A DNA stretch of 64,000 nucleotides from positions 3,039 to 67,038 of the forward strand of contig JAKAWR010000002.1 of the NCBI GenBank assembly GCA_021816935.1. Reading direction: 5' to 3'. This DNA is from Actinomycetes bacterium (lineage in GTDB: Bacteria; Actinomycetota; Acidimicrobiia; Acidimicrobiales; JAMCPL01). The position numbers and the translations under genes were made by a program. Below are positions 1 to 64,000 of this stretch, piece after piece. Under the pieces are notes generated by a model, which was not told where the DNA came from, searched no databases, and was given only the letters and a program-made list of their open reading frames with translations. Position 1 is the first letter of the stretch. The number at the start of each line of letters is the position of its first letter.

Positions 1-896
1 CGGGTTGCGAGCACCCGGTCGAAAGCCGTCGGCGTCCCGCCCCGCTGGACGTGTCCGAGGATCGTCACCCTCGCCTCGAAACCGGTCTTCTTCTCGATCT
101 CCTCGGCCAGCCACGACCCTATGCCGCCCAGCCTCAGGTTGCCGAAAGCGTCCCGCGCCCCTCCGTGGGCCAGGACCTCGGGTCTTTCGGCCTTGCGATC
201 GGCGGCCGGCAGGGCACCCTCCGCCACGACCAGGATCGACGAATAGAGGCCCTCGTCATGCCTCTGCTTCAGCCGCTCGCACACCTCGTCCACGTCGAAC
301 GGCGCTTCAGGAACCAATATGTCTGCAACCCCGCTTGCGATACCCGCATACGTTGCGATCCAACCTGCGTGGCGACCCATCACCTCGCACACCATCACTC
401 TGTGATGCGACTCGGCGGTCGTCTTCAGCCGGTCGATAGCATCAGTCGCTATCTGCACGGCCGTGTGGAAGCCGAAGGTAACGTCCGTACCGCTCAGGTC
501 GTTGTCGATCGTCTTCGGAACGCCGAGCACCGCAACCCCCATCTCCGACAGCTTGAGCGCCACCCCGAGCGTGTCGTCTCCCCCTATAGCGATAAGCGCG
601 TCGATCCCCTCGGCTGCAAGCGAGCGACGCACCCGGTCCGGTCCGCCCTCCTCGGCGAATGGATTCGTCCGCGAGGTCCCGAGTATCGTCCCGCCCTGCG
701 CCAGGATGTTGCGTACGGCAGGCAGGGTGATTTCCTGGGCATTCCTCTCGAGGACCCCACGCCACCCGTCCTGGAACCCGATCACCGTATCGCCGTAGTC
801 CCCTCTTGCCGTCATGACCACTGCCCTGATCACTGCATTCAGACCCGGGCAGTCGCCCCCTCCTGTCAAGATGCCGAGTCTCATGGCCGGTGCCAT
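1..896 (-). CDS. pfkA: 6-phosphofructokinase, actinobacterial PfkA type. The 3' end is cut by the window edge, and it is absent from the ORF track because no stop lies in the window.
   Basis: My own translation of the minus strand from the ATG at 896-894 gives MAPAMRLGILTGGGDCPGLNAVIRAVV..GTSRTNPF..IGGDDTLG..PKTIDNDL..MGRHAGWIA..GHVQRGGTP. These are the canonical PFK motifs in the right order. Confidence 0.85.
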   Translation of the reverse strand, partial: MAPAMRLGILTGGGDCPGLNAVIRAVVMTARGDYGDTVIGFQDGWRGVLERNAQEITLPAVRNILAQGGTILGTSRTNPFAEEGGPDRVRRSLAAEGIDALIAIGGDDTLGVALKLSEMGVAVLGVPKTIDNDLSGTDVTFGFHTAVQIATDAIDRLKTTAESHHRVMVCEVMGRHAGWIATYAGIASGVADILVPEAPFDVDEVCERLKQRHDEGLYSSILVVAEGALPAADRKAERPEVLAHGGARDAFGNLRLGGIGSWLAEEIEKKTGFEARVTILGHVQRGGTPTAFDRVLAT

Positions 897-1028
897 CACT
901 ACTCCCCGAGAGAACTTCCGGCTTCAGGCGTCAGTAATGCCATTCCCACGAGGCTACCCTGTCCGCTCCCGCGTCGCGCGCGGAGCCGCCCGAGGTCTGC
1001 AAGCCGATCCGCCCACCCGCAACTGCTC

Positions 1029-2483
1029 TCAAGGCCCCGCAAGCTCGAGGAGGGTCAGCAGCGCGAAAAACGAGTCCCTGCTCGGCGGCACAATGCCGGT
1101 GATGCCCGGTACGCTCAGATAGCCTGTAATCAGGGCTTCCCTGTTCCTGCGCTCCCAGCCGGCGACGAGCTCGCCAGTCTCGGCAGCGCTCGCCGGATCC
1201 CGCTGATCGAGAGCCACCTCAGCCACCTCGTGAAGCGATCCGAGAATCGACGCCACGTCGGAAAGCGGCGACGAGACGTTCTCCGACGACCGGGTCGAGC
1301 CGTCGAACAGACTCCCCAAGTGCCATCCCGCGTCCGAGAGCACTATCCTGCTCAACCGGTAATCACCATGCACCCTGATCTTGTAGCAGCGCATTTCCAT
1401 GGATCGAACGATGGCTGCCGCCTCGGCTGTCCTACCGTCCACCGAGTCGCTGGCCAGAACGCCCGCGTCGACCTTCTCGCGGCCGAACTCGCTCTCCAGC
1501 GCCAAATGCATCCTCGCGGTCATGACTCCTATGTTGAAGGCGTCCGCAGCGAAATCGGCACCTGCCTCTTCCGGCCGGCATCCGGCCGAGCATAGATCGC
1601 GTAACGACACCAGCGCCACATCTCTCCCGCTGGCCGATGCCGGCATGTACTCCTGAACGGCCCCCAAGTCGAAGCCGCTGCGATGCCAGACGGCGAGAGG
1701 CGCAGCCAGATGATTAAAGCCTCTGGCGTCAAGCGCGCAGAGCAACTCGACCCCGCGATCCCCACCCTCGATCAGCTCCCTGAACAGCGTGATCACCGTG
1801 CCGCCGCCGATCACCGTGCTGGTGTACTGGTCGTTGGACTCGATCCGGTGCAGGTGTTCTCCGGCGACGCCGCCAGCCCTGCCCGGCAGGGCGGTCGGGT
1901 AGCTGCTCCGGCCCCCGTACTCGCCTGCCGCCGGTGCGTCGCGACCGCTGCGAAACACTCCATCACCGTGCTTGCCGCCAGACCCGGCTTGCCCACCGGC
2001 CTCGGGGTACTTGGCAGCACCTGAATCCCCGGCGGCCTCCGATTGACCGCGCGCTCTCGATTGCCCGCCGACGTCGGAAAGACCGCCGTCCCGGTCGGGA
2101 GTTCCTGTCGAGGCGTCGGGCAGAGCGCCCTCCCCGCGCGTCTCATCTTCCATCACAATCCGGGCCAGGTGCGACAGCATCTCCGGGTCGCTCGTGGCGT
2201 CAACGGCGACCGCCAAGCCGAGATCGTCCTCGTACAGACCGAGGCTCGGGTCCGCAGAATCGGGGAACGACGTGAACGAATCACCGGGATGCCTGAGACC
2301 TGCAACAAGGTGGCGAAGGGCACCGCCGGACCGAAAAACGATGTCCAAGAGGCCCGGCCTGCCCGGCATGATGACCTCGACGTCCAGCAGTTCAGGAACA
2401 TCGCCACGCGTCGCGACACCTCGACGGTAGAGATGAGTATCGATGATCGGCAGGATCTGCACCGGATCGGCGGCTCCGTTCAC
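1029..2483 (-). CDS. mak: maltokinase (Mak/Pep2 family) with a Gly/Ala/Ser-rich internal insertion
   Basis: 484-aa ORF directly downstream of treS. Its GTG start overlaps the treS stop (GTGA at 2480-2483), the conserved actinobacterial treS-mak pairing. The C-terminal half is kinase-like (..IRVHGDYRLSRIVL..). Confidence 0.7.
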   Translation of the reverse strand: MNGAADPVQILPIIDTHLYRRGVATRGDVPELLDVEVIMPGRPGLLDIVFRSGGALRHLVAGLRHPGDSFTSFPDSADPSLGLYEDDLGLAVAVDATSDPEMLSHLARIVMEDETRGEGALPDASTGTPDRDGGLSDVGGQSRARGQSEAAGDSGAAKYPEAGGQAGSGGKHGDGVFRSGRDAPAAGEYGGRSSYPTALPGRAGGVAGEHLHRIESNDQYTSTVIGGGTVITLFRELIEGGDRGVELLCALDARGFNHLAAPLAVWHRSGFDLGAVQEYMPASASGRDVALVSLRDLCSAGCRPEEAGADFAADAFNIGVMTARMHLALESEFGREKVDAGVLASDSVDGRTAEAAAIVRSMEMRCYKIRVHGDYRLSRIVLSDAGWHLGSLFDGSTRSSENVSSPLSDVASILGSLHEVAEVALDQRDPASAAETGELVAGWERRNREALITGYLSVPGITGIVPPSRDSFFALLTLLELAGP

Positions 2484-4606
2484 CTTCCGGGCCTCCTGTC
2501 CGCTCGCCCGCCCTCTCCCGACTGGTCGCCGCTCGGGCCCCGTAGGTCGCCGCCCCTACCGCCCTGGTCGCCGCTCGGGGCAGTCAGGTCATCAGGCCCG
2601 CCGGATCGGGAGCCTCGCCCCTCGCCGCGCTCGGGCGACTTTGCTCCAATGCGCGTCCCGAGCTTCCTCAATGGTTCCTCGTCGCCGATTCGCCTCCCAC
2701 CAGGTATTATCCTGCCGATCAGGCGCCGCCGATCGTGATGCCCCTCAGCTGCGACATGCCCGGCTCCGGCCGAGAGCGGCCGGGAAAGCCCGCGGCGGCG
2801 TGTCGGCCTCCTGCCCGCCGGCACCTGAGAAGCCCCCGACAGTTCGAGCCATAAGTAGCCGTGGGAGGACAGCGTAACCGGATAACCACCTCCACGCACC
2901 GCCGGAAATCGTACCCTGCCCAGTAGCTCTGTCGGCACAGCTCCCACGTACTCGGAAAGATCGAGCTCGACGGGCTGCGGAAAACGTGAAAGGTTGTGAA
3001 CGCACAGCACCGGACCCGCCGGCCCGGCCGGCGTTCCCGCCTGGTCCAGGCTCCTTTCCACGTCTACTCCGGACCCCCCCGTTCCCTCGCCACGCCCCCC
3101 AGTGCCAGCACCGGACCCGGCCGCACCAGCACTTTCCACGGCCGGGGCTGGGGCGGGAACGCGCACGTAAGCCAAGATCGACGGATTCGCGCAGTCGACC
3201 AGTTCGAAGGAGCCGGAACCGAAAACAGAATACTGGTGGCGCACCTGCAGCATCCGCTGCATCCACTGCAGGAAGGAGCTCGGGTTAGCCTGCTGGGCCT
3301 CCACGTTCACGGCGCCGTACCCGTACACCGAGTCCGTCACGGGCGGCAGGAAAAGATCCTCGAGATTCGCTTTCGAGAAGCCGCCGTTGCGATCGGGGCT
3401 CCACTGCATCGGCGTCCTCACCGAGTCGCGGTCGCCGAGGTAGACGTTGTCACCCATGAGCAACTCGTCGCCATAGTAGATGACCGGGCTGCCAGGCAGG
3501 GAGAAGATAAGGGCCCAAAGCAACTCGGCCAGCGTCCTGTTGCCCTCGATTAGCGGGGCAAGCCTCCGACCGATCCCCCAGTGGCGCCGCATGCGAGGGT
3601 CTCTTGCGTATTCCGCGACGAGCTGGTCCCGCTCCTCTTCCGTGACCTTTTCCAGGGTCAGCTCGTCATGGTTACGCAGGAAAATGGCCCACTGGCACGA
3701 AGCCGGGACGTCCGGCGTCCGCGAAAGGATCTCGGTGAGGGGAAAACGCGACTCGCGCCTGACCGCAAGAAAAAGCCGGGGCATCAGCGGGAAGTGGAAG
3801 CACATGTCGCATTCGTCACCCTCGCCGAAGTACTCCACGAGTTCGTCTATCCAAAGGTTCGCCTCGGCGAGAAGCAGGCGTTTCGGAGTGTAAGCGTCCA
3901 CTACGCCTCTCAACTTCCGGAGCAGGGCATGGGCCGCCTCGCCTGCATCGGTACCAGCCGGATCGTCCCTTTCGAACAGATACGGCACAGCATCAAGACG
4001 GAACCCGTCCAGGCCGAGATCCAGCCAGTAGCGAATCGCGCCTGTCATCGCCTCGACCACCTCGACGTTTGCGAAGTTCAGGTCCGGTTGATGCGAGTAG
4101 AAGCGGTGGCTGTAGTACTCGCCCCTTACGGAATCGAACGCCCAGTTGGACTCCTCCACATCGACGAATACCACCTTGGAGTCAGGCTGCAGCCGGGGTT
4201 CCTCGCTCCAGACGTACCAGTCCGCCTTCGGGCCGTCTTTCGAGCGGCGCGACTCGACGAACCACGGATGCTGATCGGAAGTGTGGTTCATGACCATATC
4301 GGCTATGACACGGATCCCCCTGTCGTGAGCCTCGGAGATCAGCAGTTTCAAGTCGTCCATCTGGCCGAGATCGGGGTGAACGGTCAGCAGGTCCGAGACG
4401 TCATACCCGCCGTCACGCATAGGCGACGGGTAATAGGGCAGGAGCCAGAGGCAGTCCACGCCCAACCACGAAAGGTAATCGAGCTTGTCAACGAGCCCCC
4501 GTATGTCCCCCTTGCCGTCGCCGTCGGAATCGAAGAACGTCCAGATGAATACCTCGTAGAAAACCGCCTGCTTGAACCAGTCAAGTCCGGCGGCGCTGGT
4601 CGCCAT
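2480..4606 (-). CDS. treS: trehalose synthase (GH13 maltose alpha-D-glucosyltransferase) with a 118-aa low-complexity C-terminal tail
   Basis: N-terminus DWFKQAVFYEVFIWTFFDSDGDGKGDIRGLVDKLDYLSWLGVDCLWLLPYYPSPMRDGGYDVSD, plus GFRLDAVPYL and FLRNHDELTLE GH13 catalytic motifs. The conserved part ends near ..YLWLELS. Confidence 0.92.
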   Translation of the reverse strand: MATSAAGLDWFKQAVFYEVFIWTFFDSDGDGKGDIRGLVDKLDYLSWLGVDCLWLLPYYPSPMRDGGYDVSDLLTVHPDLGQMDDLKLLISEAHDRGIRVIADMVMNHTSDQHPWFVESRRSKDGPKADWYVWSEEPRLQPDSKVVFVDVEESNWAFDSVRGEYYSHRFYSHQPDLNFANVEVVEAMTGAIRYWLDLGLDGFRLDAVPYLFERDDPAGTDAGEAAHALLRKLRGVVDAYTPKRLLLAEANLWIDELVEYFGEGDECDMCFHFPLMPRLFLAVRRESRFPLTEILSRTPDVPASCQWAIFLRNHDELTLEKVTEEERDQLVAEYARDPRMRRHWGIGRRLAPLIEGNRTLAELLWALIFSLPGSPVIYYGDELLMGDNVYLGDRDSVRTPMQWSPDRNGGFSKANLEDLFLPPVTDSVYGYGAVNVEAQQANPSSFLQWMQRMLQVRHQYSVFGSGSFELVDCANPSILAYVRVPAPAPAVESAGAAGSGAGTGGRGEGTGGSGVDVERSLDQAGTPAGPAGPVLCVHNLSRFPQPVELDLSEYVGAVPTELLGRVRFPAVRGGGYPVTLSSHGYLWLELSGASQVPAGRRPTRRRGLSRPLSAGAGHVAAEGHHDRRRLIGRIIPGGRRIGDEEPLRKLGTRIGAKSPERGEGRGSRSGGPDDLTAPSGDQGGRGGDLRGPSGDQSGEGGRADRRPGR

Positions 4607-5548
4607 CTACAACCGGGAGTCCCCGCTGGCAGCGAAGAGCCTGCCAGCGGCTTCGTACGGATCCATGCGGCCGGCTTCCATCTCGTCGAGGAGCTCCAGA
4701 TAAAGAGGGCTACGCTCCGCCTCGGCTACCGACCGGCGCAACAGGGCCTCGAAAGCGAGCGTGAGGCTTCGTTCGTATCCGGACCTCCGGCGGCCCGATA
4801 GCTCCCCACCTTCCGCCGAAAGCCCGTCGTGGCGCCGCATTTCGTCCCAGAGCGCATCCACCCCCTCTCCCGTGGAGGCGACGGTCTGCAACACCGGCGG
4901 GCGCCACCCGGTCCGCTCCTGAGCCATGTCCAGCATCTGCTCCAGGTCCCGCACCGCCTCCTTTGCCCCGGGCCTGTCGGCTTTGTTGACCACGAGTATG
5001 TCGGCGATCTCCAGGATGCCCGCCTTGTTCGCCTGAATGGAATCTCCCCAACCCGGATTGACTACGACCACCACGGTGCCGGCCGCCGAAGCCACCTCGA
5101 TCTCCACCTGGCCTACCCCGACCGTCTCAACGATCACCGGGTCCATGTGACAGGCTTCCAGGAGACGCATGGCCTCGGGGACCGCTGCGGACAACCCGCC
5201 CAGGTGACCTCTCGTTGCCATCGACCGGATAAAAACCCCGCCGTCGCCTGCGTGGCCCTGCATCCGGACCCGGTCGCCGAGGATAGCGCCCCCGCTATAC
5301 GGGGAGGTCGGATCGACGGCGATCACGGCCACCTGATCAGATCCCGAGGATCTGGCCAGCGATACCAGTTTGTCTACAAGTGTGGATTTGCCGGCTCCCG
5401 GGGAACCGGTGATCCCGATGGTACGCGCCCGTGCGGGTGTACGGTAGGCAGCTGCCGCCACCTCCCGTGCGCCGTCGCCGCCGCGCTCGACCATGGTAAG
5501 AAGCCTCGCCAGTGAGAGGCGATCGCCGTTTCCCGCTGCCGCAAGCAT
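4607..5548 (-). CDS. meaB: methylmalonyl-CoA mutase-associated GTPase MeaB/ArgK
   Basis: P-loop GITGSPGAGKSTLVDKL, DPTSPYSGGAILGDRVRM, VETVGVGQ and VVNKADR. The track ORF runs to 6004 but overlaps the upstream gene, which stops at 5725. The ATG at 5548 (MLAAAGNGDRLSLARLLTMVE) matches the usual MeaB N-terminus. The exact start is uncertain. Confidence 0.85.
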   Translation of the reverse strand: MLAAAGNGDRLSLARLLTMVERGGDGAREVAAAAYRTPARARTIGITGSPGAGKSTLVDKLVSLARSSGSDQVAVIAVDPTSPYSGGAILGDRVRMQGHAGDGGVFIRSMATRGHLGGLSAAVPEAMRLLEACHMDPVIVETVGVGQVEIEVASAAGTVVVVVNPGWGDSIQANKAGILEIADILVVNKADRPGAKEAVRDLEQMLDMAQERTGWRPPVLQTVASTGEGVDALWDEMRRHDGLSAEGGELSGRRRSGYERSLTLAFEALLRRSVAEAERSPLYLELLDEMEAGRMDPYEAAGRLFAASGDSRL

Positions 5549-5724
5549 CTCCGCCGTCCCGGTGGAAACCGCAGTAGCCGTAGACCCCGGGCTACCGGCG
5601 GAACCCGCTCTACCGGCAGGACCAGCCGGATCGGTAGAGCGTGACGTACCACCGCCCACCGTACCTCCGGAGGCGACCAACTCCTCCACCGCCAATCCGC
5701 CTGCGTCCAGAGCCCCGTCTCGGC

Positions 5725-7458
5725 TCAAAGCACCGCCTCTATGAGCGTGGGCCCCTCGGTTTTCAGGTAGCGTTCCAGAACGGTCGCGAAATCTCCGGCA
5801 TCGTCCACACGGGTCGACTCGATCCCGAACGACGACGCCAACTTTGCGAAACCAATTTCCGGCCTCCCGACACTCGTCAGCCCCTCGGCCTCCGTACGCG
5901 TAGCGTCGATCCCGAAGCGCTGCAGCTCCATCCTCAGGAGCTGGTAGGAACGGTTCGACAGGATGATGTTGGTCACGTTGAGCGACTCCCGCGCCTGGGT
6001 CCACAGCGCCTGCGGGGTGTACATCGAGCTACCGTCTGCCTCCAGGGCCACTACATGCCGGTCGGTACAGGCCAGCGCCGCTCCGACAGCCAGCGGAAGC
6101 CCCTGACCGATCGCTCCGCCGCTGAGGCAGAGCCAGTCGTGCTCCGGAGCGCCCTCAGAGGCAAGATAGGCAAAAATCCCTTCGGTCACCCCCTCGTCAA
6201 CCACGATGGCACCCTCGGGCAGCAGAGCGCCGAATACCGCCCCCAGCTTGCCCGCATCCAACGCTCCGGAAGGGAGGGACGCTTTACCGTTAACACCGGC
6301 CGCGACCGTCACCGAGGTCGCATCCGACCTGGACGAAGCTCCTCCGACGGCTTCTGCCAGGGCAGCAAGCGTCGCGCCGGCGCCATGCGGCCACACCGCC
6401 AGGTGTGTTACAGCGCAGCCGTCCGGCGCCATCGAGGACGGAATACCCTCGTAGGCGAAGAACGAAACCGGCTCGCGCACATCGACGCAGATCAGGTGAG
6501 ACAAGCCCTGTAGCTGAGCGAGGGCCAGTTCGGGCAGGTAGCCGAGGCGCTCGACGCTCGGGATGGAACCCCCTCTCTCCATGCGTGCCGGAAGCACGTC
6601 GGCAAAGACCTTGGCGCCGGTCGATGCCGCTATCCGGACCGCGTTCCTGATCCCTGTAGCCCGCAACGCCTCACCACCCAGCAGCAACGCCGCCGGGCTG
6701 CCCGACCGGAGAATCGAAGCGACCTCCTCGACCCGTTCGTCGCCAACAGACCTGCGCACGGCCTCCGAACCGGGTCGCGCGCCGGCTCTCCCTGCCATGT
6801 TCGCCGCCTCCCCGGAGGTCCGCTCTCCTGCCGCCGAGTCCCCTGCCACCGAAACCCGATCTCTTCCAACCTGACCCCACGAGACATCCGAGGGCACCAC
6901 TACGCTCACGACCCTCCCTGGTTGCATCGGCAAGAGCATCCTGGCGCCGGGCCTCTCGTCGCCGGGCTGCCCAGCGCCGTTCCCGTCCGCTCGGCCGGCA
7001 CCGCCCGCGCCCATCGTGCGGCGAACTGCCCGGACAACCGATCCTGTGATCTCTCCCGCCGATTCGATGGTCAGCACCTCCGCGGACACGCTCGAAACAA
7101 GCGACTCTATGGACTGGAGCATCGTGAGCGGAGGATCGTACTTGCGGTGATAGGTCGCCTGCTCCCCTACAAGGCAGATAACCGGACTGTTCGCACGCCT
7201 TGCGTTGTGAAGGTTCGCCAGGCCGTTGGCAAGACCAGGGCCGAGGTGAAGCAGGACTGACGCGGGCTTGCCCGCCATCCGGCCGTACCCGTCGGCCGCC
7301 CCCGTCGCTACGCCCTCGAAGAGCACGAGCACGCCCCTGATCCCCTCGACGTTGTCCAGCGCGGCAACAAGATGGAGCTCGGAGGTCCCGGGGTTGGCGA
7401 AGCACAGTTCCACCCCTTCGAAGGCCAGCGTGGACATGAGTAGCTCAGCGCCGTTCAC
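5725..7458 (-). CDS. thiamine-pyrophosphate-dependent enzyme (acetolactate synthase large subunit / benzoylformate decarboxylase-like family) with low-complexity insertions
   Basis: N-terminal TPP-pyrimidine domain NGAELLMSTLAFEGVELCFANPGTSELHLVAAL..GAADGYGRMAGKPASVLLHLGPGLANGLANLHNA. C-terminal TPP-binding segment ..ALEADGSSMYTPQALWT..NIILSNRSY. Confidence 0.8.
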   Translation of the reverse strand: MNGAELLMSTLAFEGVELCFANPGTSELHLVAALDNVEGIRGVLVLFEGVATGAADGYGRMAGKPASVLLHLGPGLANGLANLHNARRANSPVICLVGEQATYHRKYDPPLTMLQSIESLVSSVSAEVLTIESAGEITGSVVRAVRRTMGAGGAGRADGNGAGQPGDERPGARMLLPMQPGRVVSVVVPSDVSWGQVGRDRVSVAGDSAAGERTSGEAANMAGRAGARPGSEAVRRSVGDERVEEVASILRSGSPAALLLGGEALRATGIRNAVRIAASTGAKVFADVLPARMERGGSIPSVERLGYLPELALAQLQGLSHLICVDVREPVSFFAYEGIPSSMAPDGCAVTHLAVWPHGAGATLAALAEAVGGASSRSDATSVTVAAGVNGKASLPSGALDAGKLGAVFGALLPEGAIVVDEGVTEGIFAYLASEGAPEHDWLCLSGGAIGQGLPLAVGAALACTDRHVVALEADGSSMYTPQALWTQARESLNVTNIILSNRSYQLLRMELQRFGIDATRTEAEGLTSVGRPEIGFAKLASSFGIESTRVDDAGDFATVLERYLKTEGPTLIEAVL

Positions 7459-7644
7459 GCTCCCAACCTATCAGGTGCCACGCTCCTCTCAGGTGCTCCA
7501 ACAGCCAACTGCCGGCAGCTTGGACATCGAATCAACGTACCCTTGCAAATGACGTAGTTGCGAGCGATCATTAATGGAGTGGCAGGAATGTACGGCGGTG
7601 CGCTCGCAGCGACCTCGATCCCATCAGGTGAGGACGCGTAACTC

Positions 7645-9858
7645 ATGCGGCTGATGCTCTGGGTTAGCGCGGTCTTGATTATCGTCGCCGGCTCTACGGT
7701 TGTCGAAGGAATGAATCCAGACGCGACAGCTGCGGCTGGGGCCTCCATGTCTCCCACGTGGCACATCCGCGCAACATTCCCGTTCCCGCAAGGCGCCTCC
7801 GGAGATGGCGCCTTCGGGTCCGTATCATGTCCGGTACGAACGACCTGTTTCGCCGTAGGTGGCAGTGAATGGCTCTACGAGACGCGGGCGAGCGGATCAA
7901 CCTGGAACGACGTGCCGGGCCAACTGCCCTCGTCTGTATCCGGCTCCGGCGCCTCCAGTATCTCGTGCACGTCGGCGACCTTCTGCGAGGCCGTGGGATA
8001 TACCAGTGTACTCAAATTCAATGGCAGCACCTGGACCAGCCAATCCCTCCCCTCAGCATTGTTGGACCGTCCCGGGTTTGGCGGAACCGCGACAACTTAC
8101 CTCACAAGCGTGTCGTGCGTATCGGACAGCTTCTGCGAGGCCGTCGGCGACAGCATAGGATCCCCGCATCTGCCCGGCACCGGTTTCGCACTTGGATACA
8201 ACGGCCATGACTGGACACTCCAGAAGCTGCCCGCTGGGGGGGTGAGCCCGCCCTCAGGCGTATCATGTGCGGCGGAGAACTTCTGCGAGATGACGGTGGG
8301 CAGCTCTTTTCTGATAAGCCAACCGCCGATTGTCGCTCTGGTTTTCGATGGCACCAGCTGGACGGATCAGTCCGTGCCCCCGAACGTGGGAACCCTCTCG
8401 GGCGTATCGTGTACGTCAGCGAGTTCCTGCGTGGCGGTCGGGGCAAACATGTCAGGTGGGGATATCGCCGTCGCCTTCAACGGACGTACCTGGACGGATC
8501 AACCTGTGCCCCCGAGGGTGGCAACCCTCTCGGGCGTATCGTGTACGTCAGCGAGCTCCTGCGTGGCGGTCGGGGACAACGCCTCCCCGGTCGGTGCGGC
8601 AGCAACCGAGATAGTACGCGGTGTTGCGCTCGAGCTCAACGAGGGTGCCTGGATCAGTCAGGCCGTGCCACCCGGAGTAGGTCAGCTCAGCGGCGTATCG
8701 TGTACGGCCGGCGGCTTCTGCGAAGCAGTGGGGGCAGACCTCTCTGGCACATACGGAGCAGTGCTCGTCTTCGATGGAGGCGCCTGGACCGTCCAAGGGC
8801 TGCCTTCACCGTTGAGCACCCTTTCAGGCGTGTCATGCATCTCGGCAAGGTTCTGCATCGCGGTAGGTCAGAAGTTATGGGACACTGCGGGAGCCGTCCT
8901 CGGTTTCGACGGCAGGGAGTGGGCAGCTCAACACCTGCCGGCAGGTGTGTTCGGCCTCTCCAGCGTAACCTGTGTATCGGCTACCTTCTGCGAAACTGTC
9001 GGATCGACCTGGCCGGGCGAGCCGGCCGCCCTCGGCTTCAACGGCAGGATATGGGCCTTCGAGCCTCTGCCCACCGGCTCGTACTCCCTCTCGAGCGTGT
9101 CATGCACCTCGGCAAGGTTCTGCATCGCGGTAGGACCAAACTTGTCAGGCATATCAGCGGTCGCGGTCCGCTTCGACGGCCGACGCTGGGCGGGCCAACG
9201 GCTGCCTTCGGGAATCAGGTCGCTCTCCGGAGTATCATGCGTCTCGGAGCGCTTCTGCGAGGCCGTGGGCCTTGCGAACGATGGCATCCCCGAGATGGGC
9301 ATTGCCATTGCCTTTGATGGCCGGCACTGGAAGTCCCAGAACCTCACCGCATCGCACCTTGCGGGTGTATCCTGCGTCTCCACCGCCTTCTGCGAGGCCG
9401 TCAGATCCTCCTGGTCAAGTACGTTTGCAACGGTCAGGTTCAATGGCCGGCAATGGTCGGGCCAGAGCACGCTGTCCGAAGTAGTCAACTTGACCGGCGG
9501 GTCCTGTGGATCCGCTCAGCTCTGCGAAGTCATCGGGTCCGCCTTGCCCAGTACGCCTACAGCGCTCGATTATAACGGCAGGGAGTGGTCGAATCAGAGC
9601 CTGCCAATCGCAGTAACCAACCTCTCGGGCGTCTCGTGTACGCAGACGAACTTCTGCACCGCCGTGGGATCGCAAGCAGACGGCGTCCTGATCTTGGAAC
9701 TCCAGCTCCCTGCTGTCACGTCCCCCCGTTCATCTGCTTCCTCTGGTATGTTTCCTATCGCAGCGGGAGTAATCTCGTTTGCCCTTCTCGCCGGTTTCGG
9801 ACTGTTGCGTCAGAGACGATACCCGCCGGACTGGCCGCTCGCCACAGGCGAAGAGTGA
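7645..9858 (+). CDS. membrane-anchored secreted protein with 14 cysteine-pair propeller-blade-like repeats; function unknown
   Basis: ATG preceded by GGTGAGGA. N-terminal signal-like helix (MRLMLWVSAVLIIVAGS). 14 copies of GVSC-x-S-x-x-FC-E-AVG...(F/Y)(N/D)G..W..Q.LP with a period of about 44-50 aa. C-terminal TM helix plus RQRR tail. Confidence 0.8.
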   Translation: MRLMLWVSAVLIIVAGSTVVEGMNPDATAAAGASMSPTWHIRATFPFPQGASGDGAFGSVSCPVRTTCFAVGGSEWLYETRASGSTWNDVPGQLPSSVSGSGASSISCTSATFCEAVGYTSVLKFNGSTWTSQSLPSALLDRPGFGGTATTYLTSVSCVSDSFCEAVGDSIGSPHLPGTGFALGYNGHDWTLQKLPAGGVSPPSGVSCAAENFCEMTVGSSFLISQPPIVALVFDGTSWTDQSVPPNVGTLSGVSCTSASSCVAVGANMSGGDIAVAFNGRTWTDQPVPPRVATLSGVSCTSASSCVAVGDNASPVGAAATEIVRGVALELNEGAWISQAVPPGVGQLSGVSCTAGGFCEAVGADLSGTYGAVLVFDGGAWTVQGLPSPLSTLSGVSCISARFCIAVGQKLWDTAGAVLGFDGREWAAQHLPAGVFGLSSVTCVSATFCETVGSTWPGEPAALGFNGRIWAFEPLPTGSYSLSSVSCTSARFCIAVGPNLSGISAVAVRFDGRRWAGQRLPSGIRSLSGVSCVSERFCEAVGLANDGIPEMGIAIAFDGRHWKSQNLTASHLAGVSCVSTAFCEAVRSSWSSTFATVRFNGRQWSGQSTLSEVVNLTGGSCGSAQLCEVIGSALPSTPTALDYNGREWSNQSLPIAVTNLSGVSCTQTNFCTAVGSQADGVLILELQLPAVTSPRSSASSGMFPIAAGVISFALLAGFGLLRQRRYPPDWPLATGEE
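8391..8576. repeat. internal near-perfect duplication inside the repeat protein (54 bp, 1 mismatch, 132 bp apart)
   Basis: aaccctctcgggcgtatcgtgtacgtcagcgag(t/c)tcctgcgtggcggtcgggg occurs at 8391-8444 and again at 8523-8576. Confidence 0.85.
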
Positions 9859-9915
9859 TTGTAACCAGCGGCGGGGGACACCCCGATTGCCACGAACTAA
9901 AGTCAGGGGTGCAAA

Positions 9916-12336
9916 TCAGCCGCCTCCAGAGTTGTCTTCTGCCGATGTGGCGAAAGTTGCCCCTCGTGCCCTCAAACGTCGCTTCCTGACAAAGAAGTAA
10001 CCTCCCAAGAAAAGCGCGATAACGACAACGACCCCGGCCGGTAGCACTAGGGTGAGCGCACTCGGCATCACGTGACGATTGTCACCCGGTCGGGATAGCG
10101 CCAGACGCCTGGTGCCGGGCGCTGCCAGGCGGGACGAGACGGCGAGCCTACGGGTAAAGGTCAAGATAAGAACGAGCGTATTCGATCGGTTCATGCCCAC
10201 CGCCTCACAGAATGCAAGTGATGTACATGCCACCGCGTTCAAGCCACCCACTTCCATAGGGGCCTGCGATGGCAGAGACTGGCTGGTCCAAGTCCGACCG
10301 TTGAACCCTGACGCCATGGATCCCATTTCCACCGCTGACGCGTCCCCCCCCACCACCTCACAAGAGGCAGGAGCTACGCACGCAACGTCATTTCCAAAGA
10401 TGACATCTGCAGGACCTTCCTGGCGTACCCAACTGGTTCCATTGAACTCGAGATAGCTGGCCCCCCCGTCGAAAGGCACCATCGCCTCGCAGAAGGTACG
10501 TGACGTGCACGAGACGTCATTGAGGCTGCCCGTACCAGGAGGCAGCGCCTCGCCAGTCCACACTCTGCCGTTGAAGTTGAACGCAGTGCCCCCGCTCCCC
10601 GATTCAGAGTCCCCCCCGACTGCCTCGCAGAAGGTACGTGACGTGCACGAGACGTCATTGAGGCTGCCCGTACCAGGAGGCAGCGCCTCGCCAGTCCACA
10701 CTCTGCCGTTGTAATCAAGGACGAACCCACCGGAATATGAAGTATCCCCCCCGACCGCTTCGCAGAAGGCACGTGAGGCGCATGAGACTGCATTCAGGAC
10801 ACTCGTTCCCGAAGGCAGTGGCTGGCTGGTCCAGTCTGTGCCATCGAAACCAAGCGCGATCCCATTCTGTGGACTACTTTGCGAACCTTCCTGGCCGGCC
10901 GCGGTGGCACTCCCTACCGCCTCGCAGAAGCTGCTGGATATGCACGATACGTCATTCAGCCCGCCGACCCCTATGGGGAGCGATTGAACTGCCCAGGCTC
11001 TGCCGTTGAAACCGAGAGCCACGCCCAGTCCCGAGGCGGAGTCCTCCCCCACCGCATCGCAGAAGCTGCCAGATACGCACGATATGTCATTCAGCCCGCC
11101 GACCTCCGGGGGAAGAGCCTGGATCACCCAGCTGCTGCCGTTGAAGTTGAGCACGCTGCCTTCAACCTCGTTGATCTGGCCTACCGCCTCACAAAAGCTC
11201 GAGGAAACACATGACACACCGTTGAGATATCCGTTTCCCGCAGCGACGGGCACCTCCTGGCTTGCCCACGTCCTGCCATCGAAATAGATTGCACCGGTGG
11301 AGGCGGACTGCCCGGTCGATACGCTACCCCCTACTGCCTCGCAAAACGTGGGTGACGCACACGATAAGCCGTTGATTTGGCCCCTGAGCAAAGGAAGCGC
11401 CTGAACTGCCCAGGTCCTGCCGTTGAAACCGAGGGCCACGCCCAGTTCCGAGGCGGAGTCCTCCCCTACCGCCTCGCAGAAGTTCGCCGATACACACGAT
11501 ACATCCGTCAGCCCGATGACCCCAGCGGGGAGCGTCTGGTTCGTCCACGAGCTGCCGTTGAAGTTGAGAGCATCGTCTTCTCCTACGGCCTCGCAAAAGG
11601 CGGAAGACACGCATGTTACGCTACCGATACCCCCCGTCTCCGGAGGAGTTCTTTGGCTTACCCATCTGCTGCCGTTAAACTCGGCGATGCGGGAACTCGT
11701 GGACAGTCCGTTATTCCAGGCCCCTACCGCCTCACAAAACGTGGGCGATACACACGACACACTGATGGTGCCAATCCCTGCAAACAGGGCTGCTGACGAC
11801 TGGGGTTCAACGGTGTTTCCGTTGAACTCAAAGGCAAGACGACCCCAGCCGTCCCCAGCGTCAGACCCCATGAGCTCGCAGAACGTCGGTGATGCGCACG
11901 ATACGGTGTCTATGCCGTTGCTGCCGGCCGGCAAGATCGCAGTATCGTCTGCCCAGGTGGTTCCTCCGTTGCTGGTTTGGTAGAGCGAAATTCCGGCGGC
12001 AGACGGCGATGTCGTGCCAATTGCGACACATGTTAACGGGCTGGAGCACGACACGGACTTGAAATCCCCCGCGGGCACGGGGAACTCCTTCTGGAGTGAC
12101 CAAGACGATGACGTGAAATCGGAAGCGGGACTGAGCCGACCAGGCCCAGTGGCTGCTACGAAAGTAGCGGCAACTCCCAAATTGGCGGAGAGGGCAACGA
12201 CAATTATGCTCCCCATTATCTTGACCAGCCGCCGGCAACGATTCGGTACAGTCGGGCCACTGCCACCGGCGTCGCCAGCGATATCGGATCCGAGATTCCT
12301 CACATTGCCACACCTCAGTCGCGCAATTCCGAGCAC
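9916..12336 (-). CDS. paralogous membrane-anchored protein with 14 cysteine-pair blade repeats; function unknown
   Basis: Same repeat as 7645..9858 (VSCVSPTFCEAVGA, VTCVSSAFCEAVGE ...). The first blade keeps an Asp-box (SNGGTTW). C-terminal TM helix plus VRKRRLR tail. GTG start at 12336, with an alternative ATG at 12216. Confidence 0.8.
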   Translation of the reverse strand: MLGIARLRCGNVRNLGSDIAGDAGGSGPTVPNRCRRLVKIMGSIIVVALSANLGVAATFVAATGPGRLSPASDFTSSSWSLQKEFPVPAGDFKSVSCSSPLTCVAIGTTSPSAAGISLYQTSNGGTTWADDTAILPAGSNGIDTVSCASPTFCELMGSDAGDGWGRLAFEFNGNTVEPQSSAALFAGIGTISVSCVSPTFCEAVGAWNNGLSTSSRIAEFNGSRWVSQRTPPETGGIGSVTCVSSAFCEAVGEDDALNFNGSSWTNQTLPAGVIGLTDVSCVSANFCEAVGEDSASELGVALGFNGRTWAVQALPLLRGQINGLSCASPTFCEAVGGSVSTGQSASTGAIYFDGRTWASQEVPVAAGNGYLNGVSCVSSSFCEAVGQINEVEGSVLNFNGSSWVIQALPPEVGGLNDISCVSGSFCDAVGEDSASGLGVALGFNGRAWAVQSLPIGVGGLNDVSCISSSFCEAVGSATAAGQEGSQSSPQNGIALGFDGTDWTSQPLPSGTSVLNAVSCASRAFCEAVGGDTSYSGGFVLDYNGRVWTGEALPPGTGSLNDVSCTSRTFCEAVGGDSESGSGGTAFNFNGRVWTGEALPPGTGSLNDVSCTSRTFCEAMVPFDGGASYLEFNGTSWVRQEGPADVIFGNDVACVAPASCEVVGGDASAVEMGSMASGFNGRTWTSQSLPSQAPMEVGGLNAVACTSLAFCEAVGMNRSNTLVLILTFTRRLAVSSRLAAPGTRRLALSRPGDNRHVMPSALTLVLPAGVVVVIALFLGGYFFVRKRRLRARGATFATSAEDNSGGG
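10484..10710. repeat. perfect 89-bp tandem-type duplication (period 138 bp = one 46-aa blade)
   Basis: gcctcgcagaaggtacgtgacgtgcacgagacgtcattgaggctgcccgtaccaggaggcagcgcctcgccagtccacactctgccgtt occurs at 10484-10572 and 10622-10710. It encodes NGRVWTGEALPPGTGSLNDVSCTSRTFCEA twice. Confidence 0.9.
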
Positions 12337-12533
12337 GCCACGTCATGCACGTGCCGTGCTCTCCACAGCGCAATAATCATAGACCTAAACCCAGGTCACC
12401 CGCACCGGAAGCTTGAACCGGAACCATCCCTGGTTTGATGCATGCTTCCCGATTTCGACAAGGATGGCGAGATGCCGCGAAACAAACGGAAGAGGGAAAC
12501 TGAGGCGAAGCTGAACAGCTTCCATGAGGCCAT

Positions 12534-13940
12534 TCAGACGACGTTCCCTGGGGAGAGGATGGACTCCGGATCGAGCGCGGCCTTGATCTTCCGCATGATC
12601 TCGATCTGGACCGGGTCGGCCAGGTCGAGGAAGTCATGCCGCTTCGCCTTGCCTATGCCGTGCTCGGCGGACACCTCGCCGCCGAGGCTGCGGCCTGCCT
12701 CGAGTATCGCATGAATGGTGGCCAGCCTCGCCCCGGGATCCGGCTGGAAGATCGACAGGTGCACGTTGCCGTCGCCCGCGTGGCCGCACCCGGCGACAAA
12801 GGCATGGTGGGCCGTAGCCAGCGACCCGACCTTCTCCATGTACTCGGCCATCGCCGCTCTCGGGACTACCACGTCGACGATGTCGTCGGCCCCGGCGGCC
12901 TTGGCAGTCCAGTGCGCCCGGTCGCGGGCCGCGAGAAGGCCCTGACCTGCAGGCGAGGGGAGCACGTACACGTCGATCGCCCCCGCCGATGCGAGGAGAC
13001 CTGCCACCTCCGCCACGTCCTGGTCCACCGTGGTCTCACGACCTCCCTCGACGACGACCACCAGATAGGCAAGCGCCCTTTCCTTTACGCTGCCCGGGAC
13101 TCCGAGATCCACACCGGCGTCTCTGGTCGTAGCCTCCATCGTGAGCATGTCTATGTACTCGACGAGAAGCGGCCCGACACCGGAGAGCGTGACCGCCGGT
13201 ACCGCAGCGGAAGCATCGCCGAGCGATGTGAACGGCGCGAGCACGGTGGCGCGGATCGGCATCCGGGGGACGAGGCGCGCGGTGATCTCCGTCACCACCC
13301 CGAGCGTGCCCTCGGAGCCGACGAAAAGCTGCGTCAGCTCGTACCCGGACGATCGCTTGACCGTCTTTCCCCCGGTACGTATGCGCCTGCCATCCGCAAG
13401 AACCACCTCCAACCCGAGGACGTGGTTCCTCGTGACGCCGTACTTGACTGCCTGCATCCCGCCGGCATTGGTCGCCACCGTTCCACCGAGCGACGCGCTC
13501 TTCTCGCCGATCACGACCGGGTAGGCGAGACCGTGCGACGCGGTGGCCTCGTCGAGCCGGGCCAGGGTTACCCCGGGCTGAACGACCGCCACGTGGTTCG
13601 CCGTGTCCACCTCGATGATCGAGTCCATTTTCTCGAGCGACAGCACCACACCGCCCTCCGAGGCGACGCATGCCCCGGCGAGCCCGGTACCCGATCCCCT
13701 CGGTGTAACGGGCACGCGCATCCGGGAGGCCGCCTCCATGATCGCGACAACCTCGTCCGAGGTCCGGGGAAACAGCACGGCCGCGGGCAACACCGGCTCC
13801 ACACCGTACGCCTCGTCGTGCGAGTAATCGGCGAGCGCGTCCCCCGCGGTCATCACCCGCCCGTCTCCGAGTTCCGATGCGATCTCCCTTGCGAGAACGT
13901 CAGCAGTCACCATGACCTCCCTTTGTTTGCGCTCCTGCAC
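12534..13940 (-). CDS. FAD-linked oxidase (GlcD / D-lactate dehydrogenase family)
   Basis: PCMH-type FAD-binding domain (..VTPRGSGTGLAGACV..) and C-terminal FAD-oxidase domain (..GHAGDGNVHLSIF.. ..GGEVSAEHGIGKAK..). Confidence 0.85.
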   Translation of the reverse strand: MQERKQREVMVTADVLAREIASELGDGRVMTAGDALADYSHDEAYGVEPVLPAAVLFPRTSDEVVAIMEAASRMRVPVTPRGSGTGLAGACVASEGGVVLSLEKMDSIIEVDTANHVAVVQPGVTLARLDEATASHGLAYPVVIGEKSASLGGTVATNAGGMQAVKYGVTRNHVLGLEVVLADGRRIRTGGKTVKRSSGYELTQLFVGSEGTLGVVTEITARLVPRMPIRATVLAPFTSLGDASAAVPAVTLSGVGPLLVEYIDMLTMEATTRDAGVDLGVPGSVKERALAYLVVVVEGGRETTVDQDVAEVAGLLASAGAIDVYVLPSPAGQGLLAARDRAHWTAKAAGADDIVDVVVPRAAMAEYMEKVGSLATAHHAFVAGCGHAGDGNVHLSIFQPDPGARLATIHAILEAGRSLGGEVSAEHGIGKAKRHDFLDLADPVQIEIMRKIKAALDPESILSPGNVV

Positions 13941-13991
13941 CTGGCACCTATTCCGGTCGCAACCGTGCCGGCCCGTTAGAATGTACCTCCG

Positions 13992-15485
13992 ATGAACGAC
14001 GCCGTTCTCACATCACAGGAGCAGGACTTCCCCCGCTGGTACCAGGAGGTCATCGCCAAGGCCGAGTTGGCGGACAACGGGCCGGTCCGCGGGACCATGG
14101 TCATCCGGCCGTACGGCTACGCCATCTGGGAGCGTATCCAGGCCGAGCTGGACAGCCGGATCAAGGCTGCGGGCGTACCGAACGCCTACTTCCCGCTTTT
14201 CATACCGGAGTCCTACCTCCACCGGGAATCAGAGCACGTGGAGGGGTTCAGCCCCGAGCTTGCGGTGGTGACCCACGGGGGAGGCAAGCAGCTGGAGGAG
14301 CCGGTCGTGGTACGGCCGACCTCGGAGACCATCATCAACGCCTACTTCGCGAAATGGATCCAGAGCCACCGGGACCTGCCTCTGCTCGTGAACCAGTGGG
14401 CGAACGTCGTGCGGTGGGAGCTGCGTCCCCGGCTTTTCCTCAGGACTACGGAGTTCCTCTGGCAGGAAGGCCACACCGCCCACGCGACGCAGGACGAGGC
14501 ACGCGACTTCGCCCTGTCGATCCTGCACGACGTCTACGAGGATCTTATGGTCGAGATGATGGCCGTGCCCGTCTTCACCGGCCGCAAGACCCCACGGGAG
14601 CGCTTCCCGGGAGCGGACGAGAGCTGGACCTGCGAGGGGATGATGCGCGACGGGAAGGCGCTCCAGATGGGGACCAGCCACGAGCTCGGCCAGCGGTTTG
14701 CCGCAATGTTCGGGACAACCTTTCAGAGCGAGACCGGGGAACTGGAACACCCCTGGCAGACGTCATGGGGAGTCTCCACCCGGCTGATCGGCGCCGTGAT
14801 CATGGCCCACGGTGACGACCGCGGGCTAAGGATCCCCCCGCGGCTCGCCCCTGTCCAGGTAGTCGTGCTCGCCGCCCGCGCAGGCGAGGGGGTAAGCGAG
14901 GCTGCTTCCGCCATCGCATCCGAACTGGAGACCGCAGGGGTACGCGTGGCCCTCGACGACCGGATGGACGTCTCGTATGGGCGGCGGGTGACGGGCTGGG
15001 AGTTGAAGGGCGTTCCCCTTCGAGTGGAGTTGGGCCCGCGTGACCTGGCCGCCTCGTCGGCTATGGTCGTATCACGATTTGACGGCGCCAGGGAGCAGGT
15101 CGCCTTCACCGGCCTCGCCGCGAGTGTGGCAAGTCTTCTCGAAACCATGCAGCGCCGGATGCTCGACGAGGCGCGGGAGCGGCGGGACGCCACTGTGGAC
15201 GAGGCCGCCTCCGTTGAAGAGCTGCTTGCCGCGGCGAAAGAGGTGCAGGGCGCCAGGTTGGCCCGGCAAGTTGGCAGCCAGGCCGGCCAGGATGACAGCG
15301 AGGTAACTGCTCGAGGCAGCACGGCCCGGTTTGCGAGAGTTCCCTACGGCGCGCTCCGGCAGGCCGGTGAAGCGGAGCTGGCGGCGGTTGGGCTGAGCGT
15401 CCGGTGCCTGACGGCGGAGGACGGGGGGCTGCCCGTCGGACTGGCCGAGGGGGACTGCATCGCCTTGGTTGCCAAGGCATACTGA
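13992..15485 (+). CDS. proS: proline--tRNA ligase (archaeal/eukaryote-like class II type) with a small C-terminal insertion
   Basis: DFPRWYQEVIAKAELADNGPVRGTMVIRPYGYAIWERIQ.., ..RPTSETII.., ..NQWANVVRWE.. and ..FLWQEGHTAH.. are typical ProRS segments. Confidence 0.92.
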   Translation: MNDAVLTSQEQDFPRWYQEVIAKAELADNGPVRGTMVIRPYGYAIWERIQAELDSRIKAAGVPNAYFPLFIPESYLHRESEHVEGFSPELAVVTHGGGKQLEEPVVVRPTSETIINAYFAKWIQSHRDLPLLVNQWANVVRWELRPRLFLRTTEFLWQEGHTAHATQDEARDFALSILHDVYEDLMVEMMAVPVFTGRKTPRERFPGADESWTCEGMMRDGKALQMGTSHELGQRFAAMFGTTFQSETGELEHPWQTSWGVSTRLIGAVIMAHGDDRGLRIPPRLAPVQVVVLAARAGEGVSEAASAIASELETAGVRVALDDRMDVSYGRRVTGWELKGVPLRVELGPRDLAASSAMVVSRFDGAREQVAFTGLAASVASLLETMQRRMLDEARERRDATVDEAASVEELLAAAKEVQGARLARQVGSQAGQDDSEVTARGSTARFARVPYGALRQAGEAELAAVGLSVRCLTAEDGGLPVGLAEGDCIALVAKAY

Positions 15486-15540
15486 CCCGCCGCGGGAGGT
15501 CGCGCGGCCAGTCACCGCAGACAAGCTAGAATCATTATCA

Positions 15541-16533
15541 ATGCATACCGCGGGGACTGTCTATGCATTCACACTGGGAATGGCCACCGTCGCCAACCCG
15601 TGCGGCTTTCCCCTGCTTCCTGCCTACCTTTCCCGGTTGGCCGGAGAGGGATTACCGGAGGAGGGCAGCGGCAGTATCAGGCGCGCCGCCAAGTCGGCTC
15701 GCGGCGCGTTCTTCGTAGCCGCCGGCTTCCTCGCCGTCTTCGCCGTACTGGGCACCCTCTTCGATGCAGGAGTGACCTTCTTCATGAGCGTCGTGCCGTG
15801 GGTCATGATCCCGCTTGCCGGGGTACTGGCGGTTTACGGGATCGCTACACTGCGGAACAGGACCCTGCCTATCAGCCGCCTTTCGCTCCGCCGTCCTGGT
15901 GCCGCCTTTGGCGGGAGGGGCTCACTGGTTCTTTTCGGGATCTGCTACGCGGCTGGCTCCCTTACATGCTCGCTTCCTATTTTCGTGGCTGCGATCATTC
16001 CCCTTCGCGACCGGCCGGCACCGCTGTCGGTGGCAACCTCCATCGGTGCCTTCGCTGCCGGTATGGCGGCTGTTCTCGTGCTGCTCGCAATAGCAGTGTC
16101 ACTTGCATCGTCCTCCGTCATTCTCCGGATAAGACACGTATCACGATATGTCGAGAAAGCAGCCGGGATCCTGCTGGTGCTCATCGGCGCCTACCTCATG
16201 GACTACTGGATCACCTACCTCGTCTCTCCAGCGAACGTCAACCGCCCGATCACCCTTGTAGAGAGAGTCCAGTCGTGGACAGCTGCCGGCCTTGCAGCTC
16301 ACGCAGTTCTCCTGGGAGCAATGGCCGGAGCCCTCCTCGCCGCGGTGCTTCTGGCAGTTGTTGCCCGAGGCTCGTGGAAGCACCCGCGCTCAGACATCGT
16401 CCCGACGACTCCGCCCTTGAGTCGCAAGGAGCCTGCTGCAATGGGCGCCACACCCGGTCTGCCCGACGAGACACCTGACCTGCCCGACAAGGCGCCTGGT
16501 GTACCCGTCGAAAAGCTGACCGTCCATGCGTAA
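15541..16533 (+). CDS. ccdA: CcdA/DsbD-family transmembrane thiol-disulfide electron transporter
   Basis: Polytopic membrane protein with two membrane-embedded Cys motifs (VANPCGFPLLPAYL and AGSLTCSLPIF). ATG at 15541; the track ORF starts at 15469 inside proS. Confidence 0.72.
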   Translation: MHTAGTVYAFTLGMATVANPCGFPLLPAYLSRLAGEGLPEEGSGSIRRAAKSARGAFFVAAGFLAVFAVLGTLFDAGVTFFMSVVPWVMIPLAGVLAVYGIATLRNRTLPISRLSLRRPGAAFGGRGSLVLFGICYAAGSLTCSLPIFVAAIIPLRDRPAPLSVATSIGAFAAGMAAVLVLLAIAVSLASSSVILRIRHVSRYVEKAAGILLVLIGAYLMDYWITYLVSPANVNRPITLVERVQSWTAAGLAAHAVLLGAMAGALLAAVLLAVVARGSWKHPRSDIVPTTPPLSRKEPAAMGATPGLPDETPDLPDKAPGVPVEKLTVHA

Positions 16534-16568
16534 GCGCCCCACCCGGAGTCTCGGTGTGACCGTAGGCG

Positions 16569-17354
16569 ATGGTGGCAGCCTCGCGACCCCGAGGTACCAT
16601 GCGTAAGGCCACGACCTGGATCGCCCTTGCCGTGGCGACGGCTATCATCACGCCGGTAGCCGTCGTGGCACTCGCGGGGGCGCGATCACCCGGTGGCGGG
16701 ACCGGCCCGGACAGTGGCTCGCGTAGCAACGCAGCAACGGTCACAGGCGGTATGCGAACGATGCCGGAGTCCGTCCTGCGCCACGAGACCTCGGGAGTTG
16801 CCGTGGGACAACGGATCCGGCCATTCCAGTTGCCGGCCGCCAGGAACGCAAGCGGGGGCAGGGGTAGCGCCAGTAGCGCCCGCGACGGGAGCAACGGCGG
16901 CGCTGGTGACGCCGGCGGCGCTGGTGGCGCGCACTCTGGCGGGAGTGGCACCTCCGGCCACCCGGCCGCGCCGAATCCGCCAGTCGTAGCCTCATCCCTG
17001 CTCGACGGTAGAGCCGGGATCGTGGACTTCTTCTCGGCGACCTGCATGGCCTGCCGCAGCGAGGCAACGTCTCTGTCGAAGATCTACACTCATAATCGCT
17101 ACACGATAGGGGTCGTCGCCATCGACGAAGGGGATGGGGCGGGTGCCGTAGCAAGCTTCGACAAGTCTCTCGCGATCCCCTATCCCGTCGCTCTGGACAG
17201 TGGTGGGACCGTAGCCGCTCTGTACGGCATCGTGGCCCTTCCGACGACCATCGTCGTCTCGCCCGGTGGCGCCGTCACACAGGTTCACATAGGTGCCGCC
17301 ACCTCGGCGCAGCTCTCTTCCTGGCTGCAAAGCGCATCCGCCCTCAAGCGCTGA
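16569..17354 (+). CDS. membrane-anchored thioredoxin-fold thiol:disulfide oxidoreductase (TlpA/ResA family)
   Basis: N-terminal anchor (MRKATTWIALAVATAIITPVAVVAL), CxxC motif in FFSATCMACRSE, and ..YGIVALPTTIVVSPGG.. cis-Pro loop region. Directly downstream of ccdA. An alternative start lies at 16599. Confidence 0.72.
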   Translation: MVAASRPRGTMRKATTWIALAVATAIITPVAVVALAGARSPGGGTGPDSGSRSNAATVTGGMRTMPESVLRHETSGVAVGQRIRPFQLPAARNASGGRGSASSARDGSNGGAGDAGGAGGAHSGGSGTSGHPAAPNPPVVASSLLDGRAGIVDFFSATCMACRSEATSLSKIYTHNRYTIGVVAIDEGDGAGAVASFDKSLAIPYPVALDSGGTVAALYGIVALPTTIVVSPGGAVTQVHIGAATSAQLSSWLQSASALKR

Positions 17355-17503
17355 ATGAAAGAGGCGGTAAGACGTGCCCGTTCTCGGGCAACGGTCGTAT
17401 GGCCGCCGCCGCCCATCTACGCCACCACCTGTCTCGAAGGCGCTACCTCGCGCCCGAGCGATCCTGGCGCATGGACTTGCTCCGCACGTCGCAATGAAAG
17501 CGG

Positions 17504-19432
17504 GTGATTCACGAGGTTCGGTTATGCTTGGTTTGTGCCGAAACGACCTGTAATGGCGATTGGCTTCCCGGTTGGCGCGCTCGCACTCCTGGCGAGCTGC
17601 GGATCAGGTTCACCTTCTGCGTCCCACTCGGCCACCACGACTACTCCTACGGCGGAACTCGCCCGGTGAAACCGAATCGTCGGGCAGGGGAATGGTCCAA
17701 TGACCATGATGCCGGCAACAGGTCGCATACTTGCGCGAGCACAGCTGCAGGTGACTCTGAGCGGGCATATATACCGTCCCGCCGTATTTCGTTTTGGGTG
17801 GGAAGCCTGCTGGTGACGGTCGGCGTACTGCTGCAGCTCCCAATGTATATCGCAGCGCGCCACCAAGGATTCGCACTTCGCGGAATGCCGATGGATGCGG
17901 AGATGGTGGCTGGCATGTTGCTCATGGTCGCCGGTCTCGTTCTGGCGGCCCGCGGTCTCGTCGTCGATTCGGCCAGGCCCGATGAACCGCATCACGAGAC
18001 CCGGATAAGAGCACTGGATGATGCCCGCATGGGTTGGGCACATGTCCGCCTCATAGCCGTGCTCACTGCGGCGGTGGCCATCGACACGTTGAAGCCTTAC
18101 ACGCTTACCTTTATTCTCCCGGGGGTTGCCCGAGAATACGGCCTCTCTACACCGGCCCAAAGGCTTGGCGGACATGCTCCCGTGGCGCTGCTGGCGTTTT
18201 CCGGAATATTCGGGACTGCAATCGGTTCGATCATCTGGGGTCGTGCCAGCGACATTATAGGGCGCCGTGCATCGATTCTTCTTTCCTCTCTCATCTTTAT
18301 TGCTTCCTCCGCCTGCGCCGCGATGCCTGCGTTCTGGGAGAATATCGTTATGTGTCTCATTATGGGGCTGGCTGTCGGCGGTCTGCTCCCGGTTGCATAC
18401 TCTCTACTTGTCGAGACGATACCTGTGTCGCGTCGGGGCGAAGTGGTGGTTCTTGTGGCTGGAGTCGGGACGGCGGCGGGCTTTCTACTGGCTGCAGCCG
18501 CAGCTCGCTGGCTGATGCCCTTGGCAAATTGGCGCGTCATGTGGCTGCTCGGCATCCCCACGGGACTGATTCTGATCGTATTGAACCGCGCCATCCCGGA
18601 GTCTCCACGCTTTCTCATAGCCAGAGGTCGGCTGGCCGAAGCGGGCAGGGTACTGCAGACGTTCGGAGCGGAGGTCGTCGCACTGGAGCGCTTGCCGGAG
18701 CCGGTTCCTGCCGTGTCATCAGCTACAGAGACTTCTCCTGGACAGTCCGGGCTTTCGTTCCCCGACGCTACCGGGGGGCCTCGTACGGGTTTTCACCAGC
18801 TGTGGATCCGGCCATACACGGGACTCACCCTGGCGCTTACCATCTATGGCCTGGCGTGGGGCATTGTCAGCTTTGGCTTCATAGTCTGGCTGCCAACCTA
18901 TCTCCTGCATGCCGGGCTTGGGGGCGCATATGTCACGACCGTCATCTCTGAAGCTGCAGTCTTTGCGGTCCCGGGGGCCGTTCTGGCCAGCCGGCTCTAC
19001 CGTCGGAGCGCCAGAACCGCCCTCGTACTTTTCGCAGCGGCCACGGCGCTTAGCCTGAGTTTGTTCGCTGCGTTCGGGAAGTCGATCATTTCCAGCACTC
19101 CCGTCCTGGTGGCGGTTCTCGTGCTTCTTCTCGTTTCAATGTGGGGCGCCATTTCGGTTCTTGGTCCCTACAGCGCGGAGGTATACCCGACCTTGCTGAG
19201 ATCGAGTGGCTCCGGTGTTGCGGCCTTCGCGAGCAAGGCCGGGGGGGTGCTTGCCTTAGCCATGGCGCTGTCCGCAGTCGCTCCACCCGGCCTTGCCGGT
19301 GCTGCCATTCTGTGCACCGTGCCTATGTTGCTGGCGGCTGTCGCAGTTGTCCTATTGGGTGTCGAGACTGCGGGACACCCTCTTGACGCCATCCAGGCCG
19401 GCAAGCAGCGTCCAGTGCTCGTGTCGGATTGA
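17504..19432 (+). CDS. MFS transporter; the N-terminal extent is uncertain
   Basis: About 12-14 predicted TM helices and the MFS signature GRASDIIGRRASILL after TM2. The first ~80 aa of the track ORF are not membrane-like, so the real start is probably downstream. Confidence 0.8.
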   Translation: MIHEVRLCLVCAETTCNGDWLPGWRARTPGELRIRFTFCVPLGHHDYSYGGTRPVKPNRRAGEWSNDHDAGNRSHTCASTAAGDSERAYIPSRRISFWVGSLLVTVGVLLQLPMYIAARHQGFALRGMPMDAEMVAGMLLMVAGLVLAARGLVVDSARPDEPHHETRIRALDDARMGWAHVRLIAVLTAAVAIDTLKPYTLTFILPGVAREYGLSTPAQRLGGHAPVALLAFSGIFGTAIGSIIWGRASDIIGRRASILLSSLIFIASSACAAMPAFWENIVMCLIMGLAVGGLLPVAYSLLVETIPVSRRGEVVVLVAGVGTAAGFLLAAAAARWLMPLANWRVMWLLGIPTGLILIVLNRAIPESPRFLIARGRLAEAGRVLQTFGAEVVALERLPEPVPAVSSATETSPGQSGLSFPDATGGPRTGFHQLWIRPYTGLTLALTIYGLAWGIVSFGFIVWLPTYLLHAGLGGAYVTTVISEAAVFAVPGAVLASRLYRRSARTALVLFAAATALSLSLFAAFGKSIISSTPVLVAVLVLLLVSMWGAISVLGPYSAEVYPTLLRSSGSGVAAFASKAGGVLALAMALSAVAPPGLAGAAILCTVPMLLAAVAVVLLGVETAGHPLDAIQAGKQRPVLVSD

Positions 19433-19436
19433 ATGA

Positions 19437-19751
19437 GATCGCAAGCTGACTACCCGGTATACTGTATCTTGGTGCCGTAGAACCGTTGCCGTACTCCGGA
19501 AGAGGCGGCCGGTCGGCGCCCTCTCGGAAGGCCGCTTCAGAGCGGCACTCCCAGATCTGACGGATCTCACCTTTGATCGATACCCGGCGCTCCCGTTCAT
19601 GAATCGCGCATTCCAGCTACGAGCCAACGTCGCCTCCTACGCCACGACCTACGCGGCACTTGCAGAAGTACCTTCATGCCACCTCCTGACGACCGACACG
19701 CGTCTCGCCAAAGCACCGGGTCTGCGCTGTTCCGTACGGGTCCTCACGTAG
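19437..19751 (+). pseudogene. 5'-truncated PIN-domain (VapC-like) toxin remnant
   Basis: My own translation of the frame ending at TAG 19749-19751 gives ..LSEGRFRAALPDLTDLTFDRYPALPFMNRAFQLRANVASYATTYAALAEVPSCHLLTTDTRLAKAPGLRCSVRVLT. This is the C-terminal two-thirds of a VapC pattern. It has no start codon and lacks the N-terminal acidic motif. It abuts the MFS stop. Confidence 0.45.
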
Positions 19752-19910
19752 CCAAGTGACCGCCTCGCCTCCCCGATCGTGGCCTGAACGGGGGGAAGAC
19801 CCGCGGCCATGCTCTGCTCGAGACGGGCACCTTCAGGCCGATCCATTCGCTAAAGCAGCTTCGTAAGCACGTTCTTGATCGGACGACTAGTTGGCAACCA
19901 GTCTGTGACT

Positions 19911-20168
19911 ATGAGTTCCGTTGGTGCCTATGACGCGAAGACCCACTTGCCCCGCCTTCTGAAGGAGGTGGAACGTGGCGAAACGATTACGATAACCAAG
20001 CACGGTCGCGAGGTCGCAAGACTCGTGCCTGTGGACAAGCGGTCGATCCCGACCGAAGAGGTCATCGAAGCGCTGCGCGCCGCGCGACAGGGCGTGCGAC
20101 GGGGACGCAGCTCCGTGCGACGGGGACGCAGCTCCGTGCGACGGATGACCGAGGAAGGCCGTCGCTGA
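19911..20168 (+). CDS. Phd/YefM-family type II antitoxin carrying an in-frame 21-bp tandem repeat
   Basis: MSSVGAYDAKTHLPRLLKEVERGETITITKHGREVARLVPV is a typical Phd/YefM N-terminal domain. Its stop overlaps the next ATG (ATGA-type junction at 20165-20170). Confidence 0.75.
   Translation: MSSVGAYDAKTHLPRLLKEVERGETITITKHGREVARLVPVDKRSIPTEEVIEALRAARQGVRRGRSSVRRGRSSVRRMTEEGRR
20094..20144. repeat. 21-bp perfect tandem repeat (2.4 copies) inside the antitoxin
   Basis: gtgcgacggggacgcagctcc occurs twice, followed by gtgcgacgg. It encodes VRRGRSS VRRGRSS VRR. Confidence 0.9.
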
Positions 20169-20365
20169 TGCCGGTGGTGATCGACGCGTCGGTAACTATG
20201 GCGAGGTGTTCTGGCGAGGTTGCCAGCCCGATGGGCCAGTGGAGCGACAATTCCGCCAGGCCATCGAGCAAAGTCAGAGCCGATTCAATCCGATCAAGTT
20301 CATCGGGCTCGTCAAACCATTCGTCCGGTTGGCAGACCGGCATGTTGATGGCTACCACCAGCTGA
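20168..20365 (+). pseudogene. probable 3'-truncated/degenerate PIN (VapC-like) toxin stub
   Basis: It starts MPVVIDASV (the PIN N-terminal acidic motif), coupled to the antitoxin. Only 65 aa fit before hisF, and the remainder is Ser-rich and not PIN-like. Confidence 0.35.
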
Positions 20366-20378
20366 AGATCGGAGAAAC

Positions 20379-21188
20379 TTAATGGTCGTGAAGAGATACG
20401 CCGGCCTGGGAAGCCGGCCGCACACCGACCCCTGCTGCCGCGAGGGCCTCTTTCACATCGGCGATGGCTATCTCCCTGCGATGGAACACGCCAGCGGCAA
20501 GCAACCCTTCCGCCCGCCCCGAGAGCGCTCCCTCCACGAAGTCCGCGACCCCGCCGACTCCGCCCGAGGCGATCACCGGCACGCTGACCGCATCGGTCAC
20601 CGCCCGCGTAAGGGCAATGTCGAACCCGCTCCCGGTGCCGTCGCGGTCCATTGAGGTCACCAGCAGCTCGCCAGCGCCCCGCTCGACAGCCTCCACCGCC
20701 CAGGCAAGCGCGTCCAGCCGAAGCGCCCTCCGGCCTCCGTGCGTGTAGACGGACCACCTGACTGCACCGCTCACCCGCTTTACATCGATTGCAACGACCA
20801 CGCACTGTGAACCCAGCTCACGTGCCATCTCCGTAATGAGCTCGGGGCGTTCCAGCGCGGCGGTGTTGACCGATACCTTGTCCGCCCCAGCGTACAGCAG
20901 CTTCTTAGCGTCGTCGACCGACCGGACACCACCTCCGACGGTCAGAGGGATAAAAAGCCGGTCGGCAGCCCGCTCCACAACCTCGACCATTGTCTCTCGC
21001 CCCTCATGGCTCGCCGTGATGTCCAGGAACACGACCTCGTCGGCACCCTCCGCATCGTAGCGGACCGCCAAGTCCACGGGATCTCCCGCGTCCACGAGGT
21101 CGAGAAAGCGAACACCCTTCTTCACCCTCCCCCCGTCGACATCCATGCAGGGGATGATCCTGACCGACTTCACGGATGGCCCTCGCAC
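20379..21188 (-). CDS. hisF: imidazole glycerol phosphate synthase, cyclase subunit
   Basis: [63 protein letters not shown].. Confidence 0.93.
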
Positions 21189-21240
21189 CGTGGTACATAG
21201 CCGCCCAACCCGCCTCCACGACGCCCAGACGCCGCGCCGG

Positions 21241-21975
21241 TCAACTGCAGACCTTCATAGCGTCCTCGAGGCTGAGGGCCCCGCTTGCGACGGCCTTGCC
21301 CGTTATCACGCCGGCGACGCGCCGCCCATCCACTTCGATGTCGCCGACCGCGACCAGATCGTCGACCGAAGCGATCCCGCCGGCTGCCGTGACGGGATGG
21401 TCCGTCAAGCCGACGATACGCTCCAGCCCGGCAAGATCGGGGCCCTCCATCGTCCCATCCCTGTCGATCGCCGTCACCACGATCCCGGCAAGCGGCAACG
21501 CGCTGCACCTTCCGAGAAGCTCACCCAGCGAAACCTGCGCCGTCTCCTCCCAACCCGATATACCGAGAGAGTCGGTCCCCGCCCGGTAGTCGATCCCGAC
21601 ACAGACGTGCCCGGGATGAGCGCGAGCCACGACCGCCAGCAGCTCCGGATCGGATACAGCAGCCGTGCCCATCACGACCCTCTCCACCCCGACGTCGAGG
21701 ATCCCGGCGACATCGTTCTGCGCCCGGATCCCGCCGCCGAACTGGACCGGCACACCCGCCGCCTGGACGATCTCCGTGACCACCTGCCGATTTACCGGCG
21801 ATCCGGAACGGGCAGCATCCAGATCGACCACATGCAGCCTTCTCGCTCCCCTCTCGACGTAGCTGCGGGCCAGTTCGACCGGGTCGCCGTAACTCTCCGG
21901 CCTGTCGAATCTGCCCTGGAAGAGCCTGACCGCAGCGCCTGCCCGGATGTCCACAGCCGGATACAGATCCATCAC
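21241..21975 (-). CDS. hisA: phosphoribosylformimino-AICAR-P isomerase (HisA/PriA)
   Basis: [38 protein letters not shown].. Start is either GTG 21975 or ATG 21972; the ATG overlaps the hisH stop (TGATG). Confidence 0.9.
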
Positions 21976-22625
21976 AGCCCCTCCGATCTCATGACCCGGC
22001 CAGCTGCGACCTCACCACACCGCTCGACGAACCGGGTAAGAATAGAGAGGCCCACCGCTCCCGACTTCTCCGGATGGAACTGCGTGGCCCACACGTTGCC
22101 CACCTCCACGCCCGCCACTACCGGCCCGCCGTAGTCGCACGTAGCCACCACGCCCTGCATCACCGGATCGGGAACGGGCGCGTAGGAGTGGACGAAATAC
22201 ACCCACGAGTCCCCGTGAATCCCGGAGAGCATTGCCGCCTCTCGCCCACGGGTCCGGTCGAGCCGGTTCCACTGCATGTGCGGTAGCTTGACGGAACCGG
22301 ACAGCCGTCGCACCGTCCCTCCCAGGAGTCCGAGACCTTTCGCGGTATCATCCTCCTCCGACCGCCCGTAAAGCAAGTGGAACCCGATGCAGATCCCGAG
22401 AAACGGCTTGCCACTTTCGATCGCCTCGACCACGAACCTGGCGAAACCCCTGGAGCGCAACTCCCGGGCGCACATCCCGAATGCGCCCACGCCAGGCAGG
22501 ACCACCGCAGCGGCCTCCCCCAACTCTTCCGGGTCCGCAACCAGTCTCGCGTCCGCACCCACCCGGACAAGCGCCTTCTCGGCGGATCGGAGGTTCCCTA
22601 TGCCGTAGTCGACAACGGCGATCAC
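21972..22625 (-). CDS. hisH: imidazole glycerol phosphate synthase, glutamine amidotransferase subunit
   Basis: VIAVVDYGIGNLRSAEKAL..LPGVGAFG..PFLGICIGFHLL..VHSY.. The track ORF extends to 22697 and overlaps hisB. GTG at 22625 gives the canonical N-terminus. Confidence 0.9.
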   Translation of the reverse strand: MIAVVDYGIGNLRSAEKALVRVGADARLVADPEELGEAAAVVLPGVGAFGMCARELRSRGFARFVVEAIESGKPFLGICIGFHLLYGRSEEDDTAKGLGLLGGTVRRLSGSVKLPHMQWNRLDRTRGREAAMLSGIHGDSWVYFVHSYAPVPDPVMQGVVATCDYGGPVVAGVEVGNVWATQFHPEKSGAVGLSILTRFVERCGEVAAGRVMRSEGL

Positions 22626-22644
22626 GACCGCCGCTCGCCCCCGA

Positions 22645-23247
22645 TCAAAGGACGCCTTTGGTCGATGGCACTCCCCCACCAACCGGTCTGGTCGCAAGGC
22701 GAAGGCAAAGAGCCAGCCCCTTGAACGCCGCCTCTATTACGTGGTGCGGGTTAACCCAGTCGACCGCCCGGATGTGGACCGTGAACATCCCTGCTGTTGC
22801 GAACGCCCGGACGAACTCCTCGGCAAGCTGCGGCTGGAACGGGGGGTCTCCGAGCGGTGGCATGTCGAGTGGGAACGCGATCCGGAACGAGCTGTACGGC
22901 CTACCCGAGATATCCAGGGCGACTTCGACCAGCGCCTCGTCGAGCGGGACCTGCACGGAAGCGAAACGAGCTATCCCGGCCTTGTCGCCGAGCGCCCGGG
23001 CCAGCGCCTCCCCGAGGGCCAGGCCGGCGTCCTCGACGGTGTGGTGCGCATCGACATCGAGGTCGCCGGCCGCCTCTACTGCCAAGTCGAAGCAGGAGTG
23101 CCTCCCCAGCTGGGCAAGCATGTGATCGAAGAAGGGGATGCCGCTCGACGCCTCGACCTTGCCGGTGCCATCCAGGTCGATCTCGACCTTTACCTTCGTC
23201 TCCTTCGTCTCGCGCACGACGACTGCAGTTCTCGGGGCCGGATTCAT
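22645..23247 (-). CDS. hisB: imidazoleglycerol-phosphate dehydratase
   Basis: RETKETKVKVEIDLDGTG..GIPFFDHMLAQLGRH..DAHHTVEDAGLALGEAL..NPHHVIEAAFKGLA.. The ATG at 23247 overlaps the hisC stop by 1 nt (TGATG). The track ORF start at 23352 lies inside hisC. Confidence 0.9.
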   Translation of the reverse strand: MNPAPRTAVVVRETKETKVKVEIDLDGTGKVEASSGIPFFDHMLAQLGRHSCFDLAVEAAGDLDVDAHHTVEDAGLALGEALARALGDKAGIARFASVQVPLDEALVEVALDISGRPYSSFRIAFPLDMPPLGDPPFQPQLAEEFVRAFATAGMFTVHIRAVDWVNPHHVIEAAFKGLALCLRLATRPVGGGVPSTKGVL

Positions 23248-24593
23248 CAGTACCTCCCTGCCATTTCGCCACTCCCTGCCATTCCACCACCAATATTGTC
23301 GCCACCCGCGATCTGGCCGCCCGCGATGTCTCTTCCTGCGATCTCGCCGCACGTCGCCTCACCTCCGGACCCACCCGCCGGTAGATCCCGGGGGCGGGGA
23401 GTCGCGAAGCTGCGAGATGCTTCCGCCGTCGGTGCGAGCGCGGCGGACATGTCCGGCGCCGCCAGGACTTCCGCGAGAGCCTCCAGGAAACGGTCGTTCT
23501 CGCGCGGCAGCCCGATCGTCACCCTGAGGCAGCTCTCCGTACCAGGGGCGGCAGAGAAATCACGTACTGCGATTGACCTGCGCTCCAGTTCATGCACGAC
23601 CTCTCCTGCGCCGCCCTCGAGGCGGAAAAACAAGAAGTTTGCCCGTGAGGGCCAGACTCTGAGCGGCATCCCCTGCATTGCCCGGTAGACACGTTCCCGC
23701 TCCTCCACAACGGCCTGCACGCGGCCGGCGACTTCGCCTGCGTGACGCAGCACGACGACTCCGGCAGCCTGGACGAACCCGTCCATATGATACGGCAACG
23801 ACACCAGCTCGCAAGCGGCTACCACGTCGGGGGAGGCCACGAGATAGCCAAGCCGGAGCCCCGCCAGTGACCAAGCCTTGGAGAACGTCCTCACGATCGC
23901 CATGCGTTCGGTGCCCGCGATGTTGTCCGACGAGCGACCGAACTCGGCCGCCCATCGGCTGACAGAGTCCCTGCCGCTGAACTCGTCATACGCGGCGTCG
24001 AGCACCACAAGCCCTGATGTGGCTTCGAGGGCGGAGTGGATCACCCCGTCGTCCTCGACAATCCCCGTCGGGTTGTTGGGCGAGCAGATGAAGAGTACCT
24101 CGGGGTCGTGCCTCTGGCAGAGCTCGCTCATTACGGCCGGATCGATCCCGAACGACTCGTTCCTTTCGCCCACGACCACCGCGGTACCGGTGATCACGGC
24201 AATGCGGCTGTGCATCTGGTAGGTCGGCTCGAAAAGCATCGCCTTGCGAGTTGGCCCGCCGAAGGCCAGGAGGAGCGACTGCAGAACCTCGTTGGACCCC
24301 CTGGCTACGAAGACGTTCTCCGGCTGCACCTGGAGATGCGACGCCAGGGCCTCCTTCAGCGCGCGGGAGGCGATATCGGGGTACCGGTTGATCTGGAGTG
24401 CCCGTAGCTCCGCTACGAGCTCTTCCCGCCAGGCGTCGGGAATGGGGAAGGGGAGCTCATTCGCATTCAACCTCGCCTCGAGGGGCGGCCTGGGCGAAAG
24501 GTAACCCTTGAAGGTCGCCAGATCCTCCCTCGGCTTCACTCCAGAGACGCCAGACTCCGGAGAGCCGGCCAGTTGGCGGGGGTTGCCCGCCAT
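23247..24593 (-). CDS. hisC: histidinol-phosphate aminotransferase with an ~80-aa Gly/Ala/Ile-rich C-terminal tail
   Basis: Class-II aminotransferase core (..NANELPFP.. ..YPD.. ..SPNNPTG.. ..RTFSKAWSLAGLRLGY..), then the tail ..GEIAGRDIAGGQIAGGDNIGGGMAGSGEMAGRY. Confidence 0.9.
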   Translation of the reverse strand: MAGNPRQLAGSPESGVSGVKPREDLATFKGYLSPRPPLEARLNANELPFPIPDAWREELVAELRALQINRYPDIASRALKEALASHLQVQPENVFVARGSNEVLQSLLLAFGGPTRKAMLFEPTYQMHSRIAVITGTAVVVGERNESFGIDPAVMSELCQRHDPEVLFICSPNNPTGIVEDDGVIHSALEATSGLVVLDAAYDEFSGRDSVSRWAAEFGRSSDNIAGTERMAIVRTFSKAWSLAGLRLGYLVASPDVVAACELVSLPYHMDGFVQAAGVVVLRHAGEVAGRVQAVVEERERVYRAMQGMPLRVWPSRANFLFFRLEGGAGEVVHELERRSIAVRDFSAAPGTESCLRVTIGLPRENDRFLEALAEVLAAPDMSAALAPTAEASRSFATPRPRDLPAGGSGGEATCGEIAGRDIAGGQIAGGDNIGGGMAGSGEMAGRY

Positions 24594-26027
24594 CTACGTA
24601 GGACTCCCCGCTCGGTCGGAGGCAAAGTGCTTTGCATCGGGGCCAGAGCTCACCGCCGGCCCTGCCTTCTCCTTCGCCTCCACGGGCAGGCGTGCCAGGA
24701 GGGCGCCGGCGTGGCCGGGGAGCCCCTCAGCCGATGCGATAACGGCTGCAGCCAGCGAAGCCTCGACTCCGCCGCCGGGTTCCACGGACACGACATGCAC
24801 CGTCTTGACAAAATCCCTCGCCGAGAGGGCCGAAGCAAAGCGCGCGGTACGCGCTGTCGGCAGCACGTGATTGGGCCCGGCCGTGTAATCGCCGAGGGCC
24901 GCCGGTGCCCGCTCGCCCACGAATACGGCTCCGGCCGATCGGACCAGCGGCACCATCTCCTCCGCCCCGGCGCACATGATCTCGAGGTGTTCGGGGGCGA
25001 TGAAGTTGGCCACCTCCATCGCCTCGTCCACGCCGGCGACGAGAACCGCATACCCGTTCGCGCCAAGCGTTGCCTCCAGATCGGACCTGCGGGGAGACTT
25101 CGCGACGAGCCGGGAAAGCTCCGTAGAGACTTCTTCCAAGGTCTCTGCCGACCAGGTGACCAGCCACGCCAGACCCTCCGGACCGTGCTCTGCCTGCACC
25201 AGGAGGTCCATGGCCACCAGCATTGGACTCGCATCCTCGCCGGCAATGACAACCACCTCCGAGGGCCCGGCATACGCTCCCGGGGTCCCGACCAGGTGCG
25301 ACACCTGGCGCTGGGCCTCCGCTACGTACTGGTTCCCCGGACCGGCCACGACGTCAACCGCCTTGACCGTCTCGGTCCCATACGCCATGGCCGCGACCGC
25401 CTGCGCTCCACCGATCGCATAGACCTCGCTGACCCCGCCGATCCTGGCTGCAGCAAGTGTCGCCGGCGAAGGACGGCCGTCAGGTCCGGGCGGGCTGCAC
25501 AGCGCGATCTCGCTCACGCCCGCCGCTCTTGCCGCGGCCGTGCACATGAGCACGCTGGAGGGATACCTGGCACGACCGCCCGGAGCGTAGATCCCCGCAC
25601 GGTCGACGGGAACAACGAACCGTTCGACCGTGATGCCGCCGCTAACCCATGCGGGGGCGCCACCCTGTGCGGGGCCACCCTTGTGGACGCCCGTTTGTCC
25701 GGGTATGCCGTCCAGGGCAGCTTCGTACCGGTGGTAGGCCAGAAGGCGGTCAAATGCCTCCTCCAGAGCCCGGAAGAGCTCCGGTAAGACTGCCGATGCC
25801 GAGGCATCGATCTCCGCGTCCGCCAAGCGCACGGACCCGATGGCGACACCATCCAGATCTCTGGTGAGTGCGATAACCGCCGCGTCACCCTCCGTCCGCA
25901 CGCGTTCGAGGATCGCCCCTACAGCCTCGCTTGACTCGGGCCGCGCCTTGCCCGCCACCGGTAGCGCGCTCTCCAGATCGAAACCGGAAAGCGACGAAAG
26001 ATCGAGCCTGGTGAGCAGCGTACCCAC
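24594..26027 (-). CDS. hisD: histidinol dehydrogenase
   Basis: ..ERVRTEGDAAVIALTRDLDGV.., ..IYAPGGRARYPSSVLM.., ..GPGNQYVAEAQRQV.. and ..QAEHGPE.. Its stop is directly adjacent to the hisC start. Confidence 0.93.
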   Translation of the reverse strand: MGTLLTRLDLSSLSGFDLESALPVAGKARPESSEAVGAILERVRTEGDAAVIALTRDLDGVAIGSVRLADAEIDASASAVLPELFRALEEAFDRLLAYHRYEAALDGIPGQTGVHKGGPAQGGAPAWVSGGITVERFVVPVDRAGIYAPGGRARYPSSVLMCTAAARAAGVSEIALCSPPGPDGRPSPATLAAARIGGVSEVYAIGGAQAVAAMAYGTETVKAVDVVAGPGNQYVAEAQRQVSHLVGTPGAYAGPSEVVVIAGEDASPMLVAMDLLVQAEHGPEGLAWLVTWSAETLEEVSTELSRLVAKSPRRSDLEATLGANGYAVLVAGVDEAMEVANFIAPEHLEIMCAGAEEMVPLVRSAGAVFVGERAPAALGDYTAGPNHVLPTARTARFASALSARDFVKTVHVVSVEPGGGVEASLAAAVIASAEGLPGHAGALLARLPVEAKEKAGPAVSSGPDAKHFASDRAGSPT

Positions 26028-26107
26028 TATCAGATGTTAACAAACCGGCTGCCTCAGCGGCACCTTGCCGTTGCACAACCCACCCCCGACACCCATAAAC
26101 TGGCACC

Positions 26108-27787
26108 ATGCAGCAATCCCTGCACCAGGGTTGGGAGGGCGCGATAGCAGGCAACGGCGGCGAGTTGGCCATGCGAGCGCTGAGGCCGTGGGGTGTAAAC
26201 GAAATCTTCACCCTTTCGGGCGGTCACATCTTCCCGATCCTGGATGCCTGCCATTCCTCCGGCATCCGCATCGTGGACACCCGCCACGAGCAGACTGCAG
26301 CGTTCGCAGCCGAGGCCATGGCGAAACTGGAGAGGCGCCCGGGCGTAGCGGTTCTGACGGCGGGCCCGGGCGTCACGAACGGGATCAGCGCCATCACGAC
26401 AGCCCATTTCAACGGCTCGCCGCTGGTCGTTCTCGGCGGGAGGGCGCCCGAGAACAAGTGGGGATCCGGCTCGCTCCAAGAGCTCGACCACCTGCCGATC
26501 GTCGATTCGGTCACCAAGTATGCCGTCACGGCCTTCTCGGTAGCGGACGGCGCAAGGCTGGTGGCGCAGGCGGCGGTCTCGGCAGCAACCCCTCACCGGG
26601 GCCCCGTCTTCGTCGATTTGCCCATCGAGACTGCGTTCGGGCTGGGCAGCTCGGAGGATCCCTACCTTGGATACCCAGATCTCGTACCGGCTGAGACCGG
26701 CAGGTTCGGCATCGTGAAAGGGGAGGATCCTGACACTGACCGGCTCGATCGCGCGGTGACGCTGCTTAGCCAATCCGAGCGGCCGGCGCTGGTGGCCGGC
26801 GGGGATGTGTGGCTATCTGGTGCGGAAGAAGACCTGGTTAACCTCGTGGAGACCGTAAACGCGCCGGTCTTCATGAACGGCCAGGGCCGCGGCTGCGTTC
26901 CCGCCGATCACCCCCTCGCCTTTTGCCGGGTGCGGGGGGCACTGAAGGAAGCCGACGTCGTCGCGGTTATCGGCACGCCCCTCGACTTCAGGCTGTCCTT
27001 CGGCAAGTTCGGCGAGGCAGCCGTGATACACATCGTGGACTCTGCGGACCGGATCTCGCAGAAAGCCTCCCCCGAGGTGACGGTGGCGGGTGACATCGGG
27101 AAGTCCCTTCGGTATATCGCAGAGCGAGCTGCCCACTCGGGTGACCGGCGCGCTCGGAGCGGCTGGATAGAGCCCCTGAGAGCCCGCGAGAACGCCGAGA
27201 AGGGCGCCCAGGGTCCCGTGAGCAGCACGATCCACCCCGTGCAGGTATACAGGGAAGCGGCAAGGCGCCTCGATCGGGATGCTGTAGTTATCGGCGACGG
27301 TGGGGATTTCGTATCGTTCGCCGGGAAGCTGGTCGAATCGTACCAGCCCGGCTGCTGGCTCGATCCGGGCCCATATGGCTGCCTCGGTACGGGGATAGGC
27401 TACGCCGTAGCGGCAAGGCTGGCCCGGCCCGACCGCCAAGTAGTTGCCTTCATCGGGGATGGAGCTTTCGGCTTCACCGGAATGGATGTGGATACCCTCG
27501 TCCGCCACAGGCTCGACGCCGTCCTCATCATCGGCAACAACGGGATGTGGGGCCTCGAGAAACACCCCATGAGGGCCCTGTACGGCTACGACGTTGCCGC
27601 TGACCTCCAGCCAGGATGCCGCTACGACAATGTGGTCAAGGCTCTCGGCGGCGCTGGCGAGACAGTCGAGGATCCGGAGGATCTCGGACCGGCTCTCGAT
27701 CGCGCCCTATCCGCCGGCGCTCCATATCTTCTGAACGTGCTACTGGATCCCGAAGCCGTCTACCCGCGCAGTTCCAGCCTGCTCTGA
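26108..27787 (+). CDS. thiamine-pyrophosphate-dependent enzyme (acetolactate synthase / oxalyl-CoA decarboxylase-like family)
   Basis: NGGELAMRALRPWGVNEIFTLSGGHIFPILDA..RHEQTAAFAAEAMAKL..GPGVTNGISAITTAHFNGSPLVVLGG.. and the C-terminal ..IGDGAFGFTGMDVDTLVRH..IIGNNGMWG TPP-binding motif. Confidence 0.85.
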   Translation: MQQSLHQGWEGAIAGNGGELAMRALRPWGVNEIFTLSGGHIFPILDACHSSGIRIVDTRHEQTAAFAAEAMAKLERRPGVAVLTAGPGVTNGISAITTAHFNGSPLVVLGGRAPENKWGSGSLQELDHLPIVDSVTKYAVTAFSVADGARLVAQAAVSAATPHRGPVFVDLPIETAFGLGSSEDPYLGYPDLVPAETGRFGIVKGEDPDTDRLDRAVTLLSQSERPALVAGGDVWLSGAEEDLVNLVETVNAPVFMNGQGRGCVPADHPLAFCRVRGALKEADVVAVIGTPLDFRLSFGKFGEAAVIHIVDSADRISQKASPEVTVAGDIGKSLRYIAERAAHSGDRRARSGWIEPLRARENAEKGAQGPVSSTIHPVQVYREAARRLDRDAVVIGDGGDFVSFAGKLVESYQPGCWLDPGPYGCLGTGIGYAVAARLARPDRQVVAFIGDGAFGFTGMDVDTLVRHRLDAVLIIGNNGMWGLEKHPMRALYGYDVAADLQPGCRYDNVVKALGGAGETVEDPEDLGPALDRALSAGAPYLLNVLLDPEAVYPRSSSLL

Positions 27788-27792
27788 CCCGG

Positions 27793-27899
27793 ACACGGCG
27801 AGCGCAGCCCCGGACCCGGATGCGACTGCCCAGCAAAATGAGGCCATAGAGCGATGCAGCGTCGAACACGGCGAGCGCAGCCCCGGACCCGGATGCGAC
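27793..27899. repeat. 34-bp perfect direct repeat, two copies 73 bp apart, just after the TPP-enzyme stop
   Basis: acacggcgagcgcagccccggacccggatgcgac occurs at 27793-27826 and 27866-27899. Confidence 0.9.
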
Positions 27900-27908
27900 C
27901 CTCGCCTT

Positions 27909-28048
27909 GAAGCCTCAGCGGGCAGGGAGGTTGCGTCAGACGGCCTGCCGTACCATCCGAAAGAAAGAAATGGCGGACCACGACCGGTCGCCGCGGAAGG
28001 AGTGGCGAAGCGCTACTTTGCCCGAGATCCCTATCCGCTGAGGCTCTA
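27909..28048. repeat. hairpin-type dispersed repeat, copy 1 (imperfect ~20-bp inverted arms around ~100 nt)
   Basis: Left arm gaagcctcagcgggcaggga (27909-27928) pairs with right arm tccctatccgctgaggctct (28028-28047). The 29 bp at 28020-28048 are identical to 58226-58254. Confidence 0.7.
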
Positions 28049-28062
28049 TAGGCTCCAGACGC

Positions 28063-28093
28063 GCAACAGTGCCCCTAACCAGGGCACTGTTGC
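28063..28093. other. perfect 12-bp stem / 7-nt loop hairpin
   Basis: gcaacagtgccc-ctaacca-gggcactgttgc. It shares the gcgcaacagt stem start with the hairpin at 62951-62975. Confidence 0.6.
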
Positions 28094-28805
28094 ACAAGCG
28101 AGGCAGGCGGCGGAGTCCCGCCCCGCTCAGTTGGAACCAGGTGGCGGGAACCGGTTCCGAGTGCTAACCATATCACACGATCACCACTGTTGCAAGCCTG
28201 AACGAGACCGAAAGACAAGAATTTTCCAACGACCCATACAGGTGTTATATTTCGGTGACGCTGTGGCAGTTAGCCAAGCATCAGTTATAGTTGCGCCCGA
28301 GTAATGCAAGTACACCGCGCATCGTCAAGCCCTCCGTGGGTTCTAACGCGTCTCCTGACAACCGTCGCGAGGTTTCGGATTGTTCGCTACTTGTGAAGAG
28401 GCTCTTAGCTGCACTGATGCTATTGTCAGTGTATTGTATAATTTTCGGCCCTTGGATGGAGAGAGCTTGTGGCAGTCCCTCGATCAATAGGGGCTCTTCT
28501 CGAGAGTTCGTAGTCGACCCTCGCAGTTGTGGGGTCAGACGGGTCGGAAAAGCAGGTGAAGCTGCCGACAGGGGATCCCCCGGAACTCCAGGATCTGCGC
28601 CGTTGGCCCAAGTTATCCACCTGCTTCAGGACAACGACCTCCCGCCGGGGGCGTAGCAACGAACCTGCGCCGGCCGTTGCGCTTCACCTCGCCGCCAGCC
28701 GCCCGAGCCTGCGGGCGATCAGGCAGAGTCGCCGAAAACCACGTCGTCGTGCTCGCGCCAACTACCCGGAACACACAGGATCTCCCCGCCGCATCCTGAG
28801 CAGCC

Positions 28806-29663
28806 TCAAGAGGCATCCTCCTCCGGATCCTCGTAGTCGGCCCACGCGGGCGGGATCACCACTATCACCCCGCCGGTTAACGCCTCCTGTGCTGCGAGAT
28901 CGTCTATCGACGCCCCAGCCACACAGGCCACACCCTCTGGCCCGCCTAACCGGGCGATATGTCCTGCCCTCGCCAGCGCCCGGGAAACATCGTCTCTGTG
29001 AATGCGAGACGATACCTCACACACTACATAGACGGACTTACCGTCTGCCTTGCGCACGGCGCTGTGAACGCCGTCGGCTGCAAGCAGGTCCTCTCTTGCC
29101 TCGTCATCGCAAAGGCCGTCGAGAAGGTCCGCCACGTCGGCCACCTCAACGTATCGCACCTTGCGAAAGCCTCGTGAGCCCAGATACGCCGGTGCCTTCT
29201 TGCACCACTGGGCCTCGAAGTCGCTACCCGTCAGGCGTCCGACCCTTCTATCGAGGCGCACCAGGTGGGCGTCGATACCGTCCAAGCGCTTGTCGTGCCG
29301 CTTGGACACCTCGACCAGCTCGGCCAAGTGCTCGTCATGGCGCTTGGACACCTCGACCAGTTCTGCCACGTTCCTGTCCAGCTCGGCCAAGTGCTCGTCA
29401 TGGCGCTTGGACACCTCGACCAGTTCTGCCACGTTCCTGTCCAGCTCGGCCAAGTGCTCGTCATGGCGCTTGGACACCTCGACCAGTTCTGCCACGTTCC
29501 TGTCCAGCTCGGCCAAGTGCTCGTCATGGCGCTTGGACACCTCGACCAGTTCTCTCACGGCCTCCGGCAGTCTGCGCAACTCCTCGTCAAGCACAACGGC
29601 CCGCAACTCCTCCGCCAGGGCCGGATCAGACCTCATCTCCCGGATAATCTCCAGCGTGTTCAC
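28806..29663 (-). CDS. coiled-coil protein with 21-aa tandem repeats and a C-terminal restriction-endonuclease-like (PD-(D/E)xK-like) domain; function unknown
   Basis: 285-aa ORF. The N-terminal half is (DRNVAELVEVSKRHDEHLAEL)n. The C-terminal half ..LLAADGVHSAVRKADGKSVYVVCEVSSRIHRDDVSRALARAGHIARL..VACVAG.. resembles, from memory, the D...EVS nuclease-fold family often attached to coiled-coil heads. Confidence 0.65.
   Translation of the reverse strand: MNTLEIIREMRSDPALAEELRAVVLDEELRRLPEAVRELVEVSKRHDEHLAELDRNVAELVEVSKRHDEHLAELDRNVAELVEVSKRHDEHLAELDRNVAELVEVSKRHDEHLAELVEVSKRHDKRLDGIDAHLVRLDRRVGRLTGSDFEAQWCKKAPAYLGSRGFRKVRYVEVADVADLLDGLCDDEAREDLLAADGVHSAVRKADGKSVYVVCEVSSRIHRDDVSRALARAGHIARLGGPEGVACVAGASIDDLAAQEALTGGVIVVIPPAWADYEDPEEDAS
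29297..29553. repeat. 63-bp tandem repeat, three perfect full units plus partial units
   Basis: Unit cagctcggccaagtgctcgtcatggcgcttggacacctcgaccagttctgccacgttcctgtc starts at 29316, 29379, 29442 and 29505. A shorter 36-bp unit precedes them. Confidence 0.95.
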
Positions 29664-30161
29664 GACTTGATTCTACACCCGAATCCTGGGCAGCCATCCA
29701 ACGCATCGGAACGTGTCAACCCTCTTGGGGCAGTTTCCGTGACGAATCATTGTGTCGAAGCGCCCACCTCCTCCGGTAGTGCCAGGGATGTCAACGGCCA
29801 ACGCGAACTCCCCACGGATGGACACGGAGACTCCCCACGGATGGTCTGTCGGGCTAACCGGTGAAGGGCACCACCCCCTTTCTGGACATGGCGTCGGCTA
29901 GGAGGGTGTTGAACAACGGATCGACAAGGCGCCGGTGGGAACCGTAGGTTGGTGATGCGAGCCCGGGCAAGCTCGAACCGAAGCGTCGGCACGAAGAGGG
30001 TGTGAGCCGGCCGCCCTGGTAGGGCAAGCCCCGTAGGTGAGGTTCCCTCCTTGAGACAACAGAGCCTGACGGATACATGCAACGTGCATGCCGTGCATGG
30101 CTACCTTCGCGGCCCAAAGCGACCGTCGGCCCAAAGCGACCGTCGTCGCATGTTCCCACAG

Positions 30162-30181
30162 AATTGACTTCGAAGTCAATT
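30162..30181. promoter_or_regulatory. perfect 20-bp palindrome, candidate operator upstream of the Uma2 gene
   Basis: aattgacttcgaagtcaatt (core TTGACT-N4-AGTCAA) lies 37 nt upstream of the GTG at 30218. The same core recurs at 36776-36791. Confidence 0.45.
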
Positions 30182-30217
30182 GCGGGCGCGGACACCTCGA
30201 ATTGATAGACTATCACC

Positions 30218-30754
30218 GTGGCAATCAAGGCAGCGGTTGCGCTTACCTACGATGACCTGCAAAACTTCCCCGACGATGGATACCGCCGCGAACTCGTGCA
30301 CGGGCAGCTTCTAGTGTCGCCTGCTCCTGTTCCTAGGCACCAAAGGGTCGTAAGCCGGCTACTCGTAGCCCTCGCTGCTGCCTGCCCTCCAAACCTGGAA
30401 GTGCTCCCCGCTCCCTGCGACTGGGTAATCTCCGAGGATACCGTGTACGAGCCTGACCTGATTGTGGTAGATCGTAAGCATACCGGACCGAAACACATAA
30501 TAGGCACTCCCCTGCTGGTCATAGAAGTACTTTCTCCATCCACCAGGGACATCGACAACGTACTCAAGCGTTACGAGTACGAGCAGGCCGGTGTCCCCGC
30601 ATACTGGATAGTGGACCCTGATGTGCCGAGCCTGACTGTCTTACGTCTGGAGGTCGGAAGCTATGTCGAGGCAGCAAGAGTCGAGAAAAACGTATCCCAC
30701 GATACCGGCTGGCCCTACCGGGTGACTATCACACCACTCGATCTCGTGAACTGA
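30218..30754 (+). CDS. Uma2-family (DUF820) putative endonuclease
   Basis: ..YDDLQNFPDDGYRRELVHGQLLVSPAP..HQRVVSRLL.. ..YEPDLIVV.. ..PLLVIEVLSPST..D...K...Y...GVPAYWIVDP is the typical Uma2 pattern. Confidence 0.85.
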   Translation: MAIKAAVALTYDDLQNFPDDGYRRELVHGQLLVSPAPVPRHQRVVSRLLVALAAACPPNLEVLPAPCDWVISEDTVYEPDLIVVDRKHTGPKHIIGTPLLVIEVLSPSTRDIDNVLKRYEYEQAGVPAYWIVDPDVPSLTVLRLEVGSYVEAARVEKNVSHDTGWPYRVTITPLDLVN

Positions 30755-30905
30755 CCGAGCAACCAGCCCCTTGGCCTGCACCGAGAAGAAACACTGCGTG
30801 GCCACGGGATGGAATGTGAAGAACGGTCACGCGGCCGCGCTCTACTCCGATGACGGAGGCGACACCTGGGATACCGGTTCGCTGGGGAAGACATCGCTGC
30901 GATGA
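30750..30905 (+). pseudogene. orphan C-terminal fragment of a cysteine-pair / Asp-box blade protein
   Basis: My own translation gives ..LACTEKKHCVATGWNVKNGHAAALYSDDGGDTWDTGSLGKTSLR*. It has the C-x5-C-x-A-x-G blade signature followed by an intact Asp-box (SDDGGDTW). There is no start codon, and the frame opens right after the Uma2 stop. Confidence 0.4.
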
Positions 30906-31115
30906 GGAAGCGTCATAATGGCGTGGAAGTTCGTACGTGCCGAGGCTCAGAGAGGATGTCCCGTCTGCCGTGGATTGTCGGATGATCCTCGGTGGTGATG
31001 GGTCTGCGACAGAAATGTAGGTCCCATCAGGAGCCTCCAGCAGGGATGAGGGTTTCGTGCTGATCTGGTTGTCGTGCCAACCGCCAGATCAGCTGCCTCG
31101 CCGATGCGGGGAAGG

Positions 31116-32606
31116 CTAGCCCCCGAGGGACTGTGGGGATGAACCGGGATAGACGAGCACTTCGCCGGAGACTGCCGCAAGAACCTCGTCACCGATAGTC
31201 GGTGCCGGATGGCCCGCCTGGCGAGCTATGACTGGAATCGCGGTACCGAGTGCGTCTTGATCAATGTCGGAGGGTGCGGAAAGGCCCAAGGCGACGGTTA
31301 CGTCCGGACCATAATAGGTCACGCCTATTACCCTGGCCGGTACCCACGAGCCCACTCCAGCTGCCTCACCCGGCTCACCTGCCCCCTGCTCCGTCCCGTC
31401 CGGTTCGGCGTCCGTGCGAGTAACGACCACCGACCGCTCCACCTCGCCGGGCTGCACCACCGACCGCTCTCCGTAACTCGGGTCCCTCCCCGATGCCACC
31501 TGCTCGCTCGAAGGTTGCGAACCGCCCGTAGACGAGGAGGTGCGTGCCCGCCTGACGAGGATCTGCTCCGGCCGGATCATGACAAGTACCCTCTGTTCTC
31601 CCTCAATACCTCCAGACCCCGGCTGGGCGGCCTCCGGCAAACTGCCTCCGGCACCACCAGCTACTCCCGTATCACTTCCGGAGGCACCGCCTGCGCCGCC
31701 ATCCTCTCCGCCGCCATCCTCTCGGCCGCCAGCAGTCTCGCCGCCAGCAGTCTCGCCGCTACTGGCGTCATTGCCCACGCCTGGAACTGCAACCGGGAGC
31801 CTGCCCAGCGCACAGGTTACGACCCGGTCCCCGAACCGCATCCTCCCTGGCATCACCACCGCTTCGCCCACAAAGCGGGCAACGTCCAGATCGACAGGTC
31901 GCCGGTAGAGGCTGACCGGGTCGTCGATCTGCGCGAGGGCGCCGTCGCGAAGTACCGCTACGAGGTCCCCCATCGACAGAGCCTCGGCCTGATCATGCGT
32001 CACGAGAAGTGCTGTCGCATGTTCCCTGGCCAGAGCAGTCAGCAGCGCTGCGCGAGTCTCTGCTCGCAACCCGGCGTCCAGCCCCGAGAATGGCTCATCG
32101 AGCAGCACGATTGCCGGGCGGGGCGCAAGCGCGCGTGCAAGAGCAACCCGTCGCTGCTCACCGCCGGAAAGCTGGCCCGGCGGACGGTCCAGATGGTCCG
32201 CTCCCAAGCCGACTATCTCGGCAACTTCCGCCACTCGACCACTCCTATGACGCTCGCGGCGCGGGAGCCCGAAGCCGATGTTCTCAGCGACGCTCAGGTG
32301 AGGAAAAAGTGCCCCCTCCTGGGGAACATAGCCTATGCGACGCTTCTCGGGCGCAAGATGGACCGACTTGGCGCCGATCGCAGCCGAACTGACAACTGAC
32401 CCGCCGACGATGACCGTACCTTCATCCAGGCTTTCGAACCCCATGATGAGCCGCAGCAGCGTGGTCTTGCCACTGCCGGAGGCACCTATGACCGCCGTCA
32501 GGGAATCGGCAGGCAGCGAGAGGTCGATACCGGAAAGAACCTGCCGGGCGCCATAGGATTTCATGACGCCGGTACACTGCAGGGCCACCTGCCTGCTACC
32601 GGGCAC
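31116..32606 (-). CDS. ABC transporter ATP-binding protein (FbpC/PotA-like importer ATPase) with ~130 aa of low-complexity insertions in the C-terminal regulatory domain
   Basis: Walker A GASGSGKTTLL, Q-loop, signature LSGGEQRRVALARAL, Walker B ILLDEPFSGLD and H-loop LVTHD. The insertions are ..GNDASSGETAGGETAGGREDGGGEDGG.. and ..TSSSTGGSQPSSEQ.. Confidence 0.9.
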   Translation of the reverse strand: MPGSRQVALQCTGVMKSYGARQVLSGIDLSLPADSLTAVIGASGSGKTTLLRLIMGFESLDEGTVIVGGSVVSSAAIGAKSVHLAPEKRRIGYVPQEGALFPHLSVAENIGFGLPRRERHRSGRVAEVAEIVGLGADHLDRPPGQLSGGEQRRVALARALAPRPAIVLLDEPFSGLDAGLRAETRAALLTALAREHATALLVTHDQAEALSMGDLVAVLRDGALAQIDDPVSLYRRPVDLDVARFVGEAVVMPGRMRFGDRVVTCALGRLPVAVPGVGNDASSGETAGGETAGGREDGGGEDGGAGGASGSDTGVAGGAGGSLPEAAQPGSGGIEGEQRVLVMIRPEQILVRRARTSSSTGGSQPSSEQVASGRDPSYGERSVVQPGEVERSVVVTRTDAEPDGTEQGAGEPGEAAGVGSWVPARVIGVTYYGPDVTVALGLSAPSDIDQDALGTAIPVIARQAGHPAPTIGDEVLAAVSGEVLVYPGSSPQSLGG

Positions 32607-34155
32607 TTAGCATCCTCACCTTCCCGAAGCGACTCATCAGGACATACGTAGCGACCAGCGCTATGCCCACGAGCACGGCGGCATACGGTGCCGCTGCCGC
32701 GAAGGCCACCGTAGAGCTGTTCGACCAGAACTGCGTGCTGAGAGTGTGCATGCCCGGAGGCAGAAGGACGAGCGTGGTCGATAGGTCGCCCACCGCGAAT
32801 GCGAACACGAGCACTCCCGCTGCGCCCATACCCGGCCGGGATATGGGCAGAGTCACGCGCCAGAAGGTCCGGAATCCGGAGAGCCCGAGAGACCGGGCGC
32901 ACTCCTCCACCGCGGGCTCGACCTGAGCAAACGTGGCACGCAACGACACGACGCCGAACGGCACGAACAGGATTGCATAGGCAAAAACGAGCAGCGGGAC
33001 ACTCTCGTACAACGAAGGCACGTAGTGGGATGCCACCCATGCAAGAGCAATGGCGCCGACGAGATCCGGCAGCGCATAACTCAGGTACGATCCCCTTTCG
33101 ATCAAGGTCGCCAGACGGCCCTGCCGGCGCGTTGCCAGGAGCGCTACGGGAAGGGCAAGGGCCATCCCGAGAACCGCCGCACCTGCGCCAAGACCGACGG
33201 ATGTCGCAGTAGCCGGTAACAGGTCATGCGTTCCTGCGGCCGCAACGGAAATGGCCTGGCTCGATCCCTCCGTGAACCAGCGAACGAGCATACCGATCGG
33301 AACCCCGACGGTAGCGAGCACCAGAAGGCCGAAACCGGCCAATACCGGAACCGCCATCTTCCCCAGCCCGTAGCGGGCAACAGCTCGGCTTGCCCCTTGG
33401 CTGACCCGGGTGTAGCCGGCCTTGCCCCTCAGGAGCTTCTCTCCCGCAAGGAGCAGAACGCAAAAGACGATAGACACCGTCGCCAGCACCGCCGCTCCCG
33501 ATGAGTTGAAGCTCACCTGGTATTGAGCGTAAACGTTGGTGCTGAACGTCTGGAACTTGAGAGCTGCGAAAGCGTCGAACTCGACCAGCGAGTCGAGCGC
33601 AACGAGAAGCATGCCTCCCAGCAGAGCCGGCCGGAGCTGCGGCATCACCACTCTGGCGAACATCCTGAAGGGCCCGCAGCCAAGCGACCGCGCACACTCT
33701 TCCGGGGCCGGGTCCATCCCGCGAAGCGCTGCGGCACAGAGCAGGAACACGATCGGATAGTAGGTAGCACTGGTAATCACGACGGCGCCCGCGTACCCGG
33801 ACATCGCCGACGAGAGCGTGACCCATGCATAGCTGGTGACGAACGCCGGGACCGCAAGTGGGGCCACCGACGCCAGGGCCCAGAATTTCCTTCCCGGCAG
33901 GCGCGTGCGCTCCACAAGGAACGCCGTAGCAACGCCCAGCACACCGCAGATCGGAGTGACCGCGAGCGCGACCGCGAGCGTATGGAGCGAGAGCGTCCCC
34001 AGCCCGTTCTGCTCGAGCACCTCTAGGGCAGTGTGGAGGCCCCCACTGAACGCCTGCCATAGAGTGACCCCAACCGGCATGATCACGAGCATGACGACGA
34101 TCGCCGCCGTAACGCCGAGACCGCCGGAGAACCTGAAGCGTCGCAACCGGGCCAT
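32596..34155 (-). CDS. ABC transporter permease with duplicated permease domains (FbpB-like, iron(III)-type)
   Basis: 520 aa counted from the ATG at 34155 (MARLRRFRFSGG..). Two MetI-like halves, each with an EAA-type loop (..PEECARSLGCGPFRMF.. and ..VEECARSLGLSGFRTF..). The track ORF start at 34485 overlaps the upstream gene. Confidence 0.88.
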   Translation of the reverse strand: MARLRRFRFSGGLGVTAAIVVMLVIMPVGVTLWQAFSGGLHTALEVLEQNGLGTLSLHTLAVALAVTPICGVLGVATAFLVERTRLPGRKFWALASVAPLAVPAFVTSYAWVTLSSAMSGYAGAVVITSATYYPIVFLLCAAALRGMDPAPEECARSLGCGPFRMFARVVMPQLRPALLGGMLLVALDSLVEFDAFAALKFQTFSTNVYAQYQVSFNSSGAAVLATVSIVFCVLLLAGEKLLRGKAGYTRVSQGASRAVARYGLGKMAVPVLAGFGLLVLATVGVPIGMLVRWFTEGSSQAISVAAAGTHDLLPATATSVGLGAGAAVLGMALALPVALLATRRQGRLATLIERGSYLSYALPDLVGAIALAWVASHYVPSLYESVPLLVFAYAILFVPFGVVSLRATFAQVEPAVEECARSLGLSGFRTFWRVTLPISRPGMGAAGVLVFAFAVGDLSTTLVLLPPGMHTLSTQFWSNSSTVAFAAAAPYAAVLVGIALVATYVLMSRFGKVRMLSAR

Positions 34156-34196
34156 GGGGCGCACCTCAATGAGCCTCTTCGACGCAGCTGCCGCTC

Positions 34197-35444
34197 TCAC
34201 CACACGGCCACCTTCAGGAAAGAGGCCAGAGGCAGCTCGCTGCCCGCCGGTGGCAGGGAGATCCGCACCGGGCCGGCGGCCTGGCTCACCCGGACTTCCA
34301 TAGAGACGGTCCCAAGTCCGGTTCTCGGAAGGGGAAGGGCAACATCTTCCACGGAGCCGCCGGTTCCGACGGCAACCCGCATCGTAGTGAAGACATCCCG
34401 GCCTCCCACCTTTCCGCTCGGCCCCGATCCGGGAGTCCTCCATACGAACCACTGCAGTCCCGGAGCAGGGATTCCCATCTCCCATCCGAGCGCGAGGCTG
34501 AACGCGGTCGCATAGGGGCCGCTCAACGTGTTCAGGGCCGTGGTCAGATCCACCTTCACCGTATATGCACCCGATCCGCCTCCCGAGTGGGCACGCTTGG
34601 CGGATACCGCTCCGGTGGCGATCTCTTCCAGGACGAGCTCAGGATCGAGCGCGACCGTATCCGCAAGGAACCTCCTCGCACCGGCGGAAAGCAGATCCGG
34701 CGAGCTCAGGTCGGCGTATACCCATGAGCGACCCGCCGGGAGGAACCTCGCCTGGGTCTCGGTCAGGTGAAGGTACAGCCCTTGCGGGGAAAAGATCATC
34801 GAATTGCCACCGGTCTTCTGGCGGCCGCCGGCCGAGGCTGGCGGCAACGCTCCTCCCGCCTGTTCGCCCCCCTGTGCGCCCCGCCTCGAGATCGTGCCAG
34901 ATCGCCGGCCTACCTCTGCCCGAGGCAGCGGGTATATGGAGACGGCTCCCGTGCCCTGCGACAAGTTGAATCTACCCGATCCAGCCATAGCGGAGCACGA
35001 TCCACCGAGGAACGATGCGCCAGGCGCCTCCACAGTCACCGACACCGTGTCACGGAGCATCGCCTCGCCATCCTGCTTCACGGTTGCAACCGCATCTCCG
35101 GCAGCGCCCCCGGCAGCGCCCACCGCAGGGCCGGTCGGACCCACCGCAGGGCCGGTCGGACCCACCGCAGAGCCGGCAGGAGCCGCAAGCGAACCAGCGG
35201 TACCGCCTGCAGAATCACCGGAACGGCAGGCGGTCGGGGTAGCAGCCGGCCCTGGTGACGTACCACAGCCGCTAAGCCAGCTACCGGCCAGTGAAGCGGT
35301 CGTGACAGCCGCCACAAGTCGGGCCCGCCGTTGCCCGTTGCGCCCATGCTCGACTACCGTGCCGGCCTGACCAATTGGCGCGACACGCCCGGACCATCTG
35401 CCCCGGTTGCTCTCGAGAAGGACGCTCCGCACCAAAGGAACCAC
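34197..35444 (-). CDS. lipoprotein of unknown function at the head of the ABC operon
   Basis: Lipobox ..SWLSGC|GTSPG, a Gly/Ala/Pro linker with tandem PTGPAVG, then a globular domain. It is loosely similar in layout to the lipoproteins at 56944..58020 and 58263..59267. It is not a recognisable ABC substrate-binding protein. Confidence 0.6.
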   Translation of the reverse strand: MVPLVRSVLLESNRGRWSGRVAPIGQAGTVVEHGRNGQRRARLVAAVTTASLAGSWLSGCGTSPGPAATPTACRSGDSAGGTAGSLAAPAGSAVGPTGPAVGPTGPAVGAAGGAAGDAVATVKQDGEAMLRDTVSVTVEAPGASFLGGSCSAMAGSGRFNLSQGTGAVSIYPLPRAEVGRRSGTISRRGAQGGEQAGGALPPASAGGRQKTGGNSMIFSPQGLYLHLTETQARFLPAGRSWVYADLSSPDLLSAGARRFLADTVALDPELVLEEIATGAVSAKRAHSGGGSGAYTVKVDLTTALNTLSGPYATAFSLALGWEMGIPAPGLQWFVWRTPGSGPSGKVGGRDVFTTMRVAVGTGGSVEDVALPLPRTGLGTVSMEVRVSQAAGPVRISLPPAGSELPLASFLKVAVW

Positions 35445-35456
35445 CGGACCGCCTCG

Positions 35457-36572
35457 TCAGATACCGAGGCGGTCCGCCAGCAACTCCCGATGGTAGCTCG
35501 GGTCTCCGAGATACAGCTCCGACGACTTCGCCCTCTTGAAATAGAGGTGGGCGTCGTGCTCCCACGTAAAGCCGATGCCGCCGTGAACCTGGATGTTCTC
35601 TGCAGCCGTATGGAAGTACGCTTCGGAGCAATACGACTTCGCAAGCGACGCGGCTACGGGAACCTCGTCCGAGTCCTCGGCCAAGGTCCACCCGGCGTAG
35701 TAGGCGGCAGATCGAGCCGATTCGACCTCCATGAGCATGTTCGCGCACTTGTGCTTGATAGCCTGGAATGACCCGATCGGTCTGCCGAACTGGATCCGTG
35801 TCTTAGCGTACTCGACAGCCATGTCGAGGCAGCGCTGCGCTCCTCCGACCTGCTCGGCAGCTTGGGCTGCTGCCGCACGGTCAAGCGTTCCGGTCAGGAC
35901 GGAACCGGCGCCGCCCTCCTCCCCGACCAGGCGCGCAGCAGTCGAGCTGAACCGGAGCCTCGACTGCTTGCGAGTCGTGTCCATGGTGGAAAGCTGCTCC
36001 CGCTCGAGACCAGCAGCATCACCCGCGACAGCGAACAGGCTGAGCCCCTTCCCGGTCCTCGCCGCAACCAGGACGAGATCGGCTGTGTTGCCATCCAGAA
36101 CGAACATCTTCGTGCCATCGAGGGTGAACGAGCCGCCGCTGCCTCTTGCTTCCAGCGTTACCCCGTCGAGATCCCACCGTCCCGACTCCTCGGTATAGGC
36201 GAGCGTGGCGATGATCTCCCCGGATGCGATGCCCGGCAGGTACTCCTTCTTCGCCGCATCGTCGCCCGAGAGAATCAGCGCATTAGCGGCAAGGGCCACG
36301 GTCGAAAGGTACGGCGCGCAGAGGAGAACCCTGCCCATCTCCTCGAGGACCACGATCTGCTCGACGGCGCTAAAGCCTGCTCCGCCGTATTCCTCCGGGA
36401 TAGCCAGCGCCTGCAGGCCGAGCTGGCCGGCCATCTGCTCCCAGACTCCCTTGTCGTACCCTTCCGGGGTCTCCATGAGGCGGCGAACCTCGGTCATCGG
36501 GGACTTGTCCTCGAGGAAGCGGCGGACCTGGCGCCTCAGCTCCTCCTGCTCTTCGGTAAATGTGAAGTTCAT
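35457..36572 (-). CDS. acyl-CoA dehydrogenase
   Basis: MNFTFTEEQEELRRQVRRFLEDKSP.. with an ACAD N/M/C domain layout and ..IQVHGGIGFTWEHD.. near the C-terminus. Confidence 0.9.
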   Translation of the reverse strand: MNFTFTEEQEELRRQVRRFLEDKSPMTEVRRLMETPEGYDKGVWEQMAGQLGLQALAIPEEYGGAGFSAVEQIVVLEEMGRVLLCAPYLSTVALAANALILSGDDAAKKEYLPGIASGEIIATLAYTEESGRWDLDGVTLEARGSGGSFTLDGTKMFVLDGNTADLVLVAARTGKGLSLFAVAGDAAGLEREQLSTMDTTRKQSRLRFSSTAARLVGEEGGAGSVLTGTLDRAAAAQAAEQVGGAQRCLDMAVEYAKTRIQFGRPIGSFQAIKHKCANMLMEVESARSAAYYAGWTLAEDSDEVPVAASLAKSYCSEAYFHTAAENIQVHGGIGFTWEHDAHLYFKRAKSSELYLGDPSYHRELLADRLGI

Positions 36573-36775
36573 CGTACCTCTCTCCGGAACTCTCGAATGT
36601 CGCTCAGCGCAGCCACGTCGTCAGACGCTGACTCTGGCGCAACCTTGCCCCGCTGTTGCAGGGCACTGCCCGCCTGCCAATCAACTCTCTCTGAGGCTTT
36701 CGATCCTGCAGCACGGCATCCATGCCCGGACTCCGCATAGCTGATCCGCAGCCGACTTCGTATGTTCGCACAGAC

Positions 36776-36791
36776 TTGACTGCAAAGTCAA
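36776..36791. promoter_or_regulatory. TTGACT-N4-AGTCAA palindrome, second copy of the motif at 30164-30179
   Basis: cacagacTTGACTgcaaAGTCAActgtg sits in the 240-nt gap between the acyl-CoA dehydrogenase start (36572) and the lipoprotein stop (36812). Confidence 0.4.
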
Positions 36792-36811
36792 CTGTGCGTT
36801 GCCAGAGTGCC

Positions 36812-37366
36812 CTATGGACCCTTGCTGCAGTGCGCCTTTGACCAGCTCTTGATAGCAACATTGTCCTGGTTGATCTTCGCCGAGGACACTTGACCGGCCA
36901 ACTGCTTCAACTGCGCAGGCACACTGGTCGGCGGCGGGCTCTCGGGTGGAAGGGTGCCGAAGTACTGCAACTCCTTGGAAAAAATCGGGTACAGTTCGGT
37001 ATACAGGTTGCCCGCATCACTTCTGATCGCCGGGGGAGCAGCCTTTCTCATCGCCGTCAGGTCGGTAAGGATGGTAGCCAGGCCCGTCTTAGCTGCCCGG
37101 ATGGTCTTCGGTGGCACGCCGGCTATCGCTACGTAAGAGGCCTCGGGACGGCAGAATGCCGCGAACTGCTTGTCGAACGAGGTAATCGGCAGAACGCCGG
37201 CACTTGTTGTCGTCGCTTGCCTCGGCGTGGCCGCCGTGGCCGTGGTCGTAGCCGGCTTTGCCCCGTGAGGCGACGCGCAGCCTGGAAGACCTGCCGCCGA
37301 TAGTACTGTCGCCACGAGCATCGCCGCAGTTCCTACCTTGCCTGTCACGGTTCTTGCCATTACCAT
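36812..37366 (-). CDS. small lipoprotein, last gene of pilin-like module A
   Basis: Lipobox ..AAGLPGC|ASP, a Thr/Ala linker, and conserved Cys near both ends of the domain (..FAAFCRPE.. ..WSKAHCSKGP). It is a paralogue by layout of 46570..47346. Confidence 0.6.
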   Translation of the reverse strand: MVMARTVTGKVGTAAMLVATVLSAAGLPGCASPHGAKPATTTATAATPRQATTTSAGVLPITSFDKQFAAFCRPEASYVAIAGVPPKTIRAAKTGLATILTDLTAMRKAAPPAIRSDAGNLYTELYPIFSKELQYFGTLPPESPPPTSVPAQLKQLAGQVSSAKINQDNVAIKSWSKAHCSKGP

Positions 37367-37410
37367 TCCTTAGCTTCATCGACAGGACCGGGCCGGCCTC
37401 AGCCGCCCTG

Positions 37411-38550
37411 TCACGGGTTACCGGAGGGCGCAACAGAACTGATCTGTGCGTCCAATGCCTTGATGATGTTCACGCTCAGCTGGACAGGGAACCTGCCCCC
37501 GAGTGCCACGAAGGTCAACAATACGACCACGCCCCGTGCTGCGAGAACCGCCGCCAGCCTGTCCAGGGAGAACTGGACCAGCCCCGACACCGGTGAGGAT
37601 CCTGCGGTACCAGGGGTGGTCGGCGTGGTCGGGTCCCCCGATATCGTCGAGGTGCTCGGGATCCCCGATGTGGTCGAGGTCGGGTTCCCGGGCGTAGTGG
37701 ATGCGGACCGGGTCGTCCCGGCGGCGGGCGTTCCCGCAGCGGACGATCCGGGTGCACCGGGCAGGTAACCGATCACCGACTCCAGCTCGACGAACGCATC
37801 TCCCATCCGGGGTATCGATACCCGGGTCCATGACTGGCCCAGCTTCGTAGATCCCATCTGACCCGCAGAGTTGAGCGACGCCTGAAGGCACGACAATCCG
37901 CGGGTGCTCCCGAGGGCATTCACGAACGCCACCGCTGCCTGCGGGGGGCCGGCGAGCCAGGCTTCCGTCTGCACCGCCACCTGCATCGGAGATGCTTCGC
38001 CGCCGCCGTTCGGGCTCGTCACAGTGGCAGCGGCTCCCCCCGTGAACCCCGGCATCGAAGATCCCTGGGGGTTGGTATAGCCGAACGCGGGGGACTGGAC
38101 TCCTCCGGGGAACGACACGCCCTTACTGCCGGCACACGAGGCGACTCCGGCGAGTTGGCTGCCGCCCGAGACCGCCGTCTCGGGAAGTGTCTTGGCCGCC
38201 GGTGCGATCACGCTCCACGTTGACGGCACCTCGCTCGACGACAGGATTGCAGCGGCGAGAAGGGGGTTGCTCGTCGTCGTGGCGGGCGGCGTCGCTGCAG
38301 GCTGCGACACCTTGCCATCACCCTTCTTACCTGCGCATTTTCCCGCCCGTAACGCCGGACTTCCGGAGGCGCACGCACGATTTCCCGGCTGTCCTCCCGC
38401 CGAGCGTCCTCCTGCGGAGTGTACTCCTGCCGGCGAACAGGCTGCCTCGATTATCAACAGGACCGTGCCCAGCAGCACCGCAACCACCGTGCCGCCACGG
38501 TGCTGCCGCCTGCGCACCATGAACGGCCTTCTGGCGTACGACGTCTCCAC
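37411..38550 (-). CDS. lipoprotein/secreted protein immediately downstream of the PilX-like giant (module A)
   Basis: N-terminal anchor ..VVAVLLGTVLLIIEAAC|SP. It lies 9 nt after the stop of 38560... Its positional counterpart is 47399..48238. Confidence 0.6.
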   Translation of the reverse strand: METSYARRPFMVRRRQHRGGTVVAVLLGTVLLIIEAACSPAGVHSAGGRSAGGQPGNRACASGSPALRAGKCAGKKGDGKVSQPAATPPATTTSNPLLAAAILSSSEVPSTWSVIAPAAKTLPETAVSGGSQLAGVASCAGSKGVSFPGGVQSPAFGYTNPQGSSMPGFTGGAAATVTSPNGGGEASPMQVAVQTEAWLAGPPQAAVAFVNALGSTRGLSCLQASLNSAGQMGSTKLGQSWTRVSIPRMGDAFVELESVIGYLPGAPGSSAAGTPAAGTTRSASTTPGNPTSTTSGIPSTSTISGDPTTPTTPGTAGSSPVSGLVQFSLDRLAAVLAARGVVVLLTFVALGGRFPVQLSVNIIKALDAQISSVAPSGNP

Positions 38551-38559
38551 GGGCCTGCG

Positions 38560-41500
38560 CTAGCCGCCGGTCACTACCCGGCCGCTTGGAAGCTGGGTCA
38601 TCGTGGCGACGAACCAGGCCGTCGTCGGGCTCGATGCCCCCGCCCCGGCCGACTGCTGGAGGAGGTACGGTGCCGGATCGAACATCTCAGCCGGCGTGTA
38701 AGAGATGTGGACGTTCCTGAAGCCCGACGGCACGTAGCACGCCACCTCGCAACCCCACGCACTTCCGCTGTTCCATCCCTGGAAGAACTCGAAATGGCTC
38801 ATCAGCAGGCCCGCCGAGGCGAAACCGTCGTTGTATTGCTGGATGATCGAACCGACGAACGTGGCTGTGTCAAGCCCATGAACCATTCCGCTCGATTCGG
38901 TCGTGTTCGAGTACGGGAACTCGTTCCCGGACAGGAGGTTCTGGACGGCGACTGACCCGTTCTGGATCACCTGGGGTACCGACGTCGCAGCGCCGGCGCT
39001 GTCGTAAGTGCTCATCTCGACGTTCGGAAGGGAGTTGGACGCAACGATATCGGCATCGACCACTGGGTCGTACACCGCAGGGAACGAGTTGGACGGGCCA
39101 TGCACCCACGTGCTCTCCCAGGTCTGCAGGTTTCCCTCGTAGCCGGCCAGACCACTGCAGAAGCTGCTCAGATCGAGCATGGAGCAGAAATCGAGCAACG
39201 CCCCGCCGCCCAGAGTTCCGTAGGAGAAGTAGTACTCAGCCCACTGCCGGCTGCACGAATCCAGCGGGATGGGGAACGCGAACGCTATGCTGTACGGCGG
39301 TGTGCAGCTCGGAACCGGCGGAGGTGACGGCTTCTTGCTGTTGGCGCTCGGGTTGGTGGTGTAGAGGTTCATCGCCAGACTGTCCGAGGAGACGTGCCAA
39401 TCAGACGCACTGGGCGGGCTCCCGGCCCCGGCATCGAGCGGGCAGGCACCCGTGATGCCGATGATGGACTCGACCTGCGAGCCCAAGCCGCAGTAGTAGC
39501 CCTGCAGCTCGATGGTATAGATGTAGACGAAGATGTCGTAAACGCAATTCGCGAAGTTGGTGATGCTGCAGCTGAGATCGGGCGGGATGATGCTGTTCCC
39601 GGCAATGCTGGGCTCGTCAGGAGGTGTCGGGGCGGTCTTCGCAATCCCGCACCACGAAATACCGGAGCCGGTCACGGGATTGGGAATCGACGGGTTGATT
39701 GTGCAGTTGTTGTCATTCTGCCCGTTCACTACCGGATGGACGATCTCCACATTGCCCTCCGGGTAGTAGGTTCCCGAGCTGTCCTGGAAAGGCTCTCCAA
39801 GCGGGAGGTTCCCGCCTGGGGCCAGGCCGAGTGAGTCTGGGCAATTGTAGGGCACGGTCCTCCCGCCGTTCCCGGCGCAGGCATAGATGACATTACCGCT
39901 TATGTCGATATTGTTATCTGCCGCGATTGTCAAACTGCCGTTCAAAGTACCCTGTACTATCGCGTCACCCCAAGCGCAGTTATGGTGCTGGAGGGGCTCC
40001 CCCTCGTTGGACCCGGTGGAGAAGGGCAGCACGAAGCCTACGGGGAAGTTGGTGCATGACGAGTCGCCACCGGGCAGGTTGTGCACATAGATCACCCCAG
40101 CTGCCGGGAGGGGCATCGCCGTCCCGCTGTTCTCGCCGCTGCAGTTCGATGCATTGGCACCGGTCTGTCCCCACACCAACATGTCACCGCCCGCCTGCAG
40201 CTGGATAAAGGTCGGCCCGTAGAACTGGCAGCCTCCCGACTGCGCTGCAATTGCCGAGAGCTGACTGAAATCGGGCTCCGGAGGCGTCACGACGCCATTC
40301 AGCAAATGCCGGCCCGCAGTGGCGGGAGCCTTGCCGTTGCAGCCGGCAAGAAGGGTCACGTTATATGTGGTACCAAAGATCGGTCCGATGGAGAACCCTA
40401 CCGAGGGAAGGTTCGAGTAGATATACGGATACCACTTCGTGCCCGAGGGTGCCTGAAATTGCGATACTCCTGATGGGTACTTGTTGGCACTGCCGAAGGT
40501 CACGTCCGCTTTCGTCAAGTCAGGCTGACCGCAGACATAGAGTGCATCGTTCGTGTACACCTTCCCGGCAATCGTCGTCTTGAGACCGTAGTAACCGCTG
40601 CCGGCGTCGGTACCGCTGCCAGGTGGGTTGGCAGCCAGGCTCGGGTAGCCCGGAGTGTTCCCCCCCGTCGGCGTGCCGTACAGGTCATTGATGTTGCACA
40701 CGATAGGGAACGGACCGTGCGTCGGTATCGGAGCCAGAACGGCGCTAACAGCACTCAGTATCCCGTTCACGATGTCTTGGCCGATCGGGATGCCGAACAG
40801 GTTGATAGACGAAAGGCCGGCCAGGGACTTCCCGAGCATCTCCTGGACCATGCCGCTCGCCAGTATCTGGCCGATAGGGTTGGTGTCGTAGGCGTGATAG
40901 TTGCAGAAGAGCGCGCCGATCTTGATCAGACCCGTGGGACCGTTCCCGAGCAGCATGTTGATGATGGTTGACATGCTTGGAGGAAGGAGGCCGGAGCTCT
41001 TGGCAAAGTTGACTGCGTCCATCATGAGCTGGAACCACTCGCTGGACGCGTAAGTGTAGGGGCTTGTCGTCTCGTAGTTGGTGAAGAAGGCGTACGACAG
41101 AGCCGCATTCTGCAAGGCGACCTCCTCGGTCGAGTACTGCGTCCACGGAGAGAGACCGGCCCTGCCCACGACAATCAGGTACATCGTGCCCGTGGCCGGG
41201 TTCGACCCGGTCGACCCGGCCACCGCGGCCTGGGCGCCGTCAACCGTGTACGCATAGCCTTCGTTCAGGTTCGCGCTGGAGCCGCTCACAGCCGTCCATG
41301 TACCGTACATCGGCTCGGAATCGCTGCCGAGATCCGTCTTGGATATCGTGGGCAACGGCGGTGCCTGCGTTCCTCCCACATACTGGCCCAGCAATGAAGT
41401 CGCCGAGTTCACGCTGGTGCAGTAATTGGTCGGCAGGAAGAAGGCCGGGTCGCTCGCCGACGGTGACTTGCAAGTCACATCGTTGTACTTCACATAACCG

Positions 41501-41817
41501 GGGTCTTCCTGGAGGCGCGCCATATAAGCCGATACGCCGGATTCTGCAGCCACGGCGGCTGCCTTCTGGTTCTGGACCCGCAAGGTCAGAGGCACGTGCT
41601 GGCTGACGTTGGCGTACAGCACGGCAGGGATCAGTGCGAGCAGCAGCATGACCGCCATCACGGTAAGCATGGCCTGGCCGGCCGGTCCCCGCATCCGCAC
41701 GGCCGCAGCTTCCCGGCCTGCGCGACCGTCCCGGAATCTTCCCACCGCAGTTACCGGACCACCGGCCGGGTAGGTATCACGCATGTTTGGACAACTCCTT
41801 GCAGCCAAGAGCCTCAT
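38560..41817 (-). CDS. giant PilX/GspK-like minor-pilin-type protein (module A), about 1085 aa
   Basis: Hydrophobic N-terminus ..RGPAGQAMLTVMAVMLLLALIPAVLY with no Glu at +5, followed by ..NQKAAAVAAESGVSAYMARL (PilX_N-like). It is Cys-rich with beta-helix-like segments (GDAIVQGTLNGSLTIAADNNIDISGNVIYAC). The ATG at 41817 overlaps the upstream stop (TGATG); the track start is 41931. Confidence 0.72.
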   Translation of the reverse strand: MRLLAARSCPNMRDTYPAGGPVTAVGRFRDGRAGREAAAVRMRGPAGQAMLTVMAVMLLLALIPAVLYANVSQHVPLTLRVQNQKAAAVAAESGVSAYMARLQEDPGYVKYNDVTCKSPSASDPAFFLPTNYCTSVNSATSLLGQYVGGTQAPPLPTISKTDLGSDSEPMYGTWTAVSGSSANLNEGYAYTVDGAQAAVAGSTGSNPATGTMYLIVVGRAGLSPWTQYSTEEVALQNAALSYAFFTNYETTSPYTYASSEWFQLMMDAVNFAKSSGLLPPSMSTIINMLLGNGPTGLIKIGALFCNYHAYDTNPIGQILASGMVQEMLGKSLAGLSSINLFGIPIGQDIVNGILSAVSAVLAPIPTHGPFPIVCNINDLYGTPTGGNTPGYPSLAANPPGSGTDAGSGYYGLKTTIAGKVYTNDALYVCGQPDLTKADVTFGSANKYPSGVSQFQAPSGTKWYPYIYSNLPSVGFSIGPIFGTTYNVTLLAGCNGKAPATAGRHLLNGVVTPPEPDFSQLSAIAAQSGGCQFYGPTFIQLQAGGDMLVWGQTGANASNCSGENSGTAMPLPAAGVIYVHNLPGGDSSCTNFPVGFVLPFSTGSNEGEPLQHHNCAWGDAIVQGTLNGSLTIAADNNIDISGNVIYACAGNGGRTVPYNCPDSLGLAPGGNLPLGEPFQDSSGTYYPEGNVEIVHPVVNGQNDNNCTINPSIPNPVTGSGISWCGIAKTAPTPPDEPSIAGNSIIPPDLSCSITNFANCVYDIFVYIYTIELQGYYCGLGSQVESIIGITGACPLDAGAGSPPSASDWHVSSDSLAMNLYTTNPSANSKKPSPPPVPSCTPPYSIAFAFPIPLDSCSRQWAEYYFSYGTLGGGALLDFCSMLDLSSFCSGLAGYEGNLQTWESTWVHGPSNSFPAVYDPVVDADIVASNSLPNVEMSTYDSAGAATSVPQVIQNGSVAVQNLLSGNEFPYSNTTESSGMVHGLDTATFVGSIIQQYNDGFASAGLLMSHFEFFQGWNSGSAWGCEVACYVPSGFRNVHISYTPAEMFDPAPYLLQQSAGAGASSPTTAWFVATMTQLPSGRVVTGG

Positions 41818-42890
41818 CAGTACATCCCCGCGCCAAAACCGATCGCCAGTGCGACATTGTCCATGGTGACCTCCTGGTGAACCACTGTCGGCGGGCTCTT
41901 CGACACCGCCTCGTCGTTGCATACCTTGCATGCCAGGCTTCGTACCTCAACGCTGAAGTAGACACCAGCCACGCTGTCCGCGTCCGTTGTGCATGCAAGC
42001 CCGTCTCCGCCAGCCGCGGTTTGGCCGGCAAGTTGTGTAGAGGTAAAGGTGCAGTTGTCAGTGTTGCCGTCGGCATTGTTCCCGGCCGCATAACCGTCGA
42101 TATATCCACTGTTGTAAGTGCCTGGTGCCTGTAGGTCCTCATTTGCAAAGATCTGGGGACCTGAACAAGGCGCGAACTGGCCGGGCGAGCCGGCCGAGTC
42201 TCCACCTGTACAGGTCGCCGCCGGTGCCGGCCCGTACACTCCGAATATCTGCGCCAGAATCGCGAGGGGACTGGCGGGTGGCGTCACCGTGGCCGAAGTC
42301 AGCGTTCCACTCGACGTACCGCAAGCTGCAGCCCAGGTAGGGTTGGTGGCACGGCTGTCCGTGAACCAGTTGCCCGCCTCGATGAACGAGAACGGCACCA
42401 CGTCGGCTTCCAGCACGTAGTTCGCGTAGGCCGGGTTCGCTATCGTATGAAAGGCATCGGGCTTAGCGTAAACGTAAACCCATCCTGGCAGATGCTGGGC
42501 CCCGTCGGGCAGGCCCGAATAGAAGATCATCGCGTCCGGACACGCCAGGACCACCGCCGGGTCCCCCGTCATGCCCGGATCTCCTGCACCCTCGAGAACG
42601 GAGTTGAGAGCGTTCCCATCCGCTGCCGGCATCGGTGTGGCCGAGGTGATGAAATGCGCGAGCTCGCTCGTGAGCAAGGTGGCCTGGCTCTGCGCGTCCA
42701 GATCCCGCGATGTCGTGTAAAGCGCGTCCGTGAAGTTGGAAAGCGCAAGGAACACCATGGACATCAGGATCATAAAAATCAGGCTCGCCACCATCAGCTC
42801 GATCAGCGTGAAACCTTCGGCGGTCGTCCCGGCCAGCGGATTGCCCCGTGCCCGCTTGATCGCCCCTAATTGCACGACAACGATCCCCAT
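41817..42890 (-). CDS. prepilin-type N-terminal cleavage/methylation domain protein, PilW-like position (module A)
   Basis: ..KRARGNPLAGTTAEG|FTLIELMVASLIFMILMSMVFLAL is a class III signal with Glu+5. Start is ATG 42890 or GTG 42875; the track ORF starts at 42956. Confidence 0.75.
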   Translation of the reverse strand: MGIVVVQLGAIKRARGNPLAGTTAEGFTLIELMVASLIFMILMSMVFLALSNFTDALYTTSRDLDAQSQATLLTSELAHFITSATPMPAADGNALNSVLEGAGDPGMTGDPAVVLACPDAMIFYSGLPDGAQHLPGWVYVYAKPDAFHTIANPAYANYVLEADVVPFSFIEAGNWFTDSRATNPTWAAACGTSSGTLTSATVTPPASPLAILAQIFGVYGPAPAATCTGGDSAGSPGQFAPCSGPQIFANEDLQAPGTYNSGYIDGYAAGNNADGNTDNCTFTSTQLAGQTAAGGDGLACTTDADSVAGVYFSVEVRSLACKVCNDEAVSKSPPTVVHQEVTMDNVALAIGFGAGMY

Positions 42891-45800
42891 GACGAGCTGC
42901 CGGCCGGATTGCTCACGGTAACCGTACTGTTGGGCAGGCATATTCTCGCGTCCCATCCATATCCTGTGTAACTGACACTGGCAGTTATCCAGCTACTGTT
43001 GTGCCAGGTGATGCTCGCACTCTGACCTCCGATGGACGCCGAGACGTCGTTGAAGTTGCTGCCGTATATGTTGAAGGTCAGATTGAGGGTGCACCACCCC
43101 CAATACTTCACCCCGAACCACCCCACACCTCCGGCGGTGCAGTGGCTGTAGTTGGTCGGAGAAACGGAGCTTATCGACGGCGGGCTCAGGTAGGTGTAAG
43201 CCCAGTAGGCGTTGGACCCCTCGTCTGCCCAGTTCGTCGCCTGGACGTGCACCTGGTCGTAATTGCCGTTGGGCGACGGTGGAGCATGGACCGTGAAGTA
43301 CTCCTCGGAGCCGCCGACGCCGCCCTCACCGCATGGGCCTTTGAACGGCCACACCCAGACGGCAGTGCTGTAGCCGCTGATGCTGCTCGCCCAACCCGTC
43401 CCTCCGTCCCAGAACGCCACTTCTTGGATGTAGTCGAAGTTCGAGCCGCAGATTGTGACAGTGTTGCCGCCGCCGGCCGGGCCGTTCGTGGGCGAGATGT
43501 CGCTGATGTGCGGGGTGTTCGCGTAGGTGTACGTTACGGAGTTCGACGTGCCGACCGGGTTCGCGAGATACAGGGGGACCTGCTCAGGACCGTTCAGCGT
43601 GCTTGTGCATCCGAGGAGCAGGGAATGATAGTGCGCTGCAGGAGCGTTCGGGATGGTGAGCGTCTCGCCGAGACCGTTACCAGTCGAGGTTGTCCAGCCG
43701 GCCTGCACGGTAACGGCGTCACAACCAAAGTTGACGGTGGTCACGTGGTCGAAGTAGTTGCCGTACAGCGTGACGGGGTTCCCGCCGCCTACAGGCCCGC
43801 CGCAGTAGCCTGCCGCCGGCGACTTACAGGACGATATGTGGGGCAAGTGATCCCAGGTGAAGGTGGTGGTCGGCGGGTTGCACGACGAAGCCGACAGGGC
43901 ATTGTCGACCACCTGAACGCATGCGGAACCCCCATCCACACCAGCCGCATCGGGTGGCGACGGCGGGGACGGCGGGGACGCAGCTGTGATGTAGTTGTAG
44001 CTAAGTCCGTTGGTGAGATCGTGTCCGAGGTTCGCCAGGTCGGACGGGCAGGGACCGAGGTTCAACGGATCAAGGATGCTCCACGAGAACTTCTGGACCG
44101 AGAACGAGGCCGCCGGGTAGTAGGTTGCGCCGCTGTCAGCCGGGTAATCGAAGCCGACCTCGTAGGTCCCTCCCGGGTTCGATAGCGCGTTGCCTCCGGT
44201 CGGATTGAACCCGCCGCCGCAGATCGTGACCGTAGTACCACCGCCGATCGGCCCCGCCGCCGGGCTGATGGACGAAACGCTCGGGGGGAAGATGTAGAGG
44301 TAGTTGCAGGCGACATTCTGGCCGTTGAGGCTGAGATCCGAACCCCCGTTGATCGACCTGTCGTAGGTCGCCTCGTCCTGGCAGTTGCTCGTCGAGGTGC
44401 CGGTATCGAGGGGATCGGACGAGACGGTCTCGGTCTGGGTATTGCCGTTCAGCGTATAGCTATGCTGTCCCGTTACCGTGATAGATGCCCAGTTCACCGA
44501 GTTGCCCAAGAGGAGGTCCCATCCGGCGCAGAAGCCGAAGTTGGCAAGTGGGTCACACAGATACCAGTCCACCGGAGTCTTCGCGGTGATCTCCGTATCG
44601 GAATCGACGTTGAAGGACGCGTCGATCCCGGCGGGGAGCCCATTCGAGCCCGACGATCCGCACGCCTGCCCGTTGGTTATGTAGACGCACACCTCGACAT
44701 TCGTTGCTCCGCTGAAATTGAACCCGACGATCTCGAGTTGCGTGTTGCCCCACGGTGTACCCGACGGAACCTCGTAGCGACACCTCGTAGGCGAGCCCGG
44801 CGGCGGATTGCCGGGGGCGCACTGCGCGTTCGGGTCGCCCGAATCCTGGTAGGTGCACTGGGCGGCCGTCTGGCCGCCCTGGCAGGAATAGATGCGGTAG
44901 ATGTAGGGATTGACGTCGTAGTTGTAGGTAGCCGCATTGGAGGTGCCTGCCGGATTGCTCAGCGTCACGTGGGCATCACCGCCGGATGGATCCGGGGACG
45001 CCGGGGCAGTCACATCGACGGCTTGCCACGACCCGTTCAGGCCGGAGCAGTAGCTCGAATCGGATGGCGAGGCCTGCTGGACGGCTGCGGTGCTCGCCTC
45101 GCTCCCGTTCGAGTCGCTCGCCGGATCGAACGATGCCTGGTAGATCCCCGTGGTTCCCGGAGGGTTGAGGACACACAGGACGACAGTATTGCCGCCGTCG
45201 ACCGGCCCGAAGGCCGACATCGAAGCGGTAGACGGCTGATCCCACGGGGGGGCCGCGATGGCCTCGATCACCGGAGGCCCGCCCGGATTGCCGCACTGGG
45301 AAGGATCGAGCTCGCAAGGGTCGGTGATCTTTGACGGGAAAACCACCGTCAATATCTGCGAAAGACCGAGGTTGACGGCCTCGCTTACCTGGCTGGCACC
45401 GCTCGGGTCAGCCGTAACGGTATACGAGCCGGGGGCAAGCCCGACGAACGCAGCGCAGCCGCTGGGATTGGTGGCCGCGTCCGGGGGGGTTCCGCCCACA
45501 CTCACCGTGATGTTCGGTACCCCCACCCCGTTCGGGTTCTGCACCAGCACGTCGATCTGGGGCGGCGTCTCCAGGGTAGCCTGGCTGACCGATGCCTTCC
45601 GAGTACCGGAGCCCCACGTGACGGTGCTCACGGCCCGCAGCAGGAGCTGCGGATCGCCGCCCAGCCCGAAGCATTTGCTTGTCAAGGTCGCGCCGGCCAC
45701 GGCTCCGGTTGACGGCGAGATGCTACCGCCGGCGTCCTCCACCACCTCTACGGACTGAGAGAACGAATAGGGAGTGCCGGCCGCAACCTGGGTGCCGGCG

Positions 45801-46249
45801 GTGTTGCCGTTTCCCTGGCAGGCCGGCCAGCCGTCCCCGGCAGATGAGTAGCTTGTCGGGTGAGTCGTACCGGAATCCGAGGACTGCAGCTGCGCACCCG
45901 AGGAGAACGAAGGAAGAAAGACGCCCGTAGGGTGCGCCTTAATGCACGCTACCTGGGAACTTGCGAGGCTCGCACCCTCGACATGGGACTTGTTGACTGC
46001 CGCCCCGGCGAAGATCGACTCGATCAGGTATACCGCAGGCGTCAGTACCATGAGGAGGAGAGCCAGCGCCACGACGACTTCGATAAGGGTCATGCCCCGC
46101 TCTTCGCCGGCCACGGCAGCGAGCGCACGCGAACGATTCGACGTGATCCGGCGGCAGTCATGCGGCACCTGCAAACCCGCCCGATCCTGTTCGGCTGCGG
46201 GGTCACGCCGGCGCCTCCCCGACTCTTGCGCACCCCTCGTAGCATCCAT
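42866..46249 (-). CDS. giant prepilin-type protein, PilV-like position (module A), with CarboxypepD_reg-like and multiple IPT/TIG-like Ig domains
   Basis: ..AGEERG|MTLIEVVVALALLLMVL (Glu+5). GTG at 46114 would give a classic 7-aa leader (M)AGEERG. IPT-like motifs GPIGGGTTVTICGGGF, GPVGGGNPVTLYGNYF and GPAGGGNTVTICGSNF. ..GCAAFVGLAPGSYTVTA.. is CarboxypepD_reg-like. Confidence 0.75.
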   Translation of the reverse strand: MDATRGAQESGRRRRDPAAEQDRAGLQVPHDCRRITSNRSRALAAVAGEERGMTLIEVVVALALLLMVLTPAVYLIESIFAGAAVNKSHVEGASLASSQVACIKAHPTGVFLPSFSSGAQLQSSDSGTTHPTSYSSAGDGWPACQGNGNTAGTQVAAGTPYSFSQSVEVVEDAGGSISPSTGAVAGATLTSKCFGLGGDPQLLLRAVSTVTWGSGTRKASVSQATLETPPQIDVLVQNPNGVGVPNITVSVGGTPPDAATNPSGCAAFVGLAPGSYTVTADPSGASQVSEAVNLGLSQILTVVFPSKITDPCELDPSQCGNPGGPPVIEAIAAPPWDQPSTASMSAFGPVDGGNTVVLCVLNPPGTTGIYQASFDPASDSNGSEASTAAVQQASPSDSSYCSGLNGSWQAVDVTAPASPDPSGGDAHVTLSNPAGTSNAATYNYDVNPYIYRIYSCQGGQTAAQCTYQDSGDPNAQCAPGNPPPGSPTRCRYEVPSGTPWGNTQLEIVGFNFSGATNVEVCVYITNGQACGSSGSNGLPAGIDASFNVDSDTEITAKTPVDWYLCDPLANFGFCAGWDLLLGNSVNWASITVTGQHSYTLNGNTQTETVSSDPLDTGTSTSNCQDEATYDRSINGGSDLSLNGQNVACNYLYIFPPSVSSISPAAGPIGGGTTVTICGGGFNPTGGNALSNPGGTYEVGFDYPADSGATYYPAASFSVQKFSWSILDPLNLGPCPSDLANLGHDLTNGLSYNYITAASPPSPPSPPDAAGVDGGSACVQVVDNALSASSCNPPTTTFTWDHLPHISSCKSPAAGYCGGPVGGGNPVTLYGNYFDHVTTVNFGCDAVTVQAGWTTSTGNGLGETLTIPNAPAAHYHSLLLGCTSTLNGPEQVPLYLANPVGTSNSVTYTYANTPHISDISPTNGPAGGGNTVTICGSNFDYIQEVAFWDGGTGWASSISGYSTAVWVWPFKGPCGEGGVGGSEEYFTVHAPPSPNGNYDQVHVQATNWADEGSNAYWAYTYLSPPSISSVSPTNYSHCTAGGVGWFGVKYWGWCTLNLTFNIYGSNFNDVSASIGGQSASITWHNSSWITASVSYTGYGWDARICLPNSTVTVSNPAGSSSWGSLSCN

Positions 46250-46569
46250 TCCGGCCTCCTTCGTCGCGCCGACACTTCCCGGCGTCCACTTCCCGCCGTC
46301 GACGCCCGGGGATCCGGGCTCTGCATGTCACACCGGACCGGCGGGCTTTGCGGATGTCGGGCTCGGCGGGCTCTCGAATTCATTGTCCGCTCCGCTGCGC
46401 CGAACGGCAAGCGGGAAAGCACCCGTTCAATGGGCGAAAATCCTCCCACGTGGAAATGCTGACGGATCCTGCTCGAGCGGTGAACTCCACTACGCATCGC
46501 GTACGGGCCGCGTGTAGGCCACGTACGGACTGCCCCTTCCCGGCGGCTGGAATGCGCTAGACTTCGTAC

Positions 46570-47346
46570 GTGGATTACACAAGCAGCCGGGGGCATTCCC
46601 CTCGCCAAGACCTCGGGCCCTACCTCGGAGACCTGTCACATTGTCACGAGTTCCGGACCCGAAGATGGTCCGGGGGCGTACCATGCCATGACTCGCGTGA
46701 ACGCGGTGCTCCGATCGCTGCCGGCGCCGGCAAAGGCAAATTGGCCGCAGCATCATTAGCCGCAGCGGCAGCGACGATATCGTTGGCCTTGCTTGCGACC
46801 GCGTGCAGCCCGTCCCGTCCGAGCGCTGCACGTAGCTCCAAACCGGCCACCACGACTACGCGCTCCGCTGCGAGTAAGCCTGGACGGGCGTCTTCAACGT
46901 CAAGCACGACCTCGTCCTCCGGGCCGCGCACCCACACGACCGCGAGCAACACTACTGGCCCGGCTCGAACTGGTACCGGGGGACCCGCCAACTTCTGCTC
47001 CGCGATGGCTCAGTTCCTCTACTTTCCGAAGTCGGGGGCCGGTACGACCGGCGAGTTACTGCGCCTGGAACGCCAGAAGTCGAACGCGGTTGACGCCATG
47101 ATCGTGGATGCTCCCTCTAGCCTGCACGCCGATGCCACGAAGTTCTACGCGGCGGTGCACCCGCCGCTTGCCCAGATCATAGCGGTCCTGGTCACCATCC
47201 CATCTGCCTCCCCTTTGCCCGCACATCCTCCCGCGATCCTCACCAATGCCGGCCGCCAGTTCGAGTCCGCATACTCGAGTACCTCCTCGAAGGTCCTTAT
47301 CACCTGGTACGAGAGGCACTGCCCGCAAGCCAAGCAATCGGGGTAA
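46570..47346 (+). CDS. lipoprotein, paralogue by layout of 36812..37366
   Basis: Lipobox ..ISLALLATAC|SPS, a Thr/Ser linker, and Cys near both domain ends (..PANFCSAM.. ..WYERHCPQAK). The start is uncertain because the first ~50 aa of the track ORF are not signal-like. Confidence 0.55.
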   Translation: MDYTSSRGHSPRQDLGPYLGDLSHCHEFRTRRWSGGVPCHDSRERGAPIAAGAGKGKLAAASLAAAAATISLALLATACSPSRPSAARSSKPATTTTRSAASKPGRASSTSSTTSSSGPRTHTTASNTTGPARTGTGGPANFCSAMAQFLYFPKSGAGTTGELLRLERQKSNAVDAMIVDAPSSLHADATKFYAAVHPPLAQIIAVLVTIPSASPLPAHPPAILTNAGRQFESAYSSTSSKVLITWYERHCPQAKQSG

Positions 47347-47398
47347 GAGCCGCCCGATTCGCTCCCGACGGCAGTTACGGACTCAGGTGGACTCAGGT

Positions 47399-48238
47399 CT
47401 ACTTAGATGCCCTTGCCGCCATATTCCCGACGACGGAAGACTCTACCTGCGTCGGGAACGTGCCGCCCACAGCAAAGAACGTACCCTCCACCACCTCGGA
47501 ACCGCTGCTGAAGAAGGCCATGTAGCCCTCGCCGACAAGTGGCGGGCTGGACATGACCACATCGAAGCTCGCCAGTTGCGAGGTGCCTTTCACCGCCAAG
47601 ACTTGGCGCGTCACTACTGCCTTCACCTTTCCGGTGGTCGTCTCCTCGACGCACTTGAGCCCCGCCGGGCTTCGAAGGTAGGCGATCACGCCGGAGGCGG
47701 CGGCGGCTGAACTCGCAAACGACACCGACGAATCGGCGACATAGAACGTCTCGGGAAGCCCCGCCTGTCCACCAGCCGGAGAGCCGCTACCTGGCGGGGT
47801 GCCGGTAGCACCGCCGGGAGAGCCCGCAACCGGAGCGGGGGGCGAGCCAGCCGAGGCGCTCTGAAGCGGATGGCCGTAGGAGGGGCCGGCCATTGCTATG
47901 TGAGCCGCCGCTATACAGGGAGGGAAGCCACTGAGACCGGAGGACTGTCCGGACTTCAAGAGCGACCACCCGGACGGGAAATCCGAGAGCCGCATGTTGA
48001 CGGACGCGGCAACCGCCTTCTGGGAAGGGGTGAGGGAGGAGTCGTGCGTTGTGGTGGGCACTGTATTGGACTGGTGAGGCGGCTGGGGCTTGCCGGGCCC
48101 GCCCGTACCGCTGAGCGGGGGCGTGGTCTTGTGATGCACGCTATTTCGCGACGGCGAGCTACCGCACCCTGCCGTCACTACCGCCGCCGCTAGCAACATC
48201 GCTGCCGGCTTCAGTGCTGCACGAGCGCGCGCTTGCAT
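47399..48238 (-). CDS. lipoprotein immediately downstream of the PilX-like giant (module B)
   Basis: Lipobox ..AAAVVTAGC|GSS. It lies 19 nt after the stop of 48258..51500. Counterpart of 37411..38550. Confidence 0.6.
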   Translation of the reverse strand: MQARARAALKPAAMLLAAAVVTAGCGSSPSRNSVHHKTTPPLSGTGGPGKPQPPHQSNTVPTTTHDSSLTPSQKAVAASVNMRLSDFPSGWSLLKSGQSSGLSGFPPCIAAAHIAMAGPSYGHPLQSASAGSPPAPVAGSPGGATGTPPGSGSPAGGQAGLPETFYVADSSVSFASSAAAASGVIAYLRSPAGLKCVEETTTGKVKAVVTRQVLAVKGTSQLASFDVVMSSPPLVGEGYMAFFSSGSEVVEGTFFAVGGTFPTQVESSVVGNMAARASK

Positions 48239-48257
48239 ACGATCAGCTCGAGCCGGC

Positions 48258-51200
48258 CTACGGCTGGAGAGAAGCTGGCACTGCAGTCTCTACATACGAC
48301 CCCGACATCTCGGTCCAGGGACTCCCGGCCGACGACAGCAAGTACGGCGGCGGGTTCAACAGCTCGGACGGGTCGTAACTGAAGTCAACCGTCTTGTAGC
48401 CGGACGGGACGAAACACGCGTACTGGCAACCCGAAGGATAGCCCCCTAGCAAGCCGCCGACCCCACCTGGGAAGAACTCGAAGTGGCTGAGCGACAACCC
48501 CGCGTTCTGGAGCGAGTTCGCGTACTGCTCCACCACTGAACCCACCGTCGTGAGGGTGCCAAGGCCGTGGGTACCGCCGCTGAAACTGCCCTGCCCGTAG
48601 GGGCAGAGGTTGACCGTGTTCCCGGTGGGCTGACTGCCGCAGTCCCAGTACGACGTCGTATCGCTGATCGGTGTGGCATAGACGTTGCCCACAGTCGGGT
48701 TCTGCAGGGTGAACGACCCGTTGACGATGCCAAGGTTCGGGTAGTCCATGGTCGAGCTCTCCGACGAGGAGGCGGACACCATCGGACTCGAGTTGGAGGC
48801 AAGAACCAGAGCGTCGACGGTCGGGTTGTACACCGACGAGAACGGGTTCACGGGGCCGTGCGTGAAGGTGGACTCGTACTTCTGCAGGACAGCCTCGTAA
48901 CCGCCGTCGCACGGCGATATGCCGAGCACGTTGCAGATGTCCTGGATGCCGGCACTGAGGCCCATCGCGCCGTAGTCGTAATAGTACGAGAGCCACTGGC
49001 CTCCACAGGAGTCCAGAATCCCGGCAATGAAGTCGTTCCAGGCCTGGCTCCAGTTGCCGCTGAGTATGGCCGTCCAGTTGAAGCTGAAAGAGACGTTCCA
49101 GTTGTTGCACGTGGGGTGCGCAGGTCGAGCGGGCGGAGCTGGTGCGTTGGTGTTCGTGTTCGCCCAGTTGTCCTCGAGACTCGTCACCGTGCACGTCGAC
49201 TCGCTCGCCGATGCACGCGTTACGGGACTTGAGATCGAGCCGTTACCATTCGAAGGCGCGTTGACCCCGCAGAAGTCCTTGTACTCCACACCGTATGCCC
49301 ATGTGGAAATATCGTACATCGCGTCCTCGAAACAGGTCCCCCAGGTGGCGACGTTCCAGGCCGCGCAGGATCCCGACGGGGCTGAAAGCGGCGACACGGG
49401 CGGCAACGGCACGGAATTGGGCTCTGGCGTGCCGCCTGTACCCGGATCGCCCTGTTCCCAGCCCGCACACGGATTGGTTGAGCCCCCCGGGTTCCAGCCC
49501 GCTCCGTTTACGACGCTGCTGGAAGCAGGGCAGTTGTTGTCGTTCTGGCTGGCGTCGACCGGATGCACGACGACGACGTTGCCCTGCGGGTAATACGTCC
49601 CGTTCGCATCGGTTGCCGGGTTCACGAGCTCGATGTTGCCACCGGGTGCAAGCCCCAGGGTGTCCGGGCAGCTCGCCGGCACGGGCGTACCTGGCGGGTT
49701 GGTTGATGCCGCGCAGGCGTAGATGAGGTTCCCCGTCACGACGATGTCATTGGACGCGCCGATAGTGAGCTTGCCTGACAGCGTCCCCTGTACGAGCGCG
49801 TCGCCCCAGAGGCAGTTGTGGTTCTGCAACAGGTTGTCGATCCCGTAGGGAAGGGATGAGACCCCGTATACATTGGGCACGATCGAACTCGACGAGAACG
49901 GGATGCAACTTCCCGTCGCGACATTGGACACGTATATCACCGAGGGCACAGCCGCTGATCCGCCGGTGGTCGGGCAGGAGCCTGCAGGCGTGTTCGGGCT
50001 CCAGGCCTGGAACGACGTGCCGTTGAGCTGGATGAACGTGGGTCCGAAGTAATGGCATCCCCCGGTGGCCGAGGCATTGACCCTGATCGCCTCGAAGTCC
50101 GGAACGGGAGGCGTCAGCGAGGTCACCGTTTTCGTAGCCGGCGGCGAGGTGACGTTCGCACACCCCGAGAGAATCGGTATGTCCCAGGTGTAGTCCTGCC
50201 ACGGTGTCGGGATCGACCCCGACCATGACCAGGCGAAGAGGTCGTTCCCAAGGCTGTGGTTCGGATTGTAGGACTGGGGCGGGCCAGTGGCCGAAGACGA
50301 GTACTGGGGAAGGATCCCCGCCTTGGAGCTCGTGAGCTCGATGGTGGCGCTGTTCAAGTTCGAGGTGGAGCCGCTCGGGCTGCAGGTGTAGAGCGAGTCG
50401 TTCGAGTATACCTTCCCACTCATGTTCGTGGTCATGCCGTAATAGCCGTTGTACATGTCATTGACGTTGCAGAGCAACGGGAAGGGACCATACGCCGGTC
50501 CGAGGAAGGTCTGGACGTCTGTTATCAGCGAATTAACCGCGCTCTCTATGCTGTTGTACATCTCCTGGCCGAGAGGGTAGCCGAAGATGCTGAACGACGC
50601 GAGGCCCTTCAGATACTGGGCCATCTCGTTGTCCACCATTGTAGTGAGTATCGGGCTGTCCAGCAGCGATAGGATCGTGTTCGACTGGTAGGCGTGGTAG
50701 TTGCACATGTAGAAGCCGAGCTTGACCGCTCCGACCGGCCCGTTGCCGAGGAACTCGCTCATCAGCGACTTCATCGAGGCAGGCAGGCTGCCTGACACGA
50801 GGGACACCACCCATTCTATGAAGGTGAACGCGGCGGCATTGGTGTACGCAAAGGGGCTGGAGGTCTCGTAATTCGTGAAATAAGAGTACGAGAGGGCGGG
50901 GTTATCGAAGTTCGACTCGACGGTGCGATAGCGGTAGTGTCCGGGCGAGCCGGCCCGTCCCGTGACCTTTGCCGTGATATACCCGCTGGAGGCATTCGAG
51001 GTATCGACCCTGAAAACATACGACTCATTCAGGCCACCTCCGGCAGAAGCCGACCCTGGTACGGGTGCCCAGCCGCCGTACGCGTTGTTCGGCCCCTTGT
51101 ACGTAGACGGGCAACTCGACGACGAACCGAAATAGAACCCGTCCCACTGACCGCTCGACGGCGCTGTACACTGGGCGTCGTTGTAGGACACGTTCGATAT

Positions 51201-51500
51201 ATTCTCCGTCAGCAGCGAAACGTAGCTATCCATGCCCGTCTGCGCTGCTGCAAGCGCAGCCTTCGAGTTCTGCACGGAAAGAGCGATCGGAATCTGGCCG
51301 GACACCCCGTTGAAGATCACCATGGGCACCAGCGCCAGCACGACGATCAGCATGATAGCCATGATCATCGCCTGCCCTGCCGACTCCCTTGCGCTCGTTG
51401 CCAGCCGGCGAACCGGCCGCCGGCCGAGGCGCGGTCTCGGTCTCGGTACCCCCCCGCGACTTACTACCTGCCGTACTCCCGTAGTCGAAGCCGATCTCAT
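48258..51500 (-). CDS. giant PilX/GspK-like minor-pilin-type protein (module B), 1080 aa
   Basis: ..ARESAGQAMIMAIMLIVVLALVPMVIF..NSKAALAAAQTGMDSYVSLL. It shares long collinear blocks with 38560..41817: ALSY..FTNYET.SP, CNYHAY, GPFP..CN.ND.Y, GPTFIQL, HNC.WGDA.VQGTL.G.LTI.A.N.I...GN.IYACA, CPD.LGLAPGGN and SHFEFF. Confidence 0.72.
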   Translation of the reverse strand: MRSASTTGVRQVVSRGGVPRPRPRLGRRPVRRLATSARESAGQAMIMAIMLIVVLALVPMVIFNGVSGQIPIALSVQNSKAALAAAQTGMDSYVSLLTENISNVSYNDAQCTAPSSGQWDGFYFGSSSSCPSTYKGPNNAYGGWAPVPGSASAGGGLNESYVFRVDTSNASSGYITAKVTGRAGSPGHYRYRTVESNFDNPALSYSYFTNYETSSPFAYTNAAAFTFIEWVVSLVSGSLPASMKSLMSEFLGNGPVGAVKLGFYMCNYHAYQSNTILSLLDSPILTTMVDNEMAQYLKGLASFSIFGYPLGQEMYNSIESAVNSLITDVQTFLGPAYGPFPLLCNVNDMYNGYYGMTTNMSGKVYSNDSLYTCSPSGSTSNLNSATIELTSSKAGILPQYSSSATGPPQSYNPNHSLGNDLFAWSWSGSIPTPWQDYTWDIPILSGCANVTSPPATKTVTSLTPPVPDFEAIRVNASATGGCHYFGPTFIQLNGTSFQAWSPNTPAGSCPTTGGSAAVPSVIYVSNVATGSCIPFSSSSIVPNVYGVSSLPYGIDNLLQNHNCLWGDALVQGTLSGKLTIGASNDIVVTGNLIYACAASTNPPGTPVPASCPDTLGLAPGGNIELVNPATDANGTYYPQGNVVVVHPVDASQNDNNCPASSSVVNGAGWNPGGSTNPCAGWEQGDPGTGGTPEPNSVPLPPVSPLSAPSGSCAAWNVATWGTCFEDAMYDISTWAYGVEYKDFCGVNAPSNGNGSISSPVTRASASESTCTVTSLEDNWANTNTNAPAPPARPAHPTCNNWNVSFSFNWTAILSGNWSQAWNDFIAGILDSCGGQWLSYYYDYGAMGLSAGIQDICNVLGISPCDGGYEAVLQKYESTFTHGPVNPFSSVYNPTVDALVLASNSSPMVSASSSESSTMDYPNLGIVNGSFTLQNPTVGNVYATPISDTTSYWDCGSQPTGNTVNLCPYGQGSFSGGTHGLGTLTTVGSVVEQYANSLQNAGLSLSHFEFFPGGVGGLLGGYPSGCQYACFVPSGYKTVDFSYDPSELLNPPPYLLSSAGSPWTEMSGSYVETAVPASLQP

Positions 51501-51576
51501 CCGGCACTCACCTCCAACTCAATCGTTTCCCGGGAAATCGCATTCTGCACCAACGCTTCATCCATGGTGCCGTCCA

Positions 51577-52596
51577 TCAGAAGCCTCCTGCTCCGAAGCC
51601 TGACGCCGATGCGATGTTCTGCAATACGACCTGTTCGCTGACCGTCACGGGTGCGCCGGCGGCCGAAACCGCCCCCTGCACGTTCCGGAAGCGCTGCATC
51701 CTCACGTCGAAGCCGATCGCATCGATGTTCTGCGGGAAGTCTCCACTCGTCCCGCTGGTACCCGTCAGATTGCCGCCGGTGGCACCGGACCAGTAGGTGA
51801 AAAGCGGCAACGACGACAGCTCGGAACAACTCGGACAGCTGAACGTGTACGGATTGGGGGCGAACACCACATCGGGGACATCAGCCACGATCTTCGCGCT
51901 CGATCCCCAAGACGAAGGAAGGAAACCCGCACCGCCCGAGCAACTGGCCGGAGCCGCTGACGGCGGGCTGCTGCTCGGTCCGTTCGGGCTTACGTACGCG
52001 TGCAGGGTGTACTCCGTCCGCTCCAGAAGCGGCGTCGTCACCTGGTTCCATGTGCCCGGATTGGCCCAGCTACTCGTCACCACGTTTCCGCTGGAGTCCG
52101 TGAGGTACAGGTAGACCCAGGTCCCACCCAACGCTTCCGGCGGTTCCGAGTACAGGATCGCTTCGTAAGGACATGCCAGCCAAACCGCAGTACCCGGAGC
52201 TGTGCCCCAATTGATCACCGGTGGCGCCGGGACGACCGCGGCGCGCAGCAAAGGCGGGATCGACGAGAGGGCCTGCTCTCCGTCCCCGAGGCCGGTGAGC
52301 GTCCTCATGGACACGGCCTGGTTCTGGAGGTACGCCCCCGCAGTCACGAGAACCATGGCAATGACGATGAGGAAGATGAAGCTTGCCACCATCAGTTCTA
52401 TCAGGGTGAAACCGCCGTCGACGCCCGGGGAGCGCCCCCCGTCAGCACATACCTCCACCGGTTGCCCGGCACGCTGCAATAGGCGCCGGAAACGCGCATC
52501 GTGTGCTACTCGCTGCGGCAGCATGCCTCGCCTGCAAGGCAGGCTACTCGCTCGCGCGTCACCGGAAAGCACGCGTACGGATCCATCTGGACTCAC
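51577..52596 (-). CDS. prepilin-type N-terminal cleavage/methylation domain protein, PilW-like position (module B)
   Basis: ..SPGVDGG|FTLIELMVASFIFLIVIAMVLVTAG (Glu+5). A possible GTG start at 52458 would give a 16-aa leader. Confidence 0.72.
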   Translation of the reverse strand: MSPDGSVRVLSGDARASSLPCRRGMLPQRVAHDARFRRLLQRAGQPVEVCADGGRSPGVDGGFTLIELMVASFIFLIVIAMVLVTAGAYLQNQAVSMRTLTGLGDGEQALSSIPPLLRAAVVPAPPVINWGTAPGTAVWLACPYEAILYSEPPEALGGTWVYLYLTDSSGNVVTSSWANPGTWNQVTTPLLERTEYTLHAYVSPNGPSSSPPSAAPASCSGGAGFLPSSWGSSAKIVADVPDVVFAPNPYTFSCPSCSELSSLPLFTYWSGATGGNLTGTSGTSGDFPQNIDAIGFDVRMQRFRNVQGAVSAAGAPVTVSEQVVLQNIASASGFGAGGF

Positions 52597-52632
52597 ACTG
52601 ACATTATCGGGGCTTGCCCTCCGTGTGTCTAG

Positions 52633-52689
52633 TACGTGAAACTACCCGTATGCAGGCAGGCGACCTACGCATTCGGGTGATTTCACGTA
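52633..52689. promoter_or_regulatory. 9-bp inverted repeat in the AT-richer divergent promoter region of module B
   Basis: tacgtgaaa (52633-52641) and tttcacgta (52681-52689), between the divergent genes 51577..52596 (-) and 52854..56756 (+). Confidence 0.35.
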
Positions 52690-52853
52690 TAGACTTACTT
52701 ACGTCACTCCCAGCATAATCGTTATGTGTGGGTTAATTCGATTTGCGGTCACGACCACAGACGCCGTGTCGCGTTGTCGCTTCCGGCAACCGCGGGTGGC
52801 CCCGGTGAACGTGAACGTAGGCTGCACCCGCTCGGCACGGAGCGCCCGTCGGC

Positions 52854-55800
52854 ATGGATGACCATCGGGAAGGCCGCAACCGGGAAGCTGCCGGCATGAC
52901 CCGGTCGCGCTCTTCGCTCCCTGTCCGGAGGCTGCGCCTACGCCAGAGCGAGGGGATGACCCTCGTAGAGGTGCTTATCGCCATCTTCCTGATCGTCATG
53001 GTACTTGCGCCGGCTGCCGCCCTCCTGACAAATGAGATCGGTGTGACCCAGTCCACGAAGCACCGCACGGTGGCTGCCGGCTTGGCCACCTCTACCCTCA
53101 ACTGTACCGAGGCAAGTCATCTGTCGCAGTTGGAAGGCCAGCTGGGCATCGACAGCAGCGGCCTCACATATACCCCCCCACCGGCCTCCCAACAGGCCCC
53201 CTGCACCCTGAATCTCGGCTCCCAGTACGAGGTAGCGGGATCTCCCGGCACCACCCGCTGGGGATCATCGACAACGAACACCGCCGGCACCCCGTGCCAG
53301 AGCGGCGCTGCCGGTCCGGGCCTGCCCAACCTTTACGACAGCACTGCGTGCGTTCAGGAGACCGACTCCGTCTCGAACTCGGGCATCAACCTCGAGCGAA
53401 CGCAGACGATGCAATTCGTCACTGCGGCATCCGGAGGGGGCGAGACCATCCCGGTCAAGAACACCTGCTACGGCGGAACATTGAACAACAGTCCTCCCAT
53501 CATGCTGGAGACCACCACCACGGTGTCCTGGCCGCAGCACGGCAAGGCCGCGGGAACGCCCGGGGCAGCCGCCACGGCCCAGTCGCGCCTCTTCACCCCC
53601 TCTCAGATCGACGTCGAAGTGTACAGCACGTCTGCAACGCCTCCGGGCCCATACAACGGAGCGTCGGTGACCATAAGCGGGCCGACGACCATGAGCACCC
53701 TCGTTACGGGCACGACCGGGTGCGTGTCGTTCGTCGGGATCGCCCAGGGCAACTACACCGTTACGGCAAAGAGCGGGTCGACGACGCTCGGATCGCAGGG
53801 CGTCGACGTGACCCCGGGGAGTATCCACGGCATAGTTATCATGACTGCCACCAACTGCACCACACTCGGCAACTGCCCCGCCCCGCCGGGGGGACCGCCG
53901 GTCGTCGACGGTATTTACCCCACCGAAGGCCCCATCGCCGGGGGGAACACCGTTTACATCTGCGGCAATAACTTCAGTGACGGAAGCGCCGGGACCACCA
54001 CGACGGTATCGAGCGTCTTCTTCGGCGCCGACAGCGACCCTAACCGCCAGGCAGCCCAGTACACGCTCCTCGGCAGCGTTCCCACCGAGGTTACGGACAA
54101 CATGTCGACCTGCGACCCGGGCGCTTCGACACCGCTTCAGGTGCTGCAGGTCACAGCGCCGGCGTGGGCGGACGCCAGCCAGCCGGGTGGTGGCAACGTC
54201 AACGTCGTGGTGGCAAACTCGGTCGGCGAGGCGTCGAACCAGCCGTTGTACACATACACAGCCCTGCCCATCATCTACACGATCTCGGAGAACCAGTGCA
54301 CACCCACTCCGTCGGGTTGCGTGACAAACAGCATCCCGACGGGCTGGAACTGCTCTTCGAGCACGGATTGCTACAACCCCTGCTTCCCGGCGGCGTCTGC
54401 GTGCGGACCGGTAGGAACCGCATCGGGAGGCCAGTTCCTGGAACTCTACGGCTATAACTTCTCAGGGGTCAACAACGTCGCGTTCTGCATCTTCCTCCCG
54501 TCGCCGCCATCGTCGGGAGGGCAGCCCTTCGCCGGGATCGGACCAAACATCTATTCGGGTACGCTGTCGGGCCTCAACCCCAGCAATGCGACCACCGAGC
54601 AGCAGCAGCTCTTCCAGAACGGCAACAACTCGAACTGCGGGCTCGTCGATGCCACTTTCCAGGTCCAGAGCGACTCCGAGATAACCCTCCAGACGCCGTC
54701 GGACTGGTTCTACTGCCCGATCGGGAACCCCGGCCTCTACGTCAGCTACTTCAACTTCTGCACCGGCCTCGACATCCCCGAGAACTCCGCCCACAACTAC
54801 GCTGCCCTTTTCGTGACCAGCCAGTACACGAGCCAGTCCGGCCAGTCCGCAGGCAGCAGCTGCAGTACCGCCGGTTCCTGCACATTGAACGTCTCTCCCG
54901 CAGGCGGTACCCAGGGCTGTCCCGAAACCAATACCTACCCGGCACCCCCGGCGCCCTACCTGCCCGCCATCGGGAACGGCGTCACGTGCTGGTACCATTT
55001 CGATTCCCAGGGCGAGCCGCCCATCAATTACACCGACAACGCCTGCGACGCCGCCGGCAACCCGCTCGGCTACTGCCTCCTCGATACGGACGAGGCGGCT
55101 GACGGGACCGGGATACTCAACACCGACACCGTCGACCCGTACACCTGGACCGACAACGCTTGCGACATGGGCCAAGAGAACGGATGGACGGTAGGGGGAA
55201 CGTGTGCGAGCGAGCCGGACGGAGACGGGGTCGAACCGCCGCCCACCTATTCGGACAACCAGTGCGACGCCGCCGGCAACCCGCTCGGGTGGTGCTACAC
55301 CGACACCGATGCTCTGGCCGATGCTACGAGCACCGGCAACGGTGACGCCACCGACCAAGTCAACTGGACCGACAACGCCTGTGACGCCGCGGGCAACCCG
55401 GGGTGGGCGGGCTGCAACGGGAACGAACCGCCGAATGGTTCCGACGGGGACGGCGAGTACCAGATCTGGAGCAACGAACCTGGTATCAACTGGAGCGACG
55501 ACCTCGCTTGCGACGCCAACGGCAACCCCAGTTGGTGCAACACCGACAGCGACGGGTTGGCCGATTCCACGGGCACCGGCAACGGTGACGCCACCGACCA
55601 AGTCAACTGGACCGACAACGCCTGTGACGCCGCGGGCAACCCGGGGTGGGCGGGCTGCAACGGGAACGAACCGCCGGGAGGATGCGACGAGTGCTATTGG
55701 GGTGAGTACGAGTACCAGATCTGGACAGGCGAGCCGGGCACCAGCTGGGACGACAATACCTGCGACGCAGCCAACAACGGAGCGCTTTCCGGGTGCCAGG

Positions 55801-56756
55801 ACGCATGGGCGGATAACAAGGATGGCAACGACGGCGAGTCGTGCAGTTGGGGCAGTGGGGACTGCTGGGACTTTACCACCGGCGAAGACAATGACGCCGG
55901 AAGCGAAGGGATCAACTGGTACGAGGACAACACCTGTGACGCCGCGGGCAACCCCGGGAACGGTATCTGCAACGGGAACGAGGGCCCCTGGTCCCAGGAT
56001 GGAGACGAGTACCAGGTCTGGACCGGCGAGCCCGGCGTCAACTGGGACGACAACGCCTGCGACGCCGCTGGTAACCCCGGCGGGTTTGGCGGCCCGTGCT
56101 ACCCCTGGGCCCCGGGCAGCGAAGCGTCAGCGGACGGGAGCGGGATCCTCAACACCGACGTCGTCGATCCGGGAGCCTGGAACGACAACGCCTGCGACAT
56201 GGCCGGATCGAGCTCGGGAGCTTGCTCGTTCAATACCGAAGGTCCCTGGTCCCACGACGGCGACGAGACGCTGATCTGGACGGGCGAGCCCGGCGTCAAC
56301 TGGGACGACAACGCCTGCGACGCCGCTGGTAACCCCGGCGGGCTCCTCGGCCCGTGCTACCCCGACATCCCGGGCACCGAAGCGTCAGCGGACGTGACCG
56401 GGATCCTCAACACCGACGTCACCGAAACCATCAACTGGACCGACCCTGCGTGCGACTATGCCGGCAACCCTGGAGGGCACGGCTGTGCCGCCGAGAACGA
56501 CGGTGACGAGACCTACGAGACCAATGAGTCCATCAACTGGCACGATGACAACGCCTGCGACGCGGTCGGCAATCCGCTCGGGTGGTGCCTCCTCTACACG
56601 GACGAGGCGGCTGACGGTACCGGAACCGCCAACTCGGATGCCACCGATCCGTACACCTGGACCGACAATGCCTGCGACATGGCGAGCAACACGACTTCTC
56701 CCTGTGCGACAGAGCCTGACGGCGACGAGACCTACGCCAGCAATCCCGTCCCGTAG
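52854..56756 (+). CDS. giant prepilin-type protein, PilV-like (module B), with CarboxypepD_reg-like and IPT/TIG-like domains and a C-terminal array of Cys/Asp/Asn-rich repeats
   Basis: ..RLRLRQSEG|MTLVEVLIAIFLIVMVL (Glu+5). The likely start is ATG 52896, giving a 20-aa leader. ..GCVSFVGIAQGNYTVTA.., GPIAGGNTVYICGNNF, then about 14 copies of W-x-D-(N/D)-x-C-D-A-A-G-N-P-x(2-6)-C. Confidence 0.75.
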   Translation: MDDHREGRNREAAGMTRSRSSLPVRRLRLRQSEGMTLVEVLIAIFLIVMVLAPAAALLTNEIGVTQSTKHRTVAAGLATSTLNCTEASHLSQLEGQLGIDSSGLTYTPPPASQQAPCTLNLGSQYEVAGSPGTTRWGSSTTNTAGTPCQSGAAGPGLPNLYDSTACVQETDSVSNSGINLERTQTMQFVTAASGGGETIPVKNTCYGGTLNNSPPIMLETTTTVSWPQHGKAAGTPGAAATAQSRLFTPSQIDVEVYSTSATPPGPYNGASVTISGPTTMSTLVTGTTGCVSFVGIAQGNYTVTAKSGSTTLGSQGVDVTPGSIHGIVIMTATNCTTLGNCPAPPGGPPVVDGIYPTEGPIAGGNTVYICGNNFSDGSAGTTTTVSSVFFGADSDPNRQAAQYTLLGSVPTEVTDNMSTCDPGASTPLQVLQVTAPAWADASQPGGGNVNVVVANSVGEASNQPLYTYTALPIIYTISENQCTPTPSGCVTNSIPTGWNCSSSTDCYNPCFPAASACGPVGTASGGQFLELYGYNFSGVNNVAFCIFLPSPPSSGGQPFAGIGPNIYSGTLSGLNPSNATTEQQQLFQNGNNSNCGLVDATFQVQSDSEITLQTPSDWFYCPIGNPGLYVSYFNFCTGLDIPENSAHNYAALFVTSQYTSQSGQSAGSSCSTAGSCTLNVSPAGGTQGCPETNTYPAPPAPYLPAIGNGVTCWYHFDSQGEPPINYTDNACDAAGNPLGYCLLDTDEAADGTGILNTDTVDPYTWTDNACDMGQENGWTVGGTCASEPDGDGVEPPPTYSDNQCDAAGNPLGWCYTDTDALADATSTGNGDATDQVNWTDNACDAAGNPGWAGCNGNEPPNGSDGDGEYQIWSNEPGINWSDDLACDANGNPSWCNTDSDGLADSTGTGNGDATDQVNWTDNACDAAGNPGWAGCNGNEPPGGCDECYWGEYEYQIWTGEPGTSWDDNTCDAANNGALSGCQDAWADNKDGNDGESCSWGSGDCWDFTTGEDNDAGSEGINWYEDNTCDAAGNPGNGICNGNEGPWSQDGDEYQVWTGEPGVNWDDNACDAAGNPGGFGGPCYPWAPGSEASADGSGILNTDVVDPGAWNDNACDMAGSSSGACSFNTEGPWSHDGDETLIWTGEPGVNWDDNACDAAGNPGGLLGPCYPDIPGTEASADVTGILNTDVTETINWTDPACDYAGNPGGHGCAAENDGDETYETNESINWHDDNACDAVGNPLGWCLLYTDEAADGTGTANSDATDPYTWTDNACDMASNTTSPCATEPDGDETYASNPVP
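55331..55676. repeat. 103-bp perfect direct repeat, two copies 243 bp apart, inside the Cys/Asp repeat array
   Basis: caccggcaacggtgacgccaccgaccaagtcaactggaccgacaacgcctgtgacgccgcgggcaacccggggtgggcgggctgcaacgggaacgaaccgccg occurs at 55331-55433 and 55574-55676. A second 60-bp perfect pair lies at 56025-56084 and 56283-56342. Confidence 0.9.
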
Positions 56757-56943
56757 ACCATCCGTTCCCGTACCTGTACTGGGAAGTTGGCAACACCTGG
56801 TCGGGATTCGACCAGGCCGAAACAGGGTCGGCAATAGGATGCTGCCTCCCTGCGTGAACAGGATCAGGCAGGCGGCTCGTGGTGGGCAGGATCAAAGAAG
56901 TGCACGTCGTTGATCATGCCCGGATGGTAAAGTTACTGGAGGC

Positions 56944-58020
56944 ATGGGAGCTCCGACAAATCACCAACCCGAAAGGACTGAGATGAGCGAAATGGTATCG
57001 ACTACGCGAAGGGACTCGACGGGTTCTCGCCCGGCGGCACCTTCATCGATCACGCCGCTACCTCCCGCTGGAAGGGTGCTCGCGCCGGTTCTCCTGGCTG
57101 TCACAGTATCCCTGCTGGCGGCGGCATGCACTTCCACGGGAGCAATCAGCAACGCCGCAAAGTACCTCTCGCATATCCGTCACGCCGGGGCGGCCACGAT
57201 AGCGGGATCCACCGCAGGAGTGGCACTCCAGGTAAGCATAGGGGGAAGTGGCACCCTGCCTATCGACCAGGGGGAGATCGACCTTGCACATGGTCTTACA
57301 TCGATAGCCGCTGTCGCCAAACCTCCCGGCTCGTCCACCCCGGCGACCATCAGGGGGGTGGATACGCCTACCGTGATCTACCAGGAGCTTCTATCGAACT
57401 ACGCCCCAAAGGGGCTCAAGCAGCCGCTTCCGGCGCTGCTCGGCGGTAAGACCTGGGAGCAGCTGACGTCCACCCTCGGCTCTTCGGGCATCCAGGGCAA
57501 CGCCCAGTACTTTAACAGCGAGATCTACAACCCGTTCTGGCTGCTGTCGACCCTCGGTGGCGCATCTGCTCCCGTAAAAGACCTCGGGTCGTCAACCGTC
57601 GGGACCGTCAGCGCGACCCATTACAGCTTCCGGGTCAACCTGCAGGCTGCGGCTGCGAGCTCCCAGGCGGTCAAAGCCGGTCTCGGGCCCATCATGTCCG
57701 ACGAGGCCGCCTTTCTCGGGGTAGCGACTTTCCCCGCGCAGGTATGGCTCGACAACCAGGGGCGTGTCGTGCAGCTGTTCGTCACGCTGACCTTTCCGTC
57801 GAGCAAGTACGAGACGGCCGTCAAGACGCGGCCAGCGGCAACGGTAGAGCTCATCCTGTCGGGCTACGGCTCGCCGATCTCGCCGATTTCCGTACCGCCC
57901 GCATCGTCGGTGGCCACTGCTCAGCAGGTCAACCAGGTTGAGGCCGCAGCACAGAGCGCGACACCCCCCTCGACCACCAGCTCCAGCTCGCCGTCGCCCG
58001 GCACCGGAAGCGGCGGCTGA
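56944..58020 (+). CDS. lipoprotein of unknown function
   Basis: Lipobox ..SLLAAAC|TSTG and a globular domain ending ..FPAQVWLDNQGRVVQLFVTLTFPS.. plus a Ser/Pro tail. It is loosely LppX/LprG-like in layout (my impression only). Confidence 0.6.
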   Translation: MGAPTNHQPERTEMSEMVSTTRRDSTGSRPAAPSSITPLPPAGRVLAPVLLAVTVSLLAAACTSTGAISNAAKYLSHIRHAGAATIAGSTAGVALQVSIGGSGTLPIDQGEIDLAHGLTSIAAVAKPPGSSTPATIRGVDTPTVIYQELLSNYAPKGLKQPLPALLGGKTWEQLTSTLGSSGIQGNAQYFNSEIYNPFWLLSTLGGASAPVKDLGSSTVGTVSATHYSFRVNLQAAAASSQAVKAGLGPIMSDEAAFLGVATFPAQVWLDNQGRVVQLFVTLTFPSSKYETAVKTRPAATVELILSGYGSPISPISVPPASSVATAQQVNQVEAAAQSATPPSTTSSSSPSPGTGSGG

Positions 58021-58089
58021 TAGCCCGGAGGGTCCCGCTAAGCGCTTCCCCGTAATACCAGCAAGGACGACTTCGCCCCTACCGCAACA

Positions 58090-58253
58090 AGAGCCTCAGC
58101 GGATAGGGAGGTTGGATCAGGGAGTCGTTCATCCAGGCGAGTAGAGCAAGGCGGAGGAGGAGAGGCAGGCTGGAGTGCCTGACTGACGACGACAACGCAG
58201 CAATGCGACGCCTGGGGGGCGACGAGCCCGAGATCCCTATCCGCTGAGGCTCT
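58090..58253. repeat. hairpin-type dispersed repeat, copy 2 (perfect 20-bp inverted arms around 124 nt) between convergent genes
   Basis: agagcctcagcggataggga (58090-58109) is the exact reverse complement of tccctatccgctgaggctct (58234-58253). Confidence 0.85.
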
Positions 58254-58262
58254 AAGCTACGT

Positions 58263-59267
58263 TCAGGAGGCGTCGAAGTCACCGGGTCCCTCTTTGCCCC
58301 CAATGCTTCCCGAACTGTTCAGGACGGCTGTAATGCCCGTGACGTTGAACGCAGGCGCGCTCGGGACGTCGACTGCACTCCCGAACGAGGAAAGGGTCTC
58401 GCTCACACTGCCAGCCGACGGAGCAGCTCCCCCCGGAGACTCCAACGCTATCTCCACGACCCGCCCTGAAGTGTTCACGACCACGTCAGCACTGAAAGTG
58501 GGCACGTCGCCGAGAACGTTACGCCGCATGGCCTCTGCCGTGGCTGCCGCAAGGGCCTTCTCGGGGCCTGCCGCCTCATCCGCAGCCCGATGGAAGTTCA
58601 CAACCACCGCGAAGCTCTCGCCGCCTCCCCCGGATGCCCCGGTCCCCTCTGAACCCGCCGGCCCCGGCGCAACAGCACCTCTCACGACCCCCCACGACAC
58701 TTCGTCGAGCAGGAACCGGGGATCGCAAAGCCCCGCTTGGAGCGCTATCGCGAACGAACCTGTAACGACTCGCTCGTATTCCTTCGCCGTCGCACTGACC
58801 CAGGTATAGATCGCAGGTGCGCCTGCTACTCCGCCGGCCGTCCCCCCGGCACCCGCTCCCGCCTGCACGGAGCTGGAGGTGCCCAGATAGTAGGCCTTCG
58901 GGTAATAGAGGATCTCGTGAGACAGCGGCGGCGTGCCACTGCGGGGAGCTTGTGGGAAGCTCACCTGAACCGACGCCATACTCCTGGCAAAGTCGGCCAC
59001 TCCCGTACCCGCCACCACGCCGCCCGTAGCGCCGCCGGACCAGGCGCCGGATAGCGACATGTCCACCGCCGCCGTCGAGGAGTCGGTCGCGGAGAGCGCT
59101 GCAAGCACCTTGTCGAGCGCAGCCGTCTGCGTGCGGGGCGGGACCGGCCCATACGAACCACCGGACCCACCTCCCCCGTCGCATGCGGCAACAAGCAGTG
59201 GGAGCATCCAGACCAACGCAGCGCACGGCGTACCGAGCCTGGACCGGAGCGTAACGGGTGCCCTCAT
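58263..59267 (-). CDS. lipoprotein of unknown function
   Basis: Lipobox ..PLLVAAC|DGGGG. The domain layout resembles 56944..58020 and 34197..35444 (..VVVNTSGRVVEIALES..). Confidence 0.6.
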   Translation of the reverse strand: MRAPVTLRSRLGTPCAALVWMLPLLVAACDGGGGSGGSYGPVPPRTQTAALDKVLAALSATDSSTAAVDMSLSGAWSGGATGGVVAGTGVADFARSMASVQVSFPQAPRSGTPPLSHEILYYPKAYYLGTSSSVQAGAGAGGTAGGVAGAPAIYTWVSATAKEYERVVTGSFAIALQAGLCDPRFLLDEVSWGVVRGAVAPGPAGSEGTGASGGGGESFAVVVNFHRAADEAAGPEKALAAATAEAMRRNVLGDVPTFSADVVVNTSGRVVEIALESPGGAAPSAGSVSETLSSFGSAVDVPSAPAFNVTGITAVLNSSGSIGGKEGPGDFDAS

Positions 59268-59289
59268 AACCTGACGGGTACTCCAGCAG

Positions 59290-59811
59290 TTACCAGAGCT
59301 GTCCTCCTTCGAAGCGCCAGCGCAGGCTTACGACCTTCATTGGCCCGAGCATCGCCACCCAAATGAGAACCCACGTACTCAGTATATGGATCGCGAACAT
59401 CGCCGTCCCGGCGGAGGCCAGCGCCCAGCTACCGTTCTCGACATGGGTCAAATGGATCACGTACCAGAGCGCGATCCCTTCCGGAATCACGGCAACCAGG
59501 GTGAACAGGGGTGGCCAGTCCTTGTTCCAGCGGTACTGCTGTGCAAAGTGGTACACCAGCTCCCAGACGATCCCCAAAACGGCCATGAGCCCGAGCGTCT
59601 CGAAGGTCATCCGGTAATCAAACGGGAGGGCATTGTACGCCACTGGTAGGGACACCATGACCCTGTTCATCTGCATCGGGACCATGCCGGCACCTCCCGA
59701 TCCCATTGACGGGCTCGGGAGGAACGGAGTCACGATGGCCGTCCAGACCACTCCGACCGTGAGCAGGAGGAAAAGCCTCGTCTCGATCCGTCCACGGAGG
59801 GTGAACGTCAT
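59290..59811 (-). CDS. small polytopic membrane protein of unknown function
   Basis: About 5 hydrophobic helices. ATG at 59811 (MTFTLRGRIETRLFLLLTVGVVW) sits directly after the upstream stop at 59808-59810. The track start at 59841 overlaps that gene. Confidence 0.6.
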   Translation of the reverse strand: MTFTLRGRIETRLFLLLTVGVVWTAIVTPFLPSPSMGSGGAGMVPMQMNRVMVSLPVAYNALPFDYRMTFETLGLMAVLGIVWELVYHFAQQYRWNKDWPPLFTLVAVIPEGIALWYVIHLTHVENGSWALASAGTAMFAIHILSTWVLIWVAMLGPMKVVSLRWRFEGGQLW

Positions 59812-61400
59812 GGTTCCGCCATCCTCATCCTTCGCCACCACGCGGCGACGGAACGACCGGTACCCAGCCTGCGGACGAACCCATCTTCAGCGAGTTTGCG
59901 GTGCACAGCCCAGGCAACGTAGTGGTATCCCCAGAAGGAATACATCGGTATCAGATACGGGTTCCCAAGCGTCGCGAAACCTGATGCGAACAACCTGCCG
60001 TTGCCACTGTGCATCGAATCGATCTCGAAGCTCGCATCGACCGCGAACTGCCCCAGCCCGTTGAGCCGAGCACCTCCGCAGTCGACCAGATCCGCCAGCA
60101 GGGAATGCTTGCGCAGGTCGATATCGACGCCGGCCGCATCGATGACGTAGTCCACTTCCAACACCCTCTCCGCCTCGCCGGTACCTGCCAACGGCTCGAC
60201 ATGAGCACGCACGTGCCCGGAACCGTCACCGCCGTCAGCGGATTCGAGGCAGCCGGCCGCGCCGAGGACGGTGTGATACCAGCCTTCCCTCCTACCGCGC
60301 TCTATCCGGCTGGTCCAGACTTTGCGCTTGGGAATGGCGGTGCTCGCAAGCTTGGTGAACAGGTCGATACGCTCCGCGTCCGACTGCAGCGCCCCGTACC
60401 TCCGGTGCAGCTGGCCGCCGAACGCTCCCTTTGCAAAGGTGAACGGCTGGTAGCAAAAGCCGTTGCCACCGGGTATCCTGAACCGTGCCGGTCCTTTGGG
60501 ACCGTCAAAGAAGCTGTGGTAGAGGTGGAAAATCTCCACGGCCGTCCCATAGCTGTCCCTGTCTGCGATCAGGCGACCCAGAACCTCCATCGACGACGAC
60601 GCTGCTCCCCTCACGAGCACCTTCGACCCCGGATGGCGGCGGATCTCTTCGTAGACATGTTCGTGTGCCTCGTAGACGTTAACGGCACGCTTGGCCTGTT
60701 CGGGGTCGGCACCGCCCTCGAAGCCCGGGAAGTGCCTAACCGCCGCAACGCCGAGCGACAGGTGGACGTAGCGCGCGGACAGGACGGCCACGCTCCCCCC
60801 GGGCCCTGGCGACAACGGATCCACCACCACGAAATATCCGCCTTCCGTACGCTTTCTCACGACCCGCGCCATCCCCGCCACGACCATCCGGTTCCACGAT
60901 ATCCTCGCGGCTTCCCGGTCCATGGTGTCGTAGAGCTGCGAAGCTCTAGGCGTGTAGTACTCGGACAGCACCGGTTCGGCGGCCAGCCGGAGCAGCATCA
61001 ACGGATTCCTGCGCCTGAACGCCTCTTCCATGCCGTATCCCGGCCAGCCCCATATGCTGTCCATCCTGTCCCCCGACCCCGACCGGATCCTCGCGTCCCG
61101 AGGTATCTGGGAGTTATCGAGTTGGGACTCGAGGTTGCTGTACGGCCTCAGCGCAGGAGTCACCACGGTCATGCTCTCCACGGGTAATCCGGCCACGCGC
61201 AGGAAGTCGACCATCGCGAACGTCCCGATACCGCCTCCGATGGCGACGAACGGAACGTCTTTGATCTCGAAGCCGTGCGATTGAACCATGCCATCGCTCC
61301 AGCTGGATTGTCCTGCCAGAGCGGCCGGTAACAACGGTTCGGGGGCGGCATCGCTCACGGATGCAACCCGGCCCGGATCCGTTCGGCTTTCAGTGATCAA
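59808..61400 (-). CDS. FAD/NAD(P)-binding (two-dinucleotide-binding-domain) oxidoreductase-like protein of unknown function
   Basis: N-terminal Rossmann fingerprint ..VPFVAIGGGIGTFAMVDFLRVAG.. and a second, degenerate one at ..KVLVRGAASSSMEVLGRL.. It abuts the upstream gene with no gap (61400/61401). Confidence 0.6.
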   Translation of the reverse strand: MITESRTDPGRVASVSDAAPEPLLPAALAGQSSWSDGMVQSHGFEIKDVPFVAIGGGIGTFAMVDFLRVAGLPVESMTVVTPALRPYSNLESQLDNSQIPRDARIRSGSGDRMDSIWGWPGYGMEEAFRRRNPLMLLRLAAEPVLSEYYTPRASQLYDTMDREAARISWNRMVVAGMARVVRKRTEGGYFVVVDPLSPGPGGSVAVLSARYVHLSLGVAAVRHFPGFEGGADPEQAKRAVNVYEAHEHVYEEIRRHPGSKVLVRGAASSSMEVLGRLIADRDSYGTAVEIFHLYHSFFDGPKGPARFRIPGGNGFCYQPFTFAKGAFGGQLHRRYGALQSDAERIDLFTKLASTAIPKRKVWTSRIERGRREGWYHTVLGAAGCLESADGGDGSGHVRAHVEPLAGTGEAERVLEVDYVIDAAGVDIDLRKHSLLADLVDCGGARLNGLGQFAVDASFEIDSMHSGNGRLFASGFATLGNPYLIPMYSFWGYHYVAWAVHRKLAEDGFVRRLGTGRSVAAWWRRMRMAEP

Positions 61401-62786
61401 CTAACCCACCAGCCTCTTCACGATCGCTGGGGGTTCCAACGCTATGGCTATCCCGTCGGGCGATTCACCGATATGCATGGGCACGCCTGCACAGTTGCGC
61501 GCGATATTTATCGGAGTGACGTCTCCTGCCCGCGTCGCCGTCCCGGTATCGGCCACGTAGGCCCACTTCCCATCCGGCGTTATCGCCACGACCGACGGTG
61601 CCGGCCCGACAGTTATGGGTACGCCGGCCACATTCGTCGAAAGGTCGATGGGGGTCACTGTGAAGCCGCCGTTCCTGTTGCCGGTCCGGCCTCCTGCGAA
61701 TCCCCAACCGGAATTAGCTACGTAGGCCCATTTCCCATTCGGAGTTATCGCTATCCAAAGCGGCGCCGAGCCCACCCGTATCAGGCGACCAGGCCGGCCG
61801 GTGGACGTGTTGATAGGCAACACGGTATCTCCCGGAAACTCCGGCCATCCTGCATTTGCCACGTAGATCCATCGCCCGTCAGGTGTAATTGCTATTGCCA
61901 TCGGCCCGCCCCTCGGGCCGGCGCCTGTCGCAATCGGAGGACCGGTTGCACCGGTTGCAAGATTAACGGCAACCATGTACGCCACCGGATGCACCGGCGT
62001 GCCGGAATCCACGACGTAGGCCGTCGCGCCGTCGGGCGCTAAAGCGATCGCCCCTGGACCCGGGCCTACATCGATCGGCTTACCCGGCCTGCCGGTCGCC
62101 ACGTCTATGGGCAGGATGTCGTAAGCATCAATTGCGAACGAACTCTTACCGCTCCCGCCGAGCAGGCCCATGTCGACCACATAAAGCGTCCTACCATCCG
62201 GGGTCACGGCTCCCTCCAGCGGGCCAAGGCCGGCATCGATAGGCCGTCCTGGCCGGCCGGTGGCAAGATCGATCGGCACCACTGCTCCCCGGATCTCTTG
62301 GCCGGGGGAGTGAGGGCTGGGTCCTCTTGCGAGACCGGCGTCCATGACAAAAGCCCTCCGCCCATCCGGCGTTATGACGACATCTAATGGAGCTGGGCCG
62401 ACTTTGATCGGAGATCCCACCTTCCGCGAGGCAAGATCGACTGGATATATGTTTCCGGACTCGCCGTCGGCAACGAGTGCTACGAGTTGATCCGGTCCCG
62501 TTGACGGTGCAGGCCCATAACCGCATGCCGCCGGTGAAATAGATACCCGTTGTCCGGTTGATTGGCGCCGGCTCACCGGGTGCCGTGGCGAGGACGTGCA
62601 ACCCACCAGGCCAAGCGAAGCTGCTGCAACCGCGAAGAGCAACGCGAGCCTGGTTCTGACCGCCGGAGCCAATCGCTCCCAACGGGTCGCCCCGCTCGGT
62701 AGCTCACGCCTTGGAGCGCGCGGACCAACCTCGTGGTCGTGCCGCTGTATCCTTATTGACGCGTCCACACGCGCGTAATAGTGCAA
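61401..62786 (-). CDS. YVTN-type beta-propeller repeat lipoprotein
   Basis: Lipobox ..ASLGLVGC|TSS, then repeated ~45-aa units ..PIDxATGxPGxPIxVGxGPxxIAITPDGxxAYVAN/VD.. typical of the 40-residue YVTN / lactonase-like propeller. Confidence 0.75.
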   Translation of the reverse strand: MHYYARVDASIRIQRHDHEVGPRAPRRELPSGATRWERLAPAVRTRLALLFAVAAASLGLVGCTSSPRHPVSRRQSTGQRVSISPAACGYGPAPSTGPDQLVALVADGESGNIYPVDLASRKVGSPIKVGPAPLDVVITPDGRRAFVMDAGLARGPSPHSPGQEIRGAVVPIDLATGRPGRPIDAGLGPLEGAVTPDGRTLYVVDMGLLGGSGKSSFAIDAYDILPIDVATGRPGKPIDVGPGPGAIALAPDGATAYVVDSGTPVHPVAYMVAVNLATGATGPPIATGAGPRGGPMAIAITPDGRWIYVANAGWPEFPGDTVLPINTSTGRPGRLIRVGSAPLWIAITPNGKWAYVANSGWGFAGGRTGNRNGGFTVTPIDLSTNVAGVPITVGPAPSVVAITPDGKWAYVADTGTATRAGDVTPINIARNCAGVPMHIGESPDGIAIALEPPAIVKRLVG

Positions 62787-62883
62787 GTGGCTACCGAACC
62801 GACCGTACGTATGTCACCACATCGAGTGTAGCACGCGCCCAAAAAATAGGCCGCAGCGTCGCCGCACTCACCATCAGAGCCCG

Positions 62884-63096
62884 GTAAGGGCCCGTGTCAT
62901 AATTAGTGGGATGATATCCGGCGAGTCAGGGGCGTCATCTGGCAAGGATGCGCAACAGTCCGGTGGACTGTTGCGGGACAGGCATGGCGAAGCACATTGT
63001 ATGCATGTACCAGGGAGTACATCGAGGACGAGGACACAGCCAGGGGCGTCATCTGGCCGTCGGGATCGCTCAATTAATTATGACACGGGCCCTAAC
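62884..63096. repeat. structured non-coding element: 22-bp terminal inverted repeats, subterminal 17-bp direct repeats and an internal perfect hairpin
   Basis: agggcccgtgtcataatta (62887-62905) is the reverse complement of taattatgacacgggccct (63075-63093). caggggcgtcatctggc occurs at 62927-62943 and 63041-63057. The hairpin is cgcaacagtc-cggtg-gactgttgcg at 62951-62975. Confidence 0.6.
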
Positions 63097-63224
63097 CTAC
63101 AGCGACAAGCTCCCGCCGGGAGCCGCCGGAGCCGCCGGAGCCGCCCTTCACGCAACAAGATAAAACGGCGGTATGACCTGGGTTGACTACTGCTCGCGGG
63201 TACCGAGATGGTAATGTTCTTGGC

Positions 63225-64000
63225 ATGCGTGGAAACCGGCTTAGAGCCTCAGCGGATAGGGGGGATGTACAACACGTATCCGGAGGCCGGCAGGCCGTCC
63301 GGGCACGAACTCCAGGTCGCGCGACCCTTGGCGGGGGTCGGCTGGCCGCCCTGGCGACTGCCCTCCTCTCCCTGGGGTTGGCCACCGTTCCGCTGGCGCT
63401 GGTAATGATGCCCGTGCCGGCATTCGCAACCGGTAGCGGCTCGTCGGTCACCTCGCCGCAGATCATCATCTCGTCCACTTCGGCGGCGGCGGCGCAGGTG
63501 ACCTACAAAGTCGAGTTCACAGTCAGCGCCACCGGCGGCCTCGCTGGAGGCGCCGGGACGATCTCCCTGGTAGCACCCGCGGGAACCGCGTGGCCGGCGA
63601 CGGCAGCGGACTACTCGATAGAGGACCAGACGACCTCCGGCGGGAACGGCACTCCCTCCACCATTGACATCGGCGACAACGGCCAAGTGGTGGCGATTAC
63701 CGTCCCCAATACGATCAACAACTCCGACCAGCTGATCGTAAAGGTCCTCGGCGTGGCCAACCCGCTTTCAGCCGGGTCGTACACGATCGGGGTCGAGACC
63801 TCCGCCGACACGGCGCTGGCCGATTCTACACCGTATGCGATCGGGTCCCCCACCTCGGTGGGAGCCGTCTCGGTGACTCCCTCGACCACGTCTGCGAATG
63901 CAACAGGCGTCAGCTACATAACGAACTTCACGTTGAGCTCGACCGGTGGCCTTGTCTCGGGTGAGGGCACGATCACCCTGAGCGCTCCGGAGGGAACCGT
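63225..64000 (+). CDS. secreted protein with repeated Ig-like ~95-aa modules; the 3' end runs off the window and it is not in the ORF track
   Basis: My own translation from ATG 63225 gives ..GRLAALATALLSLGLATVPLALVMMPVPAFA|TGSGSSVTSPQIIISSTSAAAAQVTYKVEFTVSATGGLAGGAGTISLVAPAGTAWP.. The module then recurs (..VSVTPSTTSANATGVSYITNFTLSSTGGLVSGEGTITLSAPEGT). The frame stays open to position 64000. Confidence 0.6.
   Translation, partial: MRGNRLRASADRGDVQHVSGGRQAVRARTPGRATLGGGRLAALATALLSLGLATVPLALVMMPVPAFATGSGSSVTSPQIIISSTSAAAAQVTYKVEFTVSATGGLAGGAGTISLVAPAGTAWPATAADYSIEDQTTSGGNGTPSTIDIGDNGQVVAITVPNTINNSDQLIVKVLGVANPLSAGSYTIGVETSADTALADSTPYAIGSPTSVGAVSVTPSTTSANATGVSYITNFTLSSTGGLVSGEGTITLSAPEGT
63239..63262. 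repeat. solo arm of the hairpin repeat family, copy 3
   Basis: gcttagagcctcagcggataggg equals the reverse complement of 58235-58257. I saw no partner arm nearby. Confidence 0.7.

What the first reader, a model, noticed from the sequence alone, without database searches (positions are those of the whole stretch)
42866..46249. PilV-like modular pilins built from a pilin head plus CarboxypepD_reg-like and serial IPT/TIG-like Ig domains
Downstream of the G|MTLIE pilin helix, both large PilV-position proteins (42866..46249 and 52854..56756) contain a ..GC(A/V)(A/S)FVG(L/I)A.G.YTVTA.. segment typical of carboxypeptidase-regulatory-like beta-sandwiches. They then carry repeated GP(I/V/A)(G/A)GG(T/N)(T/P)V(T/Y)(I/L)(C/Y)G.(G/N)F motifs typical of IPT/TIG domains: at least 4 clear and about 6 total in module A, and at least 2 in module B. 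For module A, an in-frame GTG at 46114 gives a textbook 7-aa leader (M)AGEERG| in place of the 52-aa leader of the longest ORF. Pilins with whole domains grafted on are established in a few Firmicutes. A >1100-aa Ig-domain stalk on a pilin is far beyond those examples.
Basis: partly seen in the sequence, partly recalled or inferred. Interest (0 to 1): 0.7.

Follow-up and report, generated by a model that had tools for sequence, protein, structure and literature searches.

The report
Giant pilus-tip pilins with Ig-domain stalks
Two genes in this window encode unusually large type IV pilin-like proteins (about 1,100 and 1,300 residues), each a pilin head followed by a long chain of immunoglobulin-like domains that probably projects from the pilus tip as an adhesive stalk. 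This is an extreme, rare form of the already known "modular pilin" design.

Summary
ORF 42866..46249 (-) encodes 1,127 aa. It has a prepilin motif (ERG|MTLIE; N_methyl 23.0 bits, cut-off 21.2), a pilin-like head, one CarboxypepD_reg-like beta-sandwich (31.9 bits, cut-off 32.3) backed by a predicted fold, and six TIG-like domains (Pfam TIG 54 bits). Paralogue B (52854..56756, +) has the same front end with two TIG-like domains. It then carries about 600 aa of an undescribed acidic Cys repeat.

Each gene belongs to a four-gene module: PilV-like, PilW-like, a roughly 1,050-1,080-aa PilX-like protein and a lipoprotein-like ORF.

Only about seven clusters of such giant pilins (1,127-1,637 aa, 2-12 TIG-like domains) turned up among 1.84 billion representative proteins. 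One relative lies next to pilM, a pilO-like gene and a pilin gene.

The GTG start at 46114 has no ribosome-binding site, whereas ATG 46249 has a perfect AGGAGG. Three of four relatives checked also show a strong SD before a 39-56-aa leader. Modular pilins are also not confined to "a few Firmicutes": a 2021 catalogue lists 1,219, including pilin+PF13620 (66) and pilin+IPT (5).

Verdict: a real feature and a new, extreme variant of a known kind. A tip-adhesin role is inferred, not shown.

The parts
42866..46249 (-). Giant PilV-like modular pilin A (1,127 aa precursor; about 1,075 aa, 110 kDa, pI 4.1, 32 Cys once cleaved at G52|M53)
   Evidence: ORF and translation; Pfam N_methyl, CarboxypepD_reg and TIG; composition; identical protein on independent assemblies
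46094..46249 (-). Probable 52-aa basic leader peptide, ending ...GEERG. Start ATG 46249 is preceded by AGGAGG with a 5-nt spacer
   Evidence: SD scan; the same pattern in 3 of 4 relatives checked. Cleavage itself is inferred
45560..46093 (-). Pilin module (residues 53-230): hydrophobic alpha1 with Glu at +5, a variable loop, then a beta-sheet ending ...LLLRAVSTVTW...ATLETPP
   Evidence: N_methyl 23.0 bits, TIGR02532 17.8 bits; AF2 helix and 4 strands; head alignment with smaller PilV-like relatives
45320..45559 (-). CarboxypepD_reg / transthyretin-like beta-sandwich (residues 231-310)
   Evidence: PF13620 31.9 bits against a 32.3 cut-off; Foldseek match to carboxypeptidase D and N domains, rmsd 2-3 A over 81-82 aa, 23% identity
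42878..45244 (-). Stalk of six IPT/TIG-like domains (residues 336-1124), with a roughly 90-aa Cys-containing insert at 562-653
   Evidence: Pfam TIG 54 bits; family HMM domain table; weak PDB sequence matches to MET and plexin
41817..42890 (-). PilW-like minor pilin A (357 aa as called; G|FTLIELMVASL). Its start overlaps the end of pilin A by 25 nt
   Evidence: N_methyl 25.4 bits; gene calls in L001; motif scan
38560..41784 (-). Giant PilX-like protein A (1,074 aa). N-terminal hydrophobic segment ...AGQAMLTVMAVMLLLAL with no Glu at +5; no known domain
   Evidence: Gene call; 35% identical over its full length to the module-B copy, E 1e-165; PilX_N only marginal; no Pfam, NCBIfam or PDB hit
37411..38520 (-). 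Lipoprotein-like ORF that closes module A (369 aa as called)
   Evidence: Gene call; no family; weak similarity to the module-B counterpart, E 4e-4. The lipobox-like Cys is read from the translation
52854..56756 (+). Giant PilV-like modular pilin B (1,300 aa): pilin head, CarboxypepD_reg-like domain, 2 TIG-like domains, shared insert, then an acidic repeat region
54954..56753 (+). C-terminal 600 aa of B: 13 motif matches, about 40 aa apart, of 'NW(T/D)DNACDAAGNP....C'. Net charge -112, 5.5% Cys, no Arg and one Lys; no known family
   Evidence: Repeat and composition analysis; no Pfam or PDB hit; the same repeat in relative P0005
51577..52524 (-). PilW-like minor pilin B (315 aa as called), transcribed divergently from pilin B
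   Evidence: N_methyl 26.5 bits, TIGR02532 22.5 bits; 23% identical to the module-A copy, E 9e-6
48258..51500 (-). Giant PilX-like protein B (1,080 aa)
   Evidence: PilX_N 13.7 bits, E 0.066
47399..48238 (-). Lipoprotein-like ORF that closes module B (279 aa)
52597..52853 (.). Divergent intergenic region between PilW-like B and pilin B, with one promoter-like site on each strand
   Evidence: Consensus scan: - strand 52631..52603 (10 of 12) and + strand 52690..52719 (9 of 12). The number of sites in the whole 20 kb is not above shuffles

Best explanation
Both genes most likely encode tip-located modular minor pilins of a type IV pilus (a type 4 filament).

Inferred sequence of events: a prepilin peptidase cleaves the precursor after Gly52, removing an unusually long basic leader. 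The hydrophobic alpha1 helix of the PilV/GspI-like head then packs with the co-encoded PilW-like pilin and the giant PilX/GspK-like protein into the complex that primes assembly and caps the filament.

The C-terminal chain (one transthyretin-like sandwich, six TIG domains and one insert) cannot fit in the filament body. It would therefore project from the tip as a thin, disulfide-stabilised stalk. My own estimate of its length is roughly 30 nm, assuming about 8 domains of about 4 nm each. The stalk would act as an adhesin or reach-extender.

The two paralogous four-gene modules would give one pilus machine two alternative tips. Module A carries an all-Ig stalk. Module B carries a shorter Ig stalk ending in a polyanionic Cys-rich repeat.

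Shown here by computation: domain content, gene order, paralogy, the rarity and conservation of the family, and its link to pilM, a pilO-like gene and a pilin gene in a relative. Inferred: cleavage, incorporation into a pilus, tip position and adhesion.
For: - Prepilin motif with Gly at -1 and Glu at +5, and HMM hits above cut-off for A.
- AF2 model of residues 46-447 (pLDDT 64.9): a 51-residue helix, a 4-stranded sheet and two beta-sandwiches. Foldseek matches to the carboxypeptidase D and N transthyretin-like domain, to a MET receptor fragment and to tandem-Ig proteins.
- TIG 54 bits, and six family-HMM domains.
- Tight PilV-PilW-PilX-like gene order with overlapping or closely spaced genes, duplicated in the window.
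- The same triad recurs beside giant-pilin homologues in L006, L007, L009 and L010. PilA-like pilins of about 190-210 aa lie nearby in L007, L008 and L010. A PilM_2 gene and a PilO-like gene lie next to the B-like homologue in L008.
- Smaller relatives of the head are ordinary-sized or PF13620-carrying PilV-like pilins; one is named PilV by JGI.
- Published precedent that bulky modular pilins fit only at the tip and act as adhesins (PMC8179133).
Against: - No pilus assembly genes (pilB, C, D, M, N, O, T) were found in the ORFs of this 64-kb window that I scanned. Whether this genome has the machinery was therefore not shown.
- Assignment to PilV is sub-threshold: TIGR02523 scores 24.6 against a 52.2 cut-off for B, over alpha1 only, and gives no hit for A.
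- PilX_N is only marginal.
- The top 50 Foldseek hits include no type IV pilin, and the loop at residues 63-107 of the model is poorly predicted.
- A 39-56-aa leader is atypical for type IV pilins.
- The full-length model failed (pLDDT 29.6), so the extended-stalk geometry is an estimate.
- The organism and its envelope type are unknown.
Confidence: 0.65

Rival explanations
1. Pilin-anchored surface adhesin. The class III signal peptide and alpha1 helix serve only as a membrane anchor or export signal for a long Ig-domain cell-surface protein that is never polymerised into a filament, in the manner of a 'choice-of-anchor' protein.
For: - No assembly genes in the window.
- NCBIfam's 'choice-of-anchor Z repeating domain' (NF058597) hits the TIG-like repeats of relatives P0007 and P0018 above cut-off. 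As I understand the naming (not checked here), 'choice-of-anchor' denotes domains found behind different anchoring signals.
- The very long leader is unlike classical pilins.
Against: - A full pilin head, not just a helix, is conserved between the helix and the first sandwich, and it is shared with small PilV-like pilins.
- The gene always travels with a PilW-like pilin and a PilX-like protein, which makes sense for a filament-priming complex.
- pilM, a pilO-like gene and a pilin gene are adjacent in L008.
Confidence: 0.15
2. Minor pseudopilin set of a short, non-extended type 4 filament (T2SS-like or Com-like endopilus), in which the giant subunits form a surface-exposed cap rather than the tip of a long pilus.
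For: - The I-J-K-like triad is the conserved cap of T2SS pseudopili (established knowledge, also discussed in PMC8179133).
- Sub-threshold hits go equally to GspI, GspH, ComGE and PilV.
Against: - PilA-like pilins of about 190-210 aa, a PilM_2 gene and a PilO-like gene accompany relatives, which fits a type IVa-like pilus better.
- No T2SS-specific genes were seen.
Confidence: 0.12
3. Shaft-decorating subunit. The giant pilin is inserted at intervals along the filament body on a flexible linker, giving a bottle-brush pilus.
For: Raynaud et al. do not exclude a position in the filament body if the linker is flexible enough. A Pro- and Gly-rich linker follows the transthyretin-like domain (residues 311-335).
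Against: Its PilV position in a minor-pilin operon, and the steric bulk of a roughly 900-aa appendage, both favour the tip. There is no sign that it is a major subunit.
Confidence: 0.05
4. Artefact: a mis-assembled or fused ORF, or a chance long ORF in high-GC DNA.
For: High-GC genomes carry many spurious long ORFs.
Against: - Codon-position GC is typical of coding sequence (GC3 0.79).
- The identical protein is encoded on independent assemblies.
- Full-length homologues at 27-37% identity occur in loci of 51-65% GC.
- Domain hits are significant.
Confidence: 0.01

Closest known systems
Modular type IV pilins as defined by Raynaud et al. 2021 (PMC8179133); experimentally studied examples are Streptococcus sanguinis PilB (pilin + vWA) and PilC (pilin + lectin)
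   Same: An N-terminal IPR012902 pilin module is fused to domains that are not specific to pili. The proteins are minor pilins, predicted to sit at the tip and to act as adhesins.
   Different: PilB and PilC carry one globular module and are far smaller. Here 8 or more beta-sandwich-type domains (up to about 14 in relatives) form a stalk of 900-1,400 aa. The leader is probably 39-56 aa, and the partner PilX-like protein is also giant.
InterPro architectures IPR012902-PF13620 (66 proteins) and IPR012902-IPR002909 (IPT; 5 proteins) in Dataset S1 of PMC8179133
   Same: The same two added domain types follow a pilin N-terminus. Small relatives found here (P0104 at 458 aa, P0124 at 320 aa, P0064 at 564 aa) are pilin + PF13620 proteins.
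   Different: The catalogue has no architecture that combines PF13620 with IPT, and none with multiple IPT domains. The largest case the paper names is an 860-aa protein with 12 IPR013211 motifs. None of these architectures has been studied experimentally, as far as I found.
CofB (ETEC) and TcpB (Vibrio cholerae) type IVb minor pilins
   Same: A pilin domain is followed by a beta-repeat and a beta-sandwich domain on a flexible linker. The protein sits at the tip, initiates assembly and mediates binding (CofB as described in PMC8179133). Longer leaders are a type IVb trait (my own knowledge).
   Different: CofB has two extra domains and forms a homotrimer. No sequence similarity to it was detected here, and the gene context here is PilV-W-X-like, not type IVb.
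PilY1 / PilC tip adhesin with the PilV-W-X minor pilins; T2SS GspI-GspJ-GspK cap
   Same: A three-subunit priming and cap complex presents a large (about 1,000 aa or more) adhesin at the filament tip. The K/X-type subunit lacks Glu5.
   Different: No PilY1 beta-propeller (IPR008707) is present. Instead the bulk is carried by the pilins themselves: the PilV-like subunit and the PilX-like subunit each exceed 1,000 aa.

Membership tests
Type IV pilin (class III signal peptide; PF07963 / TIGR02532 / IPR012902) | Leader ending in Gly(-1), then about 20 hydrophobic residues with Glu at +5 | tested here: met
   A...GEERG|MTLIEVVVALALLLMVL. B...QSEG|MTLVEVLIAIFLIVMVL
Type IV pilin (class III signal peptide; PF07963 / TIGR02532 / IPR012902) | HMM score above the curated cut-off | tested here: met
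   A: PF07963 23.0 against 21.2, and TIGR02532 17.8 against 16.3. B is just below (PF07963 20.1 against 21.2) but is a 30%-identical paralogue of A
Type IV pilin (class III signal peptide; PF07963 / TIGR02532 / IPR012902) | Pilin fold: a roughly 50-residue alpha1 helix packed on an antiparallel beta-sheet | tested here: inconclusive
   The AF2 model (pLDDT 64.9) gives helix 10-60 and strands 114-127, 132-134, 156-169 and 172-182. The loop at 63-107 is below pLDDT 50, and no type IV pilin is among the top 50 Foldseek hits
Type IV pilin (class III signal peptide; PF07963 / TIGR02532 / IPR012902) | Cleavage and N-methylation by a prepilin peptidase; polymerisation by a type IV pilus machine | not testable with these tools
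   No pilD, B, C, M, N, O or T in the window ORFs scanned. In a relative (L008) a PilM_2 gene, a PilO-like gene and a 190-aa pilin gene lie about 6-10 kb upstream of the giant pilin gene
PilV (TIGR02523, type IV pilus modification protein) | Equivalog HMM above cut-off (52.2 bits) | tested here: not met
   B scores 24.6 bits over alpha1 only. A gives no hit; its best sub-threshold match is ComGE at 19.2 bits. A head-profile hit, P0158, is named PilV by JGI but itself scores only 21.4 bits
PilV (TIGR02523, type IV pilus modification protein) | Position immediately upstream of pilW and pilX in a minor-pilin operon | tested here: met
   Module A order is PilV-like, PilW-like, PilX-like. L007 has the same order. 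In L006 and L009 the giant pilin follows the PilX-like gene instead
Modular pilin (sensu Raynaud et al. 2021) | N-terminal IPR012902 motif plus at least one domain not specific to pilus biology | tested here: met
   N_methyl + CarboxypepD_reg-like + TIG; definition from PMC8179133
IPT/TIG domain (PF01833) | HMM score above the gathering cut-off (20.9 bits) | tested here: met
   A 54 bits, B 36.6 bits; relatives 45-182 bits; weak PDB sequence matches to MET and plexin
CarboxypepD_reg-like domain (PF13620) | HMM score above the gathering cut-off (32.3 bits) | tested here: inconclusive
   A 31.9 bits (E 1.7e-7), B 21.7 bits, both below cut-off. Small relatives score above it (37.5 and 45.9). The predicted fold superposes on the carboxypeptidase D and N transthyretin-like domain at 2-3 A over 81-82 aa
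PilX / GspK-type cap subunit (PF14341 PilX_N) | PilX_N HMM above cut-off (25.5 bits); hydrophobic N-terminus without Glu5 | tested here: inconclusive
   13.7 bits (E 0.066) for the module-B protein and no hit for the module-A protein. The N-terminus AGQAM(L/I).V...LLAL has no Glu at +5 and is conserved in four orthologues

The most novel reading that the evidence does not exclude
These loci may define a distinct, rare sub-class of type 4 filament tip complex in uncultured bacteria with four features. (i) Both the GspI/PilV-type and the GspK/PilX-type cap subunits are giants of more than 1,000 aa. (ii) The pilins carry 39-56-aa basic leaders. (iii) Interchangeable tip cassettes let one machine display either a stalk of perhaps tens of nanometres built of Ig-like domains, or a polyanionic, Cys-rich repeat (net charge -112) that might bind cations or mineral surfaces. 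That repeat belongs to no described family.
Probability: 0.2. Interest if true: 0.65.

Novelty: new variant of a known kind. Interest (0 to 1): 0.5.

Why it matters
If these proteins really are incorporated into pili, they would be much larger than any pilin named in the 2021 survey of modular pilins. They are up to 1,637 aa with 12 TIG-like domains, against 860 aa for the largest case that survey names. This would push the "graft a module on a pilin" principle to a point where the appendage may rival short filaments in length.

It raises concrete, testable questions:
- How does a 110-160 kDa subunit get primed, extruded through the envelope and retracted?
- What is an unusually long leader for?
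- Do duplicated tip cassettes switch binding specificity?

The acidic Cys repeat of module B and the roughly 1,050-aa PilX-like partners are uncharacterised protein families with a clear functional context. The caveat is that the concept itself (modular tip pilins, including pilin+PF13620 and pilin+IPT) is already published, and everything here comes from uncultured organisms.

Tried and rejected
- **Full-length AlphaFold model of A.** With a 3-sequence alignment it gave pLDDT 29.6 and was unusable. No fold search was run on it.
- **Word-indexed homologue searches.** Full-length A found only itself and one 34%-identical protein. The head alignment gave only three small pilins. The PilX-like protein found itself and one 45%-identical protein.
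- **Exhaustive profile search with head + CarboxypepD_reg.** Most of its 1,879 hits were unrelated proteins with many CarboxypepD_reg repeats. Only hits covering the whole profile in one stretch were treated as family members.
- **Genome-contig scan.** The 7-sequence alignment had no usable conserved stretch. The source organism was not recovered.
- **Metagenome-contig scan** with the family-specific motifs YTYANTP and ICGSN(L/F)(Q/D)Y found no relative.
- **Taxonomy.** No paper mentions the assembly or run accessions. TreS and an SCO4651-family lipoprotein hint at Actinomycetota, but this is not established.
- **Rfam.** No family anywhere in the window, so no riboswitch upstream of either pilin gene.
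- **GTG 46114 start** was rejected for lack of an SD. Codon-position GC in the 52-codon leader does not settle the question.
- **Other libraries.** Pfam, NCBIfam and PDB gave nothing for the PilX-like giants, the lipoprotein-like ORFs or B's acidic repeats.
- **Promoter scan.** Two sites lie in the divergent intergenic region, but the total number of sites is no higher than in shuffled sequence.
Full report
**1. The observation**

The window is high-GC (about 64%). ORF 42866..46249 on the minus strand encodes 1,127 aa, and ORF 52854..56756 on the plus strand encodes 1,300 aa. Both show coding-type codon-position GC, with GC3 of 0.79 and 0.83.

Each has a prepilin motif followed by a hydrophobic helix with Glu at +5...GEERG|MTLIEVVVAL in A and ...QSEG|MTLVEVLIAI in B. 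A six-frame scan finds only four such motifs in the 64 kb. They are these two and two PilW-like genes.

| Pfam family (cut-off, bits) | A | B |
|---|---|---|
| TIG (20.9) | 54 bits, E 1.7e-14 | 36.6 |
| CarboxypepD_reg (32.3) | 31.9 bits, E 1.7e-7 | 21.7 |
| N_methyl (21.2) | 23.0 | 20.1 |

An HMM grown iteratively from the family's own repeats places six TIG-like domains in A and two in B. In A they are at 336-434, 486-561, 654-784, 800-912, 910-1008 and 1021-1124. That HMM was built from the same seven proteins it scores, so its E-values are generous. Its seed lies in the Pfam-supported TIG region, and single TIG-like domains also give weak PDB sequence matches to MET and plexin.

The identical protein is encoded on independently assembled ENA and Logan contigs, and the protein collection also lists it under NCBI.

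**2. Structure**

A full-length AlphaFold run with three sequences failed (pLDDT 29.6).

A second run covered residues 46-447 with nine sequences and gave pLDDT 64.9. It shows:
- a 51-residue N-terminal helix;
- a poorly predicted loop;
- a four-stranded sheet, which together with the helix is the pilin "lollipop";
- two beta-sandwiches.

Foldseek against the PDB superposes one sandwich on the transthyretin-like domain of carboxypeptidases D and N at 2-3 A over 81-82 residues and 23% identity. The whole model also matches tandem-Ig proteins and a MET receptor fragment. No type IV pilin is in the top 50 hits, so the head fold is consistent with a pilin but not proven.

The mature A protein would be 1,075 aa and 110 kDa, with pI 4.1, 1.6% Lys+Arg and 32 Cys. 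Most domains hold an even number of Cys, which is what a disulfide-bonded extracellular protein would look like.

**3. Context**

Each giant gene belongs to a four-gene module.

| Gene | Module A | Module B |
|---|---|---|
| PilV-like giant pilin | 42866..46249 (-) | 52854..56756 (+), divergent from the rest |
| PilW-like pilin | 41817..42890 (-), overlaps pilin A by 25 nt | 51577..52524 (-) |
| PilX-like protein | 38560..41784 (-), 1,074 aa | 48258..51500 (-), 1,080 aa |
| Lipoprotein-like ORF | 37411..38520 (-) | 47399..48238 (-) |

The modules are paralogous:
- pilins: 30% identity over the first 700 or so residues;
- PilW-like: 23% identity, E 9e-6;
- PilX-like: 35% identity over the full length, E 1e-165;
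- lipoprotein-like ORFs: weak similarity, E 4e-4.

The PilX-like proteins have the N-terminus AGQAM(L/I).V...LLAL with no Glu at +5, and only a marginal PilX_N score (13.7 bits). They match nothing else.

The other window ORFs I scanned are housekeeping genes or have no family match: treS, a MeaB-like GTPase gene, a class II tRNA synthetase gene, a his operon, TPP enzymes and transporters. No pilus assembly gene was found among them. Rfam finds nothing in the window.

**4. The family elsewhere**

I ran an exhaustive profile search with the head plus the CarboxypepD_reg-like domain against 1.84 billion representative proteins. Whole-profile, single-stretch matches were few: A, B, P0005 (1,187 aa), P0007 (1,542), P0018 (1,637) and P0023 (1,194). 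P0002 (1,267) came from the word-indexed search. All are giants with 2-12 TIG-like domains. Their loci range from 51 to 65% GC.

More distant head relatives are small or mid-sized PilV-like pilins. Several carry one or more PF13620 domains (P0104, P0124, P0064, P0120). One head-profile hit is named PilV by JGI.

Synteny is conserved:
- **L007:** giant pilin, PilW-like, a 1,082-aa protein, a 279-aa protein, with a 188-aa PilA-like pilin nearby.
- **L006 and L009:** the giant pilin follows the roughly 1,000-aa protein.
- **L010:** C-terminus of a giant pilin, PilW-like, a 1,021-aa protein, and a 211-aa pilin.
- **L008:** the B-like P0005 lies about 6-10 kb downstream of a PilM_2 gene, a PilO-like gene and a 190-aa pilin gene.

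This is the best available link to a type IV pilus machine.

**5. Start codon and leader**

That codon has no Shine-Dalgarno match (2 of 6). ATG 46249 has a perfect AGGAGG 5 nt upstream.

Three of the four relatives checked show the same arrangement, a GGGAGG-type site 5-6 nt before a start codon far upstream of the +1 residue:

| Locus / protein | Start | Leader length |
|---|---|---|
| Window, A | ATG 46249 | 52 aa |
| L006 / P0018 | ATG | 53 aa |
| L003 / P0002 | GTG | 39 aa |
| L008 / P0005 | ATG | 56 aa |

The fourth relative, L007 / P0007, has no clear SD before any candidate start. All four leaders in the table are rich in Arg or Lys. I therefore favour a long basic leader. This is sequence-based inference, and only 5'-end or N-terminal mapping can settle it.

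**6. Most likely mechanism (confidence 0.65)**

- The two proteins are modular minor pilins.
- After cleavage at G|M, the PilV/GspI-like head joins the PilW-like and PilX/GspK-like partners in the priming and cap complex.
- The chain of eight or so beta-sandwich-type domains is too bulky for the filament body. It would project from the tip as a stalk, which I estimate at about 30 nm assuming about 4 nm per domain.
- The stalk would serve adhesion. PF13620 on pilins has been predicted to bind carbohydrates (PMC8179133).
- Two cassettes would offer two tip chemistries.

Domain content, gene order, paralogy and family conservation are shown. Cleavage, incorporation, tip position and adhesion are inferred.

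The rivals are:
- a pilin-anchored surface protein that is never polymerised (0.15);
- the cap of a short pseudopilus (0.12);
- a shaft-decorating subunit (0.05);
- an artefact (0.01).

**7. Comparison with what is known**

Raynaud et al. 2021 (PMC8179133) defined modular pilins and counted 1,219 of them in 264 architectures, across both monoderms and diderms. Among them:
- IPR012902-PF13620: 66 proteins, the third commonest architecture;
- IPR012902-IPR002909 (IPT): 5 proteins;
- no PF13620+IPT combination and no multi-IPT pilin;
- the largest case named is 860 aa.

The design principle and both added domain types are therefore already catalogued, though not characterised experimentally. New here are the combination, the number of domains, sizes of 1,127-1,637 aa, the giant PilX-like partner, the probable long leaders and the duplicated cassettes.

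On membership:
- Type IV pilin: met on motif and HMM; inconclusive on fold; not testable on processing.
- PilV equivalog: not met on score.
- TIG: met.
- PF13620: 0.4 bits short for A, but supported by the predicted fold.

**8. Verdict**

The start-codon proposal and the framing of prior knowledge need correcting. It is a rare, extreme variant of a known kind. Interest is 0.5.

The C-terminal 600 aa of B shows 13 matches, about 40 aa apart, of the motif 'NW(T/D)DNACDAAGNP....C'. It has a net charge of -112 and matches no Pfam, NCBIfam or PDB entry. The same repeat occurs in P0005.

Noticed in passing
window 54954..56753 (+), C-terminal 600 aa of pilin B; also the C-terminus of P0005 (L008 about 12700..13564): Undescribed repeat: 13 matches, about 40 aa apart, of 'NW(T/D)DNACDAAGNP....C'. 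Composition is 13% Asp, 14.5% Gly, 5.5% Cys and 5% Trp, with no Arg and one Lys; net charge is -112. It has no Pfam, NCBIfam or PDB match. Some units contain D.D..(A)DG stretches that loosely recall Ca-binding thrombospondin type-3 or dockerin loops (my impression; not tested beyond the negative Pfam scan).
   Followed up: partly
window 46094..46249 (-); L006 10001..10159; L003 538..654; L008 9833..10000: Four giant-pilin genes have a strong Shine-Dalgarno site 5-6 nt before a start codon that lies 39-56 codons upstream of the +1 residue, which implies unusually long, Arg/Lys-rich class III leaders. Called leaders of the PilW-like genes (26 and 38 aa) and of a 211-aa pilin in L010 (40 aa) are also long. 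P0005 has Ala, not Gly, at -1 (KEEA|MSLVEV).
   Followed up: partly
window 38560..41784 (-) and 48258..51500 (-): The two PilX-like proteins (1,074 and 1,080 aa; 35% identical) have no detectable domain beyond a marginal PilX_N-like N-terminus. Orthologues of 1,008-1,082 aa accompany the giant pilin in L006, L007 and L010. They form an uncharacterised family that may take the place of PilY1.
   Followed up: partly
window 36812..37366 (-), 37411..38520 (-), 46570..47346 (+), 47399..48238 (-), 56944..58020 (+): A cluster of ORFs around both modules whose translations show signal-peptide and lipobox-like N-termini (for example LPGCASP, TAGCGSS, LLATACSPS). One hits the SCO4651-family lipoprotein model below cut-off (44 bits against 65). 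The others match no family. A 279-aa counterpart follows the module in L007.
   Followed up: partly
L006 16393..18153 (-), L007 16435..18378 (-), L010 9837..11741 (-): A protein of about 590-650 aa with Beta_helix / NosD-like hits recurs a few kb from the giant-pilin module in three relatives. In the window no Pfam family was reported for 59808..61400, and 61401..62786 hits a beta-propeller (PD40 / Lactonase).
   Followed up: no
window 7645..9858 (+) and 9916..12336 (-): Two large ORFs (737 and 806 aa) with no significant Pfam or NCBIfam family (only a sub-threshold DUF2844 hit), lying between housekeeping genes. Whether they are real genes was not examined.
   Followed up: no
window 52597..52853: The divergent intergenic region between PilW-like B and pilin B holds one sigma-70-like site on each strand (52631..52603 on the - strand, 10 of 12; 52690..52719 on the + strand, 9 of 12). 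The regional count of such sites is no higher than in shuffles.
   Followed up: partly
C-termini of A (window 42866..42890), P0002, P0007, P0018, P0023 and the L010 fragment: Almost all giant pilins of the A type end within a few residues of a Cys flanked by aromatic residues (...SLSCN, ...TCWSW, ...DTWCW, ...NNSCW, ...GEWWC, ...WSFCF). This could be a conserved terminal disulfide or a capping motif. No sortase or other C-terminal anchor motif is evident in the sequences.
   Followed up: no

What the first reader, a model, noticed from the sequence alone, without database searches (positions are those of the whole stretch)
55024..56753. Unrecognised Cys/Asp/Asn-rich mini-repeat array: W-x-D-N-x-C-D-A-A-G-N-P-x(2-6)-C, about 14 copies, at the C-terminus of the 1300-aa pilin-like protein
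The last ~580 aa consist of short disulfide-loop units. Examples are YTDNACDAAGNPLGYC, WTDNACDAAGNPGWAGC, WDDNACDAAGNPGGFGGPC and WHDDNACDAVGNPLGWC. They are interleaved with acidic stretches (DTDEAADGTGILNTD, NTDSDGLADSTGTGNGDATD, DGDGEYQIW, DGDETLIW). The acidic stretches recall calcium-binding thrombospondin-type-3 or RTX-like loops, but the repeat does not match any family I can name. Perfect DNA duplications of 103 bp (55331/55574) and 60 bp (56025/56283) show the array is actively expanding. Module A's PilV-like protein lacks the array, so it is the main difference between the two payloads.
Basis: seen in the sequence. Interest (0 to 1): 0.75.

Follow-up and report, generated by a model that had tools for sequence, protein, structure and literature searches.

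The report
New acidic cysteine-loop pilin module
The last 577 residues of a giant type IV pilin-like protein from an uncultured actinomycete are a real, translated array of 14 very acidic two-cysteine mini-repeats that match no described family, occur in only four proteins among about 15 billion searched, and have been grafted at three different positions onto pilus-type proteins, so they are probably a disulfide- and cation-stabilised display or adhesion module whose function is untested.

Summary
ORF 52854..56756(+) encodes a 1300-aa protein with a prepilin-type N-terminus (G|MTLVE), CarboxypepD_reg and TIG domains. Its aa 724-1300 hold 14 units W-x-D-N-A-C-D-A-A-G-N-P-x(2-8)-C, arranged as seven alternating A/B super-repeats around one unique central Cys element. 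Both exact DNA duplications exist (104 bp and 60 bp).

The frame is coding: GC3 is 0.84, variation between copies is mostly synonymous, and the motif is conserved in genomes of 52-66% GC.

Pfam, NCBIfam and PDB sequences give no match. Profile-profile comparison with genuine thrombospondin type-3 repeats is negative (probability 0.25% or less; control 98.6%). An exhaustive profile scan of 1.84 billion representatives finds only four true members, all in minor-pilin-like loci of uncultured Actinomycetes.

The array is a portable module. It is C-terminal in two PilV-like pilins, and inserted at two different internal sites in homologs of the neighbouring 1080-aa protein. It is colinear at 53% identity across different hosts.

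Composition (net charge -110, one Lys, no Arg, 8.7% ILVMF, even Cys count) suggests a disulfide/cation-stabilised non-globular module. AlphaFold2 gave no usable model. I read it as a new effector module of modular pilins; its function is inferred only.

The parts
52854..56756 (+). Gene for the 1300-aa modular pilin-like protein (the end coordinate includes the stop codon)
   Evidence: ORF list. An identical 1300-aa protein, P0002, is in the public collection from NCBI and ENA. GC3 is 0.82-0.84 throughout.
52941..53015 (+). Prepilin-type N-terminal motif and hydrophobic helix (aa 30-54; ...QSEG|MTLVEVLIAIFLIVMVL, Glu at +5)
   Evidence: Pfam N_methyl scores 20.1 bits (cut-off 21.2) and TIGR02523 PilV scores 24.6 bits (cut-off 52.2) over aa 33-80. 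The motif can be read directly in the sequence.
53649..53822 (+). CarboxypepD_reg-like beta-sandwich (aa 266-323)
   Evidence: Pfam PF13620, E = 2.6e-4, 21.7 bits, below the cut-off of 32.3. The same domain is seen in paralog w1127 and in P0003.
53898..54257 (+). IPT/TIG Ig-like domain (aa 349-468)
   Evidence: Pfam PF01833, E = 4.4e-9, 36.6 bits, above the cut-off of 20.9.
55023..56753 (+). The repeat array, aa 724-1300: 14 units, seven A+B super-repeats
   Evidence: Net charge -110, 32 Cys, 29 Trp, 1 Lys, 0 Arg.
55023..55247 (+). Super-repeat 1 (A unit aa 726, B unit aa 765)
   Evidence: Segmentation; alignment A1.
55248..55490 (+). Super-repeat 2 (units aa 799, 838)
55491..55745 (+). Super-repeat 3 (units aa 880, 919; carries an extra C-D-E-C pair)
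55746..56042 (+). Super-repeat 4. It contains the unique central element ...ADNKDGNDGESCSWGSGDCWDF... followed by B unit aa 1022
   Evidence: Equivalent central elements occur in P0001, P0004 and the L002 ORF.
56043..56300 (+). Super-repeat 5 ('GPCYP'-type A unit aa 1064, B unit aa 1109)
   Evidence: Duplicate of super-repeat 6.
56301..56537 (+). Super-repeat 6 (units aa 1150, 1195)
56538..56753 (+). Super-repeat 7 (units aa 1229, 1267), ending at the C-terminus
55330..55433 (+). Copy 1 of the 104-bp exact direct repeat (copy 2 at 55573-55676); lies within a 157-nt pair of 91% identity
   Evidence: (family D6).
55573..55676 (+). Copy 2 of the 104-bp exact direct repeat
56025..56084 (+). Copy 1 of the 60-bp exact direct repeat (copy 2 at 56283-56342); lies within a 189-nt pair of 87% identity spaced 258 nt apart
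   Evidence: (family D4).
56283..56342 (+). Copy 2 of the 60-bp exact direct repeat
51577..52596 (-). Divergently transcribed 339-aa pilin-like gene (prepilin N-terminus)
   Evidence: Pfam N_methyl 26.5 bits, above the cut-off of 21.2. TIGR02532 22.5 bits, above the cut-off of 16.3.
48258..51500 (-). 1080-aa protein with an N-terminal hydrophobic segment and no family match. Its homologs P0004 and P0005 carry the array internally
56944..58020 (+). Downstream 358-aa lipoprotein-like gene, syntenic with the gene after the array in L001
   Evidence: NF053532 SCO4651-family lipoprotein, E = 1.8e-11, 44.2 bits, below the cut-off of 65. A homolog follows the array in L001.
42866..46249 (-). Module A paralog: a 1127-aa PilV-like pilin with TIG domains and no array
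   Evidence: 28% identity to aa 1-659 of the 1300-aa protein, and motif count 0.

Best explanation
The array is a previously undescribed extracellular protein module that is restricted to one lineage.

Anatomy. Each unit of about 35-45 aa has an invariant core, W-x-D-N-A-C-D-A-A-G-N-P, closed by a second Cys about 10 residues later, followed by an acidic Asp/Asn/Gly-rich linker. Two unit types alternate: A, with linker x-T-D-T-D-x-x-A-D-x-T-G-x-x-N-x-D-x-x-D-P, and B, with linker x-E-P-D-G-D-E-x-x-(I-W)-x-G-E-P-G. One unique central Cys element sits in the middle.

Inferred structure. With almost no hydrophobic or basic residues and a net charge near -110, the array cannot form a conventional hydrophobic core. 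I infer that it is held together by local, nearest-neighbour disulfides and by divalent cations (most likely Ca2+) bound by the Asp/Asn side chains. In physical terms it would work like thrombospondin type-3 'wires' or LDL-A/cbEGF-type modules without being homologous to them.

Inferred role. It is carried by pilin-like proteins of a three-gene minor-pilin-type locus in uncultured Actinomycetes. It sits either at the C-terminus of a prepilin-type, TIG-containing giant pilin (this window) or inside the partner protein of about 1100 aa. I therefore infer that it is the 'effector' part of a modular pilin, displayed at the tip of a type IV filament. There it would act as an adhesive or ligand-binding surface (cation-bridged binding to a glycan, mineral or cell surface) or as an extended spacer.

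Evolution. It changes by unit duplication and gene conversion between near-identical DNA repeats, and by transfer of the whole module between tip proteins.

Shown here: the repeat anatomy, translation and purifying selection, rarity, absence of any known-family match, the pilin context, three graft sites, and recent recombination. Inferred only: disulfides, cation binding, tip display, and an adhesion or spacer function.
For: Anatomy: 14 units and 7 super-repeats. Across 54 units the core is C 100%, D+1 100%, D-3 98%, N 94%, P 91% and the second Cys 98%.

Translation and selection: GC3 is 0.84 in frame against 0.82 in the N-terminal part. Among 26 core copies, differences fall 1431 at codon position 3 against 358 and 243 at positions 1 and 2, with 1218 synonymous and 355 non-synonymous codon differences. 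The motif is retained in loci of 52%, 56% and 66% GC.

No known family: Pfam and NCBIfam, a PDB profile search at E<=10, and hhalign against TSP3 at probability 0.25% or less.

Rarity: 4 true members in 1.84e9 representatives, each a singleton cluster. One fragment was found by the word-indexed search. One MAG was found among 185,579 species genomes. None was found in JGI metagenomes.

Pilin context: the G|MTLVE motif and N_methyl/PilV N-terminal hits, and neighbouring prepilin-type genes.

Portability: P0004's internal array is colinear with the window array at 53% identity over 545 aa, while the hosts share only 23%. The three graft sites are fixed by landmarks.

Composition: net charge -110, 1 K, 0 R, 8.7% ILVMF, 32 Cys. 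The extra Cys come as local pairs (C-D-E-C and C-x7-C).

Recent recombination: exact repeats of 104 and 60 bp and the unit orthology matrix.

Precedent: effector modules grafted on tip-located pilins, and shared between pilins and non-pilin tip partners (PMC8179133).
Against: No structure could be obtained: AlphaFold2 gave pLDDT 41 and 29, so the fold, the disulfide pattern and any cation sites are unverified. The window array has no canonical DxDxDG calcium motif. No type IV pilus ATPase, platform protein or prepilin peptidase lies in the 64-kb window, so assembly into a filament is assumed. The pilin HMM scores of the 1300-aa protein fall just below the curated cut-offs. The 1080-aa host family has no recognisable domain, so calling it a tip partner is inference from gene order. 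Nothing bears on the ligand. All members come from metagenome assemblies, and repeat regions are prone to assembly error.
Confidence: 0.55

Rival explanations
1. The units are highly diverged true homologs of thrombospondin type-3 (TSP_3) calcium-binding repeats, which also occur in bacterial OmpA-family proteins, and they bind Ca2+ in the same way.
For: There is a superficial similarity: D-N-(A)-C-D-x-x-G-N-P against TSP3 D-N-C-P-x-x-x-N-P, followed by Asp-rich stretches (TSP3 sequences read). Both are acidic, Cys-containing and poor in hydrophobic residues.
Against: The Pfam TSP_3 model is not hit at E<=10 by the whole protein, the array alone or unit pairs. The array profile does not hit COMP, TSP-1 or TSP-2 chains in PDB at E<=10. 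hhalign against a 14-repeat TSP3 profile and against the COMP/TSP-2 wire gives probabilities of 0.0-0.25%, while the TSP3 control gives 98.6%. The window array has no D-x-[DN]-x-[DN]-G motif. The Cys spacing also differs, about 10 residues within a unit against about 20 in the TSP3 C-type repeats aligned.
Confidence: 0.08
2. The array is an intrinsically disordered, highly charged spacer or 'bristle' pinned only by small disulfide loops. It would keep the pilus tip or cell surface hydrated, or extend the N-terminal TIG domains away from the filament, with no ligand binding of its own.
For: The composition is extreme: net charge -110 and 8.7% ILVMF. AlphaFold2 predicts no secondary structure and gives very low confidence. 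Unit number is variable among relatives: 8, 10, 13 and 14.
Against: Twelve core positions are near-invariant across 54 units and across genomes of very different GC content. The A/B order and the central element are conserved colinearly at 53% identity. Both go well beyond what a compositional spacer needs. In the window protein the array is the distal, C-terminal part, so there is nothing beyond it to space out. Insertion into internal sites of a second host suggests a self-contained unit whose two ends can be accommodated there.
Confidence: 0.2
3. The region is not a real protein feature: a mis-assembled or untranslated repetitive DNA stretch, or a pseudogene tail in which a high-GC sequence happens to stay open.
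For: High-GC DNA gives long spurious ORFs on other frames here, for example 55204..56274(+) and 54462..55601(-). Repeat arrays break or collapse assemblies, as seen in the related MAG.
Against: GC3 is 0.84 only in the annotated frame. Variation between copies is predominantly synonymous. The same amino-acid motif is encoded with different codons in three other loci of 52-56% GC. The identical 1300-aa protein is recorded from two independent sources, NCBI and ENA.
Confidence: 0.02

Closest known systems
Modular type IV pilins, e.g. Streptococcus sanguinis PilB (vWA module) and PilC (lectin module); Raynaud et al. 2021, PMC8179133
   Same: An N-terminal prepilin motif and helix are followed by bulky extra modules that would be compatible only with tip display. 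The gene sits among other minor-pilin-like genes. That paper reports modules shared between pilins and a non-pilin tip partner (PilC/PilY1), which parallels the array being found either on the pilin or inside the 1080-aa partner family.
   Different: The grafted module here matches no known domain signature, is a 577-aa repeat array and not a globular domain, and follows TIG/CarboxypepD_reg domains. At 1300 aa the protein is far larger than PilB, and larger than the 860-residue extreme case cited in the paper. Piliation and adhesion are untested here.
Thrombospondin type-3 repeats (Pfam PF02412; COMP 3FBY, TSP-2 1YO8, TSP-1 1UX6)
   Same: A plausible analogy in physical principle: an acidic, Asp/Asn-rich, Cys-containing repeat with few hydrophobic residues. 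From general knowledge of the TSP-1 and COMP structures, TSP3 repeats fold around Ca2+ ions and disulfides instead of a hydrophobic core. Both share a short D-N-x-C...N-P string.
   Different: There is no detectable sequence or profile relationship. The DxDxDGxxDxxD motif is absent. The Cys spacing and unit length differ. The conserved Trp/Tyr at the start of each unit has no TSP3 counterpart.
Tip-located minor pilins with large inserted domains (T2SS GspK, Thermus ComZ), as reviewed in PMC8179133
   Same: In P0004 and P0005 the array is inserted inside a large protein that has an N-terminal hydrophobic segment lacking Glu5 (…G|QAMIMAIML…). The non-canonical tip pilins GspK and ComZ likewise carry inserted domains.
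   Different: The 1080-aa family gives no pilin HMM hit at all, so calling it a GspK/PilX-like pilin is inference from gene order and the N-terminal segment only.
Ig-like repeat proteins bearing a 'SDAAGN' string (P0006, P0007)
   Same: They share the short string D-A-A-G-N and so appear as weak hits to profile positions 18-60.
   Different: P0006 has no Cys, the repeats are about 80 aa and beta-rich in appearance, and neither has W-x-D-N-x-C-D. I treat both as spurious matches.

Membership tests
Thrombospondin type-3 repeat (Pfam TSP_3, PF02412) | Match to the family HMM | tested here: not met
   No TSP_3 hit at E<=10 for the whole protein, the 580-aa array or two unit pairs. HMMER's filters limit this to roughly E<0.25.
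Thrombospondin type-3 repeat (Pfam TSP_3, PF02412) | Profile-profile similarity to authentic repeats (COMP, TSP-2) | tested here: not met
   hhalign probability 0.25% (units vs TSP3 units) and 0.0-0.1% (units or A1 vs the wire). The positive control gave 98.6%. The array profile against PDB at E<=10 does not hit 3FBY, 1YO8 or 1UX6.
Thrombospondin type-3 repeat (Pfam TSP_3, PF02412) | D-x-D-x-D-G-x-x-D-x-x-D calcium-binding consensus | tested here: not met
   Zero D-x-[DN]-x-[DN]-G motifs in the window array; only 6 'DGD' strings.
Thrombospondin type-3 repeat (Pfam TSP_3, PF02412) | Ca2+ binding and a disulfide-stabilised fold without a hydrophobic core | not testable with these tools
   The composition is compatible, but the AlphaFold2 models are unusable at pLDDT 41 and 29.
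Type IV pilin / modular pilin (class III signal peptide, IPR012902 / PF07963) | N-terminal leader ending in Gly, then a hydrophobic helix with Glu at +5 | tested here: met
   The sequence reads ...RQSEG|MTLVEVLIAIFLIVMVLAPAAALL. N_methyl scores 20.1 bits against a cut-off of 21.2, and TIGR02532 scores 11.9 against 16.3, so the HMM scores are marginally sub-threshold.
Type IV pilin / modular pilin (class III signal peptide, IPR012902 / PF07963) | Additional non-pilin module(s) fused after the pilin module | tested here: met
   CarboxypepD_reg-like, TIG (above cut-off) and the 577-aa array.
Type IV pilin / modular pilin (class III signal peptide, IPR012902 / PF07963) | Genomic association with other pilin genes | tested here: met
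   The adjacent 339-aa gene passes the N_methyl and TIGR02532 cut-offs. The paralogous Module A has two more prepilin-type genes.
Type IV pilin / modular pilin (class III signal peptide, IPR012902 / PF07963) | Assembly machinery (ATPase, platform, prepilin peptidase) and incorporation into a filament | not tested
   None of these genes is in the 64-kb window. The rest of the genome was not available, and filament incorporation needs an experiment.
PilV (TIGR02523 equivalog) | Whole-protein score at or above the curated cut-off (52.2 bits) | tested here: not met
   24.6 bits, matching only aa 33-80, the N-terminal helix.
   No hits at E<=10 on the array or on unit pairs. No PDB sequence hit.

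The most novel reading that the evidence does not exclude
The array is a new kind of cation- and disulfide-organised 'wire' fold, convergent with thrombospondin type-3 repeats, that serves as a portable adhesin cassette. Uncultured Actinomycetes would move it between different tip subunits of a type IV filament and resize it by recombination to tune attachment to a glycan, mineral or partner-cell surface.
Probability: 0.3. Interest if true: 0.65.

Novelty: new variant of a known kind. Interest (0 to 1): 0.5.

Why it matters
If the inference holds, this adds a new effector module to the catalogue of modular pilins. It gives a clear natural example of one module being grafted at three different positions in two protein families of a single pilus-tip-type locus, which bears on how type IV filaments gain new functions.

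The repeat is also a candidate new disulfide/cation-stabilised fold without a hydrophobic core. Current structure prediction fails on it completely, so it is a useful test case. Because unit boundaries, unit types and a natural series of 8 to 14 or more copies are defined, it is tractable for expression and biophysics.

Its practical reach is limited by extreme rarity (four proteins, all from uncultured Actinomycetes) and by the lack of any functional data.

Tried and rejected
- Tandem Repeats Finder found nothing in the array because the units are too divergent and irregularly spaced. The repeat finder and a protein regex were needed instead.
- The word-indexed protein search with the array returned only one fragment (P0001) and missed the protein itself. 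With the N-terminal 723 aa it returned nothing at all, not even self, probably because the candidate list saturates. The distribution of array-less host homologs is therefore unknown.
- Exact look-ups of the 1300-aa protein and of the downstream gene found no contig. Provenance came only through the histidinol dehydrogenase gene.
- The JGI metagenome scan gave 514 pattern matches, none confirmed.
- Two AlphaFold2 runs were unusable: a 75-aa super-repeat with 12 paralogous rows (pLDDT 41), and 237 aa with 6 rows (pLDDT 29). Fold search was deliberately not run on them.
- A global MAFFT alignment of hosts with and without the array was scrambled by the repeats. Insertion sites were fixed with BLAST coordinates and sequence landmarks instead.
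- An apparent frameshift upstream of P0001 in L001 was considered and rejected. The correct frame is open to the contig edge, so P0001 is a truncated gene call.
- P0006 and P0007 were rejected as family members because they are Cys-free or motif-free Ig-like repeats.
- Literature searches for the motif string and for the accession numbers found nothing.
- A resemblance of 'W-x-D-N' and 'E-P' strings to the C-type lectin WND/EPN motifs was considered from memory only. It was not tested and is not claimed.

Full report
**1. What is there**

The window contains an ORF at 52854..56756 (+) of 1300 aa. Its N-terminus reads ...RQSEG|MTLVEVLIAIFLIVMVL: a leader ending in Gly, then a hydrophobic helix with Glu at +5. 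Pfam N_methyl scores it at 20.1 bits (cut-off 21.2). The PilV equivalog TIGR02523 scores 24.6 bits (cut-off 52.2), over the N-terminal helix only. A CarboxypepD_reg-like stretch (aa 266-323, sub-threshold) and a TIG domain (aa 349-468, 36.6 bits, above cut-off) follow.

At DNA level the 43-nt core forms a 12-copy family spaced 105-258 nt apart. Tandem Repeats Finder misses it. The exact repeats are real: 104 bp at 55330/55573 and 60 bp at 56025/56283.

**2. Anatomy**

The units are not all equivalent. They alternate between two types.
- Type A: core, then a linker x-T-D-T-D-x-x-A-D-x-T-G-x-x-N-x-D-x-x-D-P.
- Type B: core, then a linker x-E-P-D-G-D-E-x-x-(I-W)-x-G-E-P-G.

This gives seven super-repeats of 72-99 aa. 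Super-repeat 4 contains a unique element (...ADNKDGNDGESCSWGSGDCWDF...). This element has counterparts in the middle of the array in P0001 (EWCEGSWWC), P0004 (ESCYLGFIGDC) and the MAG locus L002 (EGCGLFGPYDC).

Over 54 units from five proteins the consensus is W-[TSD]-D-N-A-C-D-A-A-G-N-P-x(n)-C. Conservation is C 100%, the following D 100%, the D three residues before the first Cys 98%, N 94%, P 91% and the second Cys 98%. The offset from the first Cys to the second is mostly 10-11 positions.

The window array has 79 D, 32 E, 1 K and 0 R, for a net charge of -110. It has 29 W and 32 C, and only 8.7% ILVMF against 20.6% in the N-terminal part. The four Cys beyond two per unit occur as two local pairs, C-D-E-C and C-x7-C. 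That fits nearest-neighbour disulfides; this is inference.

**3. Is it translated?**

GC3 is 0.84 in the annotated frame and 0.82 in the N-terminal part; the other two frames place the GC-rich position elsewhere. Among 26 copies of the 10-codon core taken from the window and three other loci, differences fall 1431 at third positions against 358 and 243 at first and second positions. Synonymous codon differences number 1218 and non-synonymous 355. One caveat applies: the copies were selected by an amino-acid pattern, which inflates this contrast.

The motif is kept in DNA of 66% GC (the window array; the window as a whole is 64%), 56% (L001) and 52% (L002, L003). The identical 1300-aa protein is on record from NCBI and ENA. 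The alternative ORFs on other frames are artefacts of high GC content.

**4. Does it belong to a known family?**

Pfam and NCBIfam give nothing for the array, even at E<=10, whether scanned as the whole protein, the array alone or unit pairs. HMMER's filters make that effectively E of about 0.25 or more. A profile of 12 super-repeats (A1) against all PDB sequences at E<=10 gives one meaningless hit, glycine oxidase at E = 1.1, and no thrombospondin or COMP.

I built a 14-repeat profile and a wire alignment from them and ran hhalign. Probabilities were 0.25%, 0.1% and 0.0%, against 98.6% for the TSP3 self-control. The window array also has no D-x-[DN]-x-[DN]-G motif. The D-N-x-C...N-P resemblance is therefore not a detectable relationship.

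**5. How rare is it, and where else is it?**

An exhaustive hmmsearch of A1 against 1.84 billion cluster representatives, standing for about 15 billion proteins, returned six hits.
- **P0006 and P0007:** spurious. They are Ig-like repeats sharing only 'SDAAGN'. P0006 has no Cys, and neither contains the W-x-D-N-x-C-D motif.
- **P0002:** the window protein itself.
- **P0003:** 1187 aa, a PilV-like/TIG pilin 44% identical in its N-terminal part, with 8 units at the C-terminus.
- **P0004:** 1715 aa.
- **P0005:** 1648 aa.

Each is a singleton cluster. Other searches agree on rarity.
- The word-indexed search found only P0001, a contig-edge fragment of a P0003-like gene.
- A back-translated DNA pattern found one MAG among 185,579 species genomes: Actinomycetes bacterium TL1-2.bin40.
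- JGI metagenomes gave no confirmed relative.
- The motif string appears in no paper in the library.

**6. The array is a portable module**

P0004 and P0005 are not PilV-like. Their non-repeat parts are homologous to the window's neighbouring 1080-aa protein (48258..51500 -) and its Module A paralog (38560..41931 -).

Two landmarks are shared by all four proteins: V-[IV]-Y-V, and T-I-x-A-x-N-D about 55-90 residues later. The P0005 array (aa 655-987) lies between them, at 632 and 1064. The P0004 array (aa 761-1509) lies after both, at 547 and 639. With the C-terminal position in the window protein and P0003, that makes three graft sites in two protein families of the same kind of locus.

P0004's array aligns colinearly with the window array at 53% identity over 545 aa. 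The hosts share only about 23%. The module as a whole has therefore moved, keeping its internal order.

Synteny supports a common locus type: in L001 the array gene is followed by a homolog of the window's downstream gene 56944..58020.

**7. Locus context**

The window holds two paralogous modules.
- **Module B:** 1300-aa pilin (+), transcribed divergently from a 339-aa prepilin-type gene, the 1080-aa protein and a 279-aa ORF.
- **Module A (37411-46249, -):** 1127-aa PilV-like/TIG pilin, a 379-aa prepilin-type gene, a 1123-aa protein and a 379-aa ORF.

Module A's pilin has further TIG domains in place of the array and no motif copy. The two large pilins share only 28% identity, so the array is the main architectural difference but not the only one.

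No pilus ATPase, platform or peptidase gene lies in the window; the other genes are metabolic or transport genes. Promoter-like sites face both ways in the 52597-52853 intergenic region, which is weak evidence. The organism recurs in GCA_027414435.1, SRR13205817 and ERZ27237319.

**8. Is it 'actively expanding'?**

Window units 1064 and 1150 are 73% identical to each other, and each is 73% identical to the single P0004 unit 1035. Together with the 189-nt pair of 87% identity that contains the 60-bp exact repeat, spaced 258 nt apart, this indicates a duplication of one A+B block in the window lineage, or its loss in P0004.

Units 838 and 919 both best-match P0004 unit 868, and units 799 and 880 both best-match P0004 unit 910. 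With the 104-bp exact repeat this indicates a second recent duplication or gene conversion. Unit counts differ among relatives: 14, 8, 13 and 10.

Recent recombination is shown. Directional expansion is not.

**9. Mechanism (inferred)**

A 577-aa segment with almost no hydrophobic or basic residues, an even number of Cys and near-invariant Asp/Asn/Gly/Pro positions cannot fold around a hydrophobic core. The best-supported reading is a chain of small disulfide-closed loops organised by divalent cations. That is analogous in principle to TSP3, cbEGF or LDL-A modules, although membership of the one family tested was not met.

The carrier proteins have the features of modular pilins and of a tip partner. 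In the published cases such grafted modules are effector, usually adhesive, modules displayed at the filament tip, and modules are shared between pilins and PilC/PilY1 (PMC8179133). I therefore commit to a cation- and disulfide-stabilised display or adhesion module of a type IV filament tip, at confidence 0.55.

The rivals are a purely disordered acidic spacer (0.2), a diverged true TSP3 homolog (0.08) and an artefact (0.02). AlphaFold2 gave no usable model in two attempts, with pLDDT 41 and 29, so no fold comparison was attempted.

**10. Verdict**

I class it as a new variant of a known kind: a modular pilin carrying a previously undescribed repeat module. Interest is moderate at 0.5. It is a well-defined, strongly conserved, extremely rare and demonstrably portable module with a probably unusual fold, but it has no functional evidence, a very narrow distribution and no link to a standing open question.

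Noticed in passing
window 37411-46249 (-) and 47399-56756: There are two paralogous minor-pilin-like modules side by side. Each has a giant PilV-like/TIG pilin, a pilin-like gene of 340-380 aa, a protein of about 1100 aa with no family match (35% identity between the two copies over about 1140 aligned positions) and a small Ser/Thr/Pro-rich ORF. No assembly genes are nearby.
   Followed up: partly
window 48258-51500 (-) and 38560-41931 (-): The proteins of about 1100 aa are Cys-rich, have an N-terminal hydrophobic segment without Glu5 (G|QAMIMAIML...) and match nothing in Pfam or NCBIfam. They are themselves an uncharacterised family, possibly a GspK/PilX-like or PilY1-like tip component, and they host the array in P0004 and P0005.
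   Followed up: partly
L003 (end of JAJZWU010000037.1) and L002 (start of JAJZWU010000003.1): In MAG TL1-2.bin40 the assembly breaks inside the array. The two contig ends are the two halves of one gene. P0005, from another NCBI assembly, equals the L003 tail plus the L002 head minus 147 aa, a stretch that holds 3 units and the central Cys element. P0005 is therefore either a collapsed assembly or a shorter natural allele.
   Followed up: partly
window 56944-58020 (+); L001 1602-2630: The gene downstream of the array-bearing pilin resembles SCO4651-family lipoproteins (44 bits, below the cut-off of 65) and is conserved in synteny in the lower-GC relative. A second lipoprotein-like ORF lies at 58263-59267 (-) and was not analysed.
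   Followed up: partly
P0004 aa 1230-1535: Beyond the part colinear with the window array, P0004 has about 300 more residues of degenerate, even more Asp-rich material (e.g. DQDNDGDAAGDTDSDPASD, DGDTDGDG) that includes canonical DxDxDG-like strings absent from the window array.
   Followed up: no
window 54462-55601 (-) and 55204-56274 (+): Long ORFs of 379 and 356 aa overlap the array on other frames. They are Pro/Arg/Thr/Gly-rich shadows of the high-GC repeat and should not be annotated as genes.
   Followed up: yes
tool behaviour: The word-indexed homolog search failed to return the query's own database entry for both halves of this protein, whereas the exhaustive HMMER scan found it. Negative results from the word-indexed tool on compositionally biased proteins should not be trusted.
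   Followed up: yes
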